In this document: piece after piece, positions 1 through 64,000 of the stretch
How positions within the stretch are numbered: position 1 is the stretch's first letter
How the letters are laid out: each line of letters begins with the position of its first letter
NCBI GenBank assembly: GCA_000004695.1
Contig: CM000155.2
Coordinates: 1,472,001-1,536,000 of the forward strand
Length of the DNA: 64,000 nucleotides
Source of the DNA: Dictyostelium discoideum
Taxonomy: Eukaryota
Direction of reading: 5' to 3'
Program-made: the position numbers and the translations under genes
Notes under the pieces: generated by a model
What the model saw: only the letters and a program-made list of their open reading frames with translations
Database searches by the model: none
What the model was told of the DNA's origin: nothing

Positions 1-506
1 CTGGTTTAAATGAATTTAATAATTTACAATTAATTTCAGATTCAATAAAAAAGTGTGATGGATTTATTATAGTTTATTCATTAAATAATAGAGAATCAAT
101 TGATAAAATTGATTATTATAAAGATATAATTAAACAATTTAAATTTAAAGATTGTCCAACGATTTTAGTAGCAAATAAAATGGATTTGGTCGATGAAATT
201 GTAATTAGTAAAACTGAATCATCAGATTTATCATCATATTATAAATGTCCAATGGTAGAATCAAGTTGTAAAAATTTAAATTCAATAGTTTCAGTATTCA
301 ATTTAATTTTGGAAGAAATTAATAAATCATATTTAGAAATTGAAAAACAAGAAGTTCAAAATAGAAAACTATTACTTAAAAAAACAAAAACAGAATATCA
401 TTTACAACCAAGTTTAAAGAAAACAAAAAGTGAATTTTGTTTACAAAAGAAAAAAACATTTGTTTCATTTTTTAAAAATACATTTAAAGATATTGTTTCG
501 AAATAA
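1..506 (+). CDS. Ras-family small GTPase, C-terminal portion; the gene begins upstream of the window
   Basis: In frame with ORF 180..506, the upstream sequence translates ...CDGFIIVYSLNNRESIDKIDYYKDIIKQFKFKDCPTILVANKMDLVDE.... This matches the G4 NKxD and G5-flanking pattern of Ras/Rap proteins. The reading frame is open from position 3. No CAAX box is evident at the C-terminus. Confidence 0.6.
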   Translation, partial: GLNEFNNLQLISDSIKKCDGFIIVYSLNNRESIDKIDYYKDIIKQFKFKDCPTILVANKMDLVDEIVISKTESSDLSSYYKCPMVESSCKNLNSIVSVFNLILEEINKSYLEIEKQEVQNRKLLLKKTKTEYHLQPSLKKTKSEFCLQKKKTFVSFFKNTFKDIVSK

Positions 507-849
507 TAACTAATAATAATTTTATATATTAAAAAAAAAAAAAAAAAACATATATATATAAGTATATAAATATATAAATATATATATATATATAATTATA
601 TAATAATAAAACCCCTTTTGTAAATAAATTTATAAATATTAAAATAATATTTAATATTAAAATAAAATAAAAAAAAATAAAAAAAATAGTTAATAAGATT
701 AACTATAAATAAAAAAAAAAAAAAAAATAAAAAAAAATTATATTTTGTATTTATATATTGAGATTGTTTTATTTATTACTTTTTTAAATTAAATTAAGAT
801 TTATTGATTTTTTATATCAAAAAAAAAAAAAAGGATGGAAATAATGATT

Positions 850-1614
850 TTATTGTTTTTTCTTTGAAGCTAACCATTCATCAATTTTTTTCTTTGTTTC
901 AACATCATCAATTAACATTTCAGGTGTTAAATGAGATCTATTGAAAGGATCAGTTTGATCACTAAGTAAATGTCTAAGGATAGTTTGTCTATCGATAACG
1001 GTTTTACTTGATGGTAAAATGACAGGATCAGTCATAAGAGTTGATAAGATTGGATCACAGAATTCATCTGGAATATCACCAAGATCTTCTTCAGCTTGTT
1101 CTTCCTCTTTGGCGACTTGTTCAAGTTTAATGACCAATTTTGAGAATTCATCCAATTCATGGTCATTCTTTAACCTTTCTCTTTGAAGAATCTTTTCACA
1201 AGTTTGGAACAATGAATTCTTGAAGGATCTACCATCTCTAACCACTGATTGTAAGAATCTTGGATCTCTACCAAAGTTTACATAGATCTCTGTTAATTGA
1301 TTCAATAATACCTTTGGATTGAAATGATATTTCTCTGGTTCTCTTACTTTGAGATTTGTACATTTTGGACCAACAATTAATGCTAAGAAATAATTCATCA
1401 TTGCTGAAATTCTATCAATTAATTCTGGTCTCATAAATCCACTAATAATGGTTTTATCACTTGATAAAAATAACATCATATCAATATTACTATTTGCTAA
1501 ACTTAAATTTGATTTACAAATTCTTTCATTTAAATCATTTTGTTCAATTTTTTCTTTTCTTTGTTCCTATTTTTATTAGAAATTTAAATATTAATTATTA
1601 AAATTTAAAAATAT

Positions 1615-1646
<32 letters not shown>

Positions 1647-4600
1647 TTATAAATATATATATATAAACTTACAGGTGTTAAATCTTTATCCCAATTTGGA
1701 TCGTCAAATAAAGTTTGATTTTCTTTAATTTTAGCTAATTTAGCAAGTGCTTCATCTAAAACATAAATTGAATCATTGATTAACATATTAATGAATTTAA
1801 TAAATATTGGATCCTTTGGAGTTTCAGTGAATTTCTTTCTAAAGTCTGGAATTGACCAAAGATATTTAAGAATTAAACTACTATAATGACGATATGAAAA
1901 CTTTTCATAAAATTGATTATGACCACCAGTGAACTCAATGTCCACATAGAATCTCATTAATGCCAATACCATATGATCCTTTACATCTTGATTACACTCT
2001 AACAATATTGGATTACCTTTTGAATATTTACTTGGTACAAATTGTGAAATAATTTCAATAATCTTTGCTTTCAAATATGGATTCTTAACATATTCTGGTG
2101 TTGCTAAAATTGTAATAAAAAATTTCATTAATTGTTCTAATTTAATATATTGTAAAACTTGACTAAAATTACTATTTTTTTTTTTTGAGATGAAGAGAAA
2201 GAAAAAAAAAAAAAAAAAAAAAAAAAAATTTATTAATAAATTTATAAAATATATAATATAAATAATAAATTTAAATAATATAAATAAAAACTTACGTTAT
2301 AACAAAAGTAAAGAAATCAACAATATCCTCAATACAAAACTCTGGTAAAGCTGCAAATTGTGGTGGAGCAGGTAATGGTAATGGTAATGGTGTATTCTTT
2401 GGATTGATTACTTTTAATATCCAATTTGTTGCAAATAATAAGAATGATGCAGTTTTTTGTAAAAATGTTGGTTCAAATAATTGTGCATCAATAGTGTATG
2501 TAATACCTTTTAACATATCCTCTTTCTTTGTTAATAAATCTAATTGACCTTCAAATAATCTACCTTGTGGTGTCTATATTTATAAATATGAATGAATGTA
2601 TTAATAAAAGTATTATTATTTATTTTTTTTAAAAAATTTTGTAAAACTTACATTTTGCCATTTAATTTTCGAATCTAATAAAACCCTTTTATTATTTTCA
2701 ATATCTTGTAAATTACGACCAATTAATTTTAATTTTTCATAAGTTGAATTGATACCAATATGTAAAGCTCTTAATGTTGAAAAGAAAGTTTCAGTGATGA
2801 AATTTGTATGAGCCAATGGTTTTTCAATGGTACCATCTTTAACCCATTGATCAGCCTCTTCTGAAGTTGCACATAATCTAGTATCCTTTGTGATATCATG
2901 TCTCTTACCAGAGAGTAAGAAATTAGTATCAACCATTGAAACCTTTGAACAATCGATATCGACAAATGCTTCACATAACAATACCAATACAGCACATAAA
3001 TTCAAAGCAAAACCATCACTACATGCTTTGGTACGATCAACTTGTAATTTATTACGTTCAAGATTCTTTTCAACTGCTGATGCTAACCATGATAAGAATG
3101 CTTCCTTATTCTCTTGTTGTACCTTTAAAAATCCTTTTAATAAATCAACTAATCCATTATGAATATTCATTTGAATTTGTCTAATTGAAATAAATGCATC
3201 ACCAATTGTATTTTTATTCATTGTTGATGCATTTGAAAAGTATTGTTTAATTGTTGATCCCTTTTTTTTTTTTTTTTTATATATATATAAATTAAAATAA
3301 TTATTAATAAAAAATAATAATAAAAATAATAAAAATAAAAATAAAAATAAAAATCAAACCTACATCATCAGAAGCAGAACTTGGTGAAAATAATGAACCT
3401 AAAATTGTATTACGCTCCATTTCTTTACCATTAAAATTTGGACTATTCCAACATTGTAAAGTAACAACAAGATCAGATACAGCTTTAAATTGTACCAATC
3501 TTGAAAATACTTTATAGTATGGGAATACATTACCAGTTAAAGTTGTAGTTGATAAAATTTTTATTAAATCTAAAAATATTGGTTCAAAAATCTATATATG
3601 TAATTTAATATCATAATTAATGTTAAAATTATTGTTCCCAAAATATTAATAATAAAAAAAAAATAAAAAAATACTTACTGGTGTTAGATCTTCTTGGTAT
3701 TCACTTAAAAATTTGAAAATGAATTCATCAGTTAATTCTTCAGTTGTTTCACCACAAAGATAAGGCATTAATTGAACTGGACCAATACCATAGGATGATG
3801 ATGTATTTTGAAACATATCGGGTATGGTTAAAACTAAACCAAAATATAAAAGTACCAATTCGGTTGAATCTTTTAATATTTGTTGATCTATTGCCATTTT
3901 CTTTTTTATAGTTTGTTGAATTCTATTAAAACATGAAATTAAATATTCTACAGCTGGTACACCTTGAACTTTTGTTGATAATCTTTCAACTAATATTCTA
4001 TCTAAAACTGGTTTATCTAATTTCAATTGTCCATCTTTTATCTCTTCTTTAATTTGTTCATTAACTGATGGTAAATAAATTGATTTCTCTGGTAAATTCT
4101 ACATAAAATGAAATAAAATAATATTAATAAAATAATAATTAATTAAATTATTAAAAAAAAAAACACAAAACAAATCATCATCTTACATTATTTGGTTGTA
4201 AATAAATTAAAAATATTTTTTCAAGTACATAGTAATTTGATTCTGTCATAGGAATATCGCATTGTCTGATAGAATCTTTTGTTGTTGGTGCTGGTGCTAC
4301 TGGTTTATTAGTGGTTATTGGGGTTGGTGTTACTGGTTTATTAGTGGTTATTGGGGTTGGTGTTACTGGTTTTAATGGACTGGTAGTAGTGGTGGTAGTA
4401 GTAGTAGTAGTATTTGGGGTTCTAACTGGACTAGTGTTTCCTTTTTGTTGTTGTTGTGATTGTTGTGATTGTTGTTGTTGTTGTTGTAATTGTTGTTGAG
4501 CAGCTGCAGCTGCAATTAATTCTTCATCATTAATTTGAAACTTTTCTAATCTTTTTCTTCTACGTTCTTCTGCTAATGCTTGTTCATCAGTTTCCATTTT

Positions 4601-4705
4601 ATCTTTATTTGAGTCATTGTTATTATTATTTTCATCATTATTATTATTATCATCATCACCATCATCATCACCTCCTCCTCTGAATTTTAAAAACATTTTC
4701 TTCAT
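850..4705 (-). CDS. nosA: Ubiquitin conjugation factor E4 (UFD2 homolog) with C-terminal U-box; about 7 exons, about 1080 aa
   Basis: Minus-strand ORFs 4178..4705, 3646..4026(+), 3304..3498, 2616..3221, 2292..2516, 1598..2128 and 850..1479 are joined by short AT-rich introns with GTAAGT/GTAGGT donors. Approximate exons are 4705..4186, 4098..3679, 3591..3364, 3258..2650, 2575..2297, about 2128..1668 and about 1566..850. The C-terminal exon encodes a U-box: DEFCDPILSTLMTDPVILPSSKTVIDRQTILRHLLSDQTDPFNRSHLTPEMLIDDVETKKKIDEW. The body has the UFD2 core. The N-terminal exon is poly-Gln/Thr-rich. Dictyostelium NosA is the known UFD2 homolog of about this size; the symbol is assigned from memory, not from a search. 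Confidence 0.8.
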
Positions 4706-6094
4706 TTTTTCTTATTTTTTTTTTTTTTTTAAAATTTGTTTTATTTTTTTATTGTTACTATTTAATTAAAGTTGAAAAAGAAATAAATATAAAATAAAAA
4801 TTGATGTAATATGTTTTTATTTGTGTGTTTACTTAATATGAAAAAAAAATAAAAAATAAAATTAAAAAAAAAAATTGGAAATTAATTAAAAAAAAAAAAT
4901 GAAAATTAAAAAAAAAAAAATTAATAAAAAAAATATTTGTGTTCACAAAAAATTAAAAACATTTGTAAAATTCCAATAATTTTATTATTTTTTTTTTATT
5001 ATAATCAAAAACTTTTGTGATTAATCACTACTGACTCAATTTTTATTATTTAACACTTATATCAATTTATTTTTTTTTTTTTATTATGACCAAAAAACTT
5101 TTTTTTTTTTTTTTTTATTTTTCATAAAGTAAATAATTAGAGATCTTGATTTTATGTCTTAACTTTGAGTTATACTTACGTAATTTTAATTTTTTTATGG
5201 ATCAATTAAGAACAAAAGCAAATTGATAAGGAAAAACCATTTAAACAAGTAAATAAAACAACCTCTGTTTCAGTCTCAAACATGGATAATAGAAATAGTG
5301 TACCTTTCCAAATTGAACTTCAAAAACAACAACAAAAAGAAATATAATATTATCACAAATGGATTATCTAAAATAAAGATTATTTGGATGAAAAATTGAA
5401 AATTTTAAACTTAAACTATATAAAAAATAGAATGAAATAATAAATAAAGATATTATTTGTCATAAAATTAAATAATTTTTAAAATATAAATAAAATAAAA
5501 AAAATAAAAAAAAAGTTTTTTATTTATTTTACTAAATCGGAAACAAAAAACCAAAACAGGAATCTATTGATCAATCATTAAAAAGAGTAAAAATGAAAAC
5601 TAAATAAAAAAAAAAAAATTAAAAAGAAAAAATTTCTTTTTTATTTTTCATTCATTAAAATCAATTCTAACAAAATAACTAATAAATAAAAAAAAAACAA
5701 AATGTTTTAAAAAAAAAAAAAACACAATGTTTTAAAAAAAAAAAAAAAACAATTACATTATAAAAAAAAAAAAAAAGAGTCAATGGTATTGTGAAAAAAA
5801 AAAGTAAATTATTTATAAAACATTATTTAAAATAATACCAATTGTTTTTTTATTATTATTATTATTTTTATTTATATATAGGACACAATAATAAAAAAAA
5901 TAATAAATAATAAAATTATTCTTTATTTCAATTTAATAGTATTTTTTCAATTTCTTTTTATGATTAATTAGAGGGTTTAAAGAGTTCAAAAAAAGAAACT
6001 TCAAACATGTAATATTAATTTGTTATGTCAAGTGTTCGAAGGTAAATGAGCTAATTAGAATATTGTAATTCCTGGGTATTACCTCTTTTAAAAT

Positions 6095-6150
<56 letters not shown>

Positions 6151-6786
6151 GAAAAAAAAAGAAAATTAATCAATCACAATTCTCTCTGCCTCTCTCAATA
6201 GATTATAGTTTAACAAAAAAAAACAACAAATCAATCAATATGAAAATCAATCATTTTAAATGAATGTTGTTTTTTTAAATACTATAACAATTTTTTTAAT
6301 AATATCACCTTCAAAAAAAGTAAGTTATTTTTTTTTTTAAATAATAATAATTACCATCACTGAAACTGTAACAATTTTTAAAAATTCAAAATACCTAGGT
6401 CACATCAAAATTTCTATAAATGCGAAGTGTTCTCAAACCAAATAATCCATGATGAAAATGTTGTAGTTAAAGAAGAGATCAAATAAGCTGCTAAAATAAC
6501 TACAATTTCAATATCAATCTTGGATAATAACAATTAAGAAATTTTTTGAAATTTCCCTGCAACATTTTTCAATAAATAAAAAATAATTAAATAAAAAAAC
6601 GATGAATTTAAAACACAATCTTTAATTTTTTTTTTTTTTTTTTTCTATGAGTCATTACGAGGTGAGTGTTATAATAAAAAAAACATAGGACAAGTCGATC
6701 TTTTCAAAAATATGTCAAGCTAATTATAATAAAATAATAATATTTATTTTGTTATTTTTACACGTTAGATATTAGTATTAGTAATG

Positions 6787-6798
6787 TTATTATTATTA

Positions 6799-6887
<89 letters not shown>
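6787..6887. repeat. (ATT)n microsatellite, about 33 units, in a 2.9-kb AT-rich intergenic desert
   Basis: Uninterrupted tattattatt... run visible in the sequence. The surrounding 4.7-7.6 kb has no long ORF and several A-runs of 40-60 nt. Confidence 0.9.
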
Positions 6888-7084
6888 AATGATTACTTTT
6901 AAATTTTTTTTTTATTTTATTTTTAAAACCATTAATTTAGATTAAAATTTATTTTTAACTTATTAAAAAAAAAAAAATTTTAAAACATATACAAAAACAC
7001 GTTGTTTTCAATTAAATGAGAAAGTCAAAAAAAAGTTTTTTTTTCTTTTTTTTTTCCTTAATATCTTTTTTTTAATATTAACTT

Positions 7085-7116
<32 letters not shown>

Positions 7117-7614
7117 TTCTCCAAACATATCTTTTTTTAAAAAAAAAAAAAAAAAAGTTTTTGGGTGTTATGTTTAAAATTGGACTATTATCAGTCAAAT
7201 AAAGATAAATTAAAAATTTTTAAAAAAATAAAAAAATAAAAAAAAAAAATAAAAAAAAAAAAAAAAAGGGAAATTAAAGAAAAAATAAAAAAAAAAAAAA
7301 AAAATTTCATTTTTCAATACAGTGTTTTTGAGACACTTAAATATCAAAAAAAAAAAAGCAAATAACACCCAAAAAACAACAATTAAATATCACAATAATC
7401 AAAAAAAAAAAAAAGCCACAATAAATTATATAGCCATATAAGAATAGCTATAATTTATCAAACATTAATATTAATCTCACCAGAATTAACTTCAAATTTC
7501 AAAAAAACAAAAAAAAAAAAAACCACAACTACAATAAAAAAAACCATTACAAATATATATATATATATATATTTATATATATGAATTAAAAAAAAAAAAA
7601 AAAAAAAAAAAAGA

Positions 7615-8727
7615 ATGTTACCAATATCATATACAAATTTAAATAGTAGTCGAATTACAAGAGATGGGACAGCATCATCAGCGTCGAGATATAGAAGGTT
7701 AATACCTGAATATTTTAGAAGAATATTTCATTATCCTCAAATGGATATAGAATATACTTTTTGGATTATGTTTTATTTATGTTTTAACCCATCAAGAGTT
7801 TATAGAGTTACATCATGGCATAAACGTAAGATTAATACATATAAAAAAAAAAAAAAATTAAAAAAAAAAATAAATAAAAATAAAAATAAAAAAATAAAAT
7901 AATAATAATTGTTTACTAATACTATTTAAATTAAAAAAAAAAACAAAAAAAAAAAAAAGAAACAAAGAATCAATGGGCAAGAGATGATCCTGCCTTTGCA
8001 GTTATATTAGTATTTTTTATGGCAATTGCTTCAATGTCTTATGCGATCACTTTTCATTTTTTATCATTTTTAAACGTCATAAAGTTTGTATTTTATTTTA
8101 TTTTATTTTATTTTTAATAATTTATAATGAAAAATATATTAATATTAACTAATGTTTATTTATTATTTATTATTAGAGTTATGTTTTGGGCGGTATTTGT
8201 AGATTTTATTACAGTTGGTTTATTAATTGCAACTATAGGTTGGTGGGTAACAAATAAATTTTTAAGAGTTTCAGTTCATAATCATAGTGTAGATCAAAGT
8301 GTAGAATGGTTATATGCTTTCGATATTCATTGTAATTCATTCTTTCCACTTTTTATCATTTTATATGTCGTTCAAGTAAGTAATTTCATAAATTAAAATG
8401 AAAAAAAATATAAAAAAAAATATATTAATGTTTTTTTTTTTTTTTTTTTCATTTTATTTATGGCATACCTTATAGTTCTTTTTATTACCAATTCTATTAT
8501 CAAATTCATTATTTGCAGCTATATTATCAAATACTTTATATATTATAGGATTTTCTTATTATTACTATGTAACCTTTTTAGGATATAATGCATTACCATT
8601 CCTTCAACACACAGTAGTATTTCTATATCCAATTGGTATTCTTTTTGCTCTATACATTGTGTCTGTAGTAATGGGAAAGAATTTAACTGTATCAATTATC
8701 AATTTCTATTTTGGTTTTCAATTATAA
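7615..8727 (+). CDS. UNC-50 family membrane protein (GMH1/UNC50 homolog), 4 exons
   Basis: Hand-derived exons are 7615..7825, 7960..8083, 8177..8375 and 8476..8727, with GT..AG introns and consistent phases. The spliced product aligns with conserved UNC-50 motifs: RRL..YFRR..QMD.E, QWARDDPAF, VGLLIATIGWW..NKFL, EW.YAFD.H.N.F.PL and YYYYVTFLGYNALPFL. Confidence 0.85.
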
Positions 8728-9022
8728 ATAAATAAATAAATAAATAAATAAATATTTAAATATTTTCAAGAATAAATAAATAAAAAAATAAAATAAAAAA
8801 ATAATATATAATAATATATAATAATAATAAAGCAACACAAAAAAAAAAAGTAATATTTAATAACAAATTTATACTTTTTTTTTTTTTTTTTTTCCCATTA
8901 AAAAATAAATATTTCTTTTCTCTTTATTAATATGCACGCACGCATTTCAATATTTTTATTTTTATTTTTAACTTTAATATGTTTGTTTTTTTTTTTTTTT
9001 ATATATAGATTAAAAATTATGT

Positions 9023-9662
9023 TTAAAGTGGATTCCATTCATCATCCAATAATGAGAAATGAGTTTGAGTTTTATGATCCAATGAATTTACTACTGGCGA
9101 AAAACTTAAAGTAGATTGCGGTCTATTTAATCCATTTATACTATTGTTATAATTATTATCATTATTATTATTATTATTATTATTGTTAAAACTATTATTA
9201 TTATTATTATTATTATTACTATTACTATAAAAACCATTACTACCATTATTAAATGTTGATGGTGGTAAAATTGGTTTTTCCTTTGGTGTTCCAAATGTTT
9301 TATTCATTTTCTCAAATTCTGGGAAAACATTATCAAAACTTGTGCCACTATTATTATTATTATTATTGCTGCGATTATTATTATTATTATTATTACTGAT
9401 GAAACTATTCGTATTATTTACACCATAACTTCCATCCAATAAATTCTTTATATTATTGCTGCTACTATTTAAACTATTATTACCACTACCACTAGAGTTA
9501 CTATTATTTTCGCTTGTAACTAAATCTGATACTTCAATTGGAATTAAAATTGTCTTTTTTATAAATAAAGAATCTTGAGTCCACATATTATTTAATCTTT
9601 TTATATCATTTACCTGTTTTTTTTTTTTTTTTTTTTTTTTTGTTAGGATTTTAAAATGATGG

Positions 9663-9759
<97 letters not shown>

Positions 9760-10087
9760 AATGAGATGATAATGATGATGGATTTAAATTAATTAATTTA
9801 CTCACTTTTACATTATATTTTAATGCTAAACCTTGAAGGGTATCTTTCGGAGTTAATTGATGTACTAAATATTTTGATTTCTCAGCACTATTTTTAATTT
9901 GTGGTGGAGTTGTAGTTTTACTAAATGTTGACATAGTTTTACCAGAGTCATCATATTCATCAGTTCCCATTAATTGTGATAATCCTGATTCTCTACTATT
10001 ATTTCTACTCTTATTAAATTGACCCATTGTTGTTGTTGGTGATGAGGAATTTGATGTAGTTCCATTTAAAAAATCCCAATCTGACAT
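9023..10087 (-). CDS. LysM-domain protein with internal poly-His tract (about 37 His) and Asn/Ser-rich low-complexity regions
   Basis: ORF of 354 aa. YLVHQLTPKDTLQGLALKYNVKVSKLINLNP fits the LysM consensus (DTL..IA.KY.V....L...N). A (CAT)n tract encodes the His run. Confidence 0.6.
9658..9779. repeat. (GAT/ATG)n trinucleotide repeat, about 38 units; the coding poly-His tract of the LysM gene on the minus strand
   Basis: Perfect gatgatgat... run preceded by a poly-T tract. Confidence 0.9.
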
Positions 10088-10666
10088 TATTTTGTTTGTG
10101 TAAATATAGTTTCAATTTTCCTATTATTATTTTTTTTTTTTTAGTTATTATGTCTTTTTTTTTTTTTTAATGTTATAGTAAGTATTGTTATTAAATATTG
10201 TGTGTTTATTGATGTTTTAAAAAAAAAAAAAAAAATAAAAAAAAAAAAAAAAAATAAAAAAAAACAAAAAAAAAAATAAAAAAAATAAAAAAAAAAAACA
10301 AAAAAATAAAAAAAATTTAAACAAAAAAAAATAAAATAAAAATAATAATAATAATAATAATACATATATACGTACAGTTACAGTCTATTTTTATAATGAA
10401 AAAAAAAAAAAAAATGGAAATGAGCGAATATATAATATATATATTTTTTTCTTTTTATTTTTCTTTTTCTTTTTCTACACTTTCTGAAAACTGAAAGATA
10501 TTTTTTTTTTTTTTCCTTAAGGCATTAAATTTAAAAAATAAAAAAAATTAAAAAATTAAAAATAAAAAAAAAAAATAGGAAAAAAAAAAAAAAAAAAATA
10601 GGAAAAAAAAAAAAAAAAGGTTTGGGGTATAAGTCATTTGATTTTATTCCTTTTTAAAATTCCATA

Positions 10667-10697
<31 letters not shown>

Positions 10698-10851
10698 TTT
10701 TTAAAAAAAATTAAATAGAATTTTCTTAAATTGTTTTTTAGATTTAATTTTAATTAAAGATAATAAATTAAAATTGTTTATAACGCAATATTTAAATCCA
10801 TATTATTTTCGAAAAAAAAAAAAAAAAAACTGGTTGGGAAATGAGCTGTTT

Positions 10852-10885
<34 letters not shown>

Positions 10886-10970
10886 TTTTAATTTTGATTT
10901 TTTATTTTTTTATTTTTTTTTTTTTATTTTTTTTATTCCAGGCAGTCCATTACCATCACCAAAAAAAAAA

Positions 10971-11268
10971 ATGAATAGAGCTTTAATCTTAACTTTTGTA
11001 TTGTTTTTTGCACTTTTTGCAATTTCAAGTGCAGTAAATGTTGAAAATGATTTTTCAAGTCCAGTATCTCAGTGTAAGTGTCTATGAAATAAAAAAAAAA
11101 AAAAAAAAAGAAAAAAATAATAAAAAAAAAAAAACTATTAACCATTTCCAAAAATAAAATTATACTCTTAATAATATAGTTTGTGCAACATTAAGTGAAC
11201 TTAAATGTTGGATAAATAATATTTGTTTTTGGAGTACAGCAGACAAGAAATGCAAACCATTACATTAA
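10971..11268 (+). CDS. Small secreted cysteine-rich peptide, 2 exons (10971..11073, 11180..11268), about 64 aa
   Basis: ATG follows an A10 tract. Exon 1 encodes a hydrophobic signal peptide, MNRALILTFVLFFALFAISSAVNV.... It ends at a GTAAGT donor in phase 1. An AT-rich 106-bp intron ends in ATAG. Exon 2 encodes FCATLSELKCWINNICFWSTADKKCKPLH and a stop. The product has four Cys. No homolog was recognised; the model is from sequence only. Confidence 0.4.
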
Positions 11269-11430
11269 TAAAGTTTCTATTAAATAATTAAGTTTAAAAA
11301 AATAAAATCCATTTTCCCACTCAACTTTTTTTTTATTTTTTTCAACTTTTAAATTTTTTTATTTTTTTTTTTATTTTTTTTATTTTCTCATCCTGAAAAA
11401 AAAAAAGTTGAGAGTGGAAAAAAAAAATAA

Positions 11431-11970
11431 ATGGATACCAATAATACCAATAATATAAATAGTTTAGAAAATCCAATTGATTTAGAGAATGATCCAAATA
11501 TATTATTTACAGAATTAAATGTTAAATTAGAAAGTCTAATAACATTTTTAACAAAGAATGATAAAGATAATCAAATTTTTGTTGATGAAATAATTGATAA
11601 TAAAGTAACGGATTTATTGATAGCATCAAAGGAATTAGAGAATTATTTCATATCACAACAATCTAAATATAGTGCAGAGAAAAATAAAATTCAATTAAAA
11701 CAAGAGATATATAAAGTTAAAAAGGAAATTGAAAATAAGGATCGTTTAATTGAAAGATATAAAAATAAAGTTAAAGAATGGAAATACCATTTCGAACCAC
11801 TCTATCAATCTCAAAATCATATCTTACATTCAACAGCTCAAGGTTTATCAGGTATTGAAAATCAATTCTCACCAGTTTTCACACCAATGCCAAATACACC
11901 AAGTATTCTTCAAAATTTATCACAAGCAAAACCATCACCTTCATTAGGACTTGGTTCAACAATTTTGTAA
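11431..11970 (+). CDS. Mediator subunit Med28-like coiled-coil protein (179 aa)
   Basis: Single ORF. The segment KVKKEIENKDRLIERYKNKVKEWKYHFE parallels human MED28 [28 protein letters not shown]. The upstream region also parallels MED28. The match is from memory and not verified. Confidence 0.45.
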   Translation: MDTNNTNNINSLENPIDLENDPNILFTELNVKLESLITFLTKNDKDNQIFVDEIIDNKVTDLLIASKELENYFISQQSKYSAEKNKIQLKQEIYKVKKEIENKDRLIERYKNKVKEWKYHFEPLYQSQNHILHSTAQGLSGIENQFSPVFTPMPNTPSILQNLSQAKPSPSLGLGSTIL

Positions 11971-12063
11971 AAAATAAAAATTTAAAAAATACACACATAC
12001 ACACATACTTTTTTTTTTTATAATTTTTTTATTTTTTTATTTTTTATAATTTTTTATAATTTT

Positions 12064-13303
12064 TTATAATTTTTTATAATTTGTTGGGACAAACGGCATT
12101 TTTGAAATTGTGGCAGTAATTGGTTTACCACGAATTGAAACATTGACTTGAGTACCGATTTTAGAGAAAGGAGTTTTAACGTATGCCATTGAGATTGATT
12201 GACGGGTGATTGGGGAGATAGTGCCACTTGTGACTTTACCGATTTCTTGGTTTGTTGAAGGGTCGAGGATTAAACAACCTTCACGAGCAGGAGCACCATT
12301 GATGATGACACCAACACGTTTTTGTGGACAACCATCCTTTTGTAATTGTTTTTGAATGATTGAAGCACCTGGGAAACCACCTTCTTCTCTACGACGTTTA
12401 CTAATTAACCAATTGAGTGATGCTTCGATTGGAGTGATATCATCATTTAAATCATGACCATACAAACAGAGACCAGCTTCTAAACGAAGTGAATCTCTAG
12501 CACCTAAACCAGCTGGTTTAATACCACTTTCAATTGAGGCATTACTAGTTGCTAAAAACAATTCAGCCAATCGTACGGCTTGTTTTGATGGTACGGAAAT
12601 TTCAAAACCATCTTCACCTGTGTAACCACAACGTGTCACTATGCAATCGATACCTGCGATTGTCATTGGACGTTGTGTCATAAATTCCATATTGGTAATA
12701 TCTTGATCTTTTACGAATTTTTGTAATATTGATTCAGTGGTTGGACCTTGGATAGCGATCAATGAGAGATCTTCCAATAATTGCATACTTACATCGTGTG
12801 TTGGATTGACAGATTTGAATTCTTTAATCTTTTCATTAATATGTGAAATATCTTTATCTGCACAACCTGCATTGACAACTACATACAATGAATCACCAGC
12901 ATTGGTAATCATTGTGTCATCGATGATACCACCTTTCTCATTGGTGAATACTGATAATTTTGAATGTCCAGTTGGTAATGCTTGTAAATCTGCTACTACA
13001 ATTGACTCAAAGAATTTAACACGATCTTTACCATGAATTCTTAATTGTCCCATATGAGAAACATCAAATAATCCACTCTCTTTTCTAACATGTAAATGTT
13101 CTTTCATAACACCTGCTGGATATTGAACCGGCATTTCCCATCCACAAAATGGTACCATTTTTGCTCCTAATTCTTTATGTAATTCATTTAATGCTGTTTT
13201 TTTTAACTAAAAATTTTATTTGTTTTTTTTTTAATTTTAATAAAAATATAAATAATAAATAATAAATAATAAATAATAAATAATAAATAATAAATAATAA
13301 ATA

Positions 13304-13363
<60 letters not shown>

Positions 13364-13449
13364 TAAAAAGAAATACATACTTCATTTGATGATGAAAAAT
13401 AACGTTTATTGGATTTTTGAATAATTTTAATTATATTTTGTGAAATCAT
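12064..13449 (-). CDS. gcvT: Aminomethyltransferase (glycine cleavage system T protein), mitochondrial; 2 exons (13449..13381, 13206..12064), about 403 aa
   Basis: Exon 1, MISQNIIKIIQKSNKRYFSSSNE, is presequence-like and ends at a GTATGT donor. The 174-bp intron contains an (AAT)/(AATAAATAAT) repeat. Exon 2 begins LKKTALNELHKELGAKMVPFCGWEMPVQY and carries the GcvT motifs GYTGEDGFE and LGARDSLRLEAGLCLYG. Confidence 0.9.
13251..13372. repeat. (AATAAATAAT)n plus (AAT)n microsatellite inside the gcvT intron
   Basis: Visible tandem units. Confidence 0.85.
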
Positions 13450-13476
13450 TGTGTGTTTTAAAAAGAAATCTTTGAT

Positions 13477-13515
<39 letters not shown>

Positions 13516-13787
13516 TGATGACCAAGTTCAAAAAAAAAAAAAAAATGAAAATAAAAATAATTAGAAAAAAAAAAAAAAAAATATCTTCTGAACAAAGAAA
13601 ATGAATTAAATAAATGTTAATAAAGTTGTTTTTTTTTTTTTTTTTATTTTAAAAAAATTATTTTATATTTTTTTTATTTTTTTTATTTTTAAATTAATAA
13701 AGATGTTGTTTCTTGGTAATATTAACCTTTTTTAATTACCAAGATATTTATACCTTCAAAAAATCTCTTGAAAAAAATTAATTTTTC

Positions 13788-13833
<46 letters not shown>

Positions 13834-14292
13834 ACACATTCTGATAATATAAAAAATAAAAAAAGATAATTTAAAAATAAACTAAAGATTTTTATTTTTC
13901 AATTTAAATAATAAAAGAATAGACATAATAAATATGAAATACTAATAATAAAAATAATAAAATAATAATAAAAATAATTAAAATCAATAAAATGATATTT
14001 ATTTGTATTATAACCATTTTGAAATAGTCATCTATATAAAATAACATCTAATGTCCAAATTTATAATGATTTGAATTAATTTCGCTGCTATTTTTTTAGT
14101 TGTCATAATTTAATTTATTAAATTTAATATTCATTGAAATTTCAATAAAAAAGGAAATTCCCATTAATTATTTTTTTTATTTTCGAATTAAAATTCATTT
14201 TTTTTTTATTTTTTATTTTTTTTTTTATTTTATGTAAAAATAAATTAAAAAAAAAAAAAAAAAAAAATTAAAAAAAAAAAAAAAAAATACAA

Positions 14293-14547
14293 ATGATCAT
14301 CACCCTTCCAAAATTCATAAACAAAAACAAATTAAATTCAATTTGTAAAAATAATAATAAATTTTTAACCCAATATTTTTCAAATAATAAAAATAATATT
14401 AACAAATCCACTATTATTTATACAAATATAAATAATAATAATAATAATAATAATCATTTTCTAAATATAAATAATAAAAATAATATTAATAATTTTTTAA
14501 ATAATAATAATAATTTTAATTATAGTAAAAATTTTTTAACAACAACA

Positions 14548-14583
<36 letters not shown>

Positions 14584-16688
14584 TTAAAAATGGAAGAATT
14601 AATTAAATTAAATTTCCCAAAATCAGTTGAAGAATATAAAAAACAAAGTGAAGAATTAATGGAAACTTATGATAAAGGATTGAAAGAAATTATTGAAATT
14701 CCAAAGGAGAAGAGAACTTTTGCAAATACATTTGAAGCTACAGATAAATTGGATGTAAAATTTAGAAATATTGAATCAAGTTTAACATTTTTAGCCAATG
14801 CAAGTACTGATGAAAAGGTTAGAGATGTTGCTAATGAAGTTGAAGCAACCTTATCAAAATATTCTATTGCAACCTCAATGAGAGAGGATCTCTATCAAGC
14901 CTATGTCGATTGTTGTAAACAAAACAATGACTTTAAAGAAAGCGATCTTAGTAAGGAACAATTGAGATATGTTAGTAAGACATTGGAAGGTTTCGAAAAG
15001 AATGGTCTTCAATTACCAAAGGAGAAAAGAGAGAAACTTAAGGAAATCATGACTAAAATCTCTGACAATTCCATTAAATTCTCAAAGAATATAGCTGATG
15101 ATAAAACTAAATTATCATTCTCAATGGAGCAATTGAATGGTATTCCAAAGGAGACAATAGAGTCATTTGAAAAGGATGAGTCTAAACCAGGCAACTATTT
15201 CATCTCTTTAAAGTATCCAGATGTAATACCAACAATGAAATATTGTACAGTTGCAGAGACTAGAAAAGCCGTTGAATTCGCCAATGGTTCAAAATGCATC
15301 AAAGAGAATACCCCAATTCTAGAGGAGACATGTAAACTTCGTTTTGAAGCTGCTCAACTCTTGGGTTTCAAAGACTGGGCTTCCTATAAATCAAATTATC
15401 TCATGGTTAAGTCAAATGATAACATTCAATCCTTTGAAGAGAGAATGAGAAAGTTATTAACCCCACATGCTGTCACAGAGTATGACAGATTGAAACAACT
15501 CAAAAAGAAGATTTACCTCGAAAAAGGTGGCAACCCAGAAACCTATGACGATCATTACTACTCCTATGATAATGCTTTCTACAATAATGTTATGTTGGTC
15601 CAAGATTATCAAGTTGATAATAATTTAGTCAAAGAGTATTTCCCATTCGAAGTTGTCATTAAGGGTATTTTCAATTGTTATCAAGAACTCTTGAATGTTA
15701 AATTCACAGAGGTACCAGCCTACCAACCATGGCATGAAGAAGTTAAAATGTATTCATGTGTTGATACAGCAGATTCTAATAAATTGTTAGGTCATTTCTA
15801 TATTGATTTATTCCCACGTGAGGGTAAATATTCTCATGCTGCAGTATGGCCATTAATTCCTGGTTATGAAAGAGCCGATGGTGAAAAGCAATATCCAGTA
15901 GCTGCAATGCTTTGTAATTTCACTAAACCAACTCCAACCACTCCATCATTATTAACCCATGATGAGGTTGTCACTTTTTTCCATGAATTTGGTCATGTTA
16001 TGCATAATATGTCTACCAAAGTTCATTATTCAATGTTTAGTGGTACAAGTGTAGAAAGAGATTTTGTTGAATGTCCAAGTCAATTATTTGAATTTTGGTG
16101 TTGGAATAAAGATGTACTCGTCAATAAATTATCTGGTCACTATAAAGATCATTCAAAGAAATTACCAACTGATTTAGTTGAAAGAATGATTGCTGCAAAG
16201 AATTTAAATGTTGCCATCTTTTATCTTCGTCAAATTCAATTAGCTCTCTTTGATAATGCTATTCATAGTGGTAATCCTGCAAACTTTACCAATACTGCTG
16301 ATCTTTATCATCGTATTGCAACTGATGTAGCTCTTAATCCAAATCAAAAAGGTACTAATCCAGGTTGTTCATTTGGTCATTTATTAGGTAAGTTTTTTAT
16401 TTTTTATTTTTTTAAATAATAATAATAATAATAAACTAATTATTTTTTTATTTTAATATTATTAGGTGGTTATGATGCTCAATATTATTCATATCTTTAT
16501 TCTGAATGTTTCAGTGCTAGTATCTTTGAAATTTTCGATAAACATGGTGTTATGAATAAGGAATTAGGTGCTAGACTTCGTAATCAAGTTTTGGCTGTTG
16601 GTGGTTCACAACCAAGTAGTGAAACTATTGAAAACTTTTTAGGTAGCAAACCAAATGAAGCTGCTTTCTTAAAAACTATTGGTCTTTA
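14293..16688 (+). CDS. M3-family zinc metallopeptidase (thimet oligopeptidase/neurolysin-like), 2 exons (14293..16387, 16466..16688)
   Basis: HEXXH zinc site FFHEFGHVMHNM, plus downstream E within CPSQLFEFWCW. After the 78-bp intron the sequence continues GGYDAQYYSYLYSECFSASIF, the conserved M3 C-terminus. The N-terminus is Asn-rich. Confidence 0.85.
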
Positions 16689-17406
16689 AATAAACTGAAA
16701 ACTATTTTTTTTAGTAAAACAAAATAAAAAAAAGGTTAATATATATATATATTTAGAAATTTTATTGTTTTTATTTATTTTTCTCACTTAAAAAAAAATA
16801 CATATATATTAAAAATTAATGTGATAAAACATATCATTTTTATTAGTATTTGGTAATATTTATTTAACCAAATTAATATTTAAATACGTAATTAAAATTA
16901 TTATAACCGATGAGTGAACCAAAGAATGATTCATTGCCTTAGTTATGAAGAATCTTCATTGATTGATTGGATAATATCGAACCATCTAACATTCCAAGAA
17001 TTACAAAAAAAACGAAAAAATCAAGAAACGTAAAAATAAATAAATTAAAAGAAATAAAAGAATAAATAAAAAAAAAGAAATAAAAGAAAAAAACTACTTT
17101 ATCGTTTCTTTAATTTTAAAGAAAATTTAATTATTAATTTTTAAATTAAATCAAATTTGATAGGTTTTCTTTTTAAACTTTAAAACCATCAATTATATAA
17201 TCTAATACAAAAAATATGCATTAATTAATAACAATAATTCATCACCAACAAATATTAATTTATTTTTTTTTAACTTTATTAAATCAATTTATCTTTTTTT
17301 TTTTTTTAAATTAACTAAAGTGTTATTTTAAAATTTTAATTTTAAAAGTAATTTATTTACAAATAATAATTAATTTTTTTTTTTTTAAAAAAAAAAAAGA
17401 AAATAA

Positions 17407-18889
17407 TTAAATTGAATAACCAAAAGAATCAGTTAAAGAGTTAATAAAATAAGTATAAAATGGAATTAAAGATTTTATGTACTTATAAGAACCGAGGAAT
17501 CTATCAACTAAAAGGTTACATGCATTATTATCATGAACAATTTCTTTTGCGTCATTACTATCATTACCAGCTTCTAAAATTCTTTGATGCATTAAAGATT
17601 CATATTTATTTAATCTTTTATGTAGATTAAATTCTTTTTCTTCATTATCAACTTCAAATAAACAATCAATTAAATCACAAGAATCAGCCATACCTTCATT
17701 AATTCCTTTACCAGCATATGGAACAATAGTATGAGCACTATCACCAATTACTATACATATTTTAAATTATAAAAAATAAAAAAAAAAAAAAAAAAATATT
17801 TTTTTTATCAATATTATTATTATTTTTTAGTTCAAATATAAAAAATAATAAACAAAACTCTTACATGTAATATTTGATTTAGATTTCCATTCAATCATTG
17901 GTTCAAATGGTATTGAATATAAAGGTCTTGTAATAAAAGGTTCAACTGCATTATCTAATAAATTTTTATAAATATCACTCCAATCACTTAATACATTATT
18001 TTTAATAAATTCTTTAATTTCTTTAAATTCTTTTTTTTTAAAATCAAATCCAGATTCTTTAATCCAATTTTCTTTTTTTTTTTTTTTTTTTTTAAAAAAA
18101 AATAAAAATAAAAACATTAATATTATAATTATTATAATTATTTATTAAAATAATAAAATAAACCTTACCATCTCTTTTACATGATAAATAAATAATTAAA
18201 TTACCATCACCTTTTAATTGAACTATAAAACCTTTTTCATCACTTAAAGCATAAAATAAACCATTATCAACTAAATCATAAATTTCTGGGCAAACTTGTT
18301 TTGGATTTTCAATTTCGAATTCAATTAAAGTAATACCAGAATATTTGAGAGAGATATCATTTACATATGGACGAATTTTAGAATTTGCACCATCTGCACC
18401 AATTACTAAATCAGCTTTTATTGATGTACCGTTTTTAAATGTAACAATTGTTGTACCATCCAATGGTTGTTCCTCCAATGAAATGAAATGATGATTCCAA
18501 AGAATTGTATCTGGTAATAAAGAATCAATTAAAAGTCTACGTAAATCACCACGATCAATTTCAGGTTTCTTTGAATTAATTTTTAAATGTGGTTTTCTTA
18601 GAATTACTTTCCCATCCTTATTTGCAATCGTAATTGATTCACCCTCTGGTCTACAAATATTTTTGAAATCTTCAAATAAATTAGCTCTCTTTATGAATCT
18701 TAAACCAGTACTTTCATGTAAATCCAAACTTGATCCACCAATTCTAGTATTTCTATCAACATCTCTTTCCACAACAATTACATTCTTACAACCTTTTTCT
18801 TGTTGTAATAATCTTGCTAATGAAAGTCCTGCTGGTCCTGCACCAATAATTAAAATATTTAAATCTTTAATTTTTTCATTAATCGACAT
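17407..18889 (-). CDS. FAD-dependent monooxygenase (salicylate hydroxylase/aromatic-ring hydroxylase-like), 3 exons (18889..18169, 18071..17874, 17750..17407)
   Basis: N-terminal Rossmann dinucleotide motif ILIIGAGPAGLSLARLL. GADGANSKIR is the DG motif. The third exon has IGDSAHTIVPYAGKGINEGMAD, the GD motif of flavoprotein hydroxylases. Donors are GTAAGG and GTAAGA. Confidence 0.75.
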
Positions 18890-19264
18890 TTTTTATTTTT
18901 AATAATATGAATTTAGTTTCCTCTAAAAATAAATAAAAATAAATATTTAAACCACATTTATAAAATTTAAAAAAAAAAAAAAAAAAATTTGTTTTTTTTT
19001 TTTTGTAAAAGTTAACAGAAAAAAGTTCAAGTATGAAAATCAAATTTATTGCATCATATGTATGTTTTCCATTTTTGGTTTTAAGCACCTGGTATCATCA
19101 TGTTTCTATAAGCAAACAAAAAAAAAAAAAAAACAAATTGAGAAAAAGAAAAGAAAATAAAAAAATTTTCATATGAAAAAAAAAAAAAAACTGTTTCCAG
19201 TTGCTTAAAGCAAAGTAGTTTTTTTTTTTCAATTTTTTTTTTTATTTTTATTTTTATTTTATTT

Positions 19265-19330
19265 TTATTTATCAGATTTTGAATTATCATCTTGATTAGT
19301 AGTAGTACTATTACTATTTGTATTAGTATT

Positions 19331-19390
<60 letters not shown>

Positions 19391-21581
19391 TTCTTGTTTA
19401 ATATTTAAAGATAAAGGTGGTGGAATATAAGGTTTAGTTTTCATTAAATGAACAATAGCACCAGGACTACTTAATGATGGAGTACCAGAACTAGAAGGAG
19501 TACCATTATTAGGAGTTGAACCAACTGAAGAATTTCTTAATTTATTAGCACCATTTAATTTTAGTTGAGCTTTTTTCAATTTATAATCATTGCCAGTTGT
19601 AATTTCTGATGGTAATTTATCCAATAAGAAATTAATATTTAAATTTTTAAAGTTTGGTAAAGTTTGAAGTGATTTTAAGATTAAATGTAATTCCTCAATG
19701 AGGGTTTCATTTCTAAAGCAAACACGAATATCACTAATGTTTGTCTTTTTGATATCATTACCACCAGAGTTTGCATAGTCTGGACCTAACCAATGAGATT
19801 TTACATTATGTTCGAAACCACTTTGAAGTACTGAGTTTCTAGCGATTTCACAAATATCGCAAACTGATAATCTCCAAACTTGAGTTGCAATACTGTATTC
19901 CTCCATTAAAGGTTCTTTAGTGTAATGGAATTGAAGTGGATCATCGGTAGAGATTGAAACATTTAAACCACGAGCAAAGAAAGCTGGGAAAGGATTACGA
20001 TTATAGGTTAGGAAGAGGGAATTATTTGAGAGGGGTGACATTGCAATACCGATTTGAGTTAGATAGTAGAGATATTGTAATACTGGTGTCTTACGAAGAT
20101 TAATACCATGATTGATGCCATGAGCCAAATAGAAAGCGGCACCCATGTGATCGACCTCACCAGCTTCACCACTATGTGGTCTAAGTGTGAGAATATTCAA
20201 TCCCTTCTCCTCTCTAAATTGATTCAAAGTGTAAAGATTTGCATAGAGATAGTAGAGATAATAGGTGTATGGTGGATTATGCTCTGATGACCATTCGCCA
20301 GGTACAGGGAATTTCTCGGTGAACTTCTTTTCAAACTTTGATTCATCATCGACACAATCTATACCAACCACTTGTTGAAGGAATAAATGTAACTTTGGAT
20401 GAGATGATGGATCTTTGGTAACTTCGAATAATGGATGGAAAACGTTATTTAAAAAGTCTTGGAAAGTTGTTGTGGAGGTCTCTCTATAGACATCATATAA
20501 TCTTGGTACTTGAATTAACCAACGAACTTTGGTTGAGAATAAATCATTATCAACGATCCATGATGCTAATGTATCCCATTCACTCATCTTTCTACCATAG
20601 ATTGATAAACGATATTCAGCACATTGATATTTCGATGACTCTAAATCTGTAAATACCTCTTTACTAATCTCTGCTAAATATTTACCCTTTATTAAATTAT
20701 CTGTCTTTAAAAAGATTTCTCTTAATCTACTCTGTCCGCATGGATTATATTTTAAATTAAATTTATCAAATCTATGGAATGTATTATTATCGGCCTATAA
20801 AAAAAAAAAAAAAAAAAATATTAATATATTATTATTAATATTATTATTATTATAAATTATTATTAATTATATACATTACATGAACATCTAAAGTATCAAC
20901 ACTTAATTCATCAACATCTAAATTTAAACTTTTAAAAACTTCAGCTAAAGTTAAATATTTATCATCACGGAAAATTACAATTTCATTTGGATTCTCTTTT
21001 AACTTTCTTTTGATGAATTTTAATAGATGTTTTTGGTTCATAGAGGAGGAGTGATGAACGTGAGTATCAACCTTTCTAACATTATAGAAATCTCTATGGG
21101 GTGCAGTTTTTTGTTGAAATAATTCCAAAGAGTCATTTAAGAGTGTATGCATATTGAATTTGGATTCCAACAATTGTAATCTCTTAAAAGTGAATGTCTT
21201 GGCTGGACCATAACTACTTAACATCATCAAATTGTTAATGTCCTTATAATAGGATGCCAATGTATGTGGTACACTAAAGAGTGCTTTATTGGATTTCATA
21301 TCGGTTTCATTGGAATACACGAAATAAACACCATTAACCTCTTTAAACATATGCTCTGTGGCACAATTGGTACTTTCATCGGATTCGAATGGTGAATAGG
21401 GTGGCTTTTCTCCGACTGGTGCATCGGCTTTCCAAATCTTTGGATGGAAAACATATTTTTCCCTAAGATTAATTGCATCTAATAATTGTTCTGCTACTTC
21501 TGCATACTCTTCAATCTCACTTTCACTCTCATTTGTTAAAATAATTCTTTGAAAGAGTTGAGTTTGATCTTTTCTTGCCAT
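19265..21581 (-). CDS. amdA: AMP deaminase, at least 2 exons (21581..20880, 20794..19265); a further 5' exon is possible
   Basis: Conserved AMPD catalytic core: SLPHM-type region, [36 protein letters not shown] and STDDPLQFH. The Asn-rich C-tail is encoded by (AAT)n. The intron donor is GTAATG and the acceptor ATAG. Symbol is from memory of the Dictyostelium AMP deaminase gene. Confidence 0.88.
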
Positions 21582-21730
21582 ATTAAATGTAAATGAATTA
21601 ATTTTATCCTTTATTATTATTATTATTATTATTTTATTATCATTTATTTTATTAATTATTATTATTCAAATAAAAAAAAATAAAAAAAAATAAAAGAATT
21701 TTTTAATTTTAATATTAAATTATAAGTTTT

Positions 21731-21772
<42 letters not shown>

Positions 21773-22396
21773 TTATTTTTTTTTTTTTTAATTTTATTAT
21801 TAAATATTTTTTTTTTAAAAAAAAAAAAAAAAAGAAAGAAAGTTTAAAATAATAATGTTAATTAATTGAACTAAACATATCAAATGTTTTTTTTTTTTTT
21901 TTCACAAAAAATTAAAACTTACATCTTCCATATAATTTCTATAAGTAAAGTGTGAGGCATCACTGCCTCCTTCTTGATCAAGTTCAGATTCATAAAATGA
22001 AACTTGAGGAGATGATCCTCTTAAAGGTGTTGACATTATGTTGTTGTTGTTGTTGTATTATTATAAAATAAATAAAAAAATTTTTTTTTTTTTTTTAAAA
22101 GAAAATGTGGAAAAAAAATTTGATTTTTTTTTTTTTTTTTTTTAATTTTTTTTTTTTTTTTTTTAATTAAAGATATTTATTTTTAATTTTATTTTTATTT
22201 TTTGTAATTGTGATATTTTTATATTGAATTGGGTGTATACAAAATTGAAAAATTATTTAAAATATGAAAATTTACAAATATAGTTATTTATTTATTTATT
22301 TATTTTTATTTTTATTTTTATTTTTTGTTTTGTTGGTAAGTTGGTTTTTGATTGAAATGAAAAAAAAAAAAAAAAAATCATTTAAAAATGAATTTG

Positions 22397-22452
<56 letters not shown>

Positions 22453-23541
22453 AAAAAAAAAAAAAAAAAAGAAAAAAAATAAAAAATACACATTTTTTGA
22501 CCATTCATAATTCAAAGAATATTATTTTTTTTGTAAAATGATCACGAAGCTTTTAATTGCTATTTAAAATATTTCATTTTATTTATTTATTTATTAAAAA
22601 TAATTACTTTAAATATCATTATTATAAGAATTACCAATTATAGAAACATAACTTTCACATTAAATATAACTATCATCTGAAATTTTAATAAATTAGCAAA
22701 AATTTCAAATAAATTAATGATCTTGATGTTTTTGTATTAATGAATCTATTTTTAGTTCAAATCAACTTATTAAATAAAATTTTTTTTTTAATTTTAATTA
22801 TTCTGTAAATGGATATTAATTTAATTAGTTTAATCTTTTTTTTTTTTTTATAAAACTATTTTTATTAAAACAACTTTTTTATTTAAAAATTTAATTAAAA
22901 AACTCTTTAAAAAAATTATTCTGTAAATGGATATTAATTTTAATTAAATTAAAATTAGGTTTGAATTAGGCACTTTTTGACAATAACCAACTTTAGAATC
23001 TCCTTCAAATAATTTAAGTTCAAATTCATTAAATAAAAATAATAAAAATAATAATAATAATTAATTTTTACATTTGATGTTTTTTTTTGTATTCAATGAA
23101 GATTTTTGTGTTACCTGAAAAACAATTAGTTTTTAACAAAGCCATCATTATTAAATATTAAAAAAATAATATCAGATGTTAAAATTTTTTTTTTTTTTTC
23201 TTATTTATTTGAAAAGCTAACAGATAGTTCTAAAGATTTAATAAAAAATAAAATTTTAAAAAAAAATTAATATTTTTAGATTTTTTAAATATCTCTTTGA
23301 ATTTTTTTTTTTTTTTTTTTTTTTTTTTGATATGGAATGTGAAACAACGAAAAAAAATCTTTTTTTTTTTTTTTTTTTTTTAATTTGTTTTTTTTTTATT
23401 TTAGACAAAAATCTTTGCAAGGGTATTGCGTAAAAAAAAAACTCTTTTTTTTAAAAAAAAGTTTTCATAAAATTTTGATTTTTTTTTTCTTTTCACAAAA
23501 ATAATAATAACCCATTTTAATAAACTCTTTTTTTTTAAATT

Positions 23542-23561
23542 TTATTTATTTATTTATTAAT

Positions 23562-23624
<63 letters not shown>

Positions 23625-23628
23625 TTTT
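23542..23628. repeat. (ATTT)n microsatellite, about 20 units
   Basis: Visible tttatttattt run. Confidence 0.9.
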
Positions 23629-23666
23629 CTTTTTTCTCTCTTGTAATATATATATTTATTTATAAC

Positions 23667-23721
<55 letters not shown>

Positions 23722-23746
23722 GTAAATATTACCATAATTTTCCAAC

Positions 23747-23782
<36 letters not shown>

Positions 23783-23893
23783 GATTCAACTTCAGTAAAA
23801 GAAACAGATGTTGCTTTATATACAAAGCCTCAAAGAAAACAAAGTATTAGAGAGAGATATACATCAAAATTTTCAAATGTTGAACAAAATTTA

Positions 23894-24079
23894 TTGAAAA
23901 CTGATGATGATGATGATGATGATAATAATAATATTAATATTAATAATAATAATGCAACAATTACAACAACATCAACCACCACCACCACCACCACAACTAG
24001 CACAACAAAAACCTTTACTATTTCAACTGATAATTATGATGAAGATGTGAATGATGATCAAGATGAAGGTGATAGTGGT

Positions 24080-24177
<98 letters not shown>

Positions 24178-24322
24178 AATTAAGAATAAATTAAATCAAC
24201 TTGAGACCAGTAGTGATCTAGATTTTAACAATCAAAATAATAATAATGAAGATGAAGATGATGAATTCTTATCAAAGGATGATAACATAGAAGAAATACA
24301 AAGAAATCAAAAAGGTAATTAA
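23894..24322 (+). CDS. Hypothetical Asp/Asn/Thr-rich low-complexity ORF, possibly one exon of a larger gene; it starts at a TTG in the ORF track
   Basis: ORF of 142 aa, dominated by (GAT)n, (ACA/ACC)n and (AAT)n-encoded runs. It ends at ...AAAG|GTAATT, which could be a stop or a splice donor. No domain was recognised. Confidence 0.2.
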
Positions 24323-24794
24323 AGATTATTAATTTTTTTATTTATTTTTATTTTTATTATTGTTTTTTTTGGATAATAAATATATCATTTTTCCACAACA
24401 CCCACACATATTTACATATCGCGCACACGAAATACTCAAAAAAAAAAAAAAAAACAAAAATAAAAATAAAAAAATAAATTTTAAAAAAAAAAACAAAAAA
24501 AAAAAACAGAAAAGGGGGAAATTATGGAGAGGGAAGGGTTTTAATAATAAAAAAAAAAAGAAAAAAAAAAATCAACGATTGTATTGGGTTTTTTAAAACA
24601 TATATTTTTCTTTTTAAAAATTTTTAATTATTATTATTATATTGTTTATTATTATTATTGTTTTGATTAAAATTTTAATATTATTTGTTTTTTTTAATTT
24701 TTTATTTAATCCCTTTATTTCTGTTTCATTTTTTTTTTTTTGTTTTTTTTTTTTTTTTTTTTTTTTTTAATCCATTTATTTCTATTTTATATTA

Positions 24795-24865
<71 letters not shown>

Positions 24866-24872
24866 CTGTTTT
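24795..24872. repeat. (ATT)n microsatellite
   Basis: Visible run upstream of the kinase gene. Confidence 0.9.
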
Positions 24873-24905
24873 TTTATAAACCACGTCATAATATTTAAAA
24901 ATACT

Positions 24906-24950
<45 letters not shown>

Positions 24951-24953
<3 letters not shown>

Positions 24954-26022
24954 AAATCATTTTTAAATAAAAATAAAAATTCAAAAAAAATAATAATATT
25001 AGATGATAATGATTTTTCAAAATATCAACAAAGATATGATTTACAAAATCAAAATATTGAAATAGTTAGTAGTCCACTCCAAAATATAAGATCACAACAA
25101 ATTAATGATGGAGTACAAATGTCAGGATCTATTCAATCTGATTTATCAAGTTCAGATAATTTCACAAGCAGTGGTGGATTTGGAGGTGGTGGTAATAGTA
25201 GCTCAAATACAAGTAATAGAAATAGTGACAATAGTACACAACGTCCATTAATGGTTGATATTGGACTAGAATATAAATATAGATTGGCATTGGAACAGAA
25301 TCCAAATGATTTTAAAGCATTAGTTAAATGGGGTAGTTTAATATATAAGAATATTAAAAATCAAATGGGTGGTAAACATGTTGATGTTTGTCTAATGGAT
25401 TGGAATGAAGAGTTAATACCAATACCACAAAATAATAATAATCATCATAATCATAATCATCATAATAATCATACAAGTGGTAATTTCACAGGAAACATTA
25501 ATAGTAATACAACATTAAGTAATTCATTCTTTGAAACTTTAAATTCATTTAACCTAAGAGAGCCATTATTTGATGTTTGTGGAAAATATCAATCATCATT
25601 ACAATTATCTGGCGGTAGTAATTTATTAAATATTCCTTTCTCAACTTTATTAAATTATAATCTTAATGAACAATTAAATATTTTAGTTAATAATTTAAAT
25701 AATTCATCACCATCATCATCATCATCATCAATAAAAACTAAAAATACTACATCCACAACTACAACTACAACAACTACAAAAAATTTAAATGATATTTCAA
25801 ATAATATAAATAATAGTAGAGTATTAAGATCAGTATCATTACCACCTGCACCACCTCCACCACCAACAGAAGATCCAAATTCACCATGGTCAGATCCAAT
25901 ATTATGGATGAAATGGGGTGATTGTTTATTTCTTTTATGTACATATTTAGAATTACCAATGTATAGAGCAACTTGTGAAAAATATTTTAAATGTATACAG
26001 ATTTTATTTAAACAACAAGAGA

Positions 26023-26053
<31 letters not shown>

Positions 26054-28625
26054 AAATCAACAAGATAAAGAAAAATTTGAAAAACAAAATAATTATAATA
26101 TAAAATTATTAGCAATTGTATTAAGAAAATGGGGTATTACATTAAGTAGATATAGTAGAAGAATGAAAAGTCAATTTTTAATGTCAGAATGGACAAGTGA
26201 TGAAAATATTCAAGTTGAAGAATTATGGAAAGTTTTACATAGTCAATCGATTCAATCATTATTGATAAGTAATAAAATATCGCCATCATTGGTAACACAA
26301 TATCATTTGGCTACGGCATATCATCGTCATGCAATAACATTGAATCAATTTGGATGTCAATCAAAAGAGGAAATCTATGGTTTAATTACAAATTCTTGTA
26401 AAATTTATTATGAAACTTTATTGGAATCATTATCAGATACATTCTTACAGCAACTACAACTTCAACAACAACAACAACCATGGCATGATATTGAATATTA
26501 TAATAATAATGAAATATTTAATGATCAATTTAAATCTAAATCATTAGAGAATTGGGGTAGAGCATTGGATGTTCAATTATCAACCAAATTAAATGATGAA
26601 GAGGAAACCATTGAGAAAGAAGAAGAAGATTTAAATTCAGTCGATGAATATTTAACAACATTTTCAAAATCAGTGTTAAAAGGTGTTACACCATCATTGG
26701 AAGGTGTGGTTTCATTATGTTTAAATTCAAAGCAAGCACTTCAATATAAAGCAATCAATAGTGTCTCTGTTTTATGTAGATCAAGTGAAATTGTAAAATC
26801 ACCAATTTACAATGAACTCATGGATCAAATGACCAAAGTTGAATCATTCGTTTCAAAAAGAGATGATGCTGAATCATTATTATCTCAACAAAAAACTTTG
26901 AAAAGTATGCCACCAAAATTACAAGCATACGTTCGTATGAGTGGTTTAGGTGAAGAAGAAATTATGAGAAATTTTGAAATTGCTTGGAATTCAATTTATT
27001 TCCTAACAAAAGATACAATTCCAAATCAACCAATACCACCAAACTATTATAGATCAAATAAAAAAAATAAATTAAAACAAAGACAATTGAATGATAGTAA
27101 TAATCAAGATGAAAAAGAAGAACCTGAAGAAATTAAACCACCTTTACTACCTTCAATTCATCGTACTAATCAATTAAATAATAATAATAATAATAATAAT
27201 AATATAAATAATAATAATATAAATAATAATAATATAAATAATAATAAAAATGGTAATAGTGGTGGTGAAACTCCATCACCATCATCATCTTTTGTTATTA
27301 CACCTTTTACATCAAATTCACAATCAAAATTTAATACACAAAGACAATTCCTCTCAAATTCAACTTTATTTAATTTATCTAGTAGTGGTATTTTTACTAA
27401 TAATAATAATAATAATAATGGTGGTTCAACTATAACTACTACAACAACCAATAATATATCACCAACTAAAACAAATGGTTGGACTTTAACTTTACCAAGT
27501 AAAGCACCAACTAGAAGAGCAACAGTTTCATTGATTAATATAAATGATTTAATTAATCAGCAACAACAAAATCAAATAAATTCTGTATCAACATTATCAC
27601 AAAATAATATAATATTAAATAATAATAATAATTTAGATAATAAACCAATTTCAAAATATATACCAAATTCAATTATTAGAACAACAGTTAATCCACCATT
27701 ATTATCAAGATGTGATGAAACTATATTTTCAAGTGGTACACCATTACCATTATTTAGGGATAAAATTAAATTGGGTACAGGTGCATTTGGAAATGTATTT
27801 TATGCAATTAGAAAATCAGATTCAAGTCCTGTTGCAATTAAAGTTTTAATGGAACGTACTAAAAAAGATAGTCCAATCATACCTGAACTCTATATTCATA
27901 GTGCTTGTAATCATTCAAATATTGTTACCTACATTGAATCCTATCTATGTAAAGGTCATGTTTGGATCATTTTAGAGTATTGTGATGGTGGTACAGTTAG
28001 AGATTTACTTCAAGCAACTTGTACTCCTGGTAATCCAAATAATTTACAATTGTTTGAAGAGACTTTAATCGCTTATATCATCACAGAGTTATTGGAAGGT
28101 TTGGTTTATTTACGTTCAAAGGGTATCATTCATAGAGATTTAAAGAGTAGAAATATTTTGTTAACTAGAAAGGGTAAAGTAAAGATTGCCGATTTCGGTC
28201 TCGCTACAACTTGTAGTTTAGGTCGTGGTAGAACTCGTATGTGTGGTACCATGGGTAGAATCGCTCCAGAGGTAATTAGAAGAGAACCCTATGACACCCA
28301 ATCTGATATCTATAGTTTGGGTTGTTTAATCATTGAAATGGCTGAAGGTACCGTTCCCTATGGTAAAGATTCCTCTTTGAAAGCATTATTCTATACAGCA
28401 ATCCATCAATATAAATTACCAAATCCTAAAAAGTATACAAAAGAATTTGTAGATTTCCTTTATCTTTGTTTAAATCCTGACCCTTTCAAAAGACCAACAC
28501 CTGAAATGTTACTACATCATACTTTCCTAAGTGGTGCTGATAGAGGTAAATCAATATTATTAGGTCGTTTTAAAAATCAAGATACAAGAAAAAATTTACT
28601 TTTGGATAATTTTGTTGCTTTTTAA
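24951..28625 (+). CDS. Serine/threonine protein kinase with a long low-complexity N-terminal region; single exon, 1224 aa
   Basis: C-terminal kinase domain carries LGTGAFGNVFYA (Gly loop), VAIKVL, HRDLKSRNILL (catalytic loop), DFGLA and GTMGRIAPEV. The N-terminal 900 aa is Asn/Gln/Thr-rich with a PPAPPPPPTEDP proline tract. The ATG follows an A50 tract. Confidence 0.85.
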
Positions 28626-28627
28626 AA

Positions 28628-28661
<34 letters not shown>

Positions 28662-28851
28662 ACCAAAAATAAAAGAAACTAATATTTAATTAAATCAATG
28701 ATCTCATTCTATTTTTAACTGGAGTTTTTTATTATTTTTTTTTGTTTTTTTTATTATTTTTTTTAGTTTTTTATTATTTTTTTTTATTATTTTTTTTTTT
28801 TTTTTTAGTTTTTTTAGTTTTTTTTTTTTATTTTATATTATTTTTTACATA

Positions 28852-29412
28852 ATGGATTTTATTATATCTTTTATCAAAAATTTATTTGGTTTTTTGACAA
28901 TTAAAAAAGTTATGATTTTAGGAGTGGAGAATGTTGGTAAAACTACTTTATTGTATAATATTTACAAATTTTATTCAGAAAATATAACAACAACAACATT
29001 ATCATCATTGCCAATACCAATACCAACAAATGGATTTAATGTTGAAAGTATTGTAATTGAGCAAGTTAAATTTGATATTTGGGATATTGGTGGTAAAGAA
29101 ACTAATAGGATATGTTATAGACACTATTTAACTAGTGAAATTGATTCAATAATATTTGTATTTGATTCGAGTGATATTAATTCATTGGAAGAATCAAAGA
29201 AAGAATATCAATATTTAAAAAATCAAATTAGTTTAAAAAATGTTCCATTTTTATTAGTTGCAAATAAACAGGATTTAAAACAACAAACAATTGAAATAGA
29301 TGAAATTTTAAAAACTTATTTTGATAAATCTTCAATTAATGAAACCATTTTAATGTCTCAAAATAATAATGATGATTTAATAAAGTGTATAAATTGGATT
29401 TTTTCAAATTAA
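28852..29412 (+). CDS. Arf-like (ARL) small GTPase, divergent, 186 aa
   Basis: ILGVENVGKTTLL is the P-loop. WDIGGKE is the Arf-type switch II (WDxGGQ). VANKQDL is the NKxD motif. Arf-like N-terminal amphipathic helix. Confidence 0.7.
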   Translation: MDFIISFIKNLFGFLTIKKVMILGVENVGKTTLLYNIYKFYSENITTTTLSSLPIPIPTNGFNVESIVIEQVKFDIWDIGGKETNRICYRHYLTSEIDSIIFVFDSSDINSLEESKKEYQYLKNQISLKNVPFLLVANKQDLKQQTIEIDEILKTYFDKSSINETILMSQNNNDDLIKCINWIFSN

Positions 29413-29621
29413 AGATAATTAATATTAATTTCCAACAAACAATCATTGAACCCTATCTTTTTTTCAACCAACAATCTAAAATATTATTTAAAAAAAAAAA
29501 AAAAATTAAATTAAATTTATTATAAAAAATTCAAAAACATTTATAATAAATTTTTCAATTAATTTTTTTATTAAACAAAAATTGAATATTGGGTTTATAC
29601 CTTTCCAAAAATTCACAAATC

Positions 29622-29672
<51 letters not shown>

Positions 29673-30578
29673 GGTGGAGCATAAAAAAGGGATTGCAGAG
29701 GTCGGTAATGATATTTTGATTTGTCGTCTTAACCACTAGACTATTAAGGAAGTATCCATAAATTAGAATCGAACTAATGCTTACAAAGTGAATTTAATCG
29801 AAGTAACCCACCTACTCATGCCCTCAAGAAAACAATTCAATTATAATACCTTTTTTTCAACAACCAACTTTCTGATAATTTTAACAAAATAACATTTTTT
29901 TTTTTTTATTTTTTTTTATTGATATTTTATTTTGTTAATTATTTTAGAAATTGAATTTTCCTAATATCTGTATCATTGGTATTTGATAGTTTTTTTTTTT
30001 TTTTTAAAGTTTTATTTGATTAAATATAATGGTGATTTTCTGTGGGATCGATATCACCTAAAAATGATCAAATAAAAATATGGTTCTAATTCTTTAGATT
30101 ATCATTTTTTTTTCCTCAATTTTAATTATTAAACTTTTTTTTATTTGGTTTGTTTTTGGGTGTTGTATTTAATTATTGTTAATATTTATCTATTATTTTT
30201 TTAAAATTCTAAACATATATAATAATAAAAAATAAATACATTAATTTTAAAATTAATTTCTTTTGATTGACCGTTAATCAAAAGAAACAATGATTTACAT
30301 TGTAATCAATCACATAACTTGTAAACCAAAGTTTTTTAAAACAAATAAATAATAAAAAAAAAATAAATAAAAAATAAAAAAAAATAAAAATGTAAATGAA
30401 TATAAAATAATATTTTCTTTTTTAAAAAAAGGAACACCATGGATGAATTATTTTGAAGATAATATTTTTTGGAGATTTGATGTATGAACTATTTATTATT
30501 TATTATTTATTTTTATTTTTTATGTTTATTTTTTTTTTAATGTTAAAAACAAAAAAATTAAAATTCAACAAGAACAAT

Positions 30579-32973
30579 TTATTTCTTAGAACTAATACAT
30601 GATTTACATATTATTGTTTGGCCATTACTAGCTAACTGTTTAAATTTATCTTTGTCGATTTGAAAATCTTTTTTACATTTTGGACAGTTTAGTTTTTTAT
30701 CATTGCTTTTTTGATCATTTTGTTTGTTGGATTTACATGATTTACATATTATTGTTTGACCATTTTTAGCTAAATCTTTAAATTTATCTTTGTTGATTTG
30801 GAAATCATTTTTACATGTTGGACAGTTTAGTTTTTTATCACTGCTTTTTGGATCATTTTGTTTAGCTAATTTATCAGTTACATTTGAATTTGAATCGACT
30901 TGTTTATTGGATTTACATGATTTACATATTATTGTTTGACCATTTTTTGCTAAATCTTTAAATTTATCTTTATTCATATGGAAATCTTTTTTACATGTTG
31001 GACAGTTTAGTTTTTTGTCACTGCTGTCTGGATCATTTTGTTTGTTGGATTTACATGATTTGCATATTATTGTTTGACCATTTTTTGCTAAATCTCTAAA
31101 TTTATCTTTATTGATATGGAAATCATTTTTACATGTTGGACAGTTTAGTTTTTTATCACTGCTCTTTGGATCATTTTGTTTAGCTAATTTATCAGTTACA
31201 TTTGAATTTGAATTCTTTGAAGTATGACATGATTTACATTTTATTAGTTGACCAAGTTTCTTTAGTTCTTCATATTTGTCTTTGTTAAAATCAAAATTAT
31301 TTTTACAAGATGGACACTTTAGTGTTTTTAAACTACCACCATTTAAATTGGCTTGTTGTTGGTTTGAGTCTTTAGTTGGATTTGAATCTTGTTTTTGTTG
31401 AGCTGAATCGACGTATTGTTTTTTAGAATTATCATTTTTAATTTTTGATTCATCAATGGTGATGTTTTTCTTTTTTGTTTTTAATGACTCTTCTTTATTT
31501 AATTTATCACAGATCTCTCTAATGGTTCTAATCATTTCATCGGCCGATTTTCTGGCATCGAATGAAGTTGAGTTTTTAGCTTCCATTTCCATTTGATTTA
31601 AAGTAATTTGAAGTTCATCAACTAAATTAAAACCACTACAAATTTTTTTCAATTCTTTACAAGATTTTACAATATCATCGGTCATTTTATTCAAAGTGGC
31701 ACTGGCTAATTTCTTTGCTGAATCAAGATTGAGAATTTTTCCTGAAAATTCGGAAGAGAGTTCAGAGCTTTTTAAAAACTTTTCCTTCATATCTGTGAGT
31801 TCTTGCTCAACTGTCTTATTAACTTTAACCATTGTTTTTCTTCCATGATAATGAACATTGTAAAGGCACTTTGAAGGACAAATTTTGCAATTATTGGTTC
31901 CACTCATTGCTACACAACCTATGAATGCATTATCCCCTTTTGTTGATAGCTCTTCTAAGCCACCTTTTAAATGATAAAATTTATTAATAATTATTTAAAA
32001 AATAAATTAAATTATAAAATTACTTACATTTATTATGACAAACATGGTCACAAGTACTACATAGGGTACTATGATATGGTGCATCTTTTAATTCATACTT
32101 TTCAATTGTATTTTTTGTTGTATAATTTTTAAATGATTCTTTATCATTATTTGCCTTTTCCAATTGATGTTGATACTGAGATAAAGAATCTTGAAGCTTT
32201 TGAAGATTTCCAATATCTGTTTTTGCTTTATGAAGAATTGATTTAATGTTGTGTCTATGGGCTTTCATTTCTCCAAAATCTTTGGTTGAAACTGATGACA
32301 TCTTTGTTACACATTCAAGGATTCTATCTAAAGTTTGGAAAGAAAGTTTGAATTCAAGTTTTAATGATTCAACTGAAGTTGGGTCCCATAGTTTTGGATC
32401 AGTACTGAATGCAGTATTATTCATATGAAATACATATTCTGGATTAACATTTATTTCAATTGAATTAATATCAAAGTTTCTTGTATGGCTAAGACAGTTG
32501 GTAAACACAATGAAAACATTATTTAAAAGAGAATCAGGAATTGAACCACGGAGTCTTGTAATAACATTTTGAAGGTTAATTGTCATTCTTGGAACTGTAC
32601 CATTTACTACAATTAATAGAGCGGACAAACTTGGGCAACTTTCTGCAGCATCAATAATTTTTCCAATATTGATATCATCTTGTTTAATACCACGTGTATC
32701 TGATAAACCTGGAGTATCAATAAATACAAATTCTTTGGAGTCTTTTTTAAATGAATATTCATTACAAAGATCAGTTTGACTTTTTGTTCTATCTTTTGAA
32801 TCATTTTCACTTGACTTTACGTTTTGATTTGAATTTATAAATTTGGTGCCAATTGAAACTTTAATTTTATCTGGAATTTCTCCATTTAAAAAATAATTGG
32901 TTATTGTATTAATTAATGTAGATTTTCCACATCCAGTTTCACCAATAACAAGCAATGAAAATTTGTTTGACAT
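30579..32973 (-). CDS. AIG1/GIMAP-type P-loop GTPase fused to a coiled coil and five tandem CxxC...CxxC zinc-ribbon repeats; 2 exons (32973..32020, about 31970..30579), about 780 aa
   Basis: Exon 1 has LLVIGETGCGKSTLIN (G1), FIDTPGLSD (the AIG1-type DTPGL switch II) and LLIVVNG. It ends CSTCDHVCHNKCK at a GTAAGT donor. Exon 2 continues in frame: ...GGLEELSTKGDNAFIGCVAMSGTNNCKICPSKC. It then has five units of about 48 aa, KKLNCPTCKNDF[HQ]INKDKF[KR]DLAKNGQTIICKSCKSNKQ. These units are about 144 nt each and nearly identical at the DNA level. Confidence 0.7.
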
Positions 32974-33800
32974 TTTATTTTATATGATGTTGATGAAGAA
33001 AAGAAAAAATATTGTGAATAAAAAAAAAAAAAAATTGTTTAATAAAAAGAAAAAAAAAAAAAATTCTTCACAAAATCTTTCAAATTTTTTTTTTTTTTAA
33101 AAAATTAAGTTTTGTAATTTTGTGCCCCATCTAAATCTTTAACAAACCAAAAAAAAAAAAAAAAAAAAATTTATTATTGGGTGAAATATTTTTTAATGGG
33201 TTTCTTTGGGACTCCAATGAAAAGTATAACAGTAATTAAAAAAATGCATAAATTTTTTTTTATTTTTTTTTTTCCTTTTGAGATTTTGTTTTTCACTAAC
33301 CAGATTTTAAATTTTTATCTGTAAAAAAAAAAAAAAAATGAAAAAAAAAAAATATCCAATTAATTTTTTCTTAAAAAAAAAAAAAAATTATATCCAATAA
33401 ATTTTTTCTAATAAAAAAAAAAAATAAAGATCAATTTTAAATAATAATTCAATTATAAAAAAAAAAAAAAATTTAATACTTTTTAGTATTAGTAACCTAT
33501 CAAACAGCTTTCTTAAAAATCATAATAGAATTTTGGTTGTCATTGATAGATTTTAAAATTTCTTCATATGTTGTTGAAGTGTTTTTGGATGCATTTTGTA
33601 CTGAATACTTCAAAGTTCCCCATAAAATGATTGAATTGACCAATCATATATTAAACAATATTGATCTTTATTTTAAATTCTTTTTTTAATATTTGGATGG
33701 GATTAGCCCTATTATAAATAAAAAACTAATTTAATTGATAAGTAATTTAATCATTTATAATTTTTTTTTTTTTTTTTTTATACCCTGGTTGGGTTATTTT

Positions 33801-33852
<52 letters not shown>

Positions 33853-34514
33853 TCTTAATCTGTTTTTATTATTTTTTGTTATTTTAAATCTTTTATAAGT
33901 TTTTTTTTATTTTTTTTTTATTTTTTTTTATTTTTTTTTTTTAATTTCTAAAAATTAATATGGATAATGGATTGATCAGTCTATTATTTTTTTTCTATTG
34001 CAGTTTTAATATTAACTTTATCTAAAATTGTTTGAAAAATATCAAATAATTCGTCATAAAACAATTCAAAGTTTTCTTTAATTGCAAAAAATAAATCTAC
34101 TTGATAATGAAAATTAAAATTTTTTTTGATATCATTTAATTTTCTTATTGCTTTTTCATCATATTGCGATAAAATTGTTTTTGAAATAATTAAAATAAAT
34201 GTAATATGTTGGAGCCCTTCTTTTGAATTTTTAGAATTAAAGTTTGAAATTTGTGAATTTAATTTGGAAAAACAATCATATTCATCCCACTCTGTGTTAT
34301 ATAAATCCAAAATAAAAATTACAAATTGTGAACAATATTTTGAATGAATTGAAAATTTTGATTTTTGATTTCAGACTGAACCATTTTCATTATTTTCTAT
34401 GACATTAAACACCGATTCTGGGGTTGATAATTTTTTAAAATAATCTTCAAAAAATGGTTTACCTACTTGAACATCCTCAAGACCAAATAATGAAATTTGA
34501 ATTTTTTTTAATTT

Positions 34515-35262
34515 TTATAAAATATCATTTGATATTGGTGGTTCAGGAGTAATATTTTGTAATTTAACCATTTGGCCAGTCAATAGTTTTAAACTTGAAA
34601 AATTAATTTCCATAACTTTGCAATGTGTTATAAACAAAGCAAAATTTTCAATACCAAGTAAATTTGTTGCTTTTAATGTTTCTAATTTTGGTAAAATTAA
34701 AATTAAATCTTTTTGTTGATTAAAATCATAATTCTTTACATTCGAAAAACCAATATCTAAATATTTTAAACTATTTTTAAAGTTTGAGTTTATGAAATCA
34801 ATAATATTATTATAGTTTTGAATTGTTAAAGTATCTTTTAAAGTCAATCTTTGTAAATGTGAACTTTCAACCAAAAAACAATTTAATTTTGAACAATTTG
34901 TAATATTTAATTCAACTAAATGATTTGCTTTAATTTTTATAGTTGATAATTTTGAACAATCTTGAAAACTTAAATGAGTTAAAACTGGGAATTCCATTAA
35001 ACTGAATATATTTGAAAGATCAACAAATGAAATACAATTTACTAAATTTATTTTTGATAGATTTGAAAAATTAAATGTCGACTTTAAAATTGATGAATTA
35101 AAGATACTACTATTTAAAATGTTTAAAATATAAAGTTTTGGTTTTTTTAATTTTAATGATTTAAAAAATATAGTTTCTTCTTGAGGTGTTATTATTGAGA
35201 AATCTGTATTATTAAATAATTTTTCTAAAACTCCTTCATTTATAATTTCATTGAGCTTGTTG
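34515..35262 (-). CDS. Leucine-rich-repeat protein (partial model; upstream exons not resolved; ORF 33984..34310 may be a downstream exon or remnant)
   Basis: Open frame from about 35262 to 34515. It contains LRR-like L..L.L..C/N units: LTHLSFQDCSKLSTIKIKANHLVELNITNCSKLNCFLVESSHLQRLTLKDT. No in-frame ATG occurs before M at 34997. A stop lies between 34515 and the 34310 ORF. Confidence 0.4.
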
Positions 35263-35510
35263 AAAGTTTATATATTTTTTTTTTTATATGGTATAAGGGT
35301 GGGAATTTTATTATATTTTTTCAAGTTTTATAATTTATTTTTTTAAATATTAATAAAATAGAATTAAAAACATTACTGGTACCAGTAATACTATTTTTTA
35401 AAATAAAAAAATATTAAATTAATAAATAAATTCATTAAAAAAAAAAAAAAAAAAAAAAAATAAATTAAAAAAATAAATATTGTAAATAACTTCTCAAACT
35501 AGCTTCTTTT

Positions 35511-35610
35511 GTTGTAGGGAATTTTCCATAAAATTTCACTACAGTAGCGTAGTGAATTTTATTATTTAATTTCACTACAGTAGCGTAGTGAAAAAAAAAA
35601 ATCACTGACC
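35511..35610. repeat. Left terminal inverted repeat of the Tdd-4-like element; it carries an internal 2x direct subrepeat ttcactacagtagcgtagtga
   Basis: Exact reverse-complement match to 38892..38991. Confidence 0.85.
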
Positions 35611-35712
35611 TTAAATTTTTTTTTTTTTCAAAAAACAAATAAAGTTTATTAAATTGAAATTTTATTTTTTGTTTTAATTATTATTTTATTTATTTTTATT
35701 AAAAATAATGGT

Positions 35713-35745
<33 letters not shown>

Positions 35746-36520
35746 CAATTTTTTTTTTTTAAATTTTTTTCAATTTTTATTTGTTTATTAAATTGTAATT
35801 TTATTTTTTGTTTTAATTATTATTTTATTTATTATTATTGTTAATTTTTTTTTTTTTTCAATTTTTTTTTTTTTAATTTATTTTTATTAATTTATTTTTA
35901 TTAACTCCCTGAGTTGTTCAATTGCTTGATTTACCATATCACTGTAAACACTGCACACAATTGAATTTTTTCTAGCTTTGTTACCTCTGGTGCATTTGAT
36001 GTTTTTGCATTTTCCTTTGTATACAAAAAAGTCCAAATATAATTCGTTTTCTATTACAGTTTTTACACAATGTTGGTGAAATTGTTTTGATTTTAATTCT
36101 AATGCTTCTAACATCATATTTGAATTTTTAACGATTAAAGCATCACCACTATTTACATATAGTACTTTGGCTGCTTTTTCGAGGAATTTAGTCAAATTTT
36201 CCTCTGAATCTAACTATTCTTCATTGCCATATTCAATGGCTAAATTTCTTAAGAGTTTTATCGAATCTATTAATTCTTCGATCATTCTTTTTTTTTGAAA
36301 TTTTTTTTTATTTTGTTTTTTCAATTTTTTTTTTTTATTTTGTTTTTTCAATTTTTTTTAAGTTTTATTTTTTTTTATTTTTTTTTATTTTTTTTAACAA
36401 ATGTAATTTTTTTTTATTTTTTTCAATTTTTTTTTTTTTTAATTTTTAATTTTTTTTTTTTTTTTTAATTTTTTGTGTTGATTTGTGTTTTTTTTGTTTT
36501 TTTGATTTGGCCACTTGTTT

Positions 36521-38652
36521 TTATTTTCTAATTTCCCCATACCCCCTTCTATTAATTGCAACCAAATCAAGTTCTAATTTTTGTGTCCTTGTTGACTTTG
36601 TTTTTGCAACTTTTTTTGAAGGTATCACATTAACGATTTTTCCTATTGATGGTGATTTGGAAGGTGATTTAAATGGTGATTTAAATGGTGAATTGGAAGG
36701 TGATTTAAATGGTGAATTGGAAGGTGAAATGGATGGTGATTTGGAAGGTAATTTAAATGGTGATTTGGAAGGTGATTTAAATGGTGATTTAAATGGTGAA
36801 TTGGAAGGTGAAATGGATGTTGATTTGAGAGGTGATTTGGATGTTGATTTGAGAGGTGATTTGGATGGTTTAGAATGTGATTTTAAAGGAGGTTTATTAA
36901 CAATTGGTATCTTATGAGGACGGCCTCTGAGACGTTTAACAGTTGTTACTATACCACTACCAGATTGTGGTATAGTATATGATGGTATTATTTGCACTTG
37001 AGGTATTGGTGGTACTATTTCTTTTAAATTCATATCCTTTCTCAAACAATTCATTAAATTTGGCGCTGTTGGATTATTATTTAAAAATGGGAGTATTTCT
37101 TCTTGTTCCATTTCATTATTGAGTTTGTGTTGAAATGGATTATCGTTAATGATAGGTGGAATATTTGATGGATTGTTAAGAGCATCTTCCAAAACCCTAA
37201 ATGGATCATTTTGTGTTACCAATTGATGCAAGTTGAAATTGGATAAATCCTTACCAAGATTTTTAATAAACTGAACCAGAAATTCAATAACTTTCCCATC
37301 ATTATTTAAATAAAGACCAGAAGTAAAAGAATCAATATCTTTTTGTATGTTTGGCGATGTTCTAAAAATATCAACTGTTGATTGTTTATAAAGAACCAAC
37401 TTGTTACCTCCTACAAAACCAGAGTATAAACCTTTTTTTTGAAGGCTATTGATTCCATCTTCCAAAAATTCAAGTTTATAAAGTTGTTTAGTGTCTTCCT
37501 GTATTACCTTATGAATTTTACACAAAATCAATATTTTCTATTAGAATTAAATATAAAATTTGTTAATTATTACTGTTTCATATATTATTAATCTTTATGT
37601 TTTAATTACTTACATTATTTTTTTTAATTTCTAGAAAGAGTACAGTATCACCAACTTTCAATCCCTTTGGTGGTTTTGAATTCCATTGATTTTGGTAACT
37701 TGTGAGATTTTCAAGAATAATAGCTGTTATTTCTTCTTTTGAAACATCTGAAACACCAATTGATTGAGAGTCTTGTTCTGATTGCACATTAATAAACAAA
37801 GGTACAATACCAACAGCTTGAGATGGTGTCATTTTAATTGTTCTTGTTTTTGTATTATTGTAATCATACAAAGCTTGTTTTAATAGTTCAGAAAGAGACC
37901 TAGAAGTACCATCAAGAAAACTAAAATTTATTTATAAATGATTAATTAATAAACATATCGATAATTTATATTGTTCAAAATATCATACTCTTGTTGTTTT
38001 AATTTTGAGATCCTCTCCTTGATAGTTCGATTCAATCTTTCTACCATACCTTGAGTTGTTGGTGTACGAGGAGCTCCATGTGCTGACTTGGAGCCTGGAA
38101 AAAGTTTTAGGAATTCTTTTTGGACTTTGTTTTTAAATTCACGTCCATTATCGCAGTGCCATACTTTCACAGAGTTTTAATATAAAAGTTACAAAACATC
38201 ATATAAAAAATGATTGATACCAAACCTTTTATTCTATTTCGTTGGCAAATGTCACACGTATCTACTGCATCAGATACAAAAGAATACAATCCCATATTAT
38301 AATATTTAGTCTTGTAGTTCCCATAGGTTGCATCTCTTCCTATATGACCTTTATGCATTTCTTCCCAGAGTGATACCATTCTATAATCATTAATTACTTC
38401 TAAACACACTTCTTTTGATATATTTCTATCTCCGCCACAATTCATGACTTTTTTTTCAATTCTAAATAATTTTTCTTTTCTGTTTCTGTTTTTTATTGGT
38501 CAGAATTTAAAAAATGATTGTGTTATGGTAAGGAAAAATATTTACTCATCATGTAAAAATTTATAATTTTTATGTTTAGTATTTTCAAAATTATTATCTT
38601 CAATAAATTTTAAATAATTTATAATTTCATTTATTTTATCTTGTTTCATTTT
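36521..38652 (-). CDS. Transposase/integrase of the Tdd-4-like element, multi-exon. It has an HHCC zinc finger, a DDE (rve) core, and a C-terminal AT-hook plus (SPxK)n tail
   Basis: Exon 38652..38548, MKQDKINEIINYLKFIEDNNFENTKHKNYKFLHDE, ends at a GTAAAT donor. An exon with HKGHIGRDATY...CDICQRNR (H-H-C-C) follows. A GT..AG intron lies at about 38219..38167. Next comes WHCDNGREFKNK...GAPRTPTTQGMVERLNRTIK, the integrase core with the conserved E. Then ORF 37602..37871. Then ORF 36521..37531 with RLRGRPHK (AT-hook) and KSPLKSTSKSPLKSTSISPSNSPFKSPFK repeats. Confidence 0.6.
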
Positions 38653-38891
38653 GGGAAAATGAAAATAAAAAAAAAAAAAAAAAAAAAAAAAGTTTTGTTG
38701 GGGAAAAAAAAAAAAAATTTTGGCGCAAAAAAAAAAAAAAAAAATAAAATAAAAAAAAAAAAAAATTAAATTAAAAAAAAAAAATTAAAAAACTTTAATA
38801 GAACTTATAATCAAATAAAAGATAATAATTTAATAAACTTTATTTGTTTTTTGAAAAAAAAAAAAATTTAGGGTCAGTGATTTTTTTTTTT

Positions 38892-38991
38892 CACTACGCT
38901 ACTGTAGTGAAATTAAATAATAAAATTCACTACGCTACTGTAGTGAAATTTTATTGAAAATTCCCTACAACATCTTTCATCAATTTCAATT
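38892..38991. repeat. Right terminal inverted repeat of the Tdd-4-like element
   Basis: Reverse complement of 35511..35610. Confidence 0.85.
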
Positions 38992-39025
38992 GTAATCATT
39001 TTTTTTAATTTTTTTATTTATTTTT

Positions 39026-39060
<35 letters not shown>

Positions 39061-39909
39061 TTAATTTGTTTTTTTTTTTTTATTTTTTTTTTTTTTTTTT
39101 TTTATTTTTTTTTTTTATTAATAATCTACATTCATTTGATTGCAATTCATTTGAAGTTTCAATAACTTTCCAAACATGTGTCATTAATGTTCTATCTTAA
39201 ATAATCTAAAGTCCATAAAAATGATTAAATAAAATGAAAATTATTAAATAATAAAAAAATAAAAAATAAAAAGATTTATGGAAATGGAATAAATATAGTA
39301 ATGAAAATAAATTTTTTTTTATTTTTTTTTGAAAGAGAAAATATATACCATTATATGAAAAAAAAAATAAATTTTATTTCAACCACTTTTTTTTTTGGGT
39401 ATGAAAATTTATATAGTTATTGGTGGTGTGGTGGTGTGAAGTGGGGTATGGTGGGGTAAAAAATATAATATTATTTCAAACTCAGCTGAATATAATTTAC
39501 ATAAAGTGGCATGAAAATTTATTTAATTTTATAGTGGTTTTTAATAAATTGTGGTGGGCTATTATAAATTTAAATATGAAAATTAATAATAAATTTTGTA
39601 TTTTAAAATTAATAATAATAAACACAGTAAATTGTATTTTTTCAACAACAAAAAATATATTTTTTTGGTTTTTTTAATTATACAATTAAATTGAAAATTA
39701 TATAAATTTTCATGTGAAAAAATATTAATTTTATAGAGTGTGGTTTTTTTATTCCAACCCAATATATTTATAAAGCCGCTGTGGAGAGAGTATACAATAA
39801 CGGTACCAAATTAAATAATAACTCCAAATTCATTATATATGACTGTTCAATTAAATGCGAACTCTCAAAATAAATTAATAAATTAAAAATCAAATTAAAA
39901 AAGAAATTA

Positions 39910-39942
<33 letters not shown>

Positions 39943-40020
39943 TTATTATTATTATTAGATTCATTTATTTTTAGAATAATATAAAATGATAATAAATCAA
40001 TTTTAGTTTTTAAGGATTAA

Positions 40021-40062
<42 letters not shown>

Positions 40063-40243
40063 GAAAAAGAAAGAAAGAAAATAGGATTTATGTTTTTTTT
40101 AATATATTTTTTATATTTTATTATTGTTATTATAATAGAAAAAAAAATTTAATTAAACTTTATATTTAAAATTTAAAAAAAAAAAATTAATTTTCATTGT
40201 TGTTGTTTGAAATTATATTTTAGAAAAATAATTTTTCTACAAC

Positions 40244-41479
40244 CTAATTGTGAAGAATATTTATATCTTTAATTGATTTTGCAAATTTAATATTTTGAGC
40301 TTTAATTTTATAATATTCTTCAAATGCTTGTTTTGGACCATATTCACCACTATATAAAACTTTTAAAAACTTATCAGTTGTTTGTGCACCTCCAACTTCT
40401 AATTGATGAAACAATGAAAGATCAAAAAATATTGTTTTAGAGTAATTTAAATATTTTTCATATATTGACATTGATTCATCCAATAGAAATGGTTTATATT
40501 TGATTGTTACATATGGTTCTAAATATTGAAAAACGTCTAAATGAGTTATTTTATTATCACCATTGCTTATAAATAAACTTTTTAATCTTATTAATTTTGA
40601 ATAAACATTCTCAATTTGACCAGGTGAAAATGGAACTCCAACAACGGTATCATTATTATCAAATTTCTTTTCTTTTATTGATTTCATTAAACTAATGGAT
40701 GAATCATGATACTTTTGTAAATGATTTAGCCAATCTACCATAAAATCATCGATATCTATTTTAACAAATTGTTCAACTATTTTATGATCAACAAATTCAA
40801 ACATATGATCTAAAAGAAAAATATCATTTTCAACTGGCAATGAAATTTCACCATTGTGAATTAAAATTGAAGGGAAAAAAGCTAAAAAACAATATTCATC
40901 TGGATCATAACAAGATATTTTATATGCATCATTTAATGATATATCTTGTTCCCATCCATTTGATTCAATAATAATTGTACCAGTTGGTTTAAAAATATCT
41001 TGATCAATTTCTTTACCACCCTTTATGCATTCTAAAACATTATTTACTAATTCTTCAATATAAACTTTACAATCATCTATTAATTGTAAAAATGATTCTT
41101 TTACTTTTTCACTATAAATACTATCAATTAAATTTATAATACTCTCATTTTGTGATTTAATTTTTGAAAATAATTTACTTTCAACTGATGGTGATTTAAT
41201 AAAATCAGATTTAAATGATAAATCAAGTAATCTTTCTGGTGGGTTCAATGATTGAAATAATTCTCTACATTGCATATAATGACTTTTTTCACCATTTTCA
41301 ATTTCTATTAAATAATCTTGAAATAAAAATTTAGTTTTTGAACACAATGATTGTTTACATAATTTATTTAATTTCTCTATTAAAGTTTTTGCATTTCTTA
41401 AATTATATTTATTTTCAACTGTAATAGATTTTTCTTTAGGTTCATGAATTACAATTCTTTCTTCATAATCTGTAAACAT
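40244..41479 (-). CDS. Hypothetical protein, 411 aa, single exon, no recognised domain
   Basis: Long ORF with ordinary, not low-complexity, composition. It lies between the Tdd-4-like element and the Harbinger-like island. AT-rich flanks with poly(A/T). Confidence 0.45.
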   Translation of the reverse strand: MFTDYEERIVIHEPKEKSITVENKYNLRNAKTLIEKLNKLCKQSLCSKTKFLFQDYLIEIENGEKSHYMQCRELFQSLNPPERLLDLSFKSDFIKSPSVESKLFSKIKSQNESIINLIDSIYSEKVKESFLQLIDDCKVYIEELVNNVLECIKGGKEIDQDIFKPTGTIIIESNGWEQDISLNDAYKISCYDPDEYCFLAFFPSILIHNGEISLPVENDIFLLDHMFEFVDHKIVEQFVKIDIDDFMVDWLNHLQKYHDSSISLMKSIKEKKFDNNDTVVGVPFSPGQIENVYSKLIRLKSLFISNGDNKITHLDVFQYLEPYVTIKYKPFLLDESMSIYEKYLNYSKTIFFDLSLFHQLEVGGAQTTDKFLKVLYSGEYGPKQAFEEYYKIKAQNIKFAKSIKDINILHN

Positions 41480-42012
41480 TTTAAAAATAACTTTATAAAA
41501 AAAAATAAAAAAATAAAAATAAAAAATAAATCAGACAATTAATTACATGGAATTAAAATTATTTATAATAAATGGGTTTGAATATTTACCTTTTATTTAC
41601 AATGTAATAATGTGAATGGATTTCTTTTGACTTATTTATCACCATATAAATTTTAAAATCTTGTGGAATTAGTTGATTTAAAATTTAAAAAGATTAAGAA
41701 AAAAAAAAAATTTTTGTTTTTTGTATTTTATTTTTTTTTTTTTTTTAATTTTTTTTTTGATTTTCAAAAAAATATCAGATTTTTTTTTTTTTTTAGTGAA
41801 AAAACCTTAATAAAAAAAAAACATAAAATTAATTATAAAAAAAAAAAAAAAAATGAAAAAAAAGGCCCAACTTTTTTTTGATAAAAAAAAAAATAAAAAA
41901 ATAAAAAAATAAAAAAAATAAGTTTAAAAAAATGATCAAATCGTATTTTTTATTTTAGTGTTAATTTTTTTTTTTTTTTTAGTGTTAATTTTTTTTTTTG
42001 GTGAAAATAAAA

Positions 42013-43207
42013 TTATTCCAATTCCTGATCGGATTGTCTTGATCTTTTCCTGGGGAGATTATCGTCAATGGTTTCAACTTCTTGGACTAATTGTTTGACA
42101 GAATCACATAGTGATTTTAAGATATCAATCACTTGTTGGTTATGATCACCTTGCTTTTGGAAAATTTCCAAATGTTTTTGTTTAAGATCATTGCTCTTTT
42201 TCGTAACCTTGAGGAGCTCATTCTTTACCAAGAATGTATTTTGCAGTGTTTCATGGACCTTTGTCTTAACACTGGTATGGTGTTGTTTATCTACCAAGTT
42301 GCTGGTTCTAATTTCGTTTTGGATTTGGTTTTATGTTAGTTGGCTACCAGAAGTTGCAAGCACTCTAGTAAACTCGATTTGGCTCTGGAGCTTGATAACC
42401 AATTTTGAAATTGGATAGAACACTCTTTTTAGTTGTGGAATGAGAGCTTTGACTTGATTGCTTACAATTTGATGTTTTGCTACCATAATTTTCTTCTTGA
42501 ATTCTATCTTCATCTTCGGTTTCCTCATCAGTCTCTTCATCAACAGTTTGCGATGGAGTTAATTTTGGCGTGTTACCATTTTCAGATGGAGTTGGGTTTG
42601 GTATAGATGCAGTGGTTTTGAGTCCATGTTGATTAATATACATAACTATATTATTGTACTTGTTCATCAATACTTGACTTTTGCCACTGAATTTGTTTCT
42701 GGTGAATAGATTGACTAGATGGGATCTGAACTTTTTAGGGCAGTCATTGTTTAACTTGTGGACATAAACAACCATTTTGTGAAATTCTTCATAACATTTG
42801 TAATGTTGATCTTTTTCTGAGTCATCTGTAACCCTTGTAAGATAATTTCTGAGTTCTGGACTGAATAGGAAATTTAATGATGTGATATTATTTGCAAAAT
42901 GCTCCACAATGAAATCGTTGGCCTTCTTGTAAGTTACACGTTTCCCACCATTTTTATTTTCAGCTTTTTGGCGAATACAATATGAATAGAAAAGAACGTC
43001 ATCATTGTCTTTGATTAGATCATAGTTTTCTTTAAGAAATGAGCACTCTAGAAATGGTTCAAGTAAACCATCCACTGTGCTTGGGGTTGCGTCAACAAAT
43101 CCAACCATTCCTTTCTGAGAATTAATATATCTGGTGTTAGTTGCAAATGAAAGTGTGACAGTATCAGTAGTGTTGATGTATATTGGGTCCGAATCATCAA
43201 CTGACAA
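42013..43207 (-). CDS. Hypothetical gene in a GC-richer island, possibly transposon-associated. ORFs 42365..43207 and 42013..42297 may belong together; they are separated by a frameshift or an intron
   Basis: Locally lower A+T than the flanks. The 280-aa ORF starts at a TTG in the track. The upstream frame (43048..43284) is offset by one. No domain was recognised by eye. Confidence 0.3.
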
Positions 43208-44007
43208 TGATTCATAATTCTCTGCTTTTTATTGTAGTTTAATGAATTTTGCGATTTTGTAAAATGTAAGTTTGCCAACTTCATATCTTATATTTGGAAT
43301 TTGGTAATGCAAATAATTATCATTCATTTTTTTATTTATTTTTTTTTTTTAAATACATTTTTTTTTAGTCGTTTGAGGTTTGACAAAATATTGATGAACC
43401 ATATTTAATTTTTAAATAAAATATCATTAACAACCAAATATTTAAATATTTCCATTATTATAAAATCTTATTGGGCTAACAACTAAAAAATCTTTATGTG
43501 GTAACATCTAAAAAAATCTTTAATAATTAAATATTCTATTAACTAAAATCATTTCAGTATAACAGCTAAAAAATCTAGTTATTGTGAAAAATTAAAAAAT
43601 AAAAAAATAAAAAAATAAAAAAATAATAAAAAAAAAATAAATTTTTTTTTTTTTTTTTATATTATTTTTTTTTATAGATAAAAAACCTAAAATGGAAAAT
43701 CATTTAATAAATAAAAAAAAAAAAATCATAACATTATTTAAAATAATAAAAACTATACTCAGTTGTGTAGGAATTTTTTGTACATTTAAAAATAATTTTA
43801 TAGGTAATTCAATAGATTTTTTATATGACGATTCTATTAATAATTTAAATCGAGATTTATATATTTTTGATCCTACAGCACTAAACAAATACTTATATAG
43901 GAATAAAACCAATTGGAATTATAGACAAAAAAAAGAAACAAAACAATGTAAAAAAAAAAAACTCTGTTGTCAAAATTGATGACCGTTGTCAGTTAGATAC
44001 TCAACAG

Positions 44008-44856
44008 ATGTCAATGGTCAAAAGAATTGTTAGACCAATTTTTATGAAAAAATATACAAAGTCAAGGTTATATTGCGAATCTATTATCGATTTCCTATTA
44101 TATTATTTAATTGTAAGTAAAAAAAAAAAAAGAAATTATAATTTAAATTTTTTTTTTCCATTTCTATTTCTATTTTTTAAAATTATTATTATTTTTATTA
44201 TTACTATTTAAAAAAAAAAGTACTAATTAAAAATAATATAATTTCAGAATGGAGGAAAGTTAATTGTCCACTCAAACACTTTTAAATGTTCAATTTCAAC
44301 ACTCTCTAGATATAAAAGAGATGGAATTCCTATAATGTGTGAAGCTTTAAGATTTGTAATTCCAACATGGAAACCTGAACCGAATACCATTTATGCAATT
44401 GATTGCACTACTTCTCCAATATGTAGACCCCACCCGGGACAAAGAGAGTTTTATAGGGGAGACCAAGGTTATCACTTTTTAGGTGTTCAATTAATAGTTG
44501 ACATTACCAAATTTTTAATTGTTGATGTAATAATTGGCAAGGGTAGAAATAATGATTCAGGTTTGGCAAATATTTCAGGTACAACAGATTTGGTGTTAAA
44601 AAATAAATTGGTCATTCTTGCAGATAGAGGATACTCTAAAAATAAATTCGTTACTCCCAATAGTCTTGATTTAATAGAAGGTGAACCAACAGAAGAACTT
44701 GTAACCGAATTTAGAGATTTTGTTTCCAAAAATAGATCATGTGTCGAAAATGCAAACCAAAGATTCAAGTCTCTGGATTTATTCAACAAACCTATAAAAT
44801 CTCGTCCAATTTCTCATGCCTATACAACTTTGTTGGGGGTATATTGCAAATATTAA
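44008..44856 (+). CDS. PIF/Harbinger-type DDE nuclease (DDE_Tnp_4) transposase fragment, 2 exons (44008..44112, 44248..44856), about 238 aa
   Basis: Exon 1 ends ...LLYYLI|GTAAGT. The intron ends TTTCAG. Exon 2 has TIYAIDCTTSPICRP (first D region), LVILADRGYS (second D) and NRSCVENANQRFKSLDLF (the E/R..VE..F..LK..F motif). The product is shorter than full Harbinger transposases, which have an N-terminal HTH. It is therefore likely truncated or missing exons. Confidence 0.5.
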
Positions 44857-45591
44857 TTTAATATATAATTCTCAAAAACATGTAATATCTAGTTTCGAAG
44901 AAAAAGTGAGACTTATTCATGGGAATTATCTCTAAAAAAAAAAAATAAAATAAAATAAAATAAACACTGCTCCAGTAAAAAACAAATATCTTTTTTATTT
45001 TTCTATTTTTATTTTTATAACTAAAAAAAAAGAAATAACCGACAATTTAGCACAAAATTTTTTTTTTTTTTTTTTTTTTCGCTAAAATAAATTGTGAAAA
45101 AACCTTATTTTAGATATTAATTAATTATTAATAATTAATAATAATATTAATTATTAATTATTAATTATTTCCAAAGCAAAGAAAATACTTTCATTATTTT
45201 AAGTTCTCTCTTTTATTATAACTTTTTTTTTTTTTTTTTACCTGTGATCAGACCTTCAAGGAATGTCCTTGTGTCTTTTCGGCGGTGTTTGTTTTTTTTT
45301 TTTTTTTTTTTTTTTTTTACCTGTGATCAGACCTTCAAGGAATGTCCTTGTGTCTTTTCGGCGGTGTTTGTTAAACGGTTTTATTTTTATTATTCAATTG
45401 TATTAAATTTTTTAAACTATATTATATCTTTCATTATAACTGAACATATATTAAAATTTATATTTTTTTTTTTTTTTTTTTGATATAAATAAACTATTGT
45501 AGTATACAATTAGTATGTTATTTTTATTTATTTATTTTAGGTTTTTTAGTTTTTGTGAATTTAAAATGGTATGTTATTTTAGATTAGGTAA

Positions 45592-46745
45592 TTAATAATT
45601 AATTGGTGGTGTAATTGTTGGAATTGGTTCATTTGTGTTTATGCTCCATTCTTTTTTAAATTTTTTGATGGTTTCAGACCATTGGGTTTCTTTTTGAGTT
45701 TTTGTGAAGTTGTTTTTAATTGAGTATTGGTTAAAGTTTGATAACGTTCTTGAATATTCCAATCTTATTAGCTTGTGCCATTTTGATTTTAATATATCAT
45801 AATCTAGTGTTGTGTTGTTTATTTGGTTGTTCCAATTATCAATTGATTGAGTTATATTGATGTCAAATAATGATTTGCATAACCATATCCATATTTGGTG
45901 AATAACTAATGAGATTATGTTCCAATATGCATGTGTTCTGACTAGATCAAGATTTGTGTTTATATAATTCCAGTTGAACCTGTATTTTTTATATTGTGCG
46001 TTTTCTGCAAAATGAAAATTAATATTGATAGTTGGATCTGGTTTAAATGCTTTGTTGTTTGTTTGTGGTTTATAAATGAGTGTGTATAATTTTGTTGTTT
46101 GGTTTTTTGTTAGTGACCAGTTTTTGTTTCCATTGCAATTTTTATATATAAAATATTTTAATTTGTCGTGGTTTATGAAGTTGATTGTGTGCTGACAATT
46201 GAAAAACAAATGACCATAGGGATCATTATTCATTTCATTGTTGCAAATGGGGCAAACTTTGTTGTGTAGATGATTAATCGGAAGACATCTAGCATGGAAT
46301 CTTTGCATTGTATCACGGCCTTTTGGATCTTTTAATTTTTGAATTTTGACAAATAGTTGGTCGTATGTGTATTTCCATAATAGTTGTATTGATTGTTGGT
46401 GCGAAGTAAGAAGTAGATCTGAATATTTCTTGCCAATATAGTCTTTTGATTTACATTGGTGATTGTTGAGTATTGTCGAGTAGATTTCTTTGAGTGTTGG
46501 TGGTAGTGGAATATTATTTGTGTTTAATGTTTGAGAGGTTTGATTTTTTATTAATATTGGTTGTAGGATTTGAACTTTATCTTTTAGATGTCCAATTTGA
46601 GTTGCATAGTTTTCCCATTCTTTTTTGATTTTTATAAGGTATGGAGAAGAGATTGATTTGTTGATGATTTGATCCATCCAACTTATCATGTATATTGAAT
46701 TATTTGCAGATTTATGCATTTGTAAAAATCTGTTGTATATCCAAA

Positions 46746-46747
<2 letters not shown>
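45592..46747 (-). mobile_element. 5'-truncated, diverged TRE3-like non-LTR retrotransposon fragment (3' part of ORF2); its 3' UTR/tail may extend to about 45230
   Basis: The ORF of 375 aa parallels the C-terminal 350 aa of the adjacent full-length elements: KLKDPKGRDTMQRFHARCLPINHLHNKVCPICNNEMNNDPYGHLFFNC versus KIKDPKTRDTMFRFHARCLPINYLHNKQCPLCKEDMSKDPYGHLFFSC, and HAYWNIISLVIHQIWIWLC versus FAYRNLMALILHNIWIWIC. Amino-acid identity is only about 40-50%. It abuts the poly(A) tail of the next element. Confidence 0.55.
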
Positions 46748-46821
<74 letters not shown>

Positions 46822-46918
46822 TGGATTAACAAGATTGATATATGTCCATCTGTGTTAATACGAGTTTTATTTAATATTTATTTAAAGGCTTATCATTTAA
46901 GCTGAAGGGTTATTTTAA

Positions 46919-49825
46919 TCATATGAATTGATCAAAAGATATAATATTTGGGAGAGATGATTCTGGAATACAATAGTAATTAGCTGTAGTTTTTCTTAGC
47001 TTGATCGTTGAAGTGAGAAGGATCTTAGGATCTTTGAAGTTATTATGGTCTTTTGCTGATAAGTTTTTCAGATCTTTTGCTTTTTTGATGTATTCTAGAG
47101 TGGCCAATTTGTGCCATTTCTTTAGAAGGGAGCTGTATGATAGTGATTCATCTGTTAAAGGATCTTCACTGTATATTTGATTGCAAATCCAAATCCAAAT
47201 GTTGTGGAGGATAAGGGCCATTAGGTTTCTATATGCGAATGATCTGGTTAGATCATAGTCTATTGCTTTATAGTTCCATTCAAAGTATTCTTTGTGGAAT
47301 CTGTGGTTGGCGTAATCTGCATTCACTTCTTGATCTTTTTTGGCTGTCGGTGATAATTTTGGAGTTATTCTACTAATGAAATTGTTATTTTGCCTAATTC
47401 TTGTATGGTGCCAGTTTTTACCTTTGCCTGTGGTAATATAGATGAAATTTTTGAGTTTATTTATTTTTATGAATTGTTTTGTTTTCTTGCATGAGAAGAA
47501 CAGGTGACCGTATGGGTCTTTGCTCATATCTTCTTTGCAGAGTGGGCATTGTTTGTTGTGAAGGTAGTTTATTGGAAGGCATCTGGCATGGAATCTAAAC
47601 ATTGTATCTCTTGTTTTAGGGTCTTTTATCTTCAGTATGTTGTTGAAGAGTTGATTATAGCTGTAGCCTCTTAAGTTTAGAGATGATTGGAATTCCGTTT
47701 TAGGGATGGTTGGATTTTGGTCTTGAATTGTGGTATACCATTCTGCCAGTGAAAGTGGTTGTCCATTTTCGTTTTTTATGGATGTGAGATTATTGTTGAA
47801 GATTGCTTTTTTTATTCTTATTTTGTTCCATTCGTCTAAGTTTTCTTTTAGGTATCTGGATGTGAATTTGTTTTTTTGGATCTGATATTCCCAGCTTTTG
47901 TGATGAGATGAGTTTGTTTGTTTGGTTTCTAGTGCTAGGATGAACTGGTTTATGATCCAAAGTTTCTGCGCCAGTTGTCTCAATTCTATATTCCAAATGT
48001 TCCAGCCCCCTACTTTTAGTGGGTATCTTGCTCTTTTGGTTCTCATTAAATTAATAACTTGAAATCCACTAGCATTTTTGTTGTTTGGTGCCGATAAAAA
48101 CCATTCGACTAGTTTATTGATTTGGTTTAATTCCTCTTCCTTAAAGTTCTCTACATATGAATAGTAGGTTAATTTAGAGAGTGCGAATGCTTTGAGGATG
48201 TTGGTTTTGGTTTTGATTGTTGAGTCAGTGGTTTTCCATAGTACTAAGGATGATCTTATTGTGTTTAATATTTCTGGCATTTTTCTTGTTATCCCTTTGC
48301 CTGTGAAGAAGTATCCCAAGTATCTTTCTGGATTTGTAGATATTGGAATTCTTTGGTTGGTATTGTCTGGGTTGCCTATAAGAATTGATGAAGATTTGTC
48401 GATGTTTAGTTTTGAGGAAGTGGCTTTGCAAAATGAATTGAAGTGTTGTAGTACTAATTCAAGTTGTTGAGAGTCTGGGACCATTGAAGCCGAGTCGTCT
48501 GCAAAGCTTTGGAATTTCTCTCTGTGGTTGCTGTTGTTTAGAGGAAGGCCAGTAATTCGGTCATCTTGTAAAATTTTTCTAGCTAAAGCCTCTATTACAA
48601 GGACGAACAGGGTGGGTGATAGTGGATCTCCTTGTTTAACTCCTCTTTTGATCTCAAAGGGTATAGTAGTTCTACCATTAATTTCAATTCTTGCTTCAGA
48701 TTTGGTGAGTAGATTCATTATCAGGTTGATTATATTGGTTGGAATGTTGATGTGTTGTAGTGATCTAAGTATTGAACCGTGTGAGATCGAGTCAAAAGCT
48801 TTTTCGAAATCATATAGTGTAATTATTCCGTTAATTCTTTTATCATTACAATAGTTGATTAATTCGTTCATTGATATGATATTATCTAGAATGAATCTGC
48901 CTGGTACGAAACCTTTTTGATTGTGGTTGATCACTTTCGTTAGTATTGGGATTATTCTATTGTTTATTAGCTTTGAGTGGATTTTATATATACAATTAGC
49001 CAGTGTAATTGGTCTTCTGTTTTTGATTAGTTCGGGGTCTCCCTTTTTAGGTATCGTGATAATGAGGCCTTCTTTGTAATTTTTGCTAATTAGATGAGGA
49101 TTTCTTAGAGTGTCGTTGAATGCTGAGGCCAGTATTGGAGCTAGTTTTTCTTTGTGTGTTATGTAGAATAAGTTTGGAATTCCATCTGGACCTGGAGATT
49201 TGTGTGGGTTCAGTTGTTTTATTACTTCTAGGATCTCTTGTGAGGTGAATTCATTTTCAAGGTTGTCCCATGTTGAGTCCCTGGTCACTGTCCAATTTTC
49301 CAACATTTCGTAATGAGATGGTGGGTCATCTTCTTTGTAGTCATAAAGATTTGAGTAATATTTTACGTATTCTTCTTCGATCAATTCCTGTTTGTTAATT
49401 GTTCTACCTTGTGCATCTTTTACTGCGTTGATGGTGAAATCATTGTGTCTTTTCTTGATTCTCGCGGAGATGTACTTGAGTGAGGTTTCTTCGCAATAGT
49501 TGTTCAATTCTTGTTTAAGTTGTTCTTCTCTTTTTTTAGATTCATTTATTGCTGAAAGGGTTGCGAAGGCTTGGTCTTTAAATTCTGTCTCTAGTAGGGA
49601 GATTAGATTTTTGATGTTTGCCTTATTGTTGTAGTCGTTTTGTTTTTGAAATTCGGTGTATAGTTGTTTTATTTTGTTCAGTAAGCTGTTGAGTTGAGAG
49701 AAGGAAATAGAGTTATGGTTGGCTGACAGCTCCCTTGAATAATCGTTAAGTAGGAAGTCTATTTTCTTAAGCATTATGCTTGAGAGGATTGAGGATTTTT
49801 TTAATCTCCATCTGCGCTTGTTCAT
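46919..49825 (-). CDS. TRE3-like ORF2, reverse-transcriptase portion (968 aa; separated from the EN portion by a frameshift or stop in this copy)
   Basis: RT box QSFADDSASM (the YXDD-equivalent FADD) and the upstream conserved PKKGDPELIKNRRPITLANCIYKI... motifs. A C-terminal Cys/His region, CPLCKEDMSKDPYGHLFFSC, is present. Confidence 0.75.
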   Translation of the reverse strand: MNKRRWRLKKSSILSSIMLKKIDFLLNDYSRELSANHNSISFSQLNSLLNKIKQLYTEFQKQNDYNNKANIKNLISLLETEFKDQAFATLSAINESKKREEQLKQELNNYCEETSLKYISARIKKRHNDFTINAVKDAQGRTINKQELIEEEYVKYYSNLYDYKEDDPPSHYEMLENWTVTRDSTWDNLENEFTSQEILEVIKQLNPHKSPGPDGIPNLFYITHKEKLAPILASAFNDTLRNPHLISKNYKEGLIITIPKKGDPELIKNRRPITLANCIYKIHSKLINNRIIPILTKVINHNQKGFVPGRFILDNIISMNELINYCNDKRINGIITLYDFEKAFDSISHGSILRSLQHINIPTNIINLIMNLLTKSEARIEINGRTTIPFEIKRGVKQGDPLSPTLFVLVIEALARKILQDDRITGLPLNNSNHREKFQSFADDSASMVPDSQQLELVLQHFNSFCKATSSKLNIDKSSSILIGNPDNTNQRIPISTNPERYLGYFFTGKGITRKMPEILNTIRSSLVLWKTTDSTIKTKTNILKAFALSKLTYYSYVENFKEEELNQINKLVEWFLSAPNNKNASGFQVINLMRTKRARYPLKVGGWNIWNIELRQLAQKLWIINQFILALETKQTNSSHHKSWEYQIQKNKFTSRYLKENLDEWNKIRIKKAIFNNNLTSIKNENGQPLSLAEWYTTIQDQNPTIPKTEFQSSLNLRGYSYNQLFNNILKIKDPKTRDTMFRFHARCLPINYLHNKQCPLCKEDMSKDPYGHLFFSCKKTKQFIKINKLKNFIYITTGKGKNWHHTRIRQNNNFISRITPKLSPTAKKDQEVNADYANHRFHKEYFEWNYKAIDYDLTRSFAYRNLMALILHNIWIWICNQIYSEDPLTDESLSYSSLLKKWHKLATLEYIKKAKDLKNLSAKDHNNFKDPKILLTSTIKLRKTTANYYCIPESSLPNIISFDQFI

Positions 49826-49957
49826 CTGTATGTTGGGTAGAGTGAAAGTGGTTGATAGGAAGTTGTGATCTGATAGAGGTATGTCGTTAATTTTTGGGGG
49901 GATTAGGTTCCTTAGGTATAATTGGCTGTAGTTGATTAAGCTATTGTTAAGGTATAT

Positions 49958-50623
49958 TCAGTCTAGTCTCCTTTCCAAGATTCTTGTGAGGTTATTGTTT
50001 GTGTTGTGTATCGTTCTTGAGAAGGTGGGTCTTTTATTTAGTTGGTCCATATCCATTAGGTTATTTGAAATTCTGATGGCTTCGATTACTGTGGCCATCT
50101 CATCTGGGGATTGTGTTGTCAAGTTGCCTTGGTCATCATTTGATGTGTGATTGTCATTGAAGTCTAAACAGTTGAAGTCTCCTGCTATGATGTCGATGTT
50201 TTTATTAGGGTTAGACGTTAGGTTGTGGTATTGGTTGTTGAAGTGTTTGTTTAGTGTTGAAGCTAGTGTTTTTCTTTTATCAGGTTGGGCCGGGGCGTAT
50301 ATGGCCAAGATTCTCGTTGTGGTATCTTTTATTAGAATGTCTGATATTATTAGTCTACCTTCTATTATGAATATTGGTGAGAGTTTTATGTTTTGGTTGT
50401 TGTGGTTTAGTATTCCTATTCCGTTGCCTCTGTTGGTTGCGCTAATGATGGAGCCAGGGAATAGCTGGTGTGCTTGTGTTGCGTCGGCGTTGAGTTCATT
50501 GACTATGGTTAGTGCCAATGAGTTTGGGGGGGATTGGGATTTGATAAAGTCTGTTTTGTTTTTGAAGGAGGTGTCAGTGCCCCAACCTCTGACATTCCAT
50601 TGGTTGATTTTGATTACTACCAT
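49958..50623 (-). CDS. TRE3-like ORF2, apurinic-endonuclease-like N-terminal portion (221 aa, copy 1)
   Basis: The N-terminal WNVRGW and ...IIAGDFNC... motifs are typical of L1-type APE endonucleases. The same frame continues into the RT in copy 2. Confidence 0.65.
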   Translation of the reverse strand: MVVIKINQWNVRGWGTDTSFKNKTDFIKSQSPPNSLALTIVNELNADATQAHQLFPGSIISATNRGNGIGILNHNNQNIKLSPIFIIEGRLIISDILIKDTTTRILAIYAPAQPDKRKTLASTLNKHFNNQYHNLTSNPNKNIDIIAGDFNCLDFNDNHTSNDDQGNLTTQSPDEMATVIEAIRISNNLMDMDQLNKRPTFSRTIHNTNNNLTRILERRLD

Positions 50624-51882
50624 TATGAGATGATATCGATCTCCTCTTGGGAGTCGTATAGCTGCGGTTTGGATGGTGAAGGGTAGATACTCTCTATGAA
50701 GCTCTCAATGATTCCTTTACTTTCTTTTTTGACAGGTGTCTTAGGGGTGGATGGGATGTAAGGGTTGCTTCTATTTATTGTTGGTGAGAGTTGGGTGACT
50801 TCATTGTTTGAGTGGATTTCCTCGTTCTTGCGTTTATGTGATGGAGGGATGTTTAGTGTCTTCTCTCTGTTTTCCGAGGATGAATGGATGTTATTGCTCG
50901 TTTTGTTGGCATTGTCTTTTTGGATGGCGTTGGATGTTGTGGTAGTGGTTGTGGTGGGTTTGACAGATTGAGATTCTGCTGGGTTTTTGGGGGGAAGAGG
51001 TTGAGATGACTTTTTTGCTTGGGCTTTTTTCTCTTGGGGGTGATTGTTTTTCAGACTGATTGTTTGCTGGGGGTTGTTTGTTTGTTGTTGTGGTTTTGGT
51101 TGAGAGGATTTGATTGCTATCCTGTTTTGGATGTTGGGAGGATCATCTGTCATCTCATCTTCTAATGGTTCTTCCGTGTTGTTTGACTTCTCTACTTTCT
51201 TGTTTTTCTTTGNTGAGGAGTAGGTTTTGGTGGCCGTTCTGATGGTAAAGTTTGCGATTTCTGTAATGTGTTGGCCAGATTTCATTTGATCGCCTATTTT
51301 GCATTCTATTAGACCGAATACTATGAGGTGGTCGGTGGAGTATATAGTATTGTATATTGCATAGGGTATTTCTTCTGCAAAGGCAGTTTTGATGAGGGCG
51401 TCCACTATTCCTGCCTTTTCTCTGGGAATTCTTACTCTTCCTGTGAGGACGTGGAAGTCTCTACTGGAGGTGATGAAGGTTCCCAATTTGCTTCTATCTC
51501 TAATGATATTTAGGAGAGATTGTTCGTTTTTAATCATCAGGTGGATCATTTTTCTAGTTCCTTTGCCTATGTATATCTTGTCGAATGGGATATCGTAGTT
51601 TGAGAGTGTTTTTCTCATTTCTTCTAACCCCTTGAGATCCATTTTGGGGAATTCGAGTGTAATTGGGTAGAATCCGTTGTTCTTCTCATAGGTTGAGAGC
51701 GCAGTCATGTTCAATATGGTCTCGCAGTATTTGGAGATGTCTTTGAGGCCTATTGATAGTTTGGGGTAGGTCTCCTTTATCTCTGCTGTTTTTGTGGAGA
51801 ATTCCTTAATGAAGTTCTCCGATGCCTCGTCCATATGGGTGGAGGGGTTGGCCATTTTAGCCGCGTCTGCGTAGGAATTCAT
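50623..51882 (-). CDS. TRE3-like ORF1 protein (419 aa, copy 1)
   Basis: First ORF of the element. It has a basic Ser/Thr/Pro-rich C-terminal half. It is nearly identical to 55937..57190. Confidence 0.7.
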   Translation of the reverse strand: MNSYADAAKMANPSTHMDEASENFIKEFSTKTAEIKETYPKLSIGLKDISKYCETILNMTALSTYEKNNGFYPITLEFPKMDLKGLEEMRKTLSNYDIPFDKIYIGKGTRKMIHLMIKNEQSLLNIIRDRSKLGTFITSSRDFHVLTGRVRIPREKAGIVDALIKTAFAEEIPYAIYNTIYSTDHLIVFGLIECKIGDQMKSGQHITEIANFTIRTATKTYSSXKKNKKVEKSNNTEEPLEDEMTDDPPNIQNRIAIKSSQPKPQQQTNNPQQTISLKNNHPQEKKAQAKKSSQPLPPKNPAESQSVKPTTTTTTTSNAIQKDNANKTSNNIHSSSENREKTLNIPPSHKRKNEEIHSNNEVTQLSPTINRSNPYIPSTPKTPVKKESKGIIESFIESIYPSPSKPQLYDSQEEIDIIS

Positions 51883-52082
51883 CTCGATGGGATTCCTTTG
51901 AATCGGCGATTTGGTATGTTAGATCTGTAGATCGTGGTGGATTGGTGATTTTTTTTGAAAGATTGGTTAAAATTGACCGAGATTAAAGATAGAAAAGGAT
52001 GAATTACTTTTCACGTGTATCTTGTATCCTCTTGATCGCGGTACGGTTTTTTTTTCCAAATCTTTTGAGCAACTTGTCGTAG

Positions 52083-52127
<45 letters not shown>

Positions 52128-52224
52128 TGGATTAACAAGATTGATATATGTCCATCTGTGTTAATACGAGTTTTATTTAATATTTATTTAAAGGCTTATC
52201 ATTTAAGCTGAAGGGTTATTTTAA

Positions 52225-54801
52225 TCATATGAATTGATCAAAAGATATAATATTTGGGAGAGATGATTCTGGAATACAATAGTAATTAGCTGTTGTTTTT
52301 CTTAGCTTGATCGTTGAAGTGAGAAGGATCTTAGGATCTTTGAAGTTATTATGGTCTTTTGCTGATAAGTTTTTCAGATCTTTTGCTTTTTTGATGTATT
52401 CTAGAGTGGCCAATTTGTGCCATTTCTTTAGAAGGGAGCTGTATGATAGTGATTCATCTGTTAAAGGATCTTCACTGTATATTTGATTGCAAATCCAAAT
52501 CCAAATGTTGTGGAGGATAAGGGCCATTAGGTTTCTATATGCGAATGATCTGGTTAGATCATAGTCTATTGCTTTATAGTTCCATTCAAAGTATTCTTTG
52601 TGGAATCTGTGGTTGGCGTAATCTGCATTCACTTCTTGATCTTTTTTGGCTGTCGGTGATAATTTTGGAGTTATTCTATTAATGAAATTGTTATTTTGCC
52701 TAATTCTTGTATGGTGCCAGTTTTTACCTTTGCCTGTGGTAATATAGATGAAATTTTTGAGTTTATTTATTTTTATGAATTGTTTTGTTTTCTTGCATGA
52801 GAAGAACAGGTGACCGTATGGGTCTTTGCTCATATCTTCTTTGCAGAGTGGGCATTGTTTGTTGTGAAGGTAGTTTATTGGAAGGCATCTGGCATGGAAT
52901 CTAAACATTGTGTCTCTTGTTTTAGGGTCTTTTATCTTCAGTATGTTGTTGAAGAGTTGATTATAGCTGTAGCCTCTTAAGTTTAGAGATGATTGGAATT
53001 CCGTTTTAGGGATGGTTGGATTTTGGTCTTGAATTGTGGTATACCATTCTGCCAGTGAAAGTGGTTGTCCATTTTCGTTTTTTATGGATGTGAGATTATT
53101 GTTGAAGATTGCTTTTTTTATTCTTATTTTGTTCCATTCATCTAAGTTTTCTTTTAGGTATCTGGATGTGAATTTGTTTTTTTGGATCTGATATTCCCAG
53201 CTTTTGTGATGAGATGAGTTTGTTTGTTTGGTTTCTAGTGCTAGGATGAACTGGTTTATGATCCAAAGTTTCTGCGCCAGTTGTCTCAATTCTATATTCC
53301 AAATGTTCCAGCCCCCTACTTTTAGTGGGTATCTTGCTCTTTTGGTTCTCATTAAATTAATAACTTGAAATCCACTAGCATTTTTGTTGTTTGGTGCCGA
53401 TAAAAACCATTCGACTAATTTATTGATTTGGTTTAATTCCTCTTCCTTAAAGTTCTCTACATATGAATAGTAGGTTAATTTAGAGAGTGCGAATGCTTTG
53501 AGGATGTTGGTTTTGGTTTTGATTGTTGAGTCAGTGGTTTTCCATAGTACTAAGGATGATCTTATTGTGTTTAATATTTCTGGTATTTTTCTTGTTATCC
53601 CTTTGCCTGTGAAGAAGTATCCCAAGTATCTTTCTGGATTTGTAGATATTGGTATTCTTTGGTTGGTATTGTCTGGGTTGCCTATAAGAATTGATGAAGA
53701 TTTGTCGATGTTTAGTTTTGAGGAAGTGGCTTTGCAAAATGAATTGAAGTGTTGTAGTACTAATTCAAGTTGTTGAGAGTCTGGGACCATTGAAGCCGAG
53801 TCGTCTGCAAAGCTTTGGAATTTCTCTCTGTGGTCGCTGTTGTTTAGAGGAAGGCCAGTAATTCGGTCATCTTGTAAAATTTTTCTAGCTAAAGCCTCTA
53901 TTACAAGGACGAACAGGGTGGGTGATAGTGGATCTCCTTGTTTGACTCCTCTTTTGATCTCAAAGGGTATAGTAGTTCTACCATTAATTTCAATTCTTGC
54001 TTCAGATTTGGTGAGTAGATTCATTATCAGGTTGATTATATTGGTTGGAATGTTGATGTGTTGTAGTGATCTGAGTATTGAACCGTGTGAAATCGAGTCA
54101 AAAGCTTTTTCGAAATCATATAGTGTAATTATTCCGTTAATTCTTTTATCATTACAATAGTTGATTAATTCGTTCATTGATATGATATTATCTATAATGA
54201 ATCTGCCTGGTACGAAACCTTTTTGATTGTGGTTGATCACTTTCGTTAGTATTGGGATTATTCTATTGTTTATTAGTTTTGAGTGGATTTTATATATACA
54301 GTTAGCCAGTGTAATTGGTCTTCTGTTTTTGATTAGTTCGGGGTCTCCCTTTTTAGGTATCGTGATAATGAGGCCTTCTTTGTAATTTTTGCTAATTAGA
54401 TGAGGATTTCTTAGAGTGTCGTTGAATGCTGAGGCCAGTATTGGAGCTAGTTTTTCTTTGTGTGTTATGTAGAATAAGTTTGGAATTCCATCTGGGCCTG
54501 GAGATTTGTGTGGGTTCAATTGTTTTATTACTTCTAGGATCTCTTGTGTTGTGAATTCATTTTCAAGGTTGTCCCATGTTGAGTCCCTGGTCACTGTCCA
54601 ATTTTCCAACATTTCATAATGAGATGGTGCGTCATCTTCTTTGTAGTCATAAAGATTTGAGTAATATTTTACGTATTCTTCTTCGATCAATTCCTGTTTG
54701 TTGATTGTTCTACCTTGTGCATCTTTTACTGCGTTGATGGTGAAATCATTGTGTCTTTTCTTGATTCTCGCGGAGATGTACTTGAGTGAAGTTCTTCGCA
54801 A
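52225..54801 (-). CDS. TRE3-like ORF2 RT portion, copy 2 (858 aa from the first Met; the frame is interrupted relative to copy 1 near 54750..54800)
   Basis: Near-identical to 46919..49825. Confidence 0.7.
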   Translation of the reverse strand: MRRTSLKYISARIKKRHNDFTINAVKDAQGRTINKQELIEEEYVKYYSNLYDYKEDDAPSHYEMLENWTVTRDSTWDNLENEFTTQEILEVIKQLNPHKSPGPDGIPNLFYITHKEKLAPILASAFNDTLRNPHLISKNYKEGLIITIPKKGDPELIKNRRPITLANCIYKIHSKLINNRIIPILTKVINHNQKGFVPGRFIIDNIISMNELINYCNDKRINGIITLYDFEKAFDSISHGSILRSLQHINIPTNIINLIMNLLTKSEARIEINGRTTIPFEIKRGVKQGDPLSPTLFVLVIEALARKILQDDRITGLPLNNSDHREKFQSFADDSASMVPDSQQLELVLQHFNSFCKATSSKLNIDKSSSILIGNPDNTNQRIPISTNPERYLGYFFTGKGITRKIPEILNTIRSSLVLWKTTDSTIKTKTNILKAFALSKLTYYSYVENFKEEELNQINKLVEWFLSAPNNKNASGFQVINLMRTKRARYPLKVGGWNIWNIELRQLAQKLWIINQFILALETKQTNSSHHKSWEYQIQKNKFTSRYLKENLDEWNKIRIKKAIFNNNLTSIKNENGQPLSLAEWYTTIQDQNPTIPKTEFQSSLNLRGYSYNQLFNNILKIKDPKTRDTMFRFHARCLPINYLHNKQCPLCKEDMSKDPYGHLFFSCKKTKQFIKINKLKNFIYITTGKGKNWHHTRIRQNNNFINRITPKLSPTAKKDQEVNADYANHRFHKEYFEWNYKAIDYDLTRSFAYRNLMALILHNIWIWICNQIYSEDPLTDESLSYSSLLKKWHKLATLEYIKKAKDLKNLSAKDHNNFKDPKILLTSTIKLRKTTANYYCIPESSLPNIISFDQFI

Positions 54802-55828
54802 TAGTGTTCATGTTCAATTCTTGTTTAAGTTGTTCTTCTCTTTTTTTAGATTCATTTATTGCTGAAAGGGTTGCGAAGGCTTGGTCTTTAAATTCTGTCT
54901 CTAGTAGGGAGATTAGATTTTTGATGTTTGCCTTATTGTTGTAGTCATTTTGTTTTTGAAATTCTGTGTATAGTTGTTTTATTTTGTTTAGTAAGCTGTT
55001 GAGTTGAGAGAAGGAAATAGAGTTATGGTTGGATGACAGCTCCCTTGAATAATCGTTAAGTAGGAAGTCTATTTTCTTAAGCATTATGCTTGAGAGGATT
55101 GAGGATTTTTTTAATCTCCATCTGCGCTTGTTCATCTGTATGTTGGGTAGAGTGAAGGTGGTTGATAGGAAGTTGTGATCTGATAGAGGTATGTCATTAA
55201 TTTTTGGGGGGATTAGGTTCCTTAAGTATAATTGGCTGTAGTTGATTATGCTATTGTTAAGGTATATTCTGTCTAGTCTCCTTTCCAAGATTCTTGTGAG
55301 GTTATTGTTTGTGTTGTGTATCGTTCTTGAGAAGGTGGGTCTTTTATTTAGTTGGTCCATATCCATTAGGTTATTTGAAATTCTGATGGCTTCGATTACT
55401 GTGGCCATCTCATCTGGGGATTGTGTTGTCAAGTTGCCTTGGTCATCATTTGATGTGTGATTGTCATTGAAGTCTAAACAATTGAAGTCGCCTGCTATGA
55501 TGTCGATGTTTTTTTTAGGGTTAGACGTTAGGTTGTGGTATTGGTTGTTGAAGTGTTTGTTTAGTGTTGAAGCTAGTATTTTTCTTTTATCAGGTTGGGC
55601 CGGGGCGTATATGGCCAAGATTCTCGTTGTGGTATCTTTTATTAGAATGTCTGATATTATTAGTCTACCTTCTATTATGAATATTGGTGAGAGTTTTATG
55701 TTTTGGTTGTTGTGGTTTAGTATTCCTATTCCGTTGCCTCTGTTGGTTGCGCTAATGATGGAGCCAGGAAATAGCTGGTGTGCTTGTGTTGCGTCGGCGT
55801 TGAGTTCATTGACTATGGTTAGTGCCAA
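54746..55828 (-). CDS. TRE3-like ORF2 EN portion plus EN-RT linker, copy 2 (360 aa)
   Basis: This frame reads continuously through the point where copy 1 has its stop (...NLTRILERRLD|RIYLNNSI...). This shows the two copies carry different disabling indels. Confidence 0.65.
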   Translation of the reverse strand: MALTIVNELNADATQAHQLFPGSIISATNRGNGIGILNHNNQNIKLSPIFIIEGRLIISDILIKDTTTRILAIYAPAQPDKRKILASTLNKHFNNQYHNLTSNPKKNIDIIAGDFNCLDFNDNHTSNDDQGNLTTQSPDEMATVIEAIRISNNLMDMDQLNKRPTFSRTIHNTNNNLTRILERRLDRIYLNNSIINYSQLYLRNLIPPKINDIPLSDHNFLSTTFTLPNIQMNKRRWRLKKSSILSSIMLKKIDFLLNDYSRELSSNHNSISFSQLNSLLNKIKQLYTEFQKQNDYNNKANIKNLISLLETEFKDQAFATLSAINESKKREEQLKQELNMNTIAKNFTQVHLRENQEKTQ

Positions 55829-55936
55829 TGAGTTTGGGGGGGATTGGGATTTGATAAAGTCTGTTTTGTTTTTGAAGGAGGTGTCAGTGCCCCAACCTCT
55901 GACATTCCATTGGTTGATTTTGATCGATTACTACCA

Positions 55937-57190
55937 TTATGAGATGATATCGATCTCCTCTTGGGAGTCGTTTAGCTGCGGTTTGGATGGTGAAGGGTAG
56001 ATACTCTCTATGAAGCTCTCAATGATTCCTTTCCTTTCTTTATTGACAGGTGTCTTAGGGGTGGATGGGATGTAAGGGTTGCTTCTGTTTATTGTTGGTG
56101 AGAGTTGGGTGACCTCGTTGTTTGAGTGGATTTCCTCGTTCTTGCGTTTATGTGATGGAGGGATGTTTGGTGTCTTCTCTCTGTTTTCCGAGGATGAATG
56201 GATGTTAGTGCTCGTTTTGTTGGCATTGTCTTTTTGGATGGCGTTGGATGTTGTGGTAGTGGTTGTGGTGGGTTTGACAGATTGAGATTCTGCTTGGTTT
56301 TTGGGGGGAAGAGGTTGAGAGGATTTTTTTGATTGGGCTCTTTTCTCTTGGGTTGATTGTTTATCAGACTTATTGTTTGCTGGGTTGTTTGTTTGTTGTT
56401 GTGGTTTTGGTTGAGAGGATTTGATTGCTATCCTGTTTTGGATGTTGGGAGGATCATCTGTCATCTCATCTTCTAATGGTTCTTCCGTGTTGTTTGACTC
56501 TACTTTCTTATTTTTCTTTTGTGAGGAGTAGGTTTTGGTGGCCGTTCTGATGGTAAAGTTGGCGATTTCTGTATTGTGTTGGCCAGATTTCATTTGATCG
56601 CCTATTTTGCATTCTATTAGACCGAATACTAGGAGGTGGTCGGTGGAGTATATAGTATGGTATATTGCATAGGGTATTTCTTCTGCAAAGGCAGTTTTGA
56701 TGAGGGCATCCACTATTCCTGCCTTTTCTCTTGGAATTCTTACTCTTCCTGTGAGGACGTGGTAGTCTCTACTGGAGGTGATGAAGGTTCCCAATTTGCT
56801 TCTATCTCTAATGATATTTAGGAGAGATTGTTCGTTTTTAATCATCAGGTGGATCGTTTTTCTAGTTCCTTTGCCTATGTATATCTTGTCGATTGGGATA
56901 TCGTAGTTTGAGAGTGTTTTTCTCATTTCTTCTAACCCCATGAGATCCATTTTGGGGAATTCGAGTGTAATTGGGTAGAATCCGTTGTTTTTCTCGTAGG
57001 TTGAGAGAGCAGTCATGTTCAATATGGTCTCGCAGTATTTGGAGATGTCTTTGAGGCCTATTGATAATTTGGGGTAGGTCTCCTTTATCTCTGCTGTTTT
57101 TGTGGAGAATTCCTTAATGAAGTTCTCTGATGCCTCGTCCATATGGGTGGAGGGGTTGGCCATTTTAGCCGCGTCTGCGTAGGAATTCAT
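55937..57190 (-). CDS. TRE3-like ORF1 protein, copy 2 (417 aa)
   Basis: Near-identical to 50623..51882. Confidence 0.7.
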   Translation of the reverse strand: MNSYADAAKMANPSTHMDEASENFIKEFSTKTAEIKETYPKLSIGLKDISKYCETILNMTALSTYEKNNGFYPITLEFPKMDLMGLEEMRKTLSNYDIPIDKIYIGKGTRKTIHLMIKNEQSLLNIIRDRSKLGTFITSSRDYHVLTGRVRIPREKAGIVDALIKTAFAEEIPYAIYHTIYSTDHLLVFGLIECKIGDQMKSGQHNTEIANFTIRTATKTYSSQKKNKKVESNNTEEPLEDEMTDDPPNIQNRIAIKSSQPKPQQQTNNPANNKSDKQSTQEKRAQSKKSSQPLPPKNQAESQSVKPTTTTTTTSNAIQKDNANKTSTNIHSSSENREKTPNIPPSHKRKNEEIHSNNEVTQLSPTINRSNPYIPSTPKTPVNKERKGIIESFIESIYPSPSKPQLNDSQEEIDIIS

Positions 57191-57427
57191 CTCGATGGGA
57201 TTCCTTTGAATCGGCGATTTGGTAAATTAGATCTGTAGATCGTGGTGGATTGGTGATTTTTTTTGAAAGATTGGTTAAAATTGACCGAGATTAAGGATAG
57301 AAAAGGATGAATTACTTTTCACGTGTATCTTGTATCCTCTTGATCGCGGTGCGGTTTTTTTTTCCGTAGTTGTATATTCCACATACCTAAAATTTATAAA
57401 TTATAACTATAAAATTTACATAAAAAA

Positions 57428-57500
57428 TGGAGAAGAAGGGTATCGATCCCTTTACCTCTCGCATGCTAAGCGAGCGCTCTACCATCTGAGCTACATCCCC
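57428..57500 (-). tRNA. tRNA-Ala (anticodon AGC)
   Basis: The minus strand reads GGGGATG TA GCTC AGATGGTA GAGC G CTCGC TTAGCAT GCGAG AGGTA AAGGG ATCGATA CCCTT CTTCTCC A. The A box is TAGCTCAGATGG. The anticodon stem-loop is CTCGC-TTAGCAT-GCGAG. The ATCGATA T-loop occurs in eukaryotic tRNA-Ala genes. There is one mismatch (6:67) in the acceptor stem. No CCA is encoded. Confidence 0.75.
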
Positions 57501-57543
57501 TTTGATGAAAATGAAATGAAAGTCGTATAGAAACTTCTGTGAA

Positions 57544-58216
57544 ATGAGATCGAAAAAAACAAACAACAACAACAATCTCTTTTTTTGATTATTTCATTTT
57601 TCATATAAAAAAGACTTAAAAAACAAATAAATAAATAAATAAACTATTTTAAAAAGCCATCTTTTTACTTTATTGTAATTTATTATTTGTTTCGTTTTGA
57701 GAATTTTGCGTAGCAAAATTTTCAAAAAAAAAGCAAAAAATAATCAGATCGAAAAAAACAAACAACAACAACAATCTCTTTTTTTGATTATTTCATTTTT
57801 CATATAAAAAAGACTTAAAAAACAAATAAATAAATAAATAAACTATTTTAAAAAGCCATCTTTTTACTTTATTGTAATTTATTATTTGTTTCGTTTTGAG
57901 AATTTTGCGTAGCAAAATTTTCAAAAAAAAAGCAAAAAATAATCAGATCGAAAAAAACAAACAACAACAACAATCTCTTTTTTTGATTATTTCATTTTTC
58001 ATATAAAAAAGACTTAAAAAACAAATAAATAAATAAATAAACTATTTTAAAAAGCCATCTTTTTACTTTATTGTAATTTATTATTTGTTTCGTTTTGAGA
58101 ATTTTGCGTAGCAAAATTTTCAAAAAAAAAGCAAAAAATAATCAGATCGAAAAAAACAAACAACAACAACAATCTCTTTTTTTGATTATTTCATTTTTCA
58201 TATAAAAAAGACTTAN

Positions 58217-58269
<53 letters not shown>

Positions 58270-60280
58270 CGGGGAACCAAGTTAATTAAAAAATTTCCAA
58301 ATTTTTAACTTTTTAAGGAAAATTAAAAAGGATGGAAGGAAATTAAATGGAAATTCCCAACCACCCCCCCAAATATTAGGCAACCCAATGGCCTACAAAA
58401 AATAAGCAAATTTGGGGATAAAACTCATTTAAAAAAAAAACAATTCAAATACGTCTTAAACTTCATTCCCGAACCCGGCGATAAAATAAAAAAAGATTTA
58501 AAAAAAAGTTTGGCCAAAAAAAATGTTTTAATCAAAAAGCCCCTGTAAAAAAAAAAAAAAAAATAAAATGGGGTTTAGCATTTCAAGGAGAAGCAAAAAA
58601 AAATTGCGTTATCCCATTCCAAAAAAAAAAAAAATATATAATTTTTATCCCATAAAAAAAAAAAAAAAAAAAAAAAAAAGGTAAACCAACCCCTCTTTTA
58701 GAGACCCTGTAAAAAAAATAAAATAAAATAAAATGAGATCTAGCATCTCAAGGAGAAGCAAATAATAATTGCGTTATCCAATTCAAAAAAAAAAAATATA
58801 TATAATTTTACAATTACATTCAAGAAAAATCTGGAGGATCCAGAATCAATTGGGGAATAGAAATATTCAACAGACTAGACATTCCATAAACAGCCAACGC
58901 CATAGCCATTATTTGCGAAAACATCTGGANNNNNNNNNNNNNNNNNNNNNNNNNNNNNNNNNNNNNNNNNNNNNNNNNNNNNNNNNNNNNNNNNNNNNNN
59001 NNNNNNNNNNNNNNNNNNNNNNNNNNNNNAACAACCATCAACAACGATCTCTTTGTTTGATTATTTCATTTTTCATATAAAAAAGACTTAAAAAACAAAT
59101 AAATAAATAAATAACTATTTTAAAAAGCCATCTTTTTACTTTATTGTAATTTATTATTGGTTTCGTTTTGAGAATTTTGCGTAGCAAAATTTTCAAAAAA
59201 AAAGCAAAAAATAATCAGATCGAAAAAAACAAACAACAACAACAATCTCTTTTTTTGATTATTTCATTTTTCATATAAAAAAGACTTAAAAAACAAATAA
59301 ATAAATAAATAAACTATTTTAAAAAGCCATCTTTTTACTTTATTGTAATTTATTATTTGTTTCGTTTTGAGAATTTTGCGTAGCAAAATTTTCAAAAAAA
59401 AAGCAAAAAATAATCAGATCGAAAAAAACAAACAACAACAACAATCTCTTTTTTTGATTATTTCATTTTTCATATAAAAAAGACTTAAAAAACAAATAAA
59501 TAAATAAATAAACTATTTTAAAAAGCCATCTTTTTACTTTATTGTAATTTATTATTTGTTTCGTTTTGAGAATTTTGCGTAGCAAAATTTTCAAAAAAAA
59601 AGCAAAAAATAATCAGATCGAAAAAAACAAACAACAACAACAATCTCTTTTTTTGATTATTTCATTTTTCATATAAAAAAGACTTAAAAAACAAATAAAT
59701 AAATAAATAAACTATTTTAAAAAGCCATCTTTTTACTTTATTGTAATTTATTATTTGTTTCGTTTTGAGAATTTTGCGTAGCAAAATTTTCAAAAAAAAA
59801 GCAAAAAATAATCAGATCGAAAAAAACAAACAACAACAACAATCTCTTTTTTTGATTATTTCATTTTTCATATAAAAAAGACTTAAAAAACAAATAAATA
59901 AATAAATAAACTATTTTAAAAAGCCATCTTTTTACTTTATTGTAATTTATTATTTGTTTCGTTTTGAGAATTTTGCGTAGCAAAATTTTCAAAAAAAAAG
60001 CAAAAAATAATCAGATCGAAAAAAACAAACAACAACAACAATCTCTTTTTTTGATTATTTCATTTTTCATATAAAAAAGACTTAAAAAACAAATAAATAA
60101 ATAAATAAACTATTTTAAAAAGCCATCTTTTTACTTTATTGTAATTTATTATTTGTTTCGTTTTGAGAATTTTGCGTAGCAAAATTTTCAAAAAAAAAGC
60201 AAAAAATAATCAGATCGAAAAAAAACAAACAACAACAACAATCTCTTTTTTTGATTATTTCATTTTTCATATAAAAAAGG

Positions 60281-60286
<6 letters not shown>
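57544..60286 (+). repeat. Tandem array of a unit of about 190 bp (at least 10 units, head-to-tail, more than 98% identical). It lies at the 5' end of a TRE5-A-like element and is consistent with multimerised A-modules. It is interrupted by a low-quality segment (58216..58928) and a 101-N gap (58929..59029)
   Basis: The unit atcagatcgaaaaaaacaaacaacaacaacaatctctttttttgattatttcatttttcatataaaaaagacttaaaaaacaaataaataaataaataaactattttaaaaagccatctttttactttattgtaatttattatttgtttcgttttgagaattttgcgtagcaaaattttcaaaaaaaaagcaaaaaataa repeats with a period of about 190 bp from 57544 to 60286. The array starts 44-49 bp upstream of the tRNA 5' end. Confidence 0.8.
58929..59029. other. Assembly gap (101 N)
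   Basis: Run of n characters. The flanking 58216..58928 resembles a noisy copy of 60287..60650 plus 62340..62740. Confidence 0.99.
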
Positions 60287-60341
<55 letters not shown>

Positions 60342-62047
60342 GGAACCAAGTTAATTAGAAAATTTCCAGATTTTTAACTTTTTAAAGAAAAATAAAAAAG
60401 ATAGAAAGAAAATAAAATGAAAATCACAAACAACACCACAAATATTAAGCAACACAAATGCCTACAAAAAATAAGCGAAATTGTGGATAAAACTCAATTA
60501 AAAAAAAAACAATTCAAATACGTCATAAACATCAATCACGAACCAGACGATAAAATAAAAAAAGATTTAGAAAAAAGTTTGGACAAAAAAGATGTTTTAA
60601 TCAAAAGTAATAATACATTCAAAATTCTCACAGACAGTATTAGTACAGTAATCTATTTTGTAAATATGTTTGATGCAGAATTAAAAGGACAATTTATAAC
60701 CACTATAAGACCAAAAAATATGTATACAGATTTTGATTGGTATAAATCACTCACAGAAATAGAATGGGTAATAGAAAATGAAGGATGTAAACTAATTAAA
60801 TCAGAAATTAAAGGCGAAACTCTAATTATCAAAACAGTGAAAAGAGTCGTAGAAGAATTTGACACTATCATTGAACTAGACAATCTAACATTAATTGGAC
60901 ACTCCAACAAAGGATGGAGAGATCAAACCTCATTACCAGAAAATCAAGAAGAAAACAAAAATAAAAAACAATCAGATGAACAACAACCACAATCTACATC
61001 AGAACAAATACCAAAACAAGGAAAAAGAACAATCATTATCCCACCAATCACATCCTCATCTAATGATAAAACATTTATGGCCCTAGATGATACAGCTCAA
61101 AAGGTAATAGAAGCATCACTAGAAAACGTAGATGAACTAACAAGAATAGAGAATGAGATCAATACACAATCGATAAACAATCAAGAAATTAAAACAAAAT
61201 CAGAAAAACCTATCGAACCACCATCTCCATACAATACACCAATAAAACAACACGGCGAAACAAAGGGACTAACAACGGAAGAAAAACTTAGAGAGGCAAA
61301 TGATATCTTCGACTTCACCAGCCCAAACACTGATGCAATAAGAAAAATAGAATTCCCACTTTCAATCCCTTCAAATCAATGGTTCTTCTCCTCTCCAATA
61401 AAACATATCATGAGTTTCAGCCCAACCTATGGTACACCATCGAAAATTATCGATTCACCAAGTAAATTGTTAAACACACCAAAAAAGAAACAACAAGACA
61501 AAACAAACAAGACCAACAAAACACCAGTCAAACCAAAATTGGGTGAATATGGACAAAAAAGCATAAAAACAAAAATGGATGAAGATATAGACAACTTCAA
61601 CAAGGAAATTCTAAAACAAATCAATAAATCAAAAAACCCCACAAACACACAAGACCAACAACACAACGAACAAAGTAAAGATCAGTTAGAAGACAAAATA
61701 AACCAGAAACTTCAAAAGGTAGATAAAAATCTACCCCAAATAAAACTATAAAGAAAAACACAATAAGAATAGGTGTTTGGAACGTCCAAGGATCCAACAC
61801 CATCCAATCTGCCAGCATAATAAACACCGTTTTAGACAACAACAAGCTGGACGCAGCACTTCTAACTGAAACAAATATAAAAACAAATAAAATTTACTCA
61901 ATAAATCAACAATATAAAAACAAAATAACACACCACGCACCAATTGATAAAACAGGACAAGGGGTGTCACAAATCATCATCAACACCCGCAATAGAACTT
62001 CCTAAACATCTCAAAAAATACAATAATTCACTCAGTACTTTCTATAA

Positions 62048-62107
<60 letters not shown>

Positions 62108-63032
62108 CAAGTTAATCAGAAAAATAAAAAAGATAGAAAGAAAATAAAATGAAAATCACAAACAACACCACAAATATTAAGCAACACAAATGCCTACAAA
62201 AAATAAGCGAAATTGTGGATAAAACTCAATTAAAAAAAAAACAATTCAAATACGTCATAAACATCAATCACGAACCAGACGATAAAATAAAAAAAGATTT
62301 AGAAAAAAGTTTGGACAAAAAAGATGTTTTAATCAAAAAGACCCTGTAAAAAAAAAAAAAAAAATAAAATGAGATCTAGCATCTCAAGGAGAAGCAAATA
62401 ATAATTGCGTTATCCAATTCAAAAAAAAAAAAATATATATAATTTTAATCCAATAAAAAAAAAAAAAAAAAAAAAAAAAAGGTAAACCAACCCCTCTTTT
62501 AGAGACCCTGTAAAAAAAATAAAATAAAATAAAATGAGATCTAGCATCTCAAGGAGAAGCAAATAATAATTGCGTTATCCAATTCAAAAAAAAAAAATAT
62601 ATATAATTTTACAATTACATTCAAGAAAAATCTGGAGGATCCAGAATCAATTGGGGAATAGAAATATTCAACAGACTAGACATTCCATAAACAGCCAACG
62701 CCATAGCCATTATTTGCGAAAACATCTGGAGAGGAAGAAACAAGAAAATCCACGAAGGAATAACACTCAAAAACTTAAGAAAACAACTACTAGTACACGA
62801 ACTAAAGAAAACTCAAACAGCAGCTTGGGAAAGAACAAAAAACAACATATACAAACTAATCAGACAAGAAAAAAAAGCAACCAACAACGAACAAATAAAA
62901 AAATTCAAAAACATCATCTCCCTACAACTCGAAAGATTTAGCAAACACTGGAACTCACCACTACACACAGTAGCACTACCATCAAACCTCAACAAATATA
63001 TTACGTCTCTAAATACACTCTACACCCCCCAA

Positions 63033-63075
<43 letters not shown>
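60287..63075 (+). mobile_element. TRE5-A-like (tRNA-gene-targeted non-LTR retrotransposon) body. It has a B-module-like leader, intact ORF1, an ORF2 truncated after about 85 codons and followed by a poly(A) tract, then rearranged 5'-leader and 3'-module fragments ending in a poly(A) tract at about 63040..63075
   Basis: A-rich coding strand. The leader ccAggaaccaagttaattagaaaatttcc... recurs at 58266, 60338 and 62103, and partly at 63190. ORF1 spans 60417..61751. The next frame, overlapping the ORF1 stop, reads IRIGVWNVQGSNTIQSASIINTVLDNNKLDAALLTETNIK, an APE-endonuclease N-terminus, and stops at about 62008. Units of about 130 bp, ggtaaaccaacccctcttttagagaccctgtaaaa...gagatctagcatctcaaggagaagcaaataataattgcgttatccaattc, recur at 58679, 62470, 63413 and, in part, elsewhere. 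They are C-module-like. The 3' segment 62600..63039 precedes the terminal poly(A). Family assignment is from recalled TRE5-A architecture, not alignment. Confidence 0.55.
60417..61751 (+). CDS. TRE5-A-like ORF1 protein (444 aa)
   Basis: Intact ORF immediately 3' of the tandem array and leader. It has a Lys/Gln/Thr-rich, basic C-terminal half. A second, 5'-only copy (62149..62349, 66 aa, identical N-terminus) lies downstream. Confidence 0.6.
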   Translation: MKITNNTTNIKQHKCLQKISEIVDKTQLKKKQFKYVININHEPDDKIKKDLEKSLDKKDVLIKSNNTFKILTDSISTVIYFVNMFDAELKGQFITTIRPKNMYTDFDWYKSLTEIEWVIENEGCKLIKSEIKGETLIIKTVKRVVEEFDTIIELDNLTLIGHSNKGWRDQTSLPENQEENKNKKQSDEQQPQSTSEQIPKQGKRTIIIPPITSSSNDKTFMALDDTAQKVIEASLENVDELTRIENEINTQSINNQEIKTKSEKPIEPPSPYNTPIKQHGETKGLTTEEKLREANDIFDFTSPNTDAIRKIEFPLSIPSNQWFFSSPIKHIMSFSPTYGTPSKIIDSPSKLLNTPKKKQQDKTNKTNKTPVKPKLGEYGQKSIKTKMDEDIDNFNKEILKQINKSKNPTNTQDQQHNEQSKDQLEDKINQKLQKVDKNLPQIKL

Positions 63076-63078
<3 letters not shown>

Positions 63079-63371
63079 ATACAACCTTAAAAGGCACTTG
63101 TAATATACAATAAAATTAATAAAATGAGATATATCTCAAGAAGAAGCAACTAAAAATTGCGTTATTCTATTCAAAAAAAAAATATATATAATTTTAATGC
63201 CTACAAAAAATAAGCGAAATTGTGGATAAAACTCAATTAAAAAAAAAACAATTCAAATACGTCATAAACATCAATCACTAACCATACGATAAAATAAAAA
63301 AAGATTTAGAAAAAAGTTTGGACAAAAAAGATGTTTTAATCAAAAGTTATAATACAATTCAAAATTCGAAA

Positions 63372-63416
<45 letters not shown>

Positions 63417-64000
63417 TAAACCAACCCCTCTTTTAGAGACCCTGTAAAAAAAAAAAAAAAAATAAAATGAGATCTAGCATCTCAAGGAGAAGCAAATAAT
63501 AATTGCGTTATCCAATTCAAAAAAAAAAAAATATATATAATTTTTTTTTATAAACAAATAAATAAATATTTGAATCCACAATTCAAAAAAAAAAACAAGT
63601 TATTAAAAAAATATTAAAGATAAGATAATTCCAGATCAAAATGTATCAAATTTTCCCTTTTGATGTAATGGTACTCTCTGTAGGTAATAACCTAAAGATG
63701 TTTATTACATTTTTGTAATGAATAGAAGTTTAGAAGGAGGGACAAAGGTGGAATTAGATATGTGAAAAAAAAAAGATTTTTTAAAGATTAGGTAATGTTC
63801 AGTTTTATTTTTATTTTAATATTTTTTTTTACAAATAGTATTTTGAAATAGTAATTTTGTTTCTTTTATTATTACTTGTCGAACTGGAGGAGATGGAGGT
63901 GAAACATCTGATTGTTTTCTTTGAATATTTAAATTTTTTATTAAGTGATCTCGTTACATCTTTTATTTCCTTTAATTGAATCTATTTGAATTGCTATTGA

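Follow-up and report, generated by a model that had tools for sequence, protein, structure and literature searches.

What kind of GTPase carries a tandem array of zinc ribbons behind an AIG1-type G domain, and what might such a protein do in an amoeba? The question is raised by a gene on the reverse strand of the window, by which we mean the whole stretch of 64,000 nucleotides of Dictyostelium discoideum DNA analysed here. In organisms as different as plants, vertebrates, molluscs and corals, GIMAP/AIG1 GTPases have links to immunity, and Dictyostelium is a genetically tractable phagocyte that is used to study cell-autonomous defence.

The gene is real and already catalogued. In the database comparison, the spliced 776-aa translation matched Q54DC6 / XP_629715.1 / DDB_G0292334 exactly, an entry that UniProt names "AIG1-type G domain-containing protein". 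A preliminary description made from the nucleotides had held that two ORFs are spliced into one gene and had placed the splice at 32020/31970. The first point is borne out by the exact product and by the junction, which rebuilds C316-G-L, a stretch conserved in at least 87% of the 75 aligned homologues; the second was correct within a few bases, the actual positions being 32028/31963. Unspliced read-through of exon 1 runs into a stop after ...CK, and sequence comparison implies an intron at the same position in strain ACTFIR. Hydropathy analysis found the protein to be without a transmembrane or hydrophobic segment (maximum KD19 of 1.4, within the G domain). The same description had called the architecture undescribed. 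RefSeq and UniProt already list the protein, but the literature search found no paper naming DDB_G0292334 or Q54DC6, and returned nothing relevant on DUF8206 or on AIG1 combined with a zinc ribbon. We are highly confident that the locus is the annotated DDB_G0292334 and that it encodes a soluble 776-aa protein composed of a G domain, a stalk, a knob-tipped hairpin and a ribbon tail (Table 1). For this architecture and the mechanism proposed below taken together, as one blended figure, we put the probability at roughly 0.55.

Table 1. Features of DDB_G0292334, with positions counted from the first nucleotide of the window and residues (aa) from the start of the protein.
Feature	Positions	Strand	Residues and size	Basis or remark
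Whole gene	30579..32973	minus	two exons, 776 codons + stop	spliced translation exact vs XP_629715.1 / Q54DC6
Exon 1	32028..32973	minus	946 nt, aa 1-315 + first base of codon 316	ORF 32020..32973; GTAAGT donor at 32027
Intron	31964..32027	minus	64 nt, GTAAGT...AAAAG, phase 1, splits the Cys/His knob at C316	junction restores C316-G-L
Exon 2	30579..31963	minus	1385 nt including stop codon 30579-30581	ORF list and splice
AIG1/GIMAP/Toc-like G domain	32299..32973	minus	aa 1-225	
P-loop GETGCGKST	32917-32943	minus	aa 11-19	
Switch II DTPGL	32704-32718	minus	in FVFIDTPGL, aa 82-90	
Atypical G4 'FTNC'		minus	aa 157-160	
Family-specific helical stalk	31470..32298 including intron	minus	aa 226-480	
Stalk helices and long beta-hairpin			helices aa 231-280, 372-423, 429-445, 450-478; hairpin aa 285-305 / 353-370	AF2
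Cys/His-rich knob at hairpin tip	31845..32073 including intron	minus	aa 301-355	conserved columns, 75 homologues
Low-complexity K/N/Q/D-rich linker	31323..31469	minus	aa 481-529	pLDDT <50 from aa 479; conserved only among close relatives
Ribbon unit 1, CPSC...CKSC	31149..31322	minus	aa 530-587, 174 nt, divergent, long linker	70-72% nt identity to others
Ribbon unit 2, CPTC...CKSC	31011..31148	minus	aa 588-633, 138 nt	95% nt identity to units 3, 4
Ribbon unit 3	30831..31010	minus	aa 634-693, 180 nt	linker repeats unit 1 linker (NSNSNVTDKLAKQNDPKSSDKK)
Ribbon unit 4	30693..30830	minus	aa 694-739, 138 nt	
Ribbon unit 5, CPKC...CKSC, C-terminal	30582..30692	minus	aa 740-776, 111 nt	79-83% nt identity to units 2-4

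The G domain belongs to the AIG1/GIMAP/Toc branch and is not a canonical GIMAP. Pfam AIG1 (PF04548) was the top G-domain model, passing its cut-off of 27 with 36.0 bits (E 6e-9, aa 7-159), the match covering only positions 3-125 of the 212 in the model, or its first 60%. MMR_HSR1 (PF01926), a generic G-domain model whose match says little about function, also passed its threshold (29.5 bits against 21.9) and scored below AIG1, and Septin (PF00735) was the best match neither by model nor by fold. With a family profile lacking the P-loop, GIMAP7 ranked first (E 2.4e-4) in an alignment spanning the switch I Thr, DTPGLxDT, the conserved box and the sequence up to the G4 Thr, and the nearest solved structures by fold were atToc33 and GIMAP7. 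The earlier assignment to AIG1 rather than to Ras or Roc is upheld by these results, which also speak against septin, no other GTPase family having outscored AIG1, and the hhhhDTPGL form of switch II that it had reported was found as FVFIDTPGL. An alternative is that the protein is a ribosome or RNA GTPase of the Era/EngB type, whose ribbons would bind rRNA or tRNA in the manner of Trm112 or ribosomal-protein ribbons. This is very unlikely, given that the generic model scores under AIG1, that Nog1 falls 70-fold behind GIMAP7 once the P-loop is removed, that a KH or other Era/EngB accessory domain is absent, that Trm112 reaches 27 bits against a cut-off of 77, and that the family is not universal, unlike ribosome-biogenesis factors.

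Within this AIG1/GIMAP/Toc-type domain, the catalytic and nucleotide-binding motifs all appear intact, G4 excepted. The AIG1 domain has been defined by G1-G4, G5/IAN and the conserved box (PMC7053062). In the alignment of 75 homologues, T67, D86, P88 and G89 never vary, and conservation across G11-T19 is at least 90%; at G2/G3 the family profile aligns with 'VTKNC...VVDTPGLFDT' of GIMAP7. The conserved box is present, as the region of SLSALLIVVNGTVPRMT (aa 114-131) pairs with GIMAP7 'GPHAIVLVLQ--LGRYT' in the profile alignment, a match carried by R-x-T and the pattern of hydrophobic residues, at low residue identity. A further family motif, F-[HY]-M-N-N-x-A-F-S, in which N186, A188 and F189 are each at least 90% conserved, lies beyond the reach of the Pfam and GIMAP7 alignments and presumably resembles the 'FNN[RK]A' G5/IAN motif of GIMAPs. 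The classical G4 motif is NKxD. In DDB_G0292334, G4 reads F-T-N-C-L, without the acidic fourth residue of T-[RH]-x-[D/E], and the aligned residues of GIMAP7 are FTRKEEL. Across the family the consensus reads T-N-[C/S/A]-x, with T158 in 74 and N159 in 54 of the 75 sequences, C, S or A at 160, and a variable position 161 (R/S/K/T/L) that holds no conserved D or E. Because G4 has no conserved acidic residue, specificity for GTP is not assured.

A coiled coil had been proposed to follow the G domain. The alignment and the AF2 model instead place there a conserved helical stalk from which a beta-hairpin with a Cys/His knob extends. A helical extension after the G domain is thus present in the AF2 model, as in GIMAPs in the narrow sense. 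Stalk and knob were modelled with a pLDDT of 84-85, and the fold search found no specific solved counterpart for the stalk with its hairpin and knob. The knob, which had no match in the Pfam copy searched, is outlined by the columns H301, C305, C308, C312, H313, C316, C332, C341, C344, C348, H353 and H355, each conserved in 73-97% of the 75 homologues. Metal binding is predicted for it: with 8 Cys and 3-4 His, the knob must hold a metal, for which Zn and an Fe-S cluster are both candidates.

The tail consists of five CxxC-x22-CxxC units (aa 532-561, 590-619, 636-665, 696-725 and 742-771) and is strongly basic, with a net charge of +30 and a pI of 9.5. TRF scores of 459-1075 place the repeats far above chance, and the units follow a 318-nt super-period. 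That the units are zinc ribbons, as read at the outset from the nucleotides, is supported by PF25206 (DUF7836), which matched in five stretches with 44.4 bits against a cut-off of 26.7; the MJ0042-type model PF13717 (Zn_ribbon_4) matched four stretches just below threshold (27.5 bits against 30.3). The preliminary description had counted five units of about 144 nt that were more than 90% identical. The number stands, but the lengths are uneven (174, 138, 180, 138 and 111 nt) and identity above 90% applies to units 2-4 (94-95% over a 108-nt core) rather than to unit 5 (79-83%) or unit 1 (70-72%).

The ribbon tail is a fast-evolving, lineage-specific add-on. Copy number varies from 3 to 6 across strains and close relatives, and the internal units have lineage-specific residues in common, strain by strain and species by species. 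Together, the copy-number differences and the shared residues point to concerted evolution, in agreement with the recent expansion or concerted evolution suggested earlier, with unequal recombination or gene conversion keeping the internal units homogenised. All strains of the discoideum group have unit 1 as a stable orthologue at the same position, and the long linker of unit 3 is missing at that position in strains ACTFIR and ACTFIW. All Cys ligands are retained in every ribbon of the strains and species compared. Among 208 sampled family members, ribbon arrays are limited to dictyostelids, and even there the tail is different or missing in Polysphondylium, Tieghemostelium and Acytostelium; in Acytostelium the C-terminal extension holds two PF13451-type ribbons, and Tieghemostelium has none. 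Queried alone against a collection of 5.8 billion proteins, the array (aa 525-776) gave no match, even to itself, probably because of filtering for composition or repeats. Between AX4 and ACTFIR, the amino-acid divergence amounts to 3.6% for the G domain and 5.4% for the stalk, compared with 1.3% for the neighbouring kinase and 3.2% for the neighbouring Arf-like protein. The divergence exceeds that of the kinase but is close to that of the Arf-like neighbour, giving no clear sign of diversifying selection.

The remainder of the protein has a much wider distribution. The profile search collected 744 clusters of the G-stalk-knob family at E<=1e-10, with members in Amoebozoa, bdelloid rotifers, the tardigrade Hypsibius, Aedes albopictus, the ciliate Blepharisma and giant-virus-like metagenome contigs, the animals being HGT-prone or expansion-prone ones. 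Homologues match aa 1-480 with 27-64% identity and E-values down to 1e-259, and have in common the G domain, the stalk, a CxxCx3CHx2C...CxxCx3C...HxH knob and a CSGFNLVxEL motif. In the sampled members with a long enough N-terminal sequence, a P-loop invariably lies 200-400 aa upstream of the knob. Judged from these sequences, G domain, stalk and knob appear to be an ancient, widespread and uncharacterised module whose parts always occur together. The rotifer members reach about 1100 aa and have unannotated tails. PF26633 (DUF8206) is found in the precomputed annotations of several homologues (P0009, P0032, P0043, P0044 and others) and not in that of the D. discoideum protein (P0001). D. discoideum has one family copy without expansion. 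Family paralogues occur in tandem arrays, and one contig carries several paralogues from Aedes albopictus. Across 185,579 prokaryotic species genomes, no convincing bacterial member was present among the matches listed. A full-length relative on a 'Spirosomataceae' MAG, also among the matches listed, probably lies on a misbinned eukaryotic contig, as its genes are sparse and very large. In searches against PHROGs and the PADLOC models of bacterial defence, matches stayed at the level of the P-loop or below significance, none of them meaningful in the case of PADLOC.

The viral contexts raise the possibility that the gene is a giant-virus or other horizontal relic, drifting with little or no function in the host, with repeats that arose by neutral slippage. 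One homologue sits on a giant-virus-like contig with VLTF3, TFIIS and RNase HII and a second on such a contig with SerRS, Fpg, PARP and ankyrin; in the BFVD structural search, the best matches were giant-virus AIG1-like or '50S ribosome-binding' GTPases, at a weak TM of 0.27-0.35; and ribbon copy number is variable. When IMG/VR viral contigs were compared with the family alignment, 122 pattern matches were obtained and 0 were confirmed by tblastn, so that the giant-virus link rests on the two metagenome contexts and the weak BFVD matches. However, the ORF is intact and the motifs are conserved in AX4, in two other D. discoideum strains, in two 'cf. discoideum' strains and in two D. purpureum paralogues, as well as in Polysphondylium, Acytostelium and Tieghemostelium, which argues for vertical inheritance under purifying selection. 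The retention of the Cys ligands in every ribbon and a gene order that is conserved with respect to the neighbouring Arf-like and kinase genes among the strains and species compared likewise speak against a relic, and we consider it extremely improbable.

How might a functional protein of this kind work? We propose, by analogy with GIMAP, septin and Toc GTPases, that the G domain would dimerise or oligomerise when nucleotide-bound and that the stalks would come together in a bundle that serves as a scaffold. Through the knob and the basic, multivalent ribbons of the tail, this assembly may then be anchored to or concentrated at a polyanionic target, most likely nucleic acid or, alternatively, an acidic membrane surface. 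Binding of nucleic acid or of ubiquitin by the array, as the preliminary description had suggested, is putative. The patchy distribution, the tandem expansions, the giant-virus copies and the fast-evolving tail would make a part in cell-autonomous defence or host-parasite conflict the preferred reading over housekeeping. AIG/GIMAP genes in general are distributed patchily, undergo expansion and loss, and are found fused with a wide range of other domains (PMC7053062). As a whole, this mechanism of nucleotide-dependent assembly, polyanion anchoring and a part in defence or conflict is tentative, and we hold it at well below even odds. A bolder version, in which the G-stalk-knob proteins would form a new GIMAP-related class of immune-type GTPases found across eukaryotes and giant viruses and exchanged among amoebae, the giant viruses of amoebae and HGT-prone animals, with the metal knob (Zn or Fe-S) on its hairpin as sensor or effector and the Dictyostelium member, by virtue of its multivalent basic ribbons, as a cytosolic defence GTPase triggered by nucleic acid, is quite unlikely.

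The acidic-membrane option also admits a reading with no immune role, in which tail and knob would tether an oligomer of a GIMAP2- or Toc-like GTPase to acidic phospholipid as a housekeeping scaffold of membranes or organelles, candidate surfaces being endosomes, lipid droplets and the contractile vacuole. The net charge of the tail would suit such docking, the gene is present in one copy and has been conserved throughout Dictyostelia as well as in other Amoebozoa, and atToc33 and GIMAP7, the nearest solved folds, come from membrane-acting families (Schwefel et al. 2010, as cited in PMC3417536). The protein, however, has no transmembrane or amphipathic anchor, its hydropathy maximum lying inside the G domain, and the core function cannot depend on a tail that differs or is missing in Polysphondylium, Tieghemostelium and Acytostelium. 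A core trafficking factor would also be hard to square with the patchy distribution, the copies in giant viruses and the tandem expansions, and we regard the housekeeping scaffold as rather unlikely. If it were true, the finding would come down to an improved domain annotation for a hypothetical protein already in the databases. As a single-copy distant relative of the GIMAPs in Dictyostelium, the gene offers an easy entry to an uncharacterised family of hundreds of clusters, and its ribbon array illustrates, neatly and on a small scale, how a coding repeat evolves in concert.

Among the known systems close to DDB_G0292334 are the GIMAP/AIG1 GTPases (GIMAP7, PDB 3zjc; GIMAP2; GIMAP4), with which it has in common the P-loop, a switch I Thr set in S/T-x-T-x2-C, DTPGLxDT, a conserved box that is hydrophobic and precedes R-x-T, the G4 Thr and the helical extension after the G domain. 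Both families are patchy, tandem-expanded and prone to domain fusion (for the GIMAPs, PMC7053062). In contrast, it has T-N-C-x at G4 where GIMAPs have T-[RH]-x-[DE], the AIG1 model aligns over its first 60% only, its much longer stalk bears a beta-hairpin and a Cys/His knob not known from GIMAPs, and its tail is a zinc-ribbon array where GIMAPs carry a transmembrane or hydrophobic anchor. The Toc33/Toc34/Toc159 GTPases of chloroplast import (PDB 2j3e) show only 17% identity and lack the stalk, knob and ribbon domains, whereas DDB_G0292334 is without their transmembrane anchor and plastid context. The homologous 'G domain-containing proteins' of Amoebozoa, rotifers and others differ in having no CPxC...CxxC array and a different or absent C-terminus. 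The ribbons themselves resemble those of the MJ0042-type PF13717 and PF25206 families in the pattern h-x-C-P-x-C-x3-F-x-h...G-x2-h-x-C-x2-C, the length of about 30 residues and the four Cys, but in DDB_G0292334 they are tandem, homogenised, highly basic and fused to a GTPase. Those two families have no defined ligand.

An ORF search at the locus returned two reading frames, which are connected by an intron with canonical GTAAGT…AAAAG ends (table below). Splicing of 32973..32028 to 31963..30579 yields a reading frame of 2331 nt, whose 776-aa product is identical at every residue to XP_629715.1 (EAL61291.1; UniProt Q54DC6), titled "hypothetical protein DDB_G0292334 [D. discoideum AX4]" and named "AIG1-type G domain-containing protein" in UniRef. 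The junction codon is that of Cys316, and splicing rebuilds C312-H-x-x-C316-G-L, a motif present in 87–97% of 75 homologues, which provides independent support for the splice; the orthologue in strain ACTFIR implies an intron at the same position. The splice at 32020/31970 proposed in the preliminary description was thus essentially right. The window is AT-rich (24.8% G+C), as expected for Dictyostelium DNA, and both gene flanks hold repeats typical of Dictyostelium intergenic DNA. The synteny of the two downstream neighbours is kept in strains ACTFIR and ACTFIY. Upstream, the alignment with the ACTFIR locus (L010) stops at about 33353, so this region in AX4 differs from that in ACTFIR, where an LTR-retrotransposon-type ORF (aspartic protease, RVT_1, and integrase; L010 5399-8976) lies approximately 1 kb upstream of the orthologue; ACTFIY has a DDE_Tnp_4 transposase ORF there instead.

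Features of DDB_G0292334 and its surroundings (window positions, or residues where marked aa)
Feature	Position	Strand	Length	Details
ORF	32973..32020	minus		ORF search
ORF	31907..30579	minus		ORF search
Intron	32027..31964	minus	64 nt	connects both ORFs
Stalk helices (predicted)	aa 231-280, 372-423, 429-445, 450-478			long
Beta-hairpin (predicted)	aa 285-305 / 353-370		20 residues per strand	juts from stalk helices
CxxC-x22-CxxC unit 1	aa 532-561		174 nt	
CxxC-x22-CxxC unit 2	aa 590-619		138 nt	
CxxC-x22-CxxC unit 3	aa 636-665		180 nt	
CxxC-x22-CxxC unit 4	aa 696-725		138 nt	
CxxC-x22-CxxC unit 5	aa 742-771		111 nt	
Arf-family small GTPase ORF	28852-29412	plus	186 aa	Pfam Arf, E 1.8e-32; immediate downstream neighbour
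Protein kinase	24951-28625	plus	1224 aa	kinase domain at C-terminal end; immediate downstream neighbour
Gene flanks	30338-30544; 32999-33465			long A/T homopolymer, short-period AT-rich tandem repeats

The best Pfam model for the G domain is AIG1 (36.0 bits against a cut-off of 27, residues 7–159), ahead of MMR_HSR1 (29.5 bits); in the same scan, septin was absent from the matches and Roc fell far under threshold. Because whole-protein matches in the PDB were mostly driven by the P-loop, the profile was restricted to residues 60–226. The top match was then GIMAP7 (E 2.4e-4), aligned over the switch I Thr, DTPGLxDT, and the conserved box up to the G4 Thr, and the second, Nog1, was 70-fold weaker. 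Together, these results support an AIG1/GIMAP/Toc assignment, and neither of the outcomes that the preliminary description named as refuting it, a better-scoring GTPase family or unspliced ORFs, was found. The Pfam alignment spans only model positions 3–125 of 212, G4 reads F-T-N-C-L (family consensus T-N-[C/S/A]-x, the acidic residue not being conserved, so that guanine specificity is not assured), and no alignment was obtained for the G5/IAN region, indicating that this is not a canonical member. Since the AIG1 domain is defined by G1–G4, G5/IAN, and the conserved box (PMC7053062) and one of these motifs fails, the product is, as judged from its sequence, AIG1-like rather than GIMAP.

The segment behind the G domain, previously described as a coiled coil, is not generic. 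In two predicted models (pLDDT 84–85), its approximately 255 residues form a helical stalk and a beta-hairpin with a Cys/His knob, both stalk and knob being absent from the preliminary description; the AlphaFold2 model of residues 1–497, built with 75 homologues, has a mean pLDDT of 84.8. The hairpin tip (residues 301–355) carries H301, C305, C308, C312, H313, C316, C332, C341, C344, C348, H353, and H355, which are 73–97% conserved across the family. The predicted metal knob would provide ligands for about three Zn ions, and its CxxCx3C spacings may be compatible with an Fe-S cluster. Two homologues, P0084 (1614 aa) and P0085 (1348 aa), have three Cys-knob motifs at around residues 83, 388, and 944 and a single P-loop at around 650, so the stalk module can duplicate without the G domain; HMMER with the stalk profile matched three stretches in P0084 and four in P0085. 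In a third, P0099 (1513 aa), the hairpin-knob part of the profile matched at seven places, each time partially.

The ribbon units, described earlier as about 144 nt long and >90% identical, actually range from 111 to 180 nt, with TRF periods of 138, 180, and 318 nt (scores 459–1075). Over a 108-nt core, the identity claim holds for units 2–4 (94–95% to each other) and fails for unit 5 (79–83% to units 2–4) and unit 1 (70–72% to all others). Five units are present in each of D. discoideum AX4, ACTFIR, and ACTFIW, six and five in two "D. cf. discoideum" assemblies, and three and four in two D. purpureum paralogues. Linker lengths vary from strain to strain, and in AX4 the unit 1 linker recurs in unit 3, where the other strains do not have it. 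Residues specific to a lineage are common to its internal units (…KDLAKNGQTI… in AX4, …KELAKNGQTV… in ACTFIY, …YKELKIKHG.NIQC… in D. purpureum), while the first and last are stable positional orthologues. Such copy-number and linker variation with homogenised internal units is what unequal crossing-over or gene conversion classically leaves behind, and it supports the suggested recent expansion or concerted evolution. The D. discoideum ribbons match PF25206/DUF7836 above the cut-off and MJ0042-type PF13717 slightly under it. Among 208 sampled family members, at least two C-terminal CxxC…CxxC units occur only in Dictyostelium (discoideum and purpureum groups) and Acytostelium, whose units are of a different type (PF13451); in Polysphondylium the tail is of low complexity, and in Tieghemostelium there is none. 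This distribution marks the ribbon tail as a lineage-specific addition.

We put a probability of about 0.9 on the architecture read here, in which the nucleotide-binding motifs are intact, the fold resembles that of AIG1/Toc proteins, the stalk and its metal knob are conserved, and the ribbon tail is basic and multivalent. GIMAP, septin, and Toc GTPases dimerise through their G domains in a nucleotide-dependent manner and form scaffolds (Schwefel et al. 2010, as cited in PMC3417536). By analogy, the protein would assemble in response to nucleotide, and the knob and tail would bring the assembly to a polyanion, most likely nucleic acid or alternatively acidic membranes; as a whole, this mechanism is tentative. 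A housekeeping membrane scaffold is a less likely reading. The ribbon array is strongly basic (net charge +30, pI 9.5), and a scan of the product for hydrophobic segments gave none.

Clear homologues of the first 480 residues (27–64% identity, E-values down to 1e-259) occur in amoebae (other dictyostelids, Pelomyxa, and Arcella), bdelloid rotifers (Rotaria, Adineta, and Didymodactylos), the tardigrade Hypsibius, Aedes albopictus (several paralogues, some sharing one contig), the ciliate Blepharisma, and many metagenome contigs. A stalk-knob-only profile retrieved 1778, 744, and 203 clusters at E≤1e-3, 1e-10, and 1e-30, respectively, from 1.84 billion representatives, and sampled members with sufficient N-terminal sequence have a P-loop 200–400 residues upstream of the knob. 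Two homologues lie on compact metagenome contigs, P0039 (L001 6556-8223) with Pox_VLTF3, TFIIS, RNase HII, and a Ras-like (Ras/Arf) GTPase gene, and P0054 (L012 1961-3856) with seryl-tRNA synthetase, Fpg glycosylase, PARP, and ankyrin; this giant-virus-type gene content suggests that Nucleocytoviricota carry the family. In BFVD, the best structural matches, at low TM-scores, were giant-virus proteins named "AIG1 family" or "50S ribosome-binding GTPase", and a scan of IMG/VR for the family found nothing. An Era-like RNA or ribosome GTPase is improbable, as AIG1 and GIMAP7 lead for the G domain, and a drifting viral relic is very improbable. Among the matches listed, the only prokaryote-labelled contig with a full-length relative (P0028) is CBDFKQ010000021.1 (L007/L009), from a 'Spirosomataceae bacterium' MAG. 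Its genes are very large (1518, 689, and 814 aa) and sparse, lying kilobases apart, a eukaryote-like spacing, and P0028 was rejected as a bacterial member because the contig is probably a misbinned eukaryotic one. The family thus looks eukaryotic plus giant-viral.

The claim that the architecture is undescribed needs qualifying: no paper in the library searched names DDB_G0292334, Q54DC6, DUF8206, or an AIG1–zinc-ribbon fusion, but public databases already list the gene under the label "AIG1-type G domain". AIG1-like genes of D. discoideum are mentioned in passing (PMC12845241), and AIG1 domains pair with many others, with 19 architectures in one snail (PMC7053062). The uncharacterised G-stalk-knob family is a more interesting object than the ribbon array. 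Tandem arrays occur on metagenome contigs, with six AIG1-like paralogues, one with DUF8206, on a 30-kb contig (L005 3739-15423) and two adjacent ones on L013. What points to a possible role in defence or conflict is the distribution and dynamics of the family. As is typical of AIG/GIMAP genes (PMC7053062), the G-stalk-knob family is patchily distributed and prone to expansion.

Follow-up and report, generated by a model that had tools for sequence, protein, structure and literature searches.

A probable non-autonomous copy of the transposon Tdd-4 with a 394-bp internal deletion on chromosome 6 of Dictyostelium discoideum

The presence of a transposon-like element in an AT-rich intergenic stretch of AX4 chromosome 6 led us to ask whether it is a complete, autonomous transposon or a damaged copy of a known one. 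The window, meaning the whole stretch of 64,000 nucleotides that was analyzed, had previously been given a sequence-only reading that described a complete-looking, Tdd-4-like cut-and-paste element. We identify the element instead as an internally deleted, non-autonomous copy of Tdd-4, a D. discoideum DNA transposon of the Ginger2/Tdd superfamily, and put the probability of this at roughly 93%. Tdd-4, its integrase-like transposase, the SPXX tail and a deleted derivative are all already known, reportedly since 1999, and this copy is already an annotated gene of the reference genome: the top protein match, at 100% identity, is DDB_G0292352 on AX4 chromosome 6. No mention of DDB_G0292352 was found in the paper supplements and full texts that were searched.

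Termini, limits and family of the element

The terminal inverted repeat (TIR) pair, with exact limits taken from an empty-site allele (L011), places the whole element at 35510..38972 on the minus strand, correcting the earlier limits of 35511–38991. Inverted-repeat arms at 35510–35695 and 38787–38972 are 186 nt long with 90% identity, and within them a well matched core (144/146 nt) ends in TGTTG...CAACA. The left arm of the core, at 35510..35655 on the plus strand, is identical in the other five copies, and the arm at the 5′ end of the gene, at 38827..38972 on the minus strand, was defined by comparing the arms and aligning the copies. These TIRs had been read as exact and 100 bp long; they are about 146 bp with two mismatches, at positions 18 and 102. 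Both occur in each of the six copies compared, so they are asymmetries of the family as a whole and do not reflect decay. The earlier observation of a direct subrepeat occurring twice in each terminus was exact: the 23-bp TTTCACTACAGTAGCGTAGTGAA, a putative transposase-binding site, is found exactly twice per end, at 35534..35556 and 35570..35592 on the plus strand and at 38890..38912 and 38926..38948 on the minus strand, giving four matches in the window where 0 are expected by chance. Every one of these exact copies is an 8-6-8 palindrome, TTCACTAC-AGTAGC-GTAGTGAA. Outside the TIRs lies the target-site duplication TCTTT (35505..35509 and 38973..38977), which had been predicted along with an empty-site check and is proven by the empty allele, where it is found only once. 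Other Tdd-4 copies carry the 5-bp duplications CATAT, ATGAC, CAAAT and GCTAA, and the published description of TDD-4 gives a length of 3,839 bp, TGTNR termini and a duplication of 5 bp (PMC2836005).

To place the element within its family, the window product was compared with the TDD4 reference fragment (XP_629668) taken from Additional file 1 of Bao et al. 2010. Identity was 100% over fragment residues 1–48 and 98.1% over residues 150–256, residues 49–149 being missing from the window product, while identity to the TDD5 fragment was 56–62%. Since the match to TDD4 is 98–100% outside the gap against 56–62% for TDD5, the element is Tdd-4 itself and not a Tdd-4-like novelty. "Tdd-4-like" was therefore right about the cut-and-paste family and understated the relationship, and in the proposed comparison with Tdd-4 and Tdd-5 the retained transposase parts are 98–100% identical to Tdd-4 (Repbase TDD-4). 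Over the whole element, the window copy is 99.2% identical to full-length copies, and with the other deleted copies the figure is 99.6%. The window copy also shares with Tdd-4 the ~146-bp TIRs, TG...CA ends, the length of the duplication, the HHCC domain, the SPXX tail and GT-AG introns. Tdd-5 (AF298206; DDB_G0290955) has the same HHCC-DDE transposase architecture as Tdd-4, a 5-bp duplication (Bao 2010) and termini similar to those of the window element (TGTTCTAGGGAATTTT... in L008, TGTTGTAGGGAATTTT... in L009), but its identity to the window product, 56–62% in the zinc-finger/DDE fragment, is about 42% overall, and the C-terminal tail of its proteins P0004 and P0005 is rich in Ser, Thr and Pro without a long regular SPXX array. 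DictyBase gives Tdd-5 as single- or two-copy.

More distant relatives include metazoan Ginger2 elements and Gypsy and retroviral integrases, which have an H2C2 zinc finger, a DDE RNase-H-like core and TGTNR termini, with 4-bp duplications in other Ginger2 elements (PMC2836005). At E~1e-5 the element protein also has structural-sequence matches among the retroviral integrases (RSV, PFV and HIV); the window copy differs from this group in missing the first catalytic Asp, and LTR elements differ from it in having LTRs and a reverse transcriptase (RT). The matches to retroviral integrase structures, together with Integrase_H2C2 and rve_3-like similarity in the product, could also point to an LTR retrotransposon fragment or to a domesticated, integrase-derived host gene. 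However, the element ends in inverted repeats with no direct LTRs, and its ORFs contain integrase-type domains only, with no RT or RNase H domain. Moreover, it is multi-copy with a separate 5-bp duplication at each locus, its presence is polymorphic, and its sequence is identical to published TDD4. These results already refute both versions, and we consider the chance that either is correct negligible.

The deletion and the gene that remains

In a DNA alignment with the full-length copies L002, L003 and L004, the window copy and two others, L006 and L007, lack 394 bp, and the junction at the gap is identical in all three. The window element is 3,463 bp long compared to 3,815–3,831 bp in the full-length copies (3,815–3,839 bp for full-length Tdd-4 generally) and, of the exons 1–7 and six introns of the autonomous element, is without exon 3 and intron 3; the deletion starts within intron 2, whose 3′ part is lost, runs through exon 3 and intron 3, and takes in the first 57 nt of exon 4. 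The protein thereby loses 103 residues, 122–224 of the full-length protein P0017, with D142, D174 and D191 among them, and in the protein alignment the gap falls between CQRNRIK and VWHCDNG. Alignment to the full-length copies places the scar at 38164..38225 on the minus strand, where what is left of native intron 2, its 5′ part with the donor GTTTGG, is joined, with a 2-bp CT microhomology, to former exon 4 coding sequence at 38171–38173. A cryptic AG at 38165–38164 would turn the scar into an in-frame 62-nt "intron". The junction at about 38219/38167 that had been proposed as a native intron is this combination of the native intron 2 donor with a cryptic AG in former exon 4. We also considered that the long copies could have gained the 394 bp by insertion, and rejected this since TDD5 has a conserved counterpart of the segment, which can also be aligned with the Gypsy integrase core. 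An assembly artefact was likewise rejected, as the same junction is present at other loci in an independent long-read assembly.

Pfam places the rve domain at residues 183–244 of the full-length protein, and the match is absent from the window product. In Bao's alignment the catalytic "VVVD" of Gypsy 412 lies opposite "LVYD" of TDD4 (D142), and in a phmmer alignment D174 is two residues off the position of PFV D128. We favour D142 as the predicted first catalytic Asp based on Bao's alignment, with D174 as the alternative, and both are within the deletion. By these alignments the deletion removes the first Asp of the DDE triad together with the initial strands of the RNase-H-like core. The window copy is left with two residues of the triad, the second Asp (HCDNG) and the Glu (GMVER), and the complete DDE core that had been read into the integrase is not there. 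Because the first catalytic Asp is gone, the window copy is predicted to be unable to encode an active transposase and would need to be mobilised in trans. In favour of the sequence-only reading of a complete autonomous element with an intact HHCC-DDE ORF, the TIRs fit the family consensus, the duplication is perfect and GT..AG junctions allow a continuous ORF. Nevertheless, the copy is 394 bp short, 103 residues and most of the Pfam rve region are gone, the window product has no rve match, and one of the "introns" is the scar. On the strength of the alignments we regard that reading, with its structurally intact ORF, as already refuted and very improbable.

The rest of the gene can be followed along the minus strand. 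Exon 1 (38546..38649) begins with the ATG at 38649–38647 and encodes MKQDKINEI...FLHDE, the same N-terminus as in the full-length models P0017, P0018 and P0021. Intron 1 is predicted at 38486..38545 (GTAAAT..CAG), the 60-nt form found in database gene models, and an alternative in-frame acceptor seen by reading the sequence would extend it to 38462–38545 (84 nt). Exon 2 (38226..38485) matches the published TDD4 fragment at 100% identity and includes the HHCC (H2C2) zinc-binding domain at ~38233–38364, for which Pfam Integrase_H2C2 (PF17921) gives E=9e-08 and 32.6 bits against a 25.5-bit cutoff, confirming the earlier call of an HHCC integrase-like transposase gene. The exon 4 remnant (37989..38163) carries the second catalytic Asp (38150–38152) and the Glu (38039–38041), as identified by alignment to PFV and RSV integrases. 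In the numbering of the full-length gene, it is followed in the sequence by intron 4 (37921..37988, GTATGA..TTTAG, 68 nt), exon 5 (37614..37920, also supported by protein alignment), intron 5 (37538..37613, GTAAGT..AATAG, 76 nt) and exon 6 (36521..37537), which encodes the C-terminal region and ends with a stop codon at 36521–36523. Introns 1 (with either acceptor), 4 and 5 are thus the three predicted genuine GT..AG introns; a gene split by at least three such introns was correctly described, except that one of the two junctions put forward for RNA-seq confirmation was the deletion scar.

Downstream, at 35887..36286 on the minus strand, is a 3′-terminal ORF or last exon (MIEEL...GNEE-TAG-LDSEEN...LIKIN) with an in-frame TAG at 36214–36216 that is common to all copies. 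A homology search with this ORF matched only other Tdd-4 copies, and a Pfam search of it found no domain. Among the Tdd-5 loci compared for conservation of the ORF, L008 is broken by a nested Tdd-4, L009 is without a right end, and L010 retains only 16 aa. The dictyBase model joins exon 6 to the last exon by a GT-AG intron (36542..36287) linking 36543 to 36286, and an AT-AA junction at 36556..36199 is the other candidate for this step. Mini-introns predicted around the shared TAG differ among the gene models of Tdd-4 copies. Wells reportedly described Tdd-4 in 1999 as having six introns, with an AT-AA intron 6 that uses alternative 5′ sites. Tdd-4 ORFs are transcribed, with 25-fold derepression in rblA-null cells (PMC3386910).

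The AT-hook and SPXX tail that had been noted in the C-terminal region are both present in exon 6. Direct reading gives an AT-hook core, RGRP, in the context KRLRGRPHK at 36917..36928 (minus strand); the AT-hook profile has no Pfam match at E≤1, a motif of this length being too short for the profile to settle. SPXX repeats are encoded by a 12-nt tandem array at 36648..36869 on the minus strand (TRF, period 12 x 18.5 copies), which is 24 nt, or two extra repeat units, longer than in full-length copies. A motif count found 15 SPXX units of which 10 are SPxK, as opposed to the "about 20 SPxK" repeats first claimed, and Lys and Arg make up 23% of the tail. The same number, 15 SPXX repeats, is said to have been given for Tdd-4 by Wells in 1999, with the AT-hook and SPXX motifs proposed as a DNA-binding domain. 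RGRP with its basic flanks and the 15 SPXX units resemble the minor-groove motifs of histone H1, sea-urchin H2B and HMGA, but in the window these are short motifs only, without Pfam support, and binding is putative. A plus-strand ORF at 36483–36917 (GDLNGDLEG...) was rejected as a gene, since it results from reading the SPXX array on its opposite strand.

Mobility and possible products of the deleted subfamily

Each of the aligned deleted copies has its own target-site duplication: CAAAT in L006, GCTAA in L007 and TCTTT in the window. One and the same deletion at several loci, each with a duplication of its own, defines a non-autonomous subfamily, and we conclude from these sequences that the deleted subfamily has transposed. 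AX4 genes that encode the junction peptide RNRIKVWHCDNG lie on chromosomes 2, 3 and 6, and at least four AX4 gene products have the deletion junction. About a dozen subfamily-specific substitutions separate the window copy from full-length copies. A "3.4 kb deleted version" of Tdd-4 was reportedly described by Wells in 1999, and the size match suggests that the 394-bp deletion is this class. Nothing of substance distinguishes the window copy from known Tdd-4, the 24 nt of additional SPXX sequence and the dozen or so substitutions aside.

A plausible mechanism for this mobility would have full-length Tdd-4 copies supplying the HHCC-DDE transposase in trans. The transposase would recognise the pair of 23-bp palindromes that each TIR carries, cut at the TG...CA ends and integrate with a 5-bp stagger, and the AT-hook and SPXX tail may provide minor-groove binding of AT-rich DNA. 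The window copy itself has only two predicted transcript products: a transcript left unspliced at the scar could yield a 140-aa HHCC-only peptide, and use of the cryptic AG could yield an in-frame protein of ~612–620 aa without a complete active site.

The longer product raises the possibility of a regulatory role. Ds of Ac and KP of the P element are similar to the window copy in having intact ends, a damaged transposase gene and a subfamily with one deletion junction, although both belong to other superfamilies than Tdd-4 and a KP-like repressor role for this copy is an analogy. By that analogy, the cryptic in-frame splice (38226|38163) would give a catalytically dead protein that keeps DNA binding through HHCC and AT-hook/SPXX and acts as a regulator or inhibitor of Tdd-4 transposition. 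It is consistent with this that the frame is kept across the scar and the remaining ORF is open in the window copy, that two independent annotation pipelines predict the scar junction, that the deleted subfamily is multi-copy, and that DictyBase labels the related Tdd-5 gene a "putative transposase/transposition inhibitor". However, the frame would be kept by chance one time in three, and amplification requires intact ends only. The sister copies L006 and L007 are frameshifted by a 17-nt deletion in exon 1, and so there is no sign of selection for the ORF in the deleted copies. We therefore think it unlikely that the deleted copy acts as a repressor, and equally doubtful that the subfamily has been maintained because its scar creates the splice for a protein that inhibits Tdd-4 trans-dominantly or regulates its copy number.

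Evidence on the age of the insertion comes from the empty allele, L011, which aligns to window positions 45293..38973 and 35509..30000 with a 5-bp overlap and a single TCTTT. Only 4 substitutions in ~12.5 kb of flank distinguish the two alleles, and the assembly holding L011 is near-isogenic and probably that of AX2-214. Because a near-isogenic assembly has an empty site with a single TCTTT, the insertion appears to be very recent. The suggestion of a recently mobile copy is upheld by this absence and by the 99.6% identity to sister copies. The strain difference could instead reflect precise excision in the other lineage, without a new insertion in the AX4 lineage, as Tdd-4 is classed as cut-and-paste (PMC2836005) and the two assemblies are nearly isogenic. 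The empty site, however, is free of any footprint and has exactly one TCTTT. Excision by DDE cut-and-paste enzymes normally leaves the duplication or a footprint, and repair from the sister chromatid would restore the element. Integrase-type transposases are not known to excise efficiently. We consider excision improbable here, and new insertion the better account.

The absence of this insertion from a nearly identical assembly is a modest new detail. It is in keeping with continuing Tdd-4 mobility in laboratory lineages and serves to remind us that transposon insertions vary among lab strains. The locus also illustrates how gene predictors splice over a deletion scar, resulting in the misleading annotation "integrase catalytic domain-containing protein". 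Should the doubtful repressor role prove true, the deleted subfamily would provide a natural repressor resembling KP, here within an integrase-type transposon. If the absence from a near-isogenic lab strain holds, Tdd-4 derivatives would still be reshaping laboratory Dictyostelium genomes.

Identity and ends of the element

The product encoded in the window is 100% identical to DDB_G0292352 (D. discoideum AX4, chromosome 6). Using the zinc-finger/DDE segments of TDD4 (XP_629668) and TDD5 (AF298206) in Additional file 1 of Bao, Kapitonov and Jurka 2010 (PMC2836005) as reference, we found that the product matches the TDD4 fragment at 100% over residues 1–48 and 98.1% over residues 150–256, with residues 49–149 missing, as opposed to 56–62% identity to TDD5, and therefore the element is Tdd-4 itself; the Tdd-4 similarity predicted by the sequence-only reading thus holds at 98.1–100% in the retained parts. 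A second group of proteins (P0004/P0005), 42% identical to the window product, corresponds to Tdd-5. TDD-4 has been described as a 3,839 bp member of the Ginger2/Tdd group with more than 10 copies, TGTNR termini and a 5-bp duplication (PMC2836005).

In the window, which is 24.8% G+C, a long inverted repeat of 186 nt (90%) has its arms at 35510–35695 and 38787–38972. The terminal inverted repeats were earlier taken as 100 bp and exact, but the core of good alignment is 146 nt with two mismatches (144/146 matched). Both mismatches (positions 18 and 102) are shared by the six copies compared, so they reflect a fixed difference between the left and right ends across the family instead of decay. 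The proposed internal subrepeat was borne out, with two exact copies of TTTCACTACAGTAGCGTAGTGAA in each arm (four in the window versus 0 expected from shuffles), every one an 8-6-8 palindrome. The element begins with TGTTG and ends with CAACA, and TCTTT flanks the arms at 35505–35509 and 38973–38977, which places the Tdd-4 copy at 35510–38972 (3,463 bp). The bounds first suggested, 35511–38991, enclosed a real transposon but started 1 bp too far inside and ended 19 bp too far out.

The internal deletion and the encoded product

The gene was modelled on the minus strand with exons at 38649–38546, 38485–38226 (or 38461–38226 with an alternative acceptor), 38163–37989, 37920–37614 and 37537–36521, with GT..AG at every junction. 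In Pfam, Integrase_H2C2 scores above threshold in the 612-aa product and rve_3 below it, and rve gives no match. Longer relatives of 693–715 aa have both H2C2 and rve. The stretch from CDICQRNRIK to VWHCDNGREF is too short to hold the first third of the integrase core, suggesting a deletion.

Comparison copies were taken from assembly GCA_054883475.1: three full-length copies of 3,821 bp (L002, target-site duplication CATAT), 3,831 bp (L004, ATGAC) and 3,815 bp (L003), and two short copies of 3,426 bp (L006, CAAAT) and 3,435 bp (L007, GCTAA). The window element is 99.6% identical to the short copies and 99.2% to the long ones, and it shares with both short copies a single 394-bp gap with the identical junction ...ATTAAAACT|CTGTGAAAG..., at window 38171–38173 with a 2-bp microhomology, CT. 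Compared with the full-length copies, the element lacks the 3′ portion of intron 2, together with exon 3 (GITKDFAPIVDTEEYSRLVYDLTS...CIDSFTKFATGR) and intron 3, as well as 57 nt at the start of exon 4, so it is not complete as had been supposed. The protein loses residues 122–224 of the full-length model P0017, including D142, D174 and D191, and keeps D229 (HCDNG) and E266 (GMVER). In a published alignment, the catalytic 'VVVD' of Gypsy 412 lines up with 'LVYD' of TDD4 (PMC2836005, Additional file 1); by phmmer against PFV integrase, PFV D128 falls two residues from D174, and HCDNG/GMVER align with HSDQG/GKVER. Since D142 and D174 both lie within the lost residues, the catalytic first Asp is gone whichever candidate it is. 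Given this deletion, the junction at about 38219/38167, previously read as an intron, is a scar in which the native intron-2 donor (38225) has become fused to what was once coding sequence. By chance, the frame across it is restored by an AG at 38165–38164; left unspliced, conceptual translation ends after ...IKTL at 140 aa.

The RGRP core of the candidate AT-hook expected in the C-terminal region (36917–36928, minus) is present within KRLRGRPHK and precedes a 12-nt × 18.5 array (36648–36869, minus), but the array encodes 15 SPXX units, 10 of them SPxK, and not about 20 SPxK. Lys+Arg make up 23% of this tail. The tail is not new, as Wells in 1999 reportedly proposed the SPXX repeats as the Tdd-4 DNA-binding domain. 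Downstream lies a 3′ ORF (35887–36286), overlooked in the sequence-only reading, for which we found no Pfam match and, by homology search, no homologues outside Tdd-4. Every copy compared has an in-frame TAG at 36214–36216, where the DictyBase model ends after joining exon 6 to this ORF through a GT-AG intron (36542–36287). The 'AT-AA intron 6' that Wells is said to have described for Tdd-4 in 1999 led us to a candidate alternative, an in-frame AT...AA intron at 36556–36199, with which translation would continue into the remainder of the ORF.

Other mobile elements

At L001 2722–8790 (GCA_054883475.1, JBTAPE010000033.1), a full-length Tdd-4 copy has been hit three times by one 758–760-bp element (3108–3867, 5299–6056 and 7108–7867), which is striking within one 3.8-kb target. 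Its inverted ends are CACAGCAAAGAAAAA...TTTTTCTT(C/T)GCTGTG; a search of the window did not find it, and ARAGORN found no tRNA genes in L001. It may be thug-S, as a Tdd-4/thugS chimeric ORF has been mentioned (PMC3386910). At L008 2200–8041, a truncated, inverted Tdd-4 (6300–8041) breaks a Tdd-5-like element at 6300, and therefore two transposons are nested; the Tdd-5-like terminus at 2200 is TGTTCTAGGGAATTTT.

In the window, two non-LTR retrotransposon copies lie in tandem at 45592–57190 (minus), with RVT_1 ORFs at 46919–49825 and 52225–54801 (minus) and a weak endonuclease-family match (Exo_endo_phos, under the Pfam cutoff) at 54746–55828. A tRNA-Ala(AGC) gene (57428–57500) lies ~240 bp beyond their end, the tRNA-gene-targeted TRE arrangement usual in Dictyostelium. 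An ORF at 44335–44856 (+), with a candidate first exon at 44008–44211, contains the motif ...ILADRGY...; its orthologue in the empty-site locus L011 (6626–7474) has precomputed DDE_Tnp_1/DDE_Tnp_4 matches, which point to a nuclease of the PIF/Harbinger type that is either domesticated or left over from a transposon.

Spread, age and mobility of the deleted form

The junction peptide RNRIKVWHCDNG occurs in four AX4 genes (DDB_G0292352, DDB_G0292954, DDB_G0276645 and DDB_G0282083) on contigs of 3.60, 8.48 and 6.36 Mb, and in two genes of GCA_054883475.1. Among the diagnostic changes common to the deleted copies, the SPXX array is longer by two units (24 nt). The same deletion at different loci with different duplications shows that the deleted element has itself transposed, which fits the 3.4-kb deleted version that a target plasmid is said to have trapped alongside 3.8-kb Tdd-4 (Wells, 1999). 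The transposon is real and was correctly recognised; its family and this kind of derivative were known, and the copy was already annotated.

In exon 1, the window copy retains 17 nt (38623–38639), as do all full-length copies; their absence from L006 and L007 causes a frameshift after the start codon, making the window copy the least damaged of the three deleted copies compared. It could be speculated that the deleted product acts as an inhibitor, for which the frame preserved across the scar is the sole support, and both sister copies carry the exon-1 frameshift.

The locus L011 of GCA_054883475.1, whose flanking intact ORF (window 40244–41479, minus) encodes an identical product, aligned to window 45293..38973 and 35509..30000 with a 5-bp overlap. 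It reads ...aaactagct[TCTTT]catcaattt..., with exactly one TCTTT, as anticipated for an empty-site allele, and alignment to both window flanks revealed no element or footprint. The ~12.5 kb of flanks differ by only four substitutions. All four lie within 33619–33793 (175 bp), which could reflect variation confined to that stretch, a patch of gene conversion, or an error in the sequence of one of the two assemblies. An alignment break at window 45293–45302 (L011 6189–6259), where ~70 bp of L011 matched twice, indicates a tandem-repeat copy-number difference between assemblies. The comparison strain is probably AX2-214, and since NC4 is the ancestor of both AX2 and AX4, the insertion is very recent, possibly within the laboratory lineage. 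Both the suggestion of a recently mobile copy and the predicted TCTTT duplication are thereby upheld.

This copy combines intact consensus ends and a 5-bp duplication with loss of part of the catalytic core; the deleted form has spread, and the insertion is polymorphic. There are several full-length ORFs identical to one another, and Tdd-4 ORFs have been found to be transcribed, under repression by Rb (PMC3386910), so full-length copies may supply transposase in trans to the deleted copy. The enzyme would recognise the pair of 23-bp palindromes at each end, cut at TG/CA and integrate the element into AT-rich DNA with a 5-bp stagger, possibly aided by the AT-hook/SPXX tail.

Follow-up and report, generated by a model that had tools for sequence, protein, structure and literature searches.

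The divergently oriented genes DDB_G0292368 and DDB_G0292366 on chromosome 6 of Dictyostelium discoideum raise the question of whether they serve the host or belong to a mobile element. The initial annotation of the 64-kb stretch of DNA analyzed here (referred to as the window) had left three options for them: membership in a Harbinger/PIF family not described before, domestication as a HARBI1-like gene, or horizontal acquisition of a fragment. The first of these is supported, as a DDE_Tnp_4 transposase, a gene pair that travels together, terminal inverted repeats (TIRs), a target site duplication (TSD), and an empty site were all found. Very probably, segment 41796-45109 of the window is a copy, decayed and no longer mobile, of a cut-and-paste DNA transposon that belongs to the IS5/PIF/Harbinger superfamily; the family is present at low copy number in the D. 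discoideum species complex. This superfamily assignment is based on the DDE_Tnp_4 match, the two-gene layout, the TIRs, the 3-bp TSD, and the mobility of the unit. Among the copies used for comparison, only one is complete at both ends, namely that at locus L003 of the related strain "Dictyostelium cf. discoideum" ACTFIZ, whereas the copies on chromosome 2 (L002) and at L004 to L007 are fragmentary. The window copy is composed of the following features:

41796..41811: left end, GTGAAAAAACCTT followed by AAT, which matches exactly the reverse complement of ATT plus AAGGTTTTTTCAC, the arrangement expected here
41812..42012, minus strand: left subterminal non-coding sequence that lies downstream of ORF2 and is also conserved in L002, L003, and L004
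42013..43326, minus strand: ORF2 pseudogene (460 aa in its intact form), annotated partly as DDB_G0292366, with homologues P0003 to P0006
43327..43691: spacer between the divergent genes, presumably holding promoters
43692..44112, plus strand: transposase exon 1, with an extra A in the run 43927-43934 that shifts the initial ~80 codons out of frame
44113..44247, plus strand: spliceosomal intron of the transposase gene (GTAAGT..CAG), splicing of which reproduces the annotated protein exactly
44248..44935, plus strand: transposase exon 2 with the DDE_Tnp_4 core, assigned by Pfam, tblastn, and sequence comparison
44936..45093: right subterminal non-coding sequence, sharing 95-96% identity with L003 and L005
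45094-45106 and 45107-45109: right terminal repeat GTGAAAAAACCTT and flanking ATT, respectively, where homology to L003 and L005 stops

The transposase gene

The plus-strand ORF 44335-44856 carries the motifs AIDCTT, LADRGYS, and VENANQRFK, which had already been recognized as those of Harbinger nucleases, and it matches the Pfam profile DDE_Tnp_4 (PF13359) above the cut-off (E=1.5e-11; 44.6 bits, cut-off 24.8). The full-length transposase of L003 matches the same profile with E=7.4e-12. The catalytic residues D (AIDCTT), D (LADRGY), and E (VENANQRFK) are all retained in the window copy; a search of PDB sequences with the transposase gave no match. This ORF corresponds to just the second exon of a spliced gene. 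Specifically, joining the exon 1 portion 44008-44112 to exon 2 across the GT..AG intron 44113-44247 yields the 237-aa AX4 protein DDB_G0292368 with 100% identity, the annotated start being an internal ATG at position 44008. The intron is found at the identical position in L003, where it is approximately 320 bp longer. The upstream ORF 43692-43979 represents the frameshifted N-terminus of the transposase, a region that forms one continuous ORF in L003. The view that the transposase is short and lacks its N-terminus therefore has to be revised: the window gene is truncated by two frameshifts, which were mapped base by base against related copies, and split by an intron, whereas the N-terminal region is present, albeit out of frame. 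At the other end of the gene, a 2-bp deletion after position 44839 leads to a premature stop at 44854-44856 instead of the ancestral stop at 44933-44935, and the last 31 residues were recovered by tblastn in another frame at 44840-44932.

No match to Pfam HTH_Tnp_4 was obtained for the Dictyostelium transposase; its segment VHSNTFKCSISTLSRYKRDGIP aligns to the HTH_Tnp_4-bearing part of P0002. Weak matches to the transposase models for IS4 (E=1.3e-7) and IS5 (E=4e-4) and an additional match to Pfam DDE_Tnp_1 could indicate that the locus is part of a bacterial insertion sequence of the IS5/IS4 type, acquired as a fragment from prey or symbiont bacteria. However, the NCBIfam scores are far below the cut-offs (31 bits versus 115 and 20 versus 140), and the transposase gene contains a spliceosomal intron that is conserved between copies, has a Dictyostelium-like base composition, and is accompanied by a second, eukaryote-style gene. 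Moreover, the closest non-Dictyostelium relative, P0002, combines HTH_Tnp_4 with DDE_Tnp_4 and shares 36-40% identity, leaving a bacterial origin with a probability close to nil.

The second gene, ORF2

On the minus strand, positions 42013..43207 had been taken for a single ORF. They actually belong to a disrupted gene and hold two separate ORFs, 42365-43207 and 42013-42297, which differ in frame. When the lesions were mapped against L003 and L002, with the tblastn matches falling in two frames, two nonsense codons (TAA at 43231-43229 and TAA at 42333-42331), a 54-bp deletion at 43189/43188, and a frameshifting 2-bp deletion at 42368/42367 were identified. Substitutions at the three codon positions number 44/38/121, and this third-position excess argues that ORF2 was once a real gene. 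With two disrupted genes and a left terminal repeat in the wrong orientation, the window copy is unable to move or to make either protein, and the AX4 models DDB_G0292368 and DDB_G0292366 represent its pseudogenes read in truncated form. These two "hypothetical protein" genes, and DDB_G0271276 on chromosome 2 as a third, could be re-annotated as transposon pseudogenes.

The intact 460-aa ORF2 protein features an N-terminal mixed α/β region, an acidic S/T/Q-rich linker, a basic PRKRSR tail, and, at the C-terminus, a long helix predicted with low confidence. The initial annotation had proposed the minus-strand ORF to be the second, DNA-binding protein of a Harbinger element, while recognizing no Myb/SANT motif in it. 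ORF2 is indeed the second gene of the element, the pair recurring elsewhere, but the DNA-binding part of the proposal found no support: ORF2 gave no match to Pfam at E<=5, hence no Myb/SANT or other DNA-binding signature, and none to PDB sequences. A HMMER search of 1.84 billion representative sequences retrieved Dictyostelium relatives only, all of them from the D. discoideum complex. An AlphaFold model calculated from five sequences had a pLDDT of 34 and was unusable for fold comparison; ORF2 may have a very divergent Myb-like fold. By analogy with characterized Harbinger elements, the transposase would cut at the inverted repeats and reinsert the element at ATT, and the ORF2 protein could act as a DNA-binding or nuclear-import partner, to judge only from the position of its gene.

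An intact copy and an empty site

The element in L003 spans positions 7713-11574 (3,862 bp) and consists of a divergent gene pair encoding a 368-aa DDE_Tnp_4 transposase, with one intron, and an intact 460-aa ORF2 protein. Its TIRs, AAGGTTTTTTCAC and CTGAAAAAACCTT, are located exactly at the homology boundaries, comprise 13 bp with one mismatch (G) at the inner end, and, unlike those of the window copy, are in the normal inverted orientation. The element is flanked by AAT on both sides. In a third genome (L008), the two host genes that flank the L003 element lie 466 bp apart with no element between them and a single AAT at the empty site; removal of the element and one AAT from L003 results in the L008 sequence, except for one A in a run. 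This presence versus absence between the same two host genes indicates that the unit is mobile. The evidence for the AAT duplication comes from a single complete copy and a single empty site; the DNA there is of low complexity, and the A run shows a 1-nt discrepancy. The TIRs and 3-bp TSDs for which the initial annotation had suggested a search are thus represented by the 13-bp repeats and the AAT duplication of L003, the left repeat of the window copy being in direct orientation. Furthermore, that annotation had regarded a single-copy locus with conserved synteny as speaking against a transposon, and further copies were found at unrelated loci: the flanks share no similarity among the window and L002 to L007.

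According to protein searches, the copy number in AX4 is very low, with one transposase gene and two ORF2 copies. This number, the conserved catalytic triad of the window copy, and the annotation of both genes as protein-coding would be in accordance with a domesticated host pair resembling HARBI1/NAIF1, in which a transposase-derived nuclease and its partner are kept for a cellular function. Such a role is largely refuted, and we consider it highly improbable, given the two frameshifts in the transposase gene, the two nonsense codons, the frameshift, and the 54-bp deletion in ORF2, the non-syntenic location of the window locus and the cf. discoideum copy, the presence/absence polymorphism, the TIRs (kept in L003), and the TSD. 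In addition, protein searches gave no copies from D. citrinum, D. firmibasis, and D. dimigraforme, the proteins of which were within the searched collection, as the host transporter cluster contains all three.

Ends and non-coding parts of the window copy

The ends of the element were located only through comparison of copies; a generic search for direct and inverted repeats around the locus yielded no TIR and was swamped by A/T low complexity. In the window, the left terminal repeat and its flanking trinucleotide are in the wrong (direct) orientation. An exact 14-mer of the terminal repeat occurs twice in the 64 kb, both times at a homology boundary, and homology to L002, L003, and L004 begins directly after the left-end block. 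The possibility that the left 14-mer represents the tip of the right end of a second element was rejected, as the 200 bp upstream of it are unrelated to the right subterminal region (score of 39, compared with a mean of 44 for control spacers). TAA/TTA was rejected as the TSD: TAA is present at all left ends and TTA at all right ends, so that these bases behave as belonging to the inverted repeat, together with a duplicated ATT. At all six ends seen, the trinucleotide has the identical orientation, which would be unexpected for independent insertions if the element is oriented randomly at its target.

Within the intergenic spacer, TAACANCTAAAA is present three times (43477-43488, 43502-43513, and 43560-43571). 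These are its only matches in the window, where 0.29 are expected, and the motif is conserved in L003, L004, and L005.

The left neighbor of the window copy is the 411-aa ORF DDB_G0292336, an orphan for which the sole further relative found was one short assembled contig. An empty site for the window insertion was sought through this neighbor, and none was found.

Mosaic divergence of the window copy

Identity between the window copy and L003 amounts to 94-99% over positions 43664-45090, whereas it reaches 80-92% over the ORF2 half. Correspondingly, divergence at third codon positions is 4.3% for the transposase and 27% for ORF2. A host transporter gene served as the yardstick: between ACTFIZ and ACTFIY, its third positions differ by 24%, compared with 4.5% for transposase exon 2, and the identity of the transporter protein is 96.3% for AX4 and ACTFIZ and likewise 96.3% for ACTFIY and ACTFIZ. 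Between species, the transposase half shows far greater similarity than the one host gene compared, which does not hold for the ORF2 half; the window copy is therefore a mosaic. It is plausible, with somewhat less than even probability, that the transposase half arrived recently by horizontal transfer or introgression, either into D. discoideum or among cryptic species of the complex, and then underwent recombination with an older copy already resident. This reading supplements the interpretation as a decayed Harbinger-type element rather than replacing it. It is tempered by the use of a single host gene, compared as DNA for ACTFIZ and ACTFIY and as protein for AX4, and by the short transposase comparison (177 codons for L005 and 369 for the window). 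The mosaic divergence hints at an exchange of transposable elements between cryptic species.

A more tentative and rather doubtful extension is that the family is still active in the wild D. discoideum complex, with an autonomous copy in L003, an accessory protein unrelated to the Myb-like partner of other Harbingers, and a transposase half that has lately passed from one cryptic species to another and undergone recombination with older resident copies, giving rise to the mosaic in the window. The apparently intact copy in a wild relative would provide a natural cut-and-paste system for Dictyostelium.

Comparison with known transposons

With PIF/Harbinger elements, such as PIF/Pong/mPing of plants and Harbinger3_DR of zebrafish, the Dictyostelium element shares the DDE_Tnp_4 transposase with its D-D-E triad, the accessory ORF, short TIRs (13 bp here), a 3-bp TSD, and a cut-and-paste mode implied by the clean empty site. 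The usual target duplication of Harbinger elements is TWA, whereas the Dictyostelium element duplicates AAT/ATT. It differs further in its very low copy number, in that the sequences searched contained no visible MITE-like derivatives, and in its accessory ORF: no Myb/SANT/trihelix domain could be detected in it, and its relatives were found only within the D. discoideum complex. The element provides a test case in which the Harbinger accessory protein lacks a recognizable Myb domain. TSDs of 2-3 bp have been described for typical Harbingers (PMC3627910).

The Harbinger-derived vertebrate pair HARBI1/NAIF1 has in common with the window genes the transposase fold family and the pairing of a nuclease with another protein. 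In contrast to that pair, the window genes have decayed to pseudogenes, are neither syntenic nor fixed in their presence, and have an intact L003 relative that keeps TIRs and TSD. ISL2EU/IS4EU, Spy, Nuwa, and Pangu belong to the same DDE_Tnp_4 domain family. ISL2EU elements generate duplications of 2 bp and Spy elements none, and the Dictyostelium element, with its 3-bp duplication, is set apart from these two by TSD length.

The DNA transposons known from D. discoideum, i.e., Tdd-4/5, DDT-A/B/S, and thug-S/T, share with the element the host, class II membership, and low abundance. Unlike these, from which it is distinguished by published descriptions only, the element has a clear DDE_Tnp_4 transposase. 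In line with the initial annotation, which did not count Harbinger types among the Dictyostelium DNA transposon families, only Tdd, DDT, and thug are given as D. discoideum DNA transposons, with transposases lacking significant similarity to known ones (PMC5633606); TDD-4 and TDD-5 have been placed with integrase-like transposases (PMC2836005). When the literature was searched for the gene identifiers, and for Harbinger elements of Dictyostelium or Amoebozoa, no description was retrieved. With its clearly classifiable transposase, the family would add to the transposable element catalogue of D. discoideum.

Base composition

The locus had also been described as a GC-richer island. The two blocks are real, with a GC content of 0.33-0.36 at 42050-43250 and 0.30-0.34 at 44300-44900, but they are merely coding sequence amid spacers of 13-15% GC (0.12-0.15 at 41450-42050, 43400-43850, and 44900-45200). 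The remaining ORFs of the window have a GC content of 0.22-0.42, and the blocks reflect the ordinary contrast between exons and spacers in the D. discoideum genome. At third codon positions, the GC content of ORF2 is 0.29-0.35, compared with 0.08-0.22 for host ORFs in the window, and retroelement ORFs fall into the same range as ORF2.

Coding content and composition of the locus

The initial annotation had described a GC-richer island at 42.0-44.9 kb holding a plus-strand DDE_Tnp_4 open reading frame (ORF) and a single opposing ORF (42013..43207). The rise in GC was confirmed within this A/T-rich eukaryotic DNA (0.33 to 0.36 at 42050-43250 and 0.30 to 0.34 at 44300-44900, with spacers at 0.12 to 0.15); since GC is 0.22 to 0.42 in the window's remaining long ORFs, the "island" is a contrast of exons with spacers, not a foreign block. 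ORF 44335-44856 (+), which contains AIDCTT, LADRGYS, and VENANQRFK, matches Pfam DDE_Tnp_4 (E=1.5e-11, 44.6 bits; cut-off, 24.8), in agreement with the first assignment. In the transposase gene model, 44008-44112 is joined to 44248-44856 over a GTAAGT..CAG intron, yielding 237 residues with 100% full-length identity to [quoted passage not shown] of chromosome 6. The UniProt label of this protein is already "DDE Tnp4 domain-containing," so the DDE domain itself is not new. The minus-strand ORF was resolved into two ORFs in different frames, without a Pfam match for either; the gene is annotated as DDB_G0292366 (301 residues), with DDB_G0271276 (presumed chromosome 2) and two "Dictyostelium cf. 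discoideum" ACTFIZ proteins as relatives. One of the latter two, P0003, is an uninterrupted 460-residue protein.

An intact copy and its empty site

At the ACTFIZ locus L003, the P0003 gene and a DDE_Tnp_4 gene are arranged head to head, and the match to the window is confined to window positions 41815-45111, the flanks being unrelated. The L003 unit (7713-11574; 3,862 bp) starts with AAGGTTTTTTCAC, ends with CTGAAAAAACCTT, and is bordered by AAT on both sides; it is flanked by a 407-residue host gene and an amino-acid transporter gene. In a third genome, ACTFIY (L008), the same two host genes are 466 bp apart, with the element absent between them. L003 minus the element and one AAT reads TGTAAAAAATAGAAAAA, which departs from the L008 sequence, TGTAAAAATAGAAAAA, by a single A within a run. 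The L003 unit shows terminal inverted repeats (TIRs), a 3-bp target-site duplication (TSD), and a presence/absence polymorphism, which together with the DDE_Tnp_4 transposase and the second ORF (ORF2) make up the anatomy of a PIF/Harbinger-type transposon. The two genes make up one mobile unit.

In L003, the upstream ORF, frameshifted in the window, runs on into the remainder of the gene, for a transposase of 368 residues with an unchanged intron position. The L003 intron (9041-8567) is approximately 320 bp longer than that of the window (44113-44247), reflecting either a deletion in the window or an insertion in L003. In L003 (9790-10000) and L004, a long (TTA)n microsatellite of approximately 170 to 250 bp closely precedes the ORF2 start; it is not found in the window copy (equivalent position, approximately 43330-43380).

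Further copies are partial, and in all six ends seen ATT (window orientation) adjoins AAGG or CCTT.

Partial copies of the element
L002, D. discoideum chromosome 2: ORF2 half only, decayed
L004, ACTFIZ: ORF2 half among retroelements, decayed
L005, ACTFIY: transposase half and right end, decayed
L006 and L007, another D. discoideum strain: decayed pieces

L002 (9967-11558; DDB_G0271276) is a duplicate of only the ORF2 half (window 41812-43364), with 99 to 100% identity in aligned columns. This recently copied, one-ended 1.55-kb piece stops just beyond the start codon of ORF2; the repeat at its left is degraded (ATT+AAGA..AGCAAT), and a right repeat is absent.

Decay of the window copy

Lesions of the window copy were mapped against L003 and L002.

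Lesions in the window copy
43927-43934 (+), transposase: one-base expansion of an A run; approximately the first 80 codons (from ATG 43692) out of frame
after 44839 (+), transposase: deletion of 2 bp; translation stops at 44854-44856, not 44933-44935, and the C-terminal 29 residues are missing
43231-43229 (-), ORF2: nonsense change GAA to TAA
43189/43188 (-), ORF2: in-frame deletion of 54 bp
42368/42367 (-), ORF2: 2-bp deletion
42333-42331 (-), ORF2: nonsense change TCA to TAA, common to the chromosome 2 copy

At the left end (41796-41811), the window reads GTGAAAAAACCTT+AAT, whereas L003 reads ATT+AAGGTTTTTTCAG; the window sequence is the expected end in exact reverse complement. The 14-mer GTGAAAAAACCTTA consequently forms a direct repeat at both boundaries of the window copy and has no other exact match in the 64 kb. 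The left 14-mer was also considered as the right end of a second element, a reading rejected because the DNA to its left does not fit. The left end is described as having the terminal repeat and its flanking trinucleotide inverted in place. The window copy has no properly inverted ends, and it is dead both in cis and in trans.

Divergence of the two halves

The ORF2 half of the window copy shares 99 to 100% identity (aligned columns) with the chromosome 2 copy and only 80 to 92% with L003, whereas its transposase half matches L003 and L005 at 94 to 99% identity. Compared with L003, the window differs at 27% of third codon positions in ORF2 and at 4.3% in the transposase. Between ACTFIZ and ACTFIY, 24% of third positions differ in the host transporter gene and 4.5% in transposase exon 2; transporter protein identity is 96.3% for both AX4-ACTFIZ and ACTFIY-ACTFIZ and 98.4% for AX4-ACTFIY. 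Judged from these sequences, the ORF2 half appears to date back to the host split and the transposase half to a much later time. The mosaic would be accounted for by recombination in the spacer after a recent transfer or introgression, an explanation put forward tentatively and at somewhat less than even odds because the host yardstick is one gene, the amino-acid transporter, and the alignments are short.

ORF2 and the spacer

Substitutions in ORF2 between the window and L003 number 44, 38, and 121 at codon positions 1, 2, and 3, a pattern indicating that ORF2 evolved as coding sequence. The failure of the initial annotation to recognize a Myb/SANT motif was borne out by searches of Pfam (no match at E<=5), NCBIfam (no match), and PDB sequences (nothing meaningful). 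HMMER searches of 1.84 billion representatives returned four proteins only, all from the D. discoideum complex. The AlphaFold model has a pLDDT of 34, its usable hints being a long C-terminal helix (residues 355 to 444, pLDDT of approximately 50 to 64) followed by PRKRSR. From its position and from how characterized Harbingers work, ORF2 may assist the transposase as its DNA-binding or nuclear-import partner. Three copies of TAACANCTAAAA lie in the intergenic spacer, and the rest of the window has none (3 found versus 0.29 expected); the motif is kept in L003, L004, and L005, and its copies are candidate regulatory or binding sites.

Classification

By most tests of membership the element belongs to PIF/Harbinger, sharing the transposase domain, a second ORF, short TIRs, a 3-bp TSD, and mobility; it differs in having no recognizable Myb/SANT partner and in duplicating AAT/ATT rather than TWA. 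A domesticated HARBI1-like gene, one option initially raised, is ruled out, since the genes are non-syntenic pseudogenes and TIRs are retained in the intact relative. A bacterial insertion sequence is likewise ruled out by the intron and by scores far under the NCBIfam cut-offs. A review of D. discoideum DNA transposons lists no families other than Tdd, DDT, and thug and describes their transposases as lacking similarity to known ones (PMC5633606). Full-text literature searches found no paper that ties Harbinger to Dictyostelium or names DDB_G0292368 or DDB_G0292366. The TIRs, TSD, empty site, and DDE_Tnp_4 domain support the first option raised, an undescribed Harbinger/PIF family. The element is a new low-copy representative of a known transposon superfamily, its novelty being judged from the literature, and only its wreck remains in the window. 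Its significance would rise if activity of the intact relative with a non-Myb partner were established or inter-species transfer confirmed.

The closest non-Dictyostelium transposase relative (P0002/P0009; assembled contigs of 1.2 and 2.0 kb from a GC-rich organism) shows 36% identity overall and 38 to 40% in the core. It contains HTH_Tnp_4 and DDE_Tnp_4 and has the distinctive HPGQxEYYRGDK and GKGxNNDSG motifs in common with the Dictyostelium transposase.

Neighborhood of the element

DDB_G0292336 (40244-41479, minus strand) is a 411-residue ORF with very low GC3 (0.08) and no Pfam domain. Among 5.8 billion proteins, its only other relative is a 543-residue protein on a 2.4-kb assembled contig; the gene is apparently an orphan. 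Window 45223-45380 holds two tandem copies, 92% alike, of a 79-nt unit (T-run plus ACCTGTGATCAGACCTTCAAGGAATGTCCTTGTGTCTTTTCGGCGGTGTTTG); L001, from another D. discoideum assembly, appears to hold one copy only, as two alignment blocks overlap. The repeat lies at the edge of a neighboring non-LTR retroelement and may be one of its terminal modules. The non-LTR retrotransposon ORF cluster (45592-57190, minus strand) adjoins a tRNA-Ala gene (57428-57500) and presumably represents the tRNA-gene-targeted TRE elements of Dictyostelium, which it resembles. ORFs 50623-51882 and 55937-57190 have a GC3 of approximately 0.5 and no Pfam match, RVT_1 matches ORFs 46919-49825 and 52225-54612, and ORF 45592-46719 is similar to the C-terminal portion of the 968-residue ORF.

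Follow-up and report, generated by a model that had tools for sequence, protein, structure and literature searches.

The tRNA-Ala(AGC) gene in this stretch of Dictyostelium discoideum DNA has very probably been the reference point for two classes of non-LTR (L1-like) retrotransposons that target tRNA genes, with TRE5-A upstream of it, an age-ordered stack of TRE3 elements downstream, and TRE5 material at the right end that came instead from a tRNA-Gly(GCC) gene. Within the window (the whole 64-kb stretch analysed), we counted at least four TRE3-type events downstream of the tRNA-Ala gene and at least one TRE5-A event upstream, while a second assembly held at least two TRE5-A events with the target-site duplication (TSD) of the Ala site. 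These counts bear out an initial annotation in which one tRNA gene had been struck from both sides. The TRE5-A upstream is oriented opposite to the gene, and the TRE3 elements downstream are oriented like it. The annotation's figure of at least four independent hits also holds in number, once the second array and distal TRE5 pieces are excluded from it.

The tRNA-Ala(AGC) gene and its neighbours

ARAGORN called a single tRNA in the 64-kb window, the 73-nt tRNA-Ala(AGC), and Rfam matched it over the full RF00005 model (positions 1-71) with 58.1 bits against a gathering score of 29. All 73 nt are identical to two paralogues at loci L006 and L014 of the second assembly (GCA_054883475.1), and this conservation, together with the A and B boxes, the T-run terminator and the G3:U70 pair, gives the gene the hallmarks expected of a functional one. 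An external B box was also sought at the locus and none was detectable. The window as a whole is extremely AT-rich.

One could still read the tRNA-like sequence as a pseudogene or a chance neighbour, with the elements having arrived for unrelated reasons, given one U6-U67 mismatch in the acceptor stem and an A at position 54. We consider this next to impossible, as the sequence scores twice the Rfam gathering threshold, the T6 terminator is present, the identical sequence occurs at three genomic loci with TRE5-A 46-49 nt upstream of all three, and the examined copies of both families that have a tRNA gene in reach all keep the same spacing. The initial annotation had staked its claim of a real tRNA-Ala(AGC) gene on a tRNA caller not returning a pseudogene or nothing at all, and with the ARAGORN call, the Rfam score and the identical paralogues that claim stands.

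Table 1. Features of the tRNA-Ala(AGC) locus and of the adjoining right-hand cluster, in window coordinates.
Feature	Position	Strand	Details
Joint flanks of TRE3-C-like fragments	45209-45222 and 45427-45440		GTTATAAT[G/A]AAAGA
Two TRE3-C-like 3'-terminal fragments	45223..45426	-	abutting; third TRE3 family; 108 nt + A27 and 52 nt + A17
TRE3-B-like element	45463..46735	-	5'-truncated; second TRE3 family; last 375 ORF2 codons, 3' UTR, A19
TRE3 copy 2 TSD	46743-46747 plus tail A residues, and 52058-52066		AAAAGATTT(GG)
TRE3 copy 2	46748..52057	-	same family as copy 1, older; 5,241 bp + A69
TRE3 copy 1 TSDs	52079-52088 and 57366-57375		GTAGTTGTAT, 10 bp; at poly(A) end and 5' end
TRE3 copy 1 (probably TRE3-A)	52089..57365	-	full length; 5,242 bp + A35, total 5,277 bp
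TRE3 copy 1 ORF1	55937-57190	-	417 aa
TRE3 copy 1 ORF2			APE-RT-zinc knuckle, broken by frameshifts
Pol III terminator of tRNA-Ala	57422-57427		T6
tRNA-Ala(AGC) gene	57428..57500	-	ARAGORN and Rfam; 73 nt; A box TAGCTCAGATGG; B box GGATCGATACC; alanine identity pair G3:U70
Spacer between tRNA-Ala and TRE5-A TSD	57501-57533		33 nt
TSD of TRE5-A insertion(s) at tRNA-Ala	57534..57547	+	CTTCTGTGAAATGA; abuts A-module array; unique in window
TRE5-A 5' end	57548..58267	+	three full 199-bp A-module units, 72-nt partial unit, A51 run into B-module; TRF, BLAST vs A unit
Unreliable stretch	58268..59029	+	low-quality, collapsed copy of 62106-62730; B-module, C-module, Gly-type TSD, A26, C-module, TRE5-C-like ORF2 end
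Gly-type TSD within unreliable stretch	58797-58809		
100-N gap	58930-59029		
TRE5-A.2-type non-autonomous element	59030..62446	+	5' end cut by gap; at least 6.4 A-modules, A53, B-module, ORF1, about 95 ORF2 codons, A60, B, shortened C, oligo(A)
TRE5-A ORF1	60417-61751	+	444 aa
Gly-type TSD closing TRE5-A.2 element	62434-62446		
Three older 5'-truncated TRE5 units	62447..63544	+	each closes with oligo(A) + TATATATAATTTT
TRE5 unit	62447-62610		A26 + C-module
TRE5 unit	62611-63195		TRE5-C-like ORF2 end, A40, diverged C-module
TRE5 unit	63196-63544		TRE5-A.1 3' end (B, A46, C)
Unique right flank	begins at 63545		

To see whether the two families behave alike elsewhere, we drew on 16 loci from the second D. 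discoideum assembly, GCA_054883475.1, found by searching with the encoded proteins. Seven other tRNA genes (His, two Val, Ser, two Ala and Gly) have an element with an identical TRE5-A ORF1 at 45-51 nt upstream, always in the orientation opposite to the tRNA and with A-module arrays of 1.5 to 21.5 copies. At each of the eight loci that share the A-module, element and tRNA gene are arranged head to head across a spacer of 45-51 nt. Six other copies of the TRE3 family represented by copies 1 and 2 are found about 61-155 nt downstream of tRNA genes (two Ser, Leu, Asn and two Tyr), always in the orientation of the tRNA and as tandem pairs at two of the loci. The initial annotation had taken the spacings at tRNA-Ala to be those described for position-specific TRE5 and TRE3 integration, which agrees both with these other tRNA genes and with the published ranges.

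An age-ordered stack of TRE3 elements downstream

Following the minus strand away from tRNA-Ala, one meets T6 and 52 nt of spacer, the TSD ATACAACTAC, TRE3 copy 1 and the same TSD again, then 21 nt of flank, TRE3 copy 2, the TRE3-B-like element and the two TRE3-C-like fragments. The 5' end of copy 1 at 57365 lies 62 nt past the tRNA 3' end in the same orientation, and its TSD GTAGTTGTAT occurs exactly twice in the window, at the two ends of the element, where about 0.10 occurrences would be expected by chance; a full-length TRE3-like 5' end about 62 bp downstream and a clean 10-bp TSD had both been proposed beforehand. We reconstructed the empty site by removing the elements and one TSD copy each, which put the insertion points at about +62, about +83 (the 5' end of copy 2), roughly +85 to +105 and roughly +120 to +140, with all TRE3 target sites no more than about 140 nt from tRNA-Ala. 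This placement, in the same transcriptional orientation as the gene, falls in the window of 40-150 bp downstream that has been reported for TRE3 insertion (PMC5911963).

Copies 1 and 2 have the structure of non-LTR elements, with an ORF1 of 417-419 aa, an ORF2 whose start lies in a TAATG overlap, in the -1 (that is, +2) frame, poly(A) tails (A35 and A69) and TSDs. The protein searches returned a strong RVT_1 match (E = 7.7e-34), a weak Exo_endo_phos match that is below the Pfam cutoff (E = 8.9e-4) and a zinc-knuckle motif of the form CX2C...HX4C (CPLC...H...C). Support for the TRE3 identification comes from this structure and from the six additional family members found downstream of other tRNA genes. 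The ORF1 proteins of the window repeats are 97-99% identical to D. discoideum AX4 proteins, which places the DNA in this species. Database hits in D. discoideum carry only the names 'hypothetical protein' or 'reverse transcriptase domain'.

The two full-sized copies differ in their distance from the copies at L010-L014, which are practically identical to one another and therefore mark a recently active master. Copy 1 is 99.62% and copy 2 98.34% identical to these master copies (98.3% to each other), and because of this gradient the copy nearest the gene is the younger one, in keeping with repeated insertion into one short target beside the tRNA.

Beyond copy 2, the ORF of the TRE3-B-like element shares 98.7-98.9% identity with the C-termini of P0020-P0022 and 38% with the ORF2 of the copy-1 type; its 5' boundary is uncertain within 46720-46742, and a search for a TSD of this fragment found no convincing one. 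The TRE3-C-like fragments were recovered by Tandem Repeats Finder (TRF) as a 79-bp unit in 1.9 copies. Their 3' module also ends elements with long APE/RT ORFs at L010 and L011 (of which only the L010 copy was sized, roughly, at about 4.7 kb), and at L013 a 50-nt copy of the module is enclosed by a perfect 15-bp TSD.

The subfamily names used here (TRE3-A, TRE3-B, TRE3-C and TRE5-C) rest on length and copy number. Copies 1 and 2 are probably TRE3-A, judging by a length of 5,234-5,242 bp and the highest copy number (a protein cluster of 79 members). The 375-aa fragment is probably TRE3-B, as it belongs to the second-largest family, and the third family is probably TRE3-C, at about 4.7 kb versus a published 4,734 bp; the published consensus lengths of the other two are 5,229 bp for TRE3-A and 5,279 bp for TRE3-B.

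TRE5-A upstream and the origin of the right-hand cluster

On the other side of the gene, the first TRE5-A base is 57547/57548, as set by the exact match to the repeat unit, and stands 46-47 nt from the tRNA-Ala 5' end in a head-to-head arrangement. TRE5 insertions have been reported 44-54 bp upstream of tRNA genes in opposite orientation (PMC5911963), and the position and orientation of TRE5-A integration are also defined in PMC5391098, where 98 of 405 nuclear tRNA genes carry TRE5-A. Tandem Repeats Finder delimited one array at 57543-58241 (3.5 copies) and another at 59030-60310 (6.4 copies), both with 98% matches and a period of 199 bp, which replaces the 190 bp given in the initial annotation; its estimate of about 44-49 bp between the TRE5-A-like 5' end and the tRNA agrees with our measurement. 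BLAST searches with the A unit revealed that the order A(n), partial A unit, poly(A) and B recurs at eight other loci. Trustworthy TRE5-A sequence adjoining tRNA-Ala in the window is confined to the first 0.7 kb, and the body and tail are visible only in the other assembly.

Published qPCR primers for TRE5-A ORF1 (PMC4559204) support the assignment to TRE5-A, as they match an ORF that goes with this A-module. Within this 444-aa ORF, Rep-109 is matched exactly at 60861-60889 and Rep-108, with one extra base, at 60522-60548. The ORF2 primer Rep-75 matches nowhere in the window, as expected from the ORF2 deletion here; in an alignment with a full-length copy from another locus, ORF2 of the element right of the gap is cut to its first ~95 codons and last ~58 nt. 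Aligned with the TRE5-A.1 3' end, the BC junction of the same element lacks 70 nt and retains 82 nt of C. The published TRE5-A.2 has an AB-ORF1-BC composition with a large ORF2 deletion, a 72-bp BC deletion and about 87 bp of C-module left (PMC3159450), and going by these two deletions the post-gap element is a TRE5-A.2. The modular layout A-B-ORF1-ORF2-B-C-oligo(A) can be followed through an A unit of 199 bp, a duplicated B-module and a terminal C-module, with published values of 200 bp for the A-module (PMC3159450), which the 199-bp unit fits, and 51 kDa for ORF1 (PMC5911963), which 444 aa fits. L003 has a full-length version of TRE5-A; the window has 5' stubs, TRE5-A.2 and truncated copies.

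Most of this TRE5 sequence lies to the right of an unreliable stretch. Compared with clean copies, the B part of that stretch is 86.5% and the C part 89% identical, and the remainder is 100% identical; the error-rich portion is 58268-58645 (86-89% identical to clean sequence). A 5'-type B-module there runs straight into a 3' BC junction without ORF1, and an exact duplicate of 62481-62730 follows. Oligo(A) plus TATATATAATTTT ends four clean units right of the gap as well as one clean and one degraded copy before it. Comparison with L007 and with the locus orthologous to that of tRNA-Ala (M, below) ruled out '...AAAATATATATAATTTT' as the end of the C-module, since it is oligo(A) followed by the TSD.

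That repeated TRE5-A hits on tRNA-Ala produced all the TRE5 sequence at 57.5-63.5 kb, both A-module arrays included, would accord with the whole material lying on the upstream side in the correct orientation and with the known occurrence of sequential TRE5-A tandems. However, sequential hits at one site must share a TSD, and while the units end in TATATATAATTTT, none of them ends in the tRNA-Ala TSD CTTCTGTGAAAT, nor does the window hold a second copy of CTTCTGTGAAATGA. At L007, TATATATAATTTT makes up the 13-14 nt that separate the tRNA-Gly(GCC) spacer from the A-module array, and window positions 62503-64000, unique right flank included, are 98.7% identical to L007 7900-9379 in the cluster upstream of that tRNA-Gly(GCC). 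The true distal partners of the Ala TSD, with a different unique flank, are found in GCA_054883475.1 at M, the orthologous locus built by merging L015 and L008: here two TRE5-A elements have the Ala-type 12-14-mer after their oligo(A) tails, and the unique flank with a ribonucleotide reductase gene comes next. An origin of everything at tRNA-Ala is thus highly improbable, and by these TSD comparisons the TRE5 material right of about 58.3 kb arose at tRNA-Gly(GCC), a gene outside the window, while CTTCTGTGAAATGA is confirmed across the two assemblies as the TSD of the tRNA-Ala site. Because of the Gly-type TSDs, tRNA-Ala explains the repeats at 45.2-58.2 kb and not the last 5 kb, so that the suggestion that this gene accounts for the repeat-dense right third holds for the former interval and fails for about 58.3-63.5 kb. 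For the same reason, annotation and counts of hits per tRNA gene should not treat the region as one locus, and caution is due for the reference right of about 58.3 kb, which belongs to the cluster of another tRNA gene.

Sequence from the tRNA-Gly(GCC) cluster may have come to adjoin tRNA-Ala in either of two ways. The L007 left flank and the tRNA-Gly gene are absent from the window, and the join between tRNA-Ala-type and tRNA-Gly-type sequence falls inside TRE5-A sequence, where the window is unreliable. We lean slightly towards an assembly collapse or mis-join at the 100-N gap, and prefer such an artefact to a real inversion because of the poor sequence quality at the join. A real join, made by ectopic recombination between convergent TRE5-A.2 copies that inverted 383 kb in the sequenced strain when compared with that of GCA_054883475.1, is a tentative but serious possibility: L007 and M lie on a single contig of the other assembly, about 383 kb apart and with their TRE5-A.2 copies in inverted orientation, and a crossover between them predicts exactly the order of the window (tRNA-Ala, 5' part of the element, Gly-type 3' part, Gly right flank). 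The other strain is itself rearranged at this element, with a deletion that carries inverted filler. Yet error-rich sequence, a collapsed B-module join without ORF1, a duplicated contig end and the 100-N gap all fall at the junction, and an assembler cannot orient a segment between inverted repeats longer than its reads, so a mis-join would look the same.

The rearrangement in the other strain concerns the tRNA gene itself. M is colinear with window positions 32022-56081 and then jumps to 60312, with the 5' 1.28 kb of copy 1, tRNA-Ala and the A-array replaced by 21 nt of inverted TRE5-A ORF1 sequence. The complete two-sided arrangement is therefore present in one of the two assemblies, and the other is without the tRNA-Ala gene. 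The perfect TSD of copy 1 shows that the window keeps the tRNA side in its intact, ancestral form. That real structural change between strains would comprise both events, namely the 383-kb inversion between the TRE5-A.2 copies of tRNA-Ala and tRNA-Gly and the loss of tRNA-Ala from the second strain (a 4-kb deletion that joined TRE3 to TRE5-A with inverted filler), seems to us rather doubtful.

A probable scheme of integration and comparison with known systems

The observed positions, orientations, TSDs, poly(A) tails, 5' truncations, identity gradient and recurrence of the same spacing at other tRNA genes indicate how the locus was very probably built. TRE5-A integrated with its A-module promoter repeats facing the tRNA 5' end across a 46-47-nt spacer, duplicating the target CTTCTGTGAAATGA, and TRE3 integrated downstream in the tRNA orientation, repeatedly and into the same short stretch. 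Each new TRE3 landed between the gene and the older copies and so pushed these outward, which left a stack ordered by age, from young to old, as copy 1 (+62), copy 2 (about +83), the TRE3-B-like element and the TRE3-C-like fragments (about +120 to +140). From the literature, integration is likely to have proceeded by target-primed reverse transcription with the ORF2 endonuclease and reverse transcriptase, and TRE5-A may have been tethered via ORF1-TFIIIB contacts and would have needed an intact B box. For TRE3 the reference point would be a B box, and at this gene it would have to be the internal one, as an external B box was not detectable.

According to an earlier study (PMC5006619), 61% of D. 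discoideum tRNA genes have a TRE and 13% have both a TRE5 and a TRE3, and sequential targeting gives rise to tandems. Given this occupancy and the published TRE5 and TRE3 spacings, the two-sided arrangement is already known and is common, at about one in eight D. discoideum tRNA genes. In a compact genome, the locus gives a textbook case of retrotransposons inserting at set positions beside Pol III genes, and illustrates the layering that results when new copies always settle beside the gene.

Set against TRE5-A (formerly DRE) of D. discoideum, the elements here agree in the 199-bp A-module at the 5' end, in a B-module in which ORF1 starts and which recurs in the 3' UTR, in a 3' end of C-module then oligo(A), in the 444-aa ORF1 matched by published primers, and in the head-to-head placement of element and tRNA 5' ends, 46-47 nt apart, with a TSD of 12-14 bp; the post-gap copy further shares with TRE5-A.2 the defining large ORF2 deletion and the roughly 72-bp BC deletion. 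They differ in having the A-module as tandem arrays, which hold at least 3.4 and at least 6.4 copies in the window and 1.5-21.5 at other loci, a description of which we sought in the accessible literature and did not find, and in that the body of the copy adjoining tRNA-Ala is not reliably assembled. Relative to TRE3-A (formerly Tdd-3) and other D. discoideum TRE3 families, we saw no structural difference: copy 1 has 5,242 bp against the published 5,229-bp consensus, two ORFs with ORF2 in the -1 frame, the domain order APE-RT-zinc knuckle, a poly(A) tail, TSDs of 9-11 bp, tandem copies and the orientation of the tRNA at 62 and about 83 nt downstream. ORF2 frameshifts are present in the window TRE3 copies and absent from those of the other assembly. 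Yeast Ty3 and Ty1 likewise use Pol III-transcribed genes as safe landing sites, and Ty3 and TRE5-A both depend on TFIIIB and TFIIIC (PMC5911963). The yeast elements are, however, LTR elements that use an integrase and insert upstream only and at other distances, whereas insertion downstream of tRNA genes, as seen here for TRE3, is confined to dictyostelids (PMC5911963).

Chimerism or inversion at the right end of the window

The reference shows either a chimera or an inversion across TRE5-A.2, the non-autonomous TRE5-A form (58268-59029; also 59030-64000 when set against L007, the TRE5 cluster upstream of tRNA-Gly(GCC) in the second D. discoideum assembly, GCA_054883475.1). The 100-N gap is preceded, within 58268-59029, by an error-rich, collapsed duplicate of 62106-62730, and to the right of this gap all sequence has the TSD and unique flank that belong to the tRNA-Gly(GCC) locus; in the second assembly this locus is inverted and 383 kb distant. 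The window also holds one TRE5 unit (see table) that is missing from the L007 cluster, which is 98.7% identical elsewhere.

The tRNA-Ala locus in the second assembly

In the orthologous locus M (contig JBTAPE010000034.1; merged from L015 and L008) neither the tRNA-Ala gene nor any of the A-module array is present, and TRE3 copy 1 (the full-length copy nearest that gene) is short of 1.28 kb; the junction, at M 20428-20447, corresponds to window 56082-60311. A 21-nt piece of TRE5-A ORF1 in inverted orientation takes the place of the missing region, and the junction reflects either a TE-associated deletion of the tRNA gene or else an error of assembly.

In the window, ORF2 of TRE3 copy 1 is interrupted by 4 inserted nt directly past its start (55915-55955) and by another frameshift near 54.77 kb (about 54746-54801); the same copy reads through in the other assembly, giving 1,059 aa. 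Single N residues occur at 51213 and 58216, and it may be that part of these N residues and frameshift differences are sequencing errors in the reference.

A DNA transposon, a transposase-domain ORF and short TRE3 fragments

The 3,463-bp DNA transposon is polymorphic as an insertion, because the other assembly has the exact empty site; Pfam gave no match for its 336-aa ORF. Just beyond the edge of the TRE3 stack lies the 173-aa ORF with a transposase domain, at whose position the annotation of the other assembly has a 237-aa gene.

Several TRE3-C-like insertions show extreme 5' truncation, retaining merely 50-110 nt of the 3' end plus poly(A). Two such fragments in the window adjoin directly, and because no TSD intervenes, this arrangement suggests a template jump or insertion into the older poly(A) tail.

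Transposable-element features in the window and in loci of the second assembly (L010, L011, L013)
Feature	Position	Strand	Characteristics
DNA transposon, 3,463 bp	35510-38972		terminal inverted repeats (TGTTGTAGGGAATTTTC...); 5-bp TSD (TCTTT)
173-aa ORF	44335-44856	+	DDE_Tnp_4 / DDE_Tnp_1 transposase domain, E = 1.5e-11
TRE3-C-like fragments	45223-45426		two, abutting
TRE3-C-like fragment	L013 9415-9505		perfect 15-bp TSD (TGTTATATTTGTATT)
TRE3-C-like fragment	L010 20600-20700		
TRE3 copy	L011 9801-9855		own 5' terminus directly duplicated (25 nt, AAAAAAACCGCACCGCGATCAAGAGGAT twice)
Extra TRE5 unit	62447-62610		AATCCAAT, A26, full C-module, Gly-type TSD (target duplication of the tRNA-Gly locus)

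A-module arrays of TRE5-A

Tandem arrays of such variable length, built from the A-module (promoter), had no description that we found in the accessible literature. Among TRE5-A elements with identical ORF1 the arrays differ greatly, with 1.5, 1.5, 2.2, 2.4, 8.5, 8.5 and 21.5 copies (L001-L008 and window 57548-60310 considered), and every array closes with an identical partial unit and a poly(A) run, followed by the B-module.
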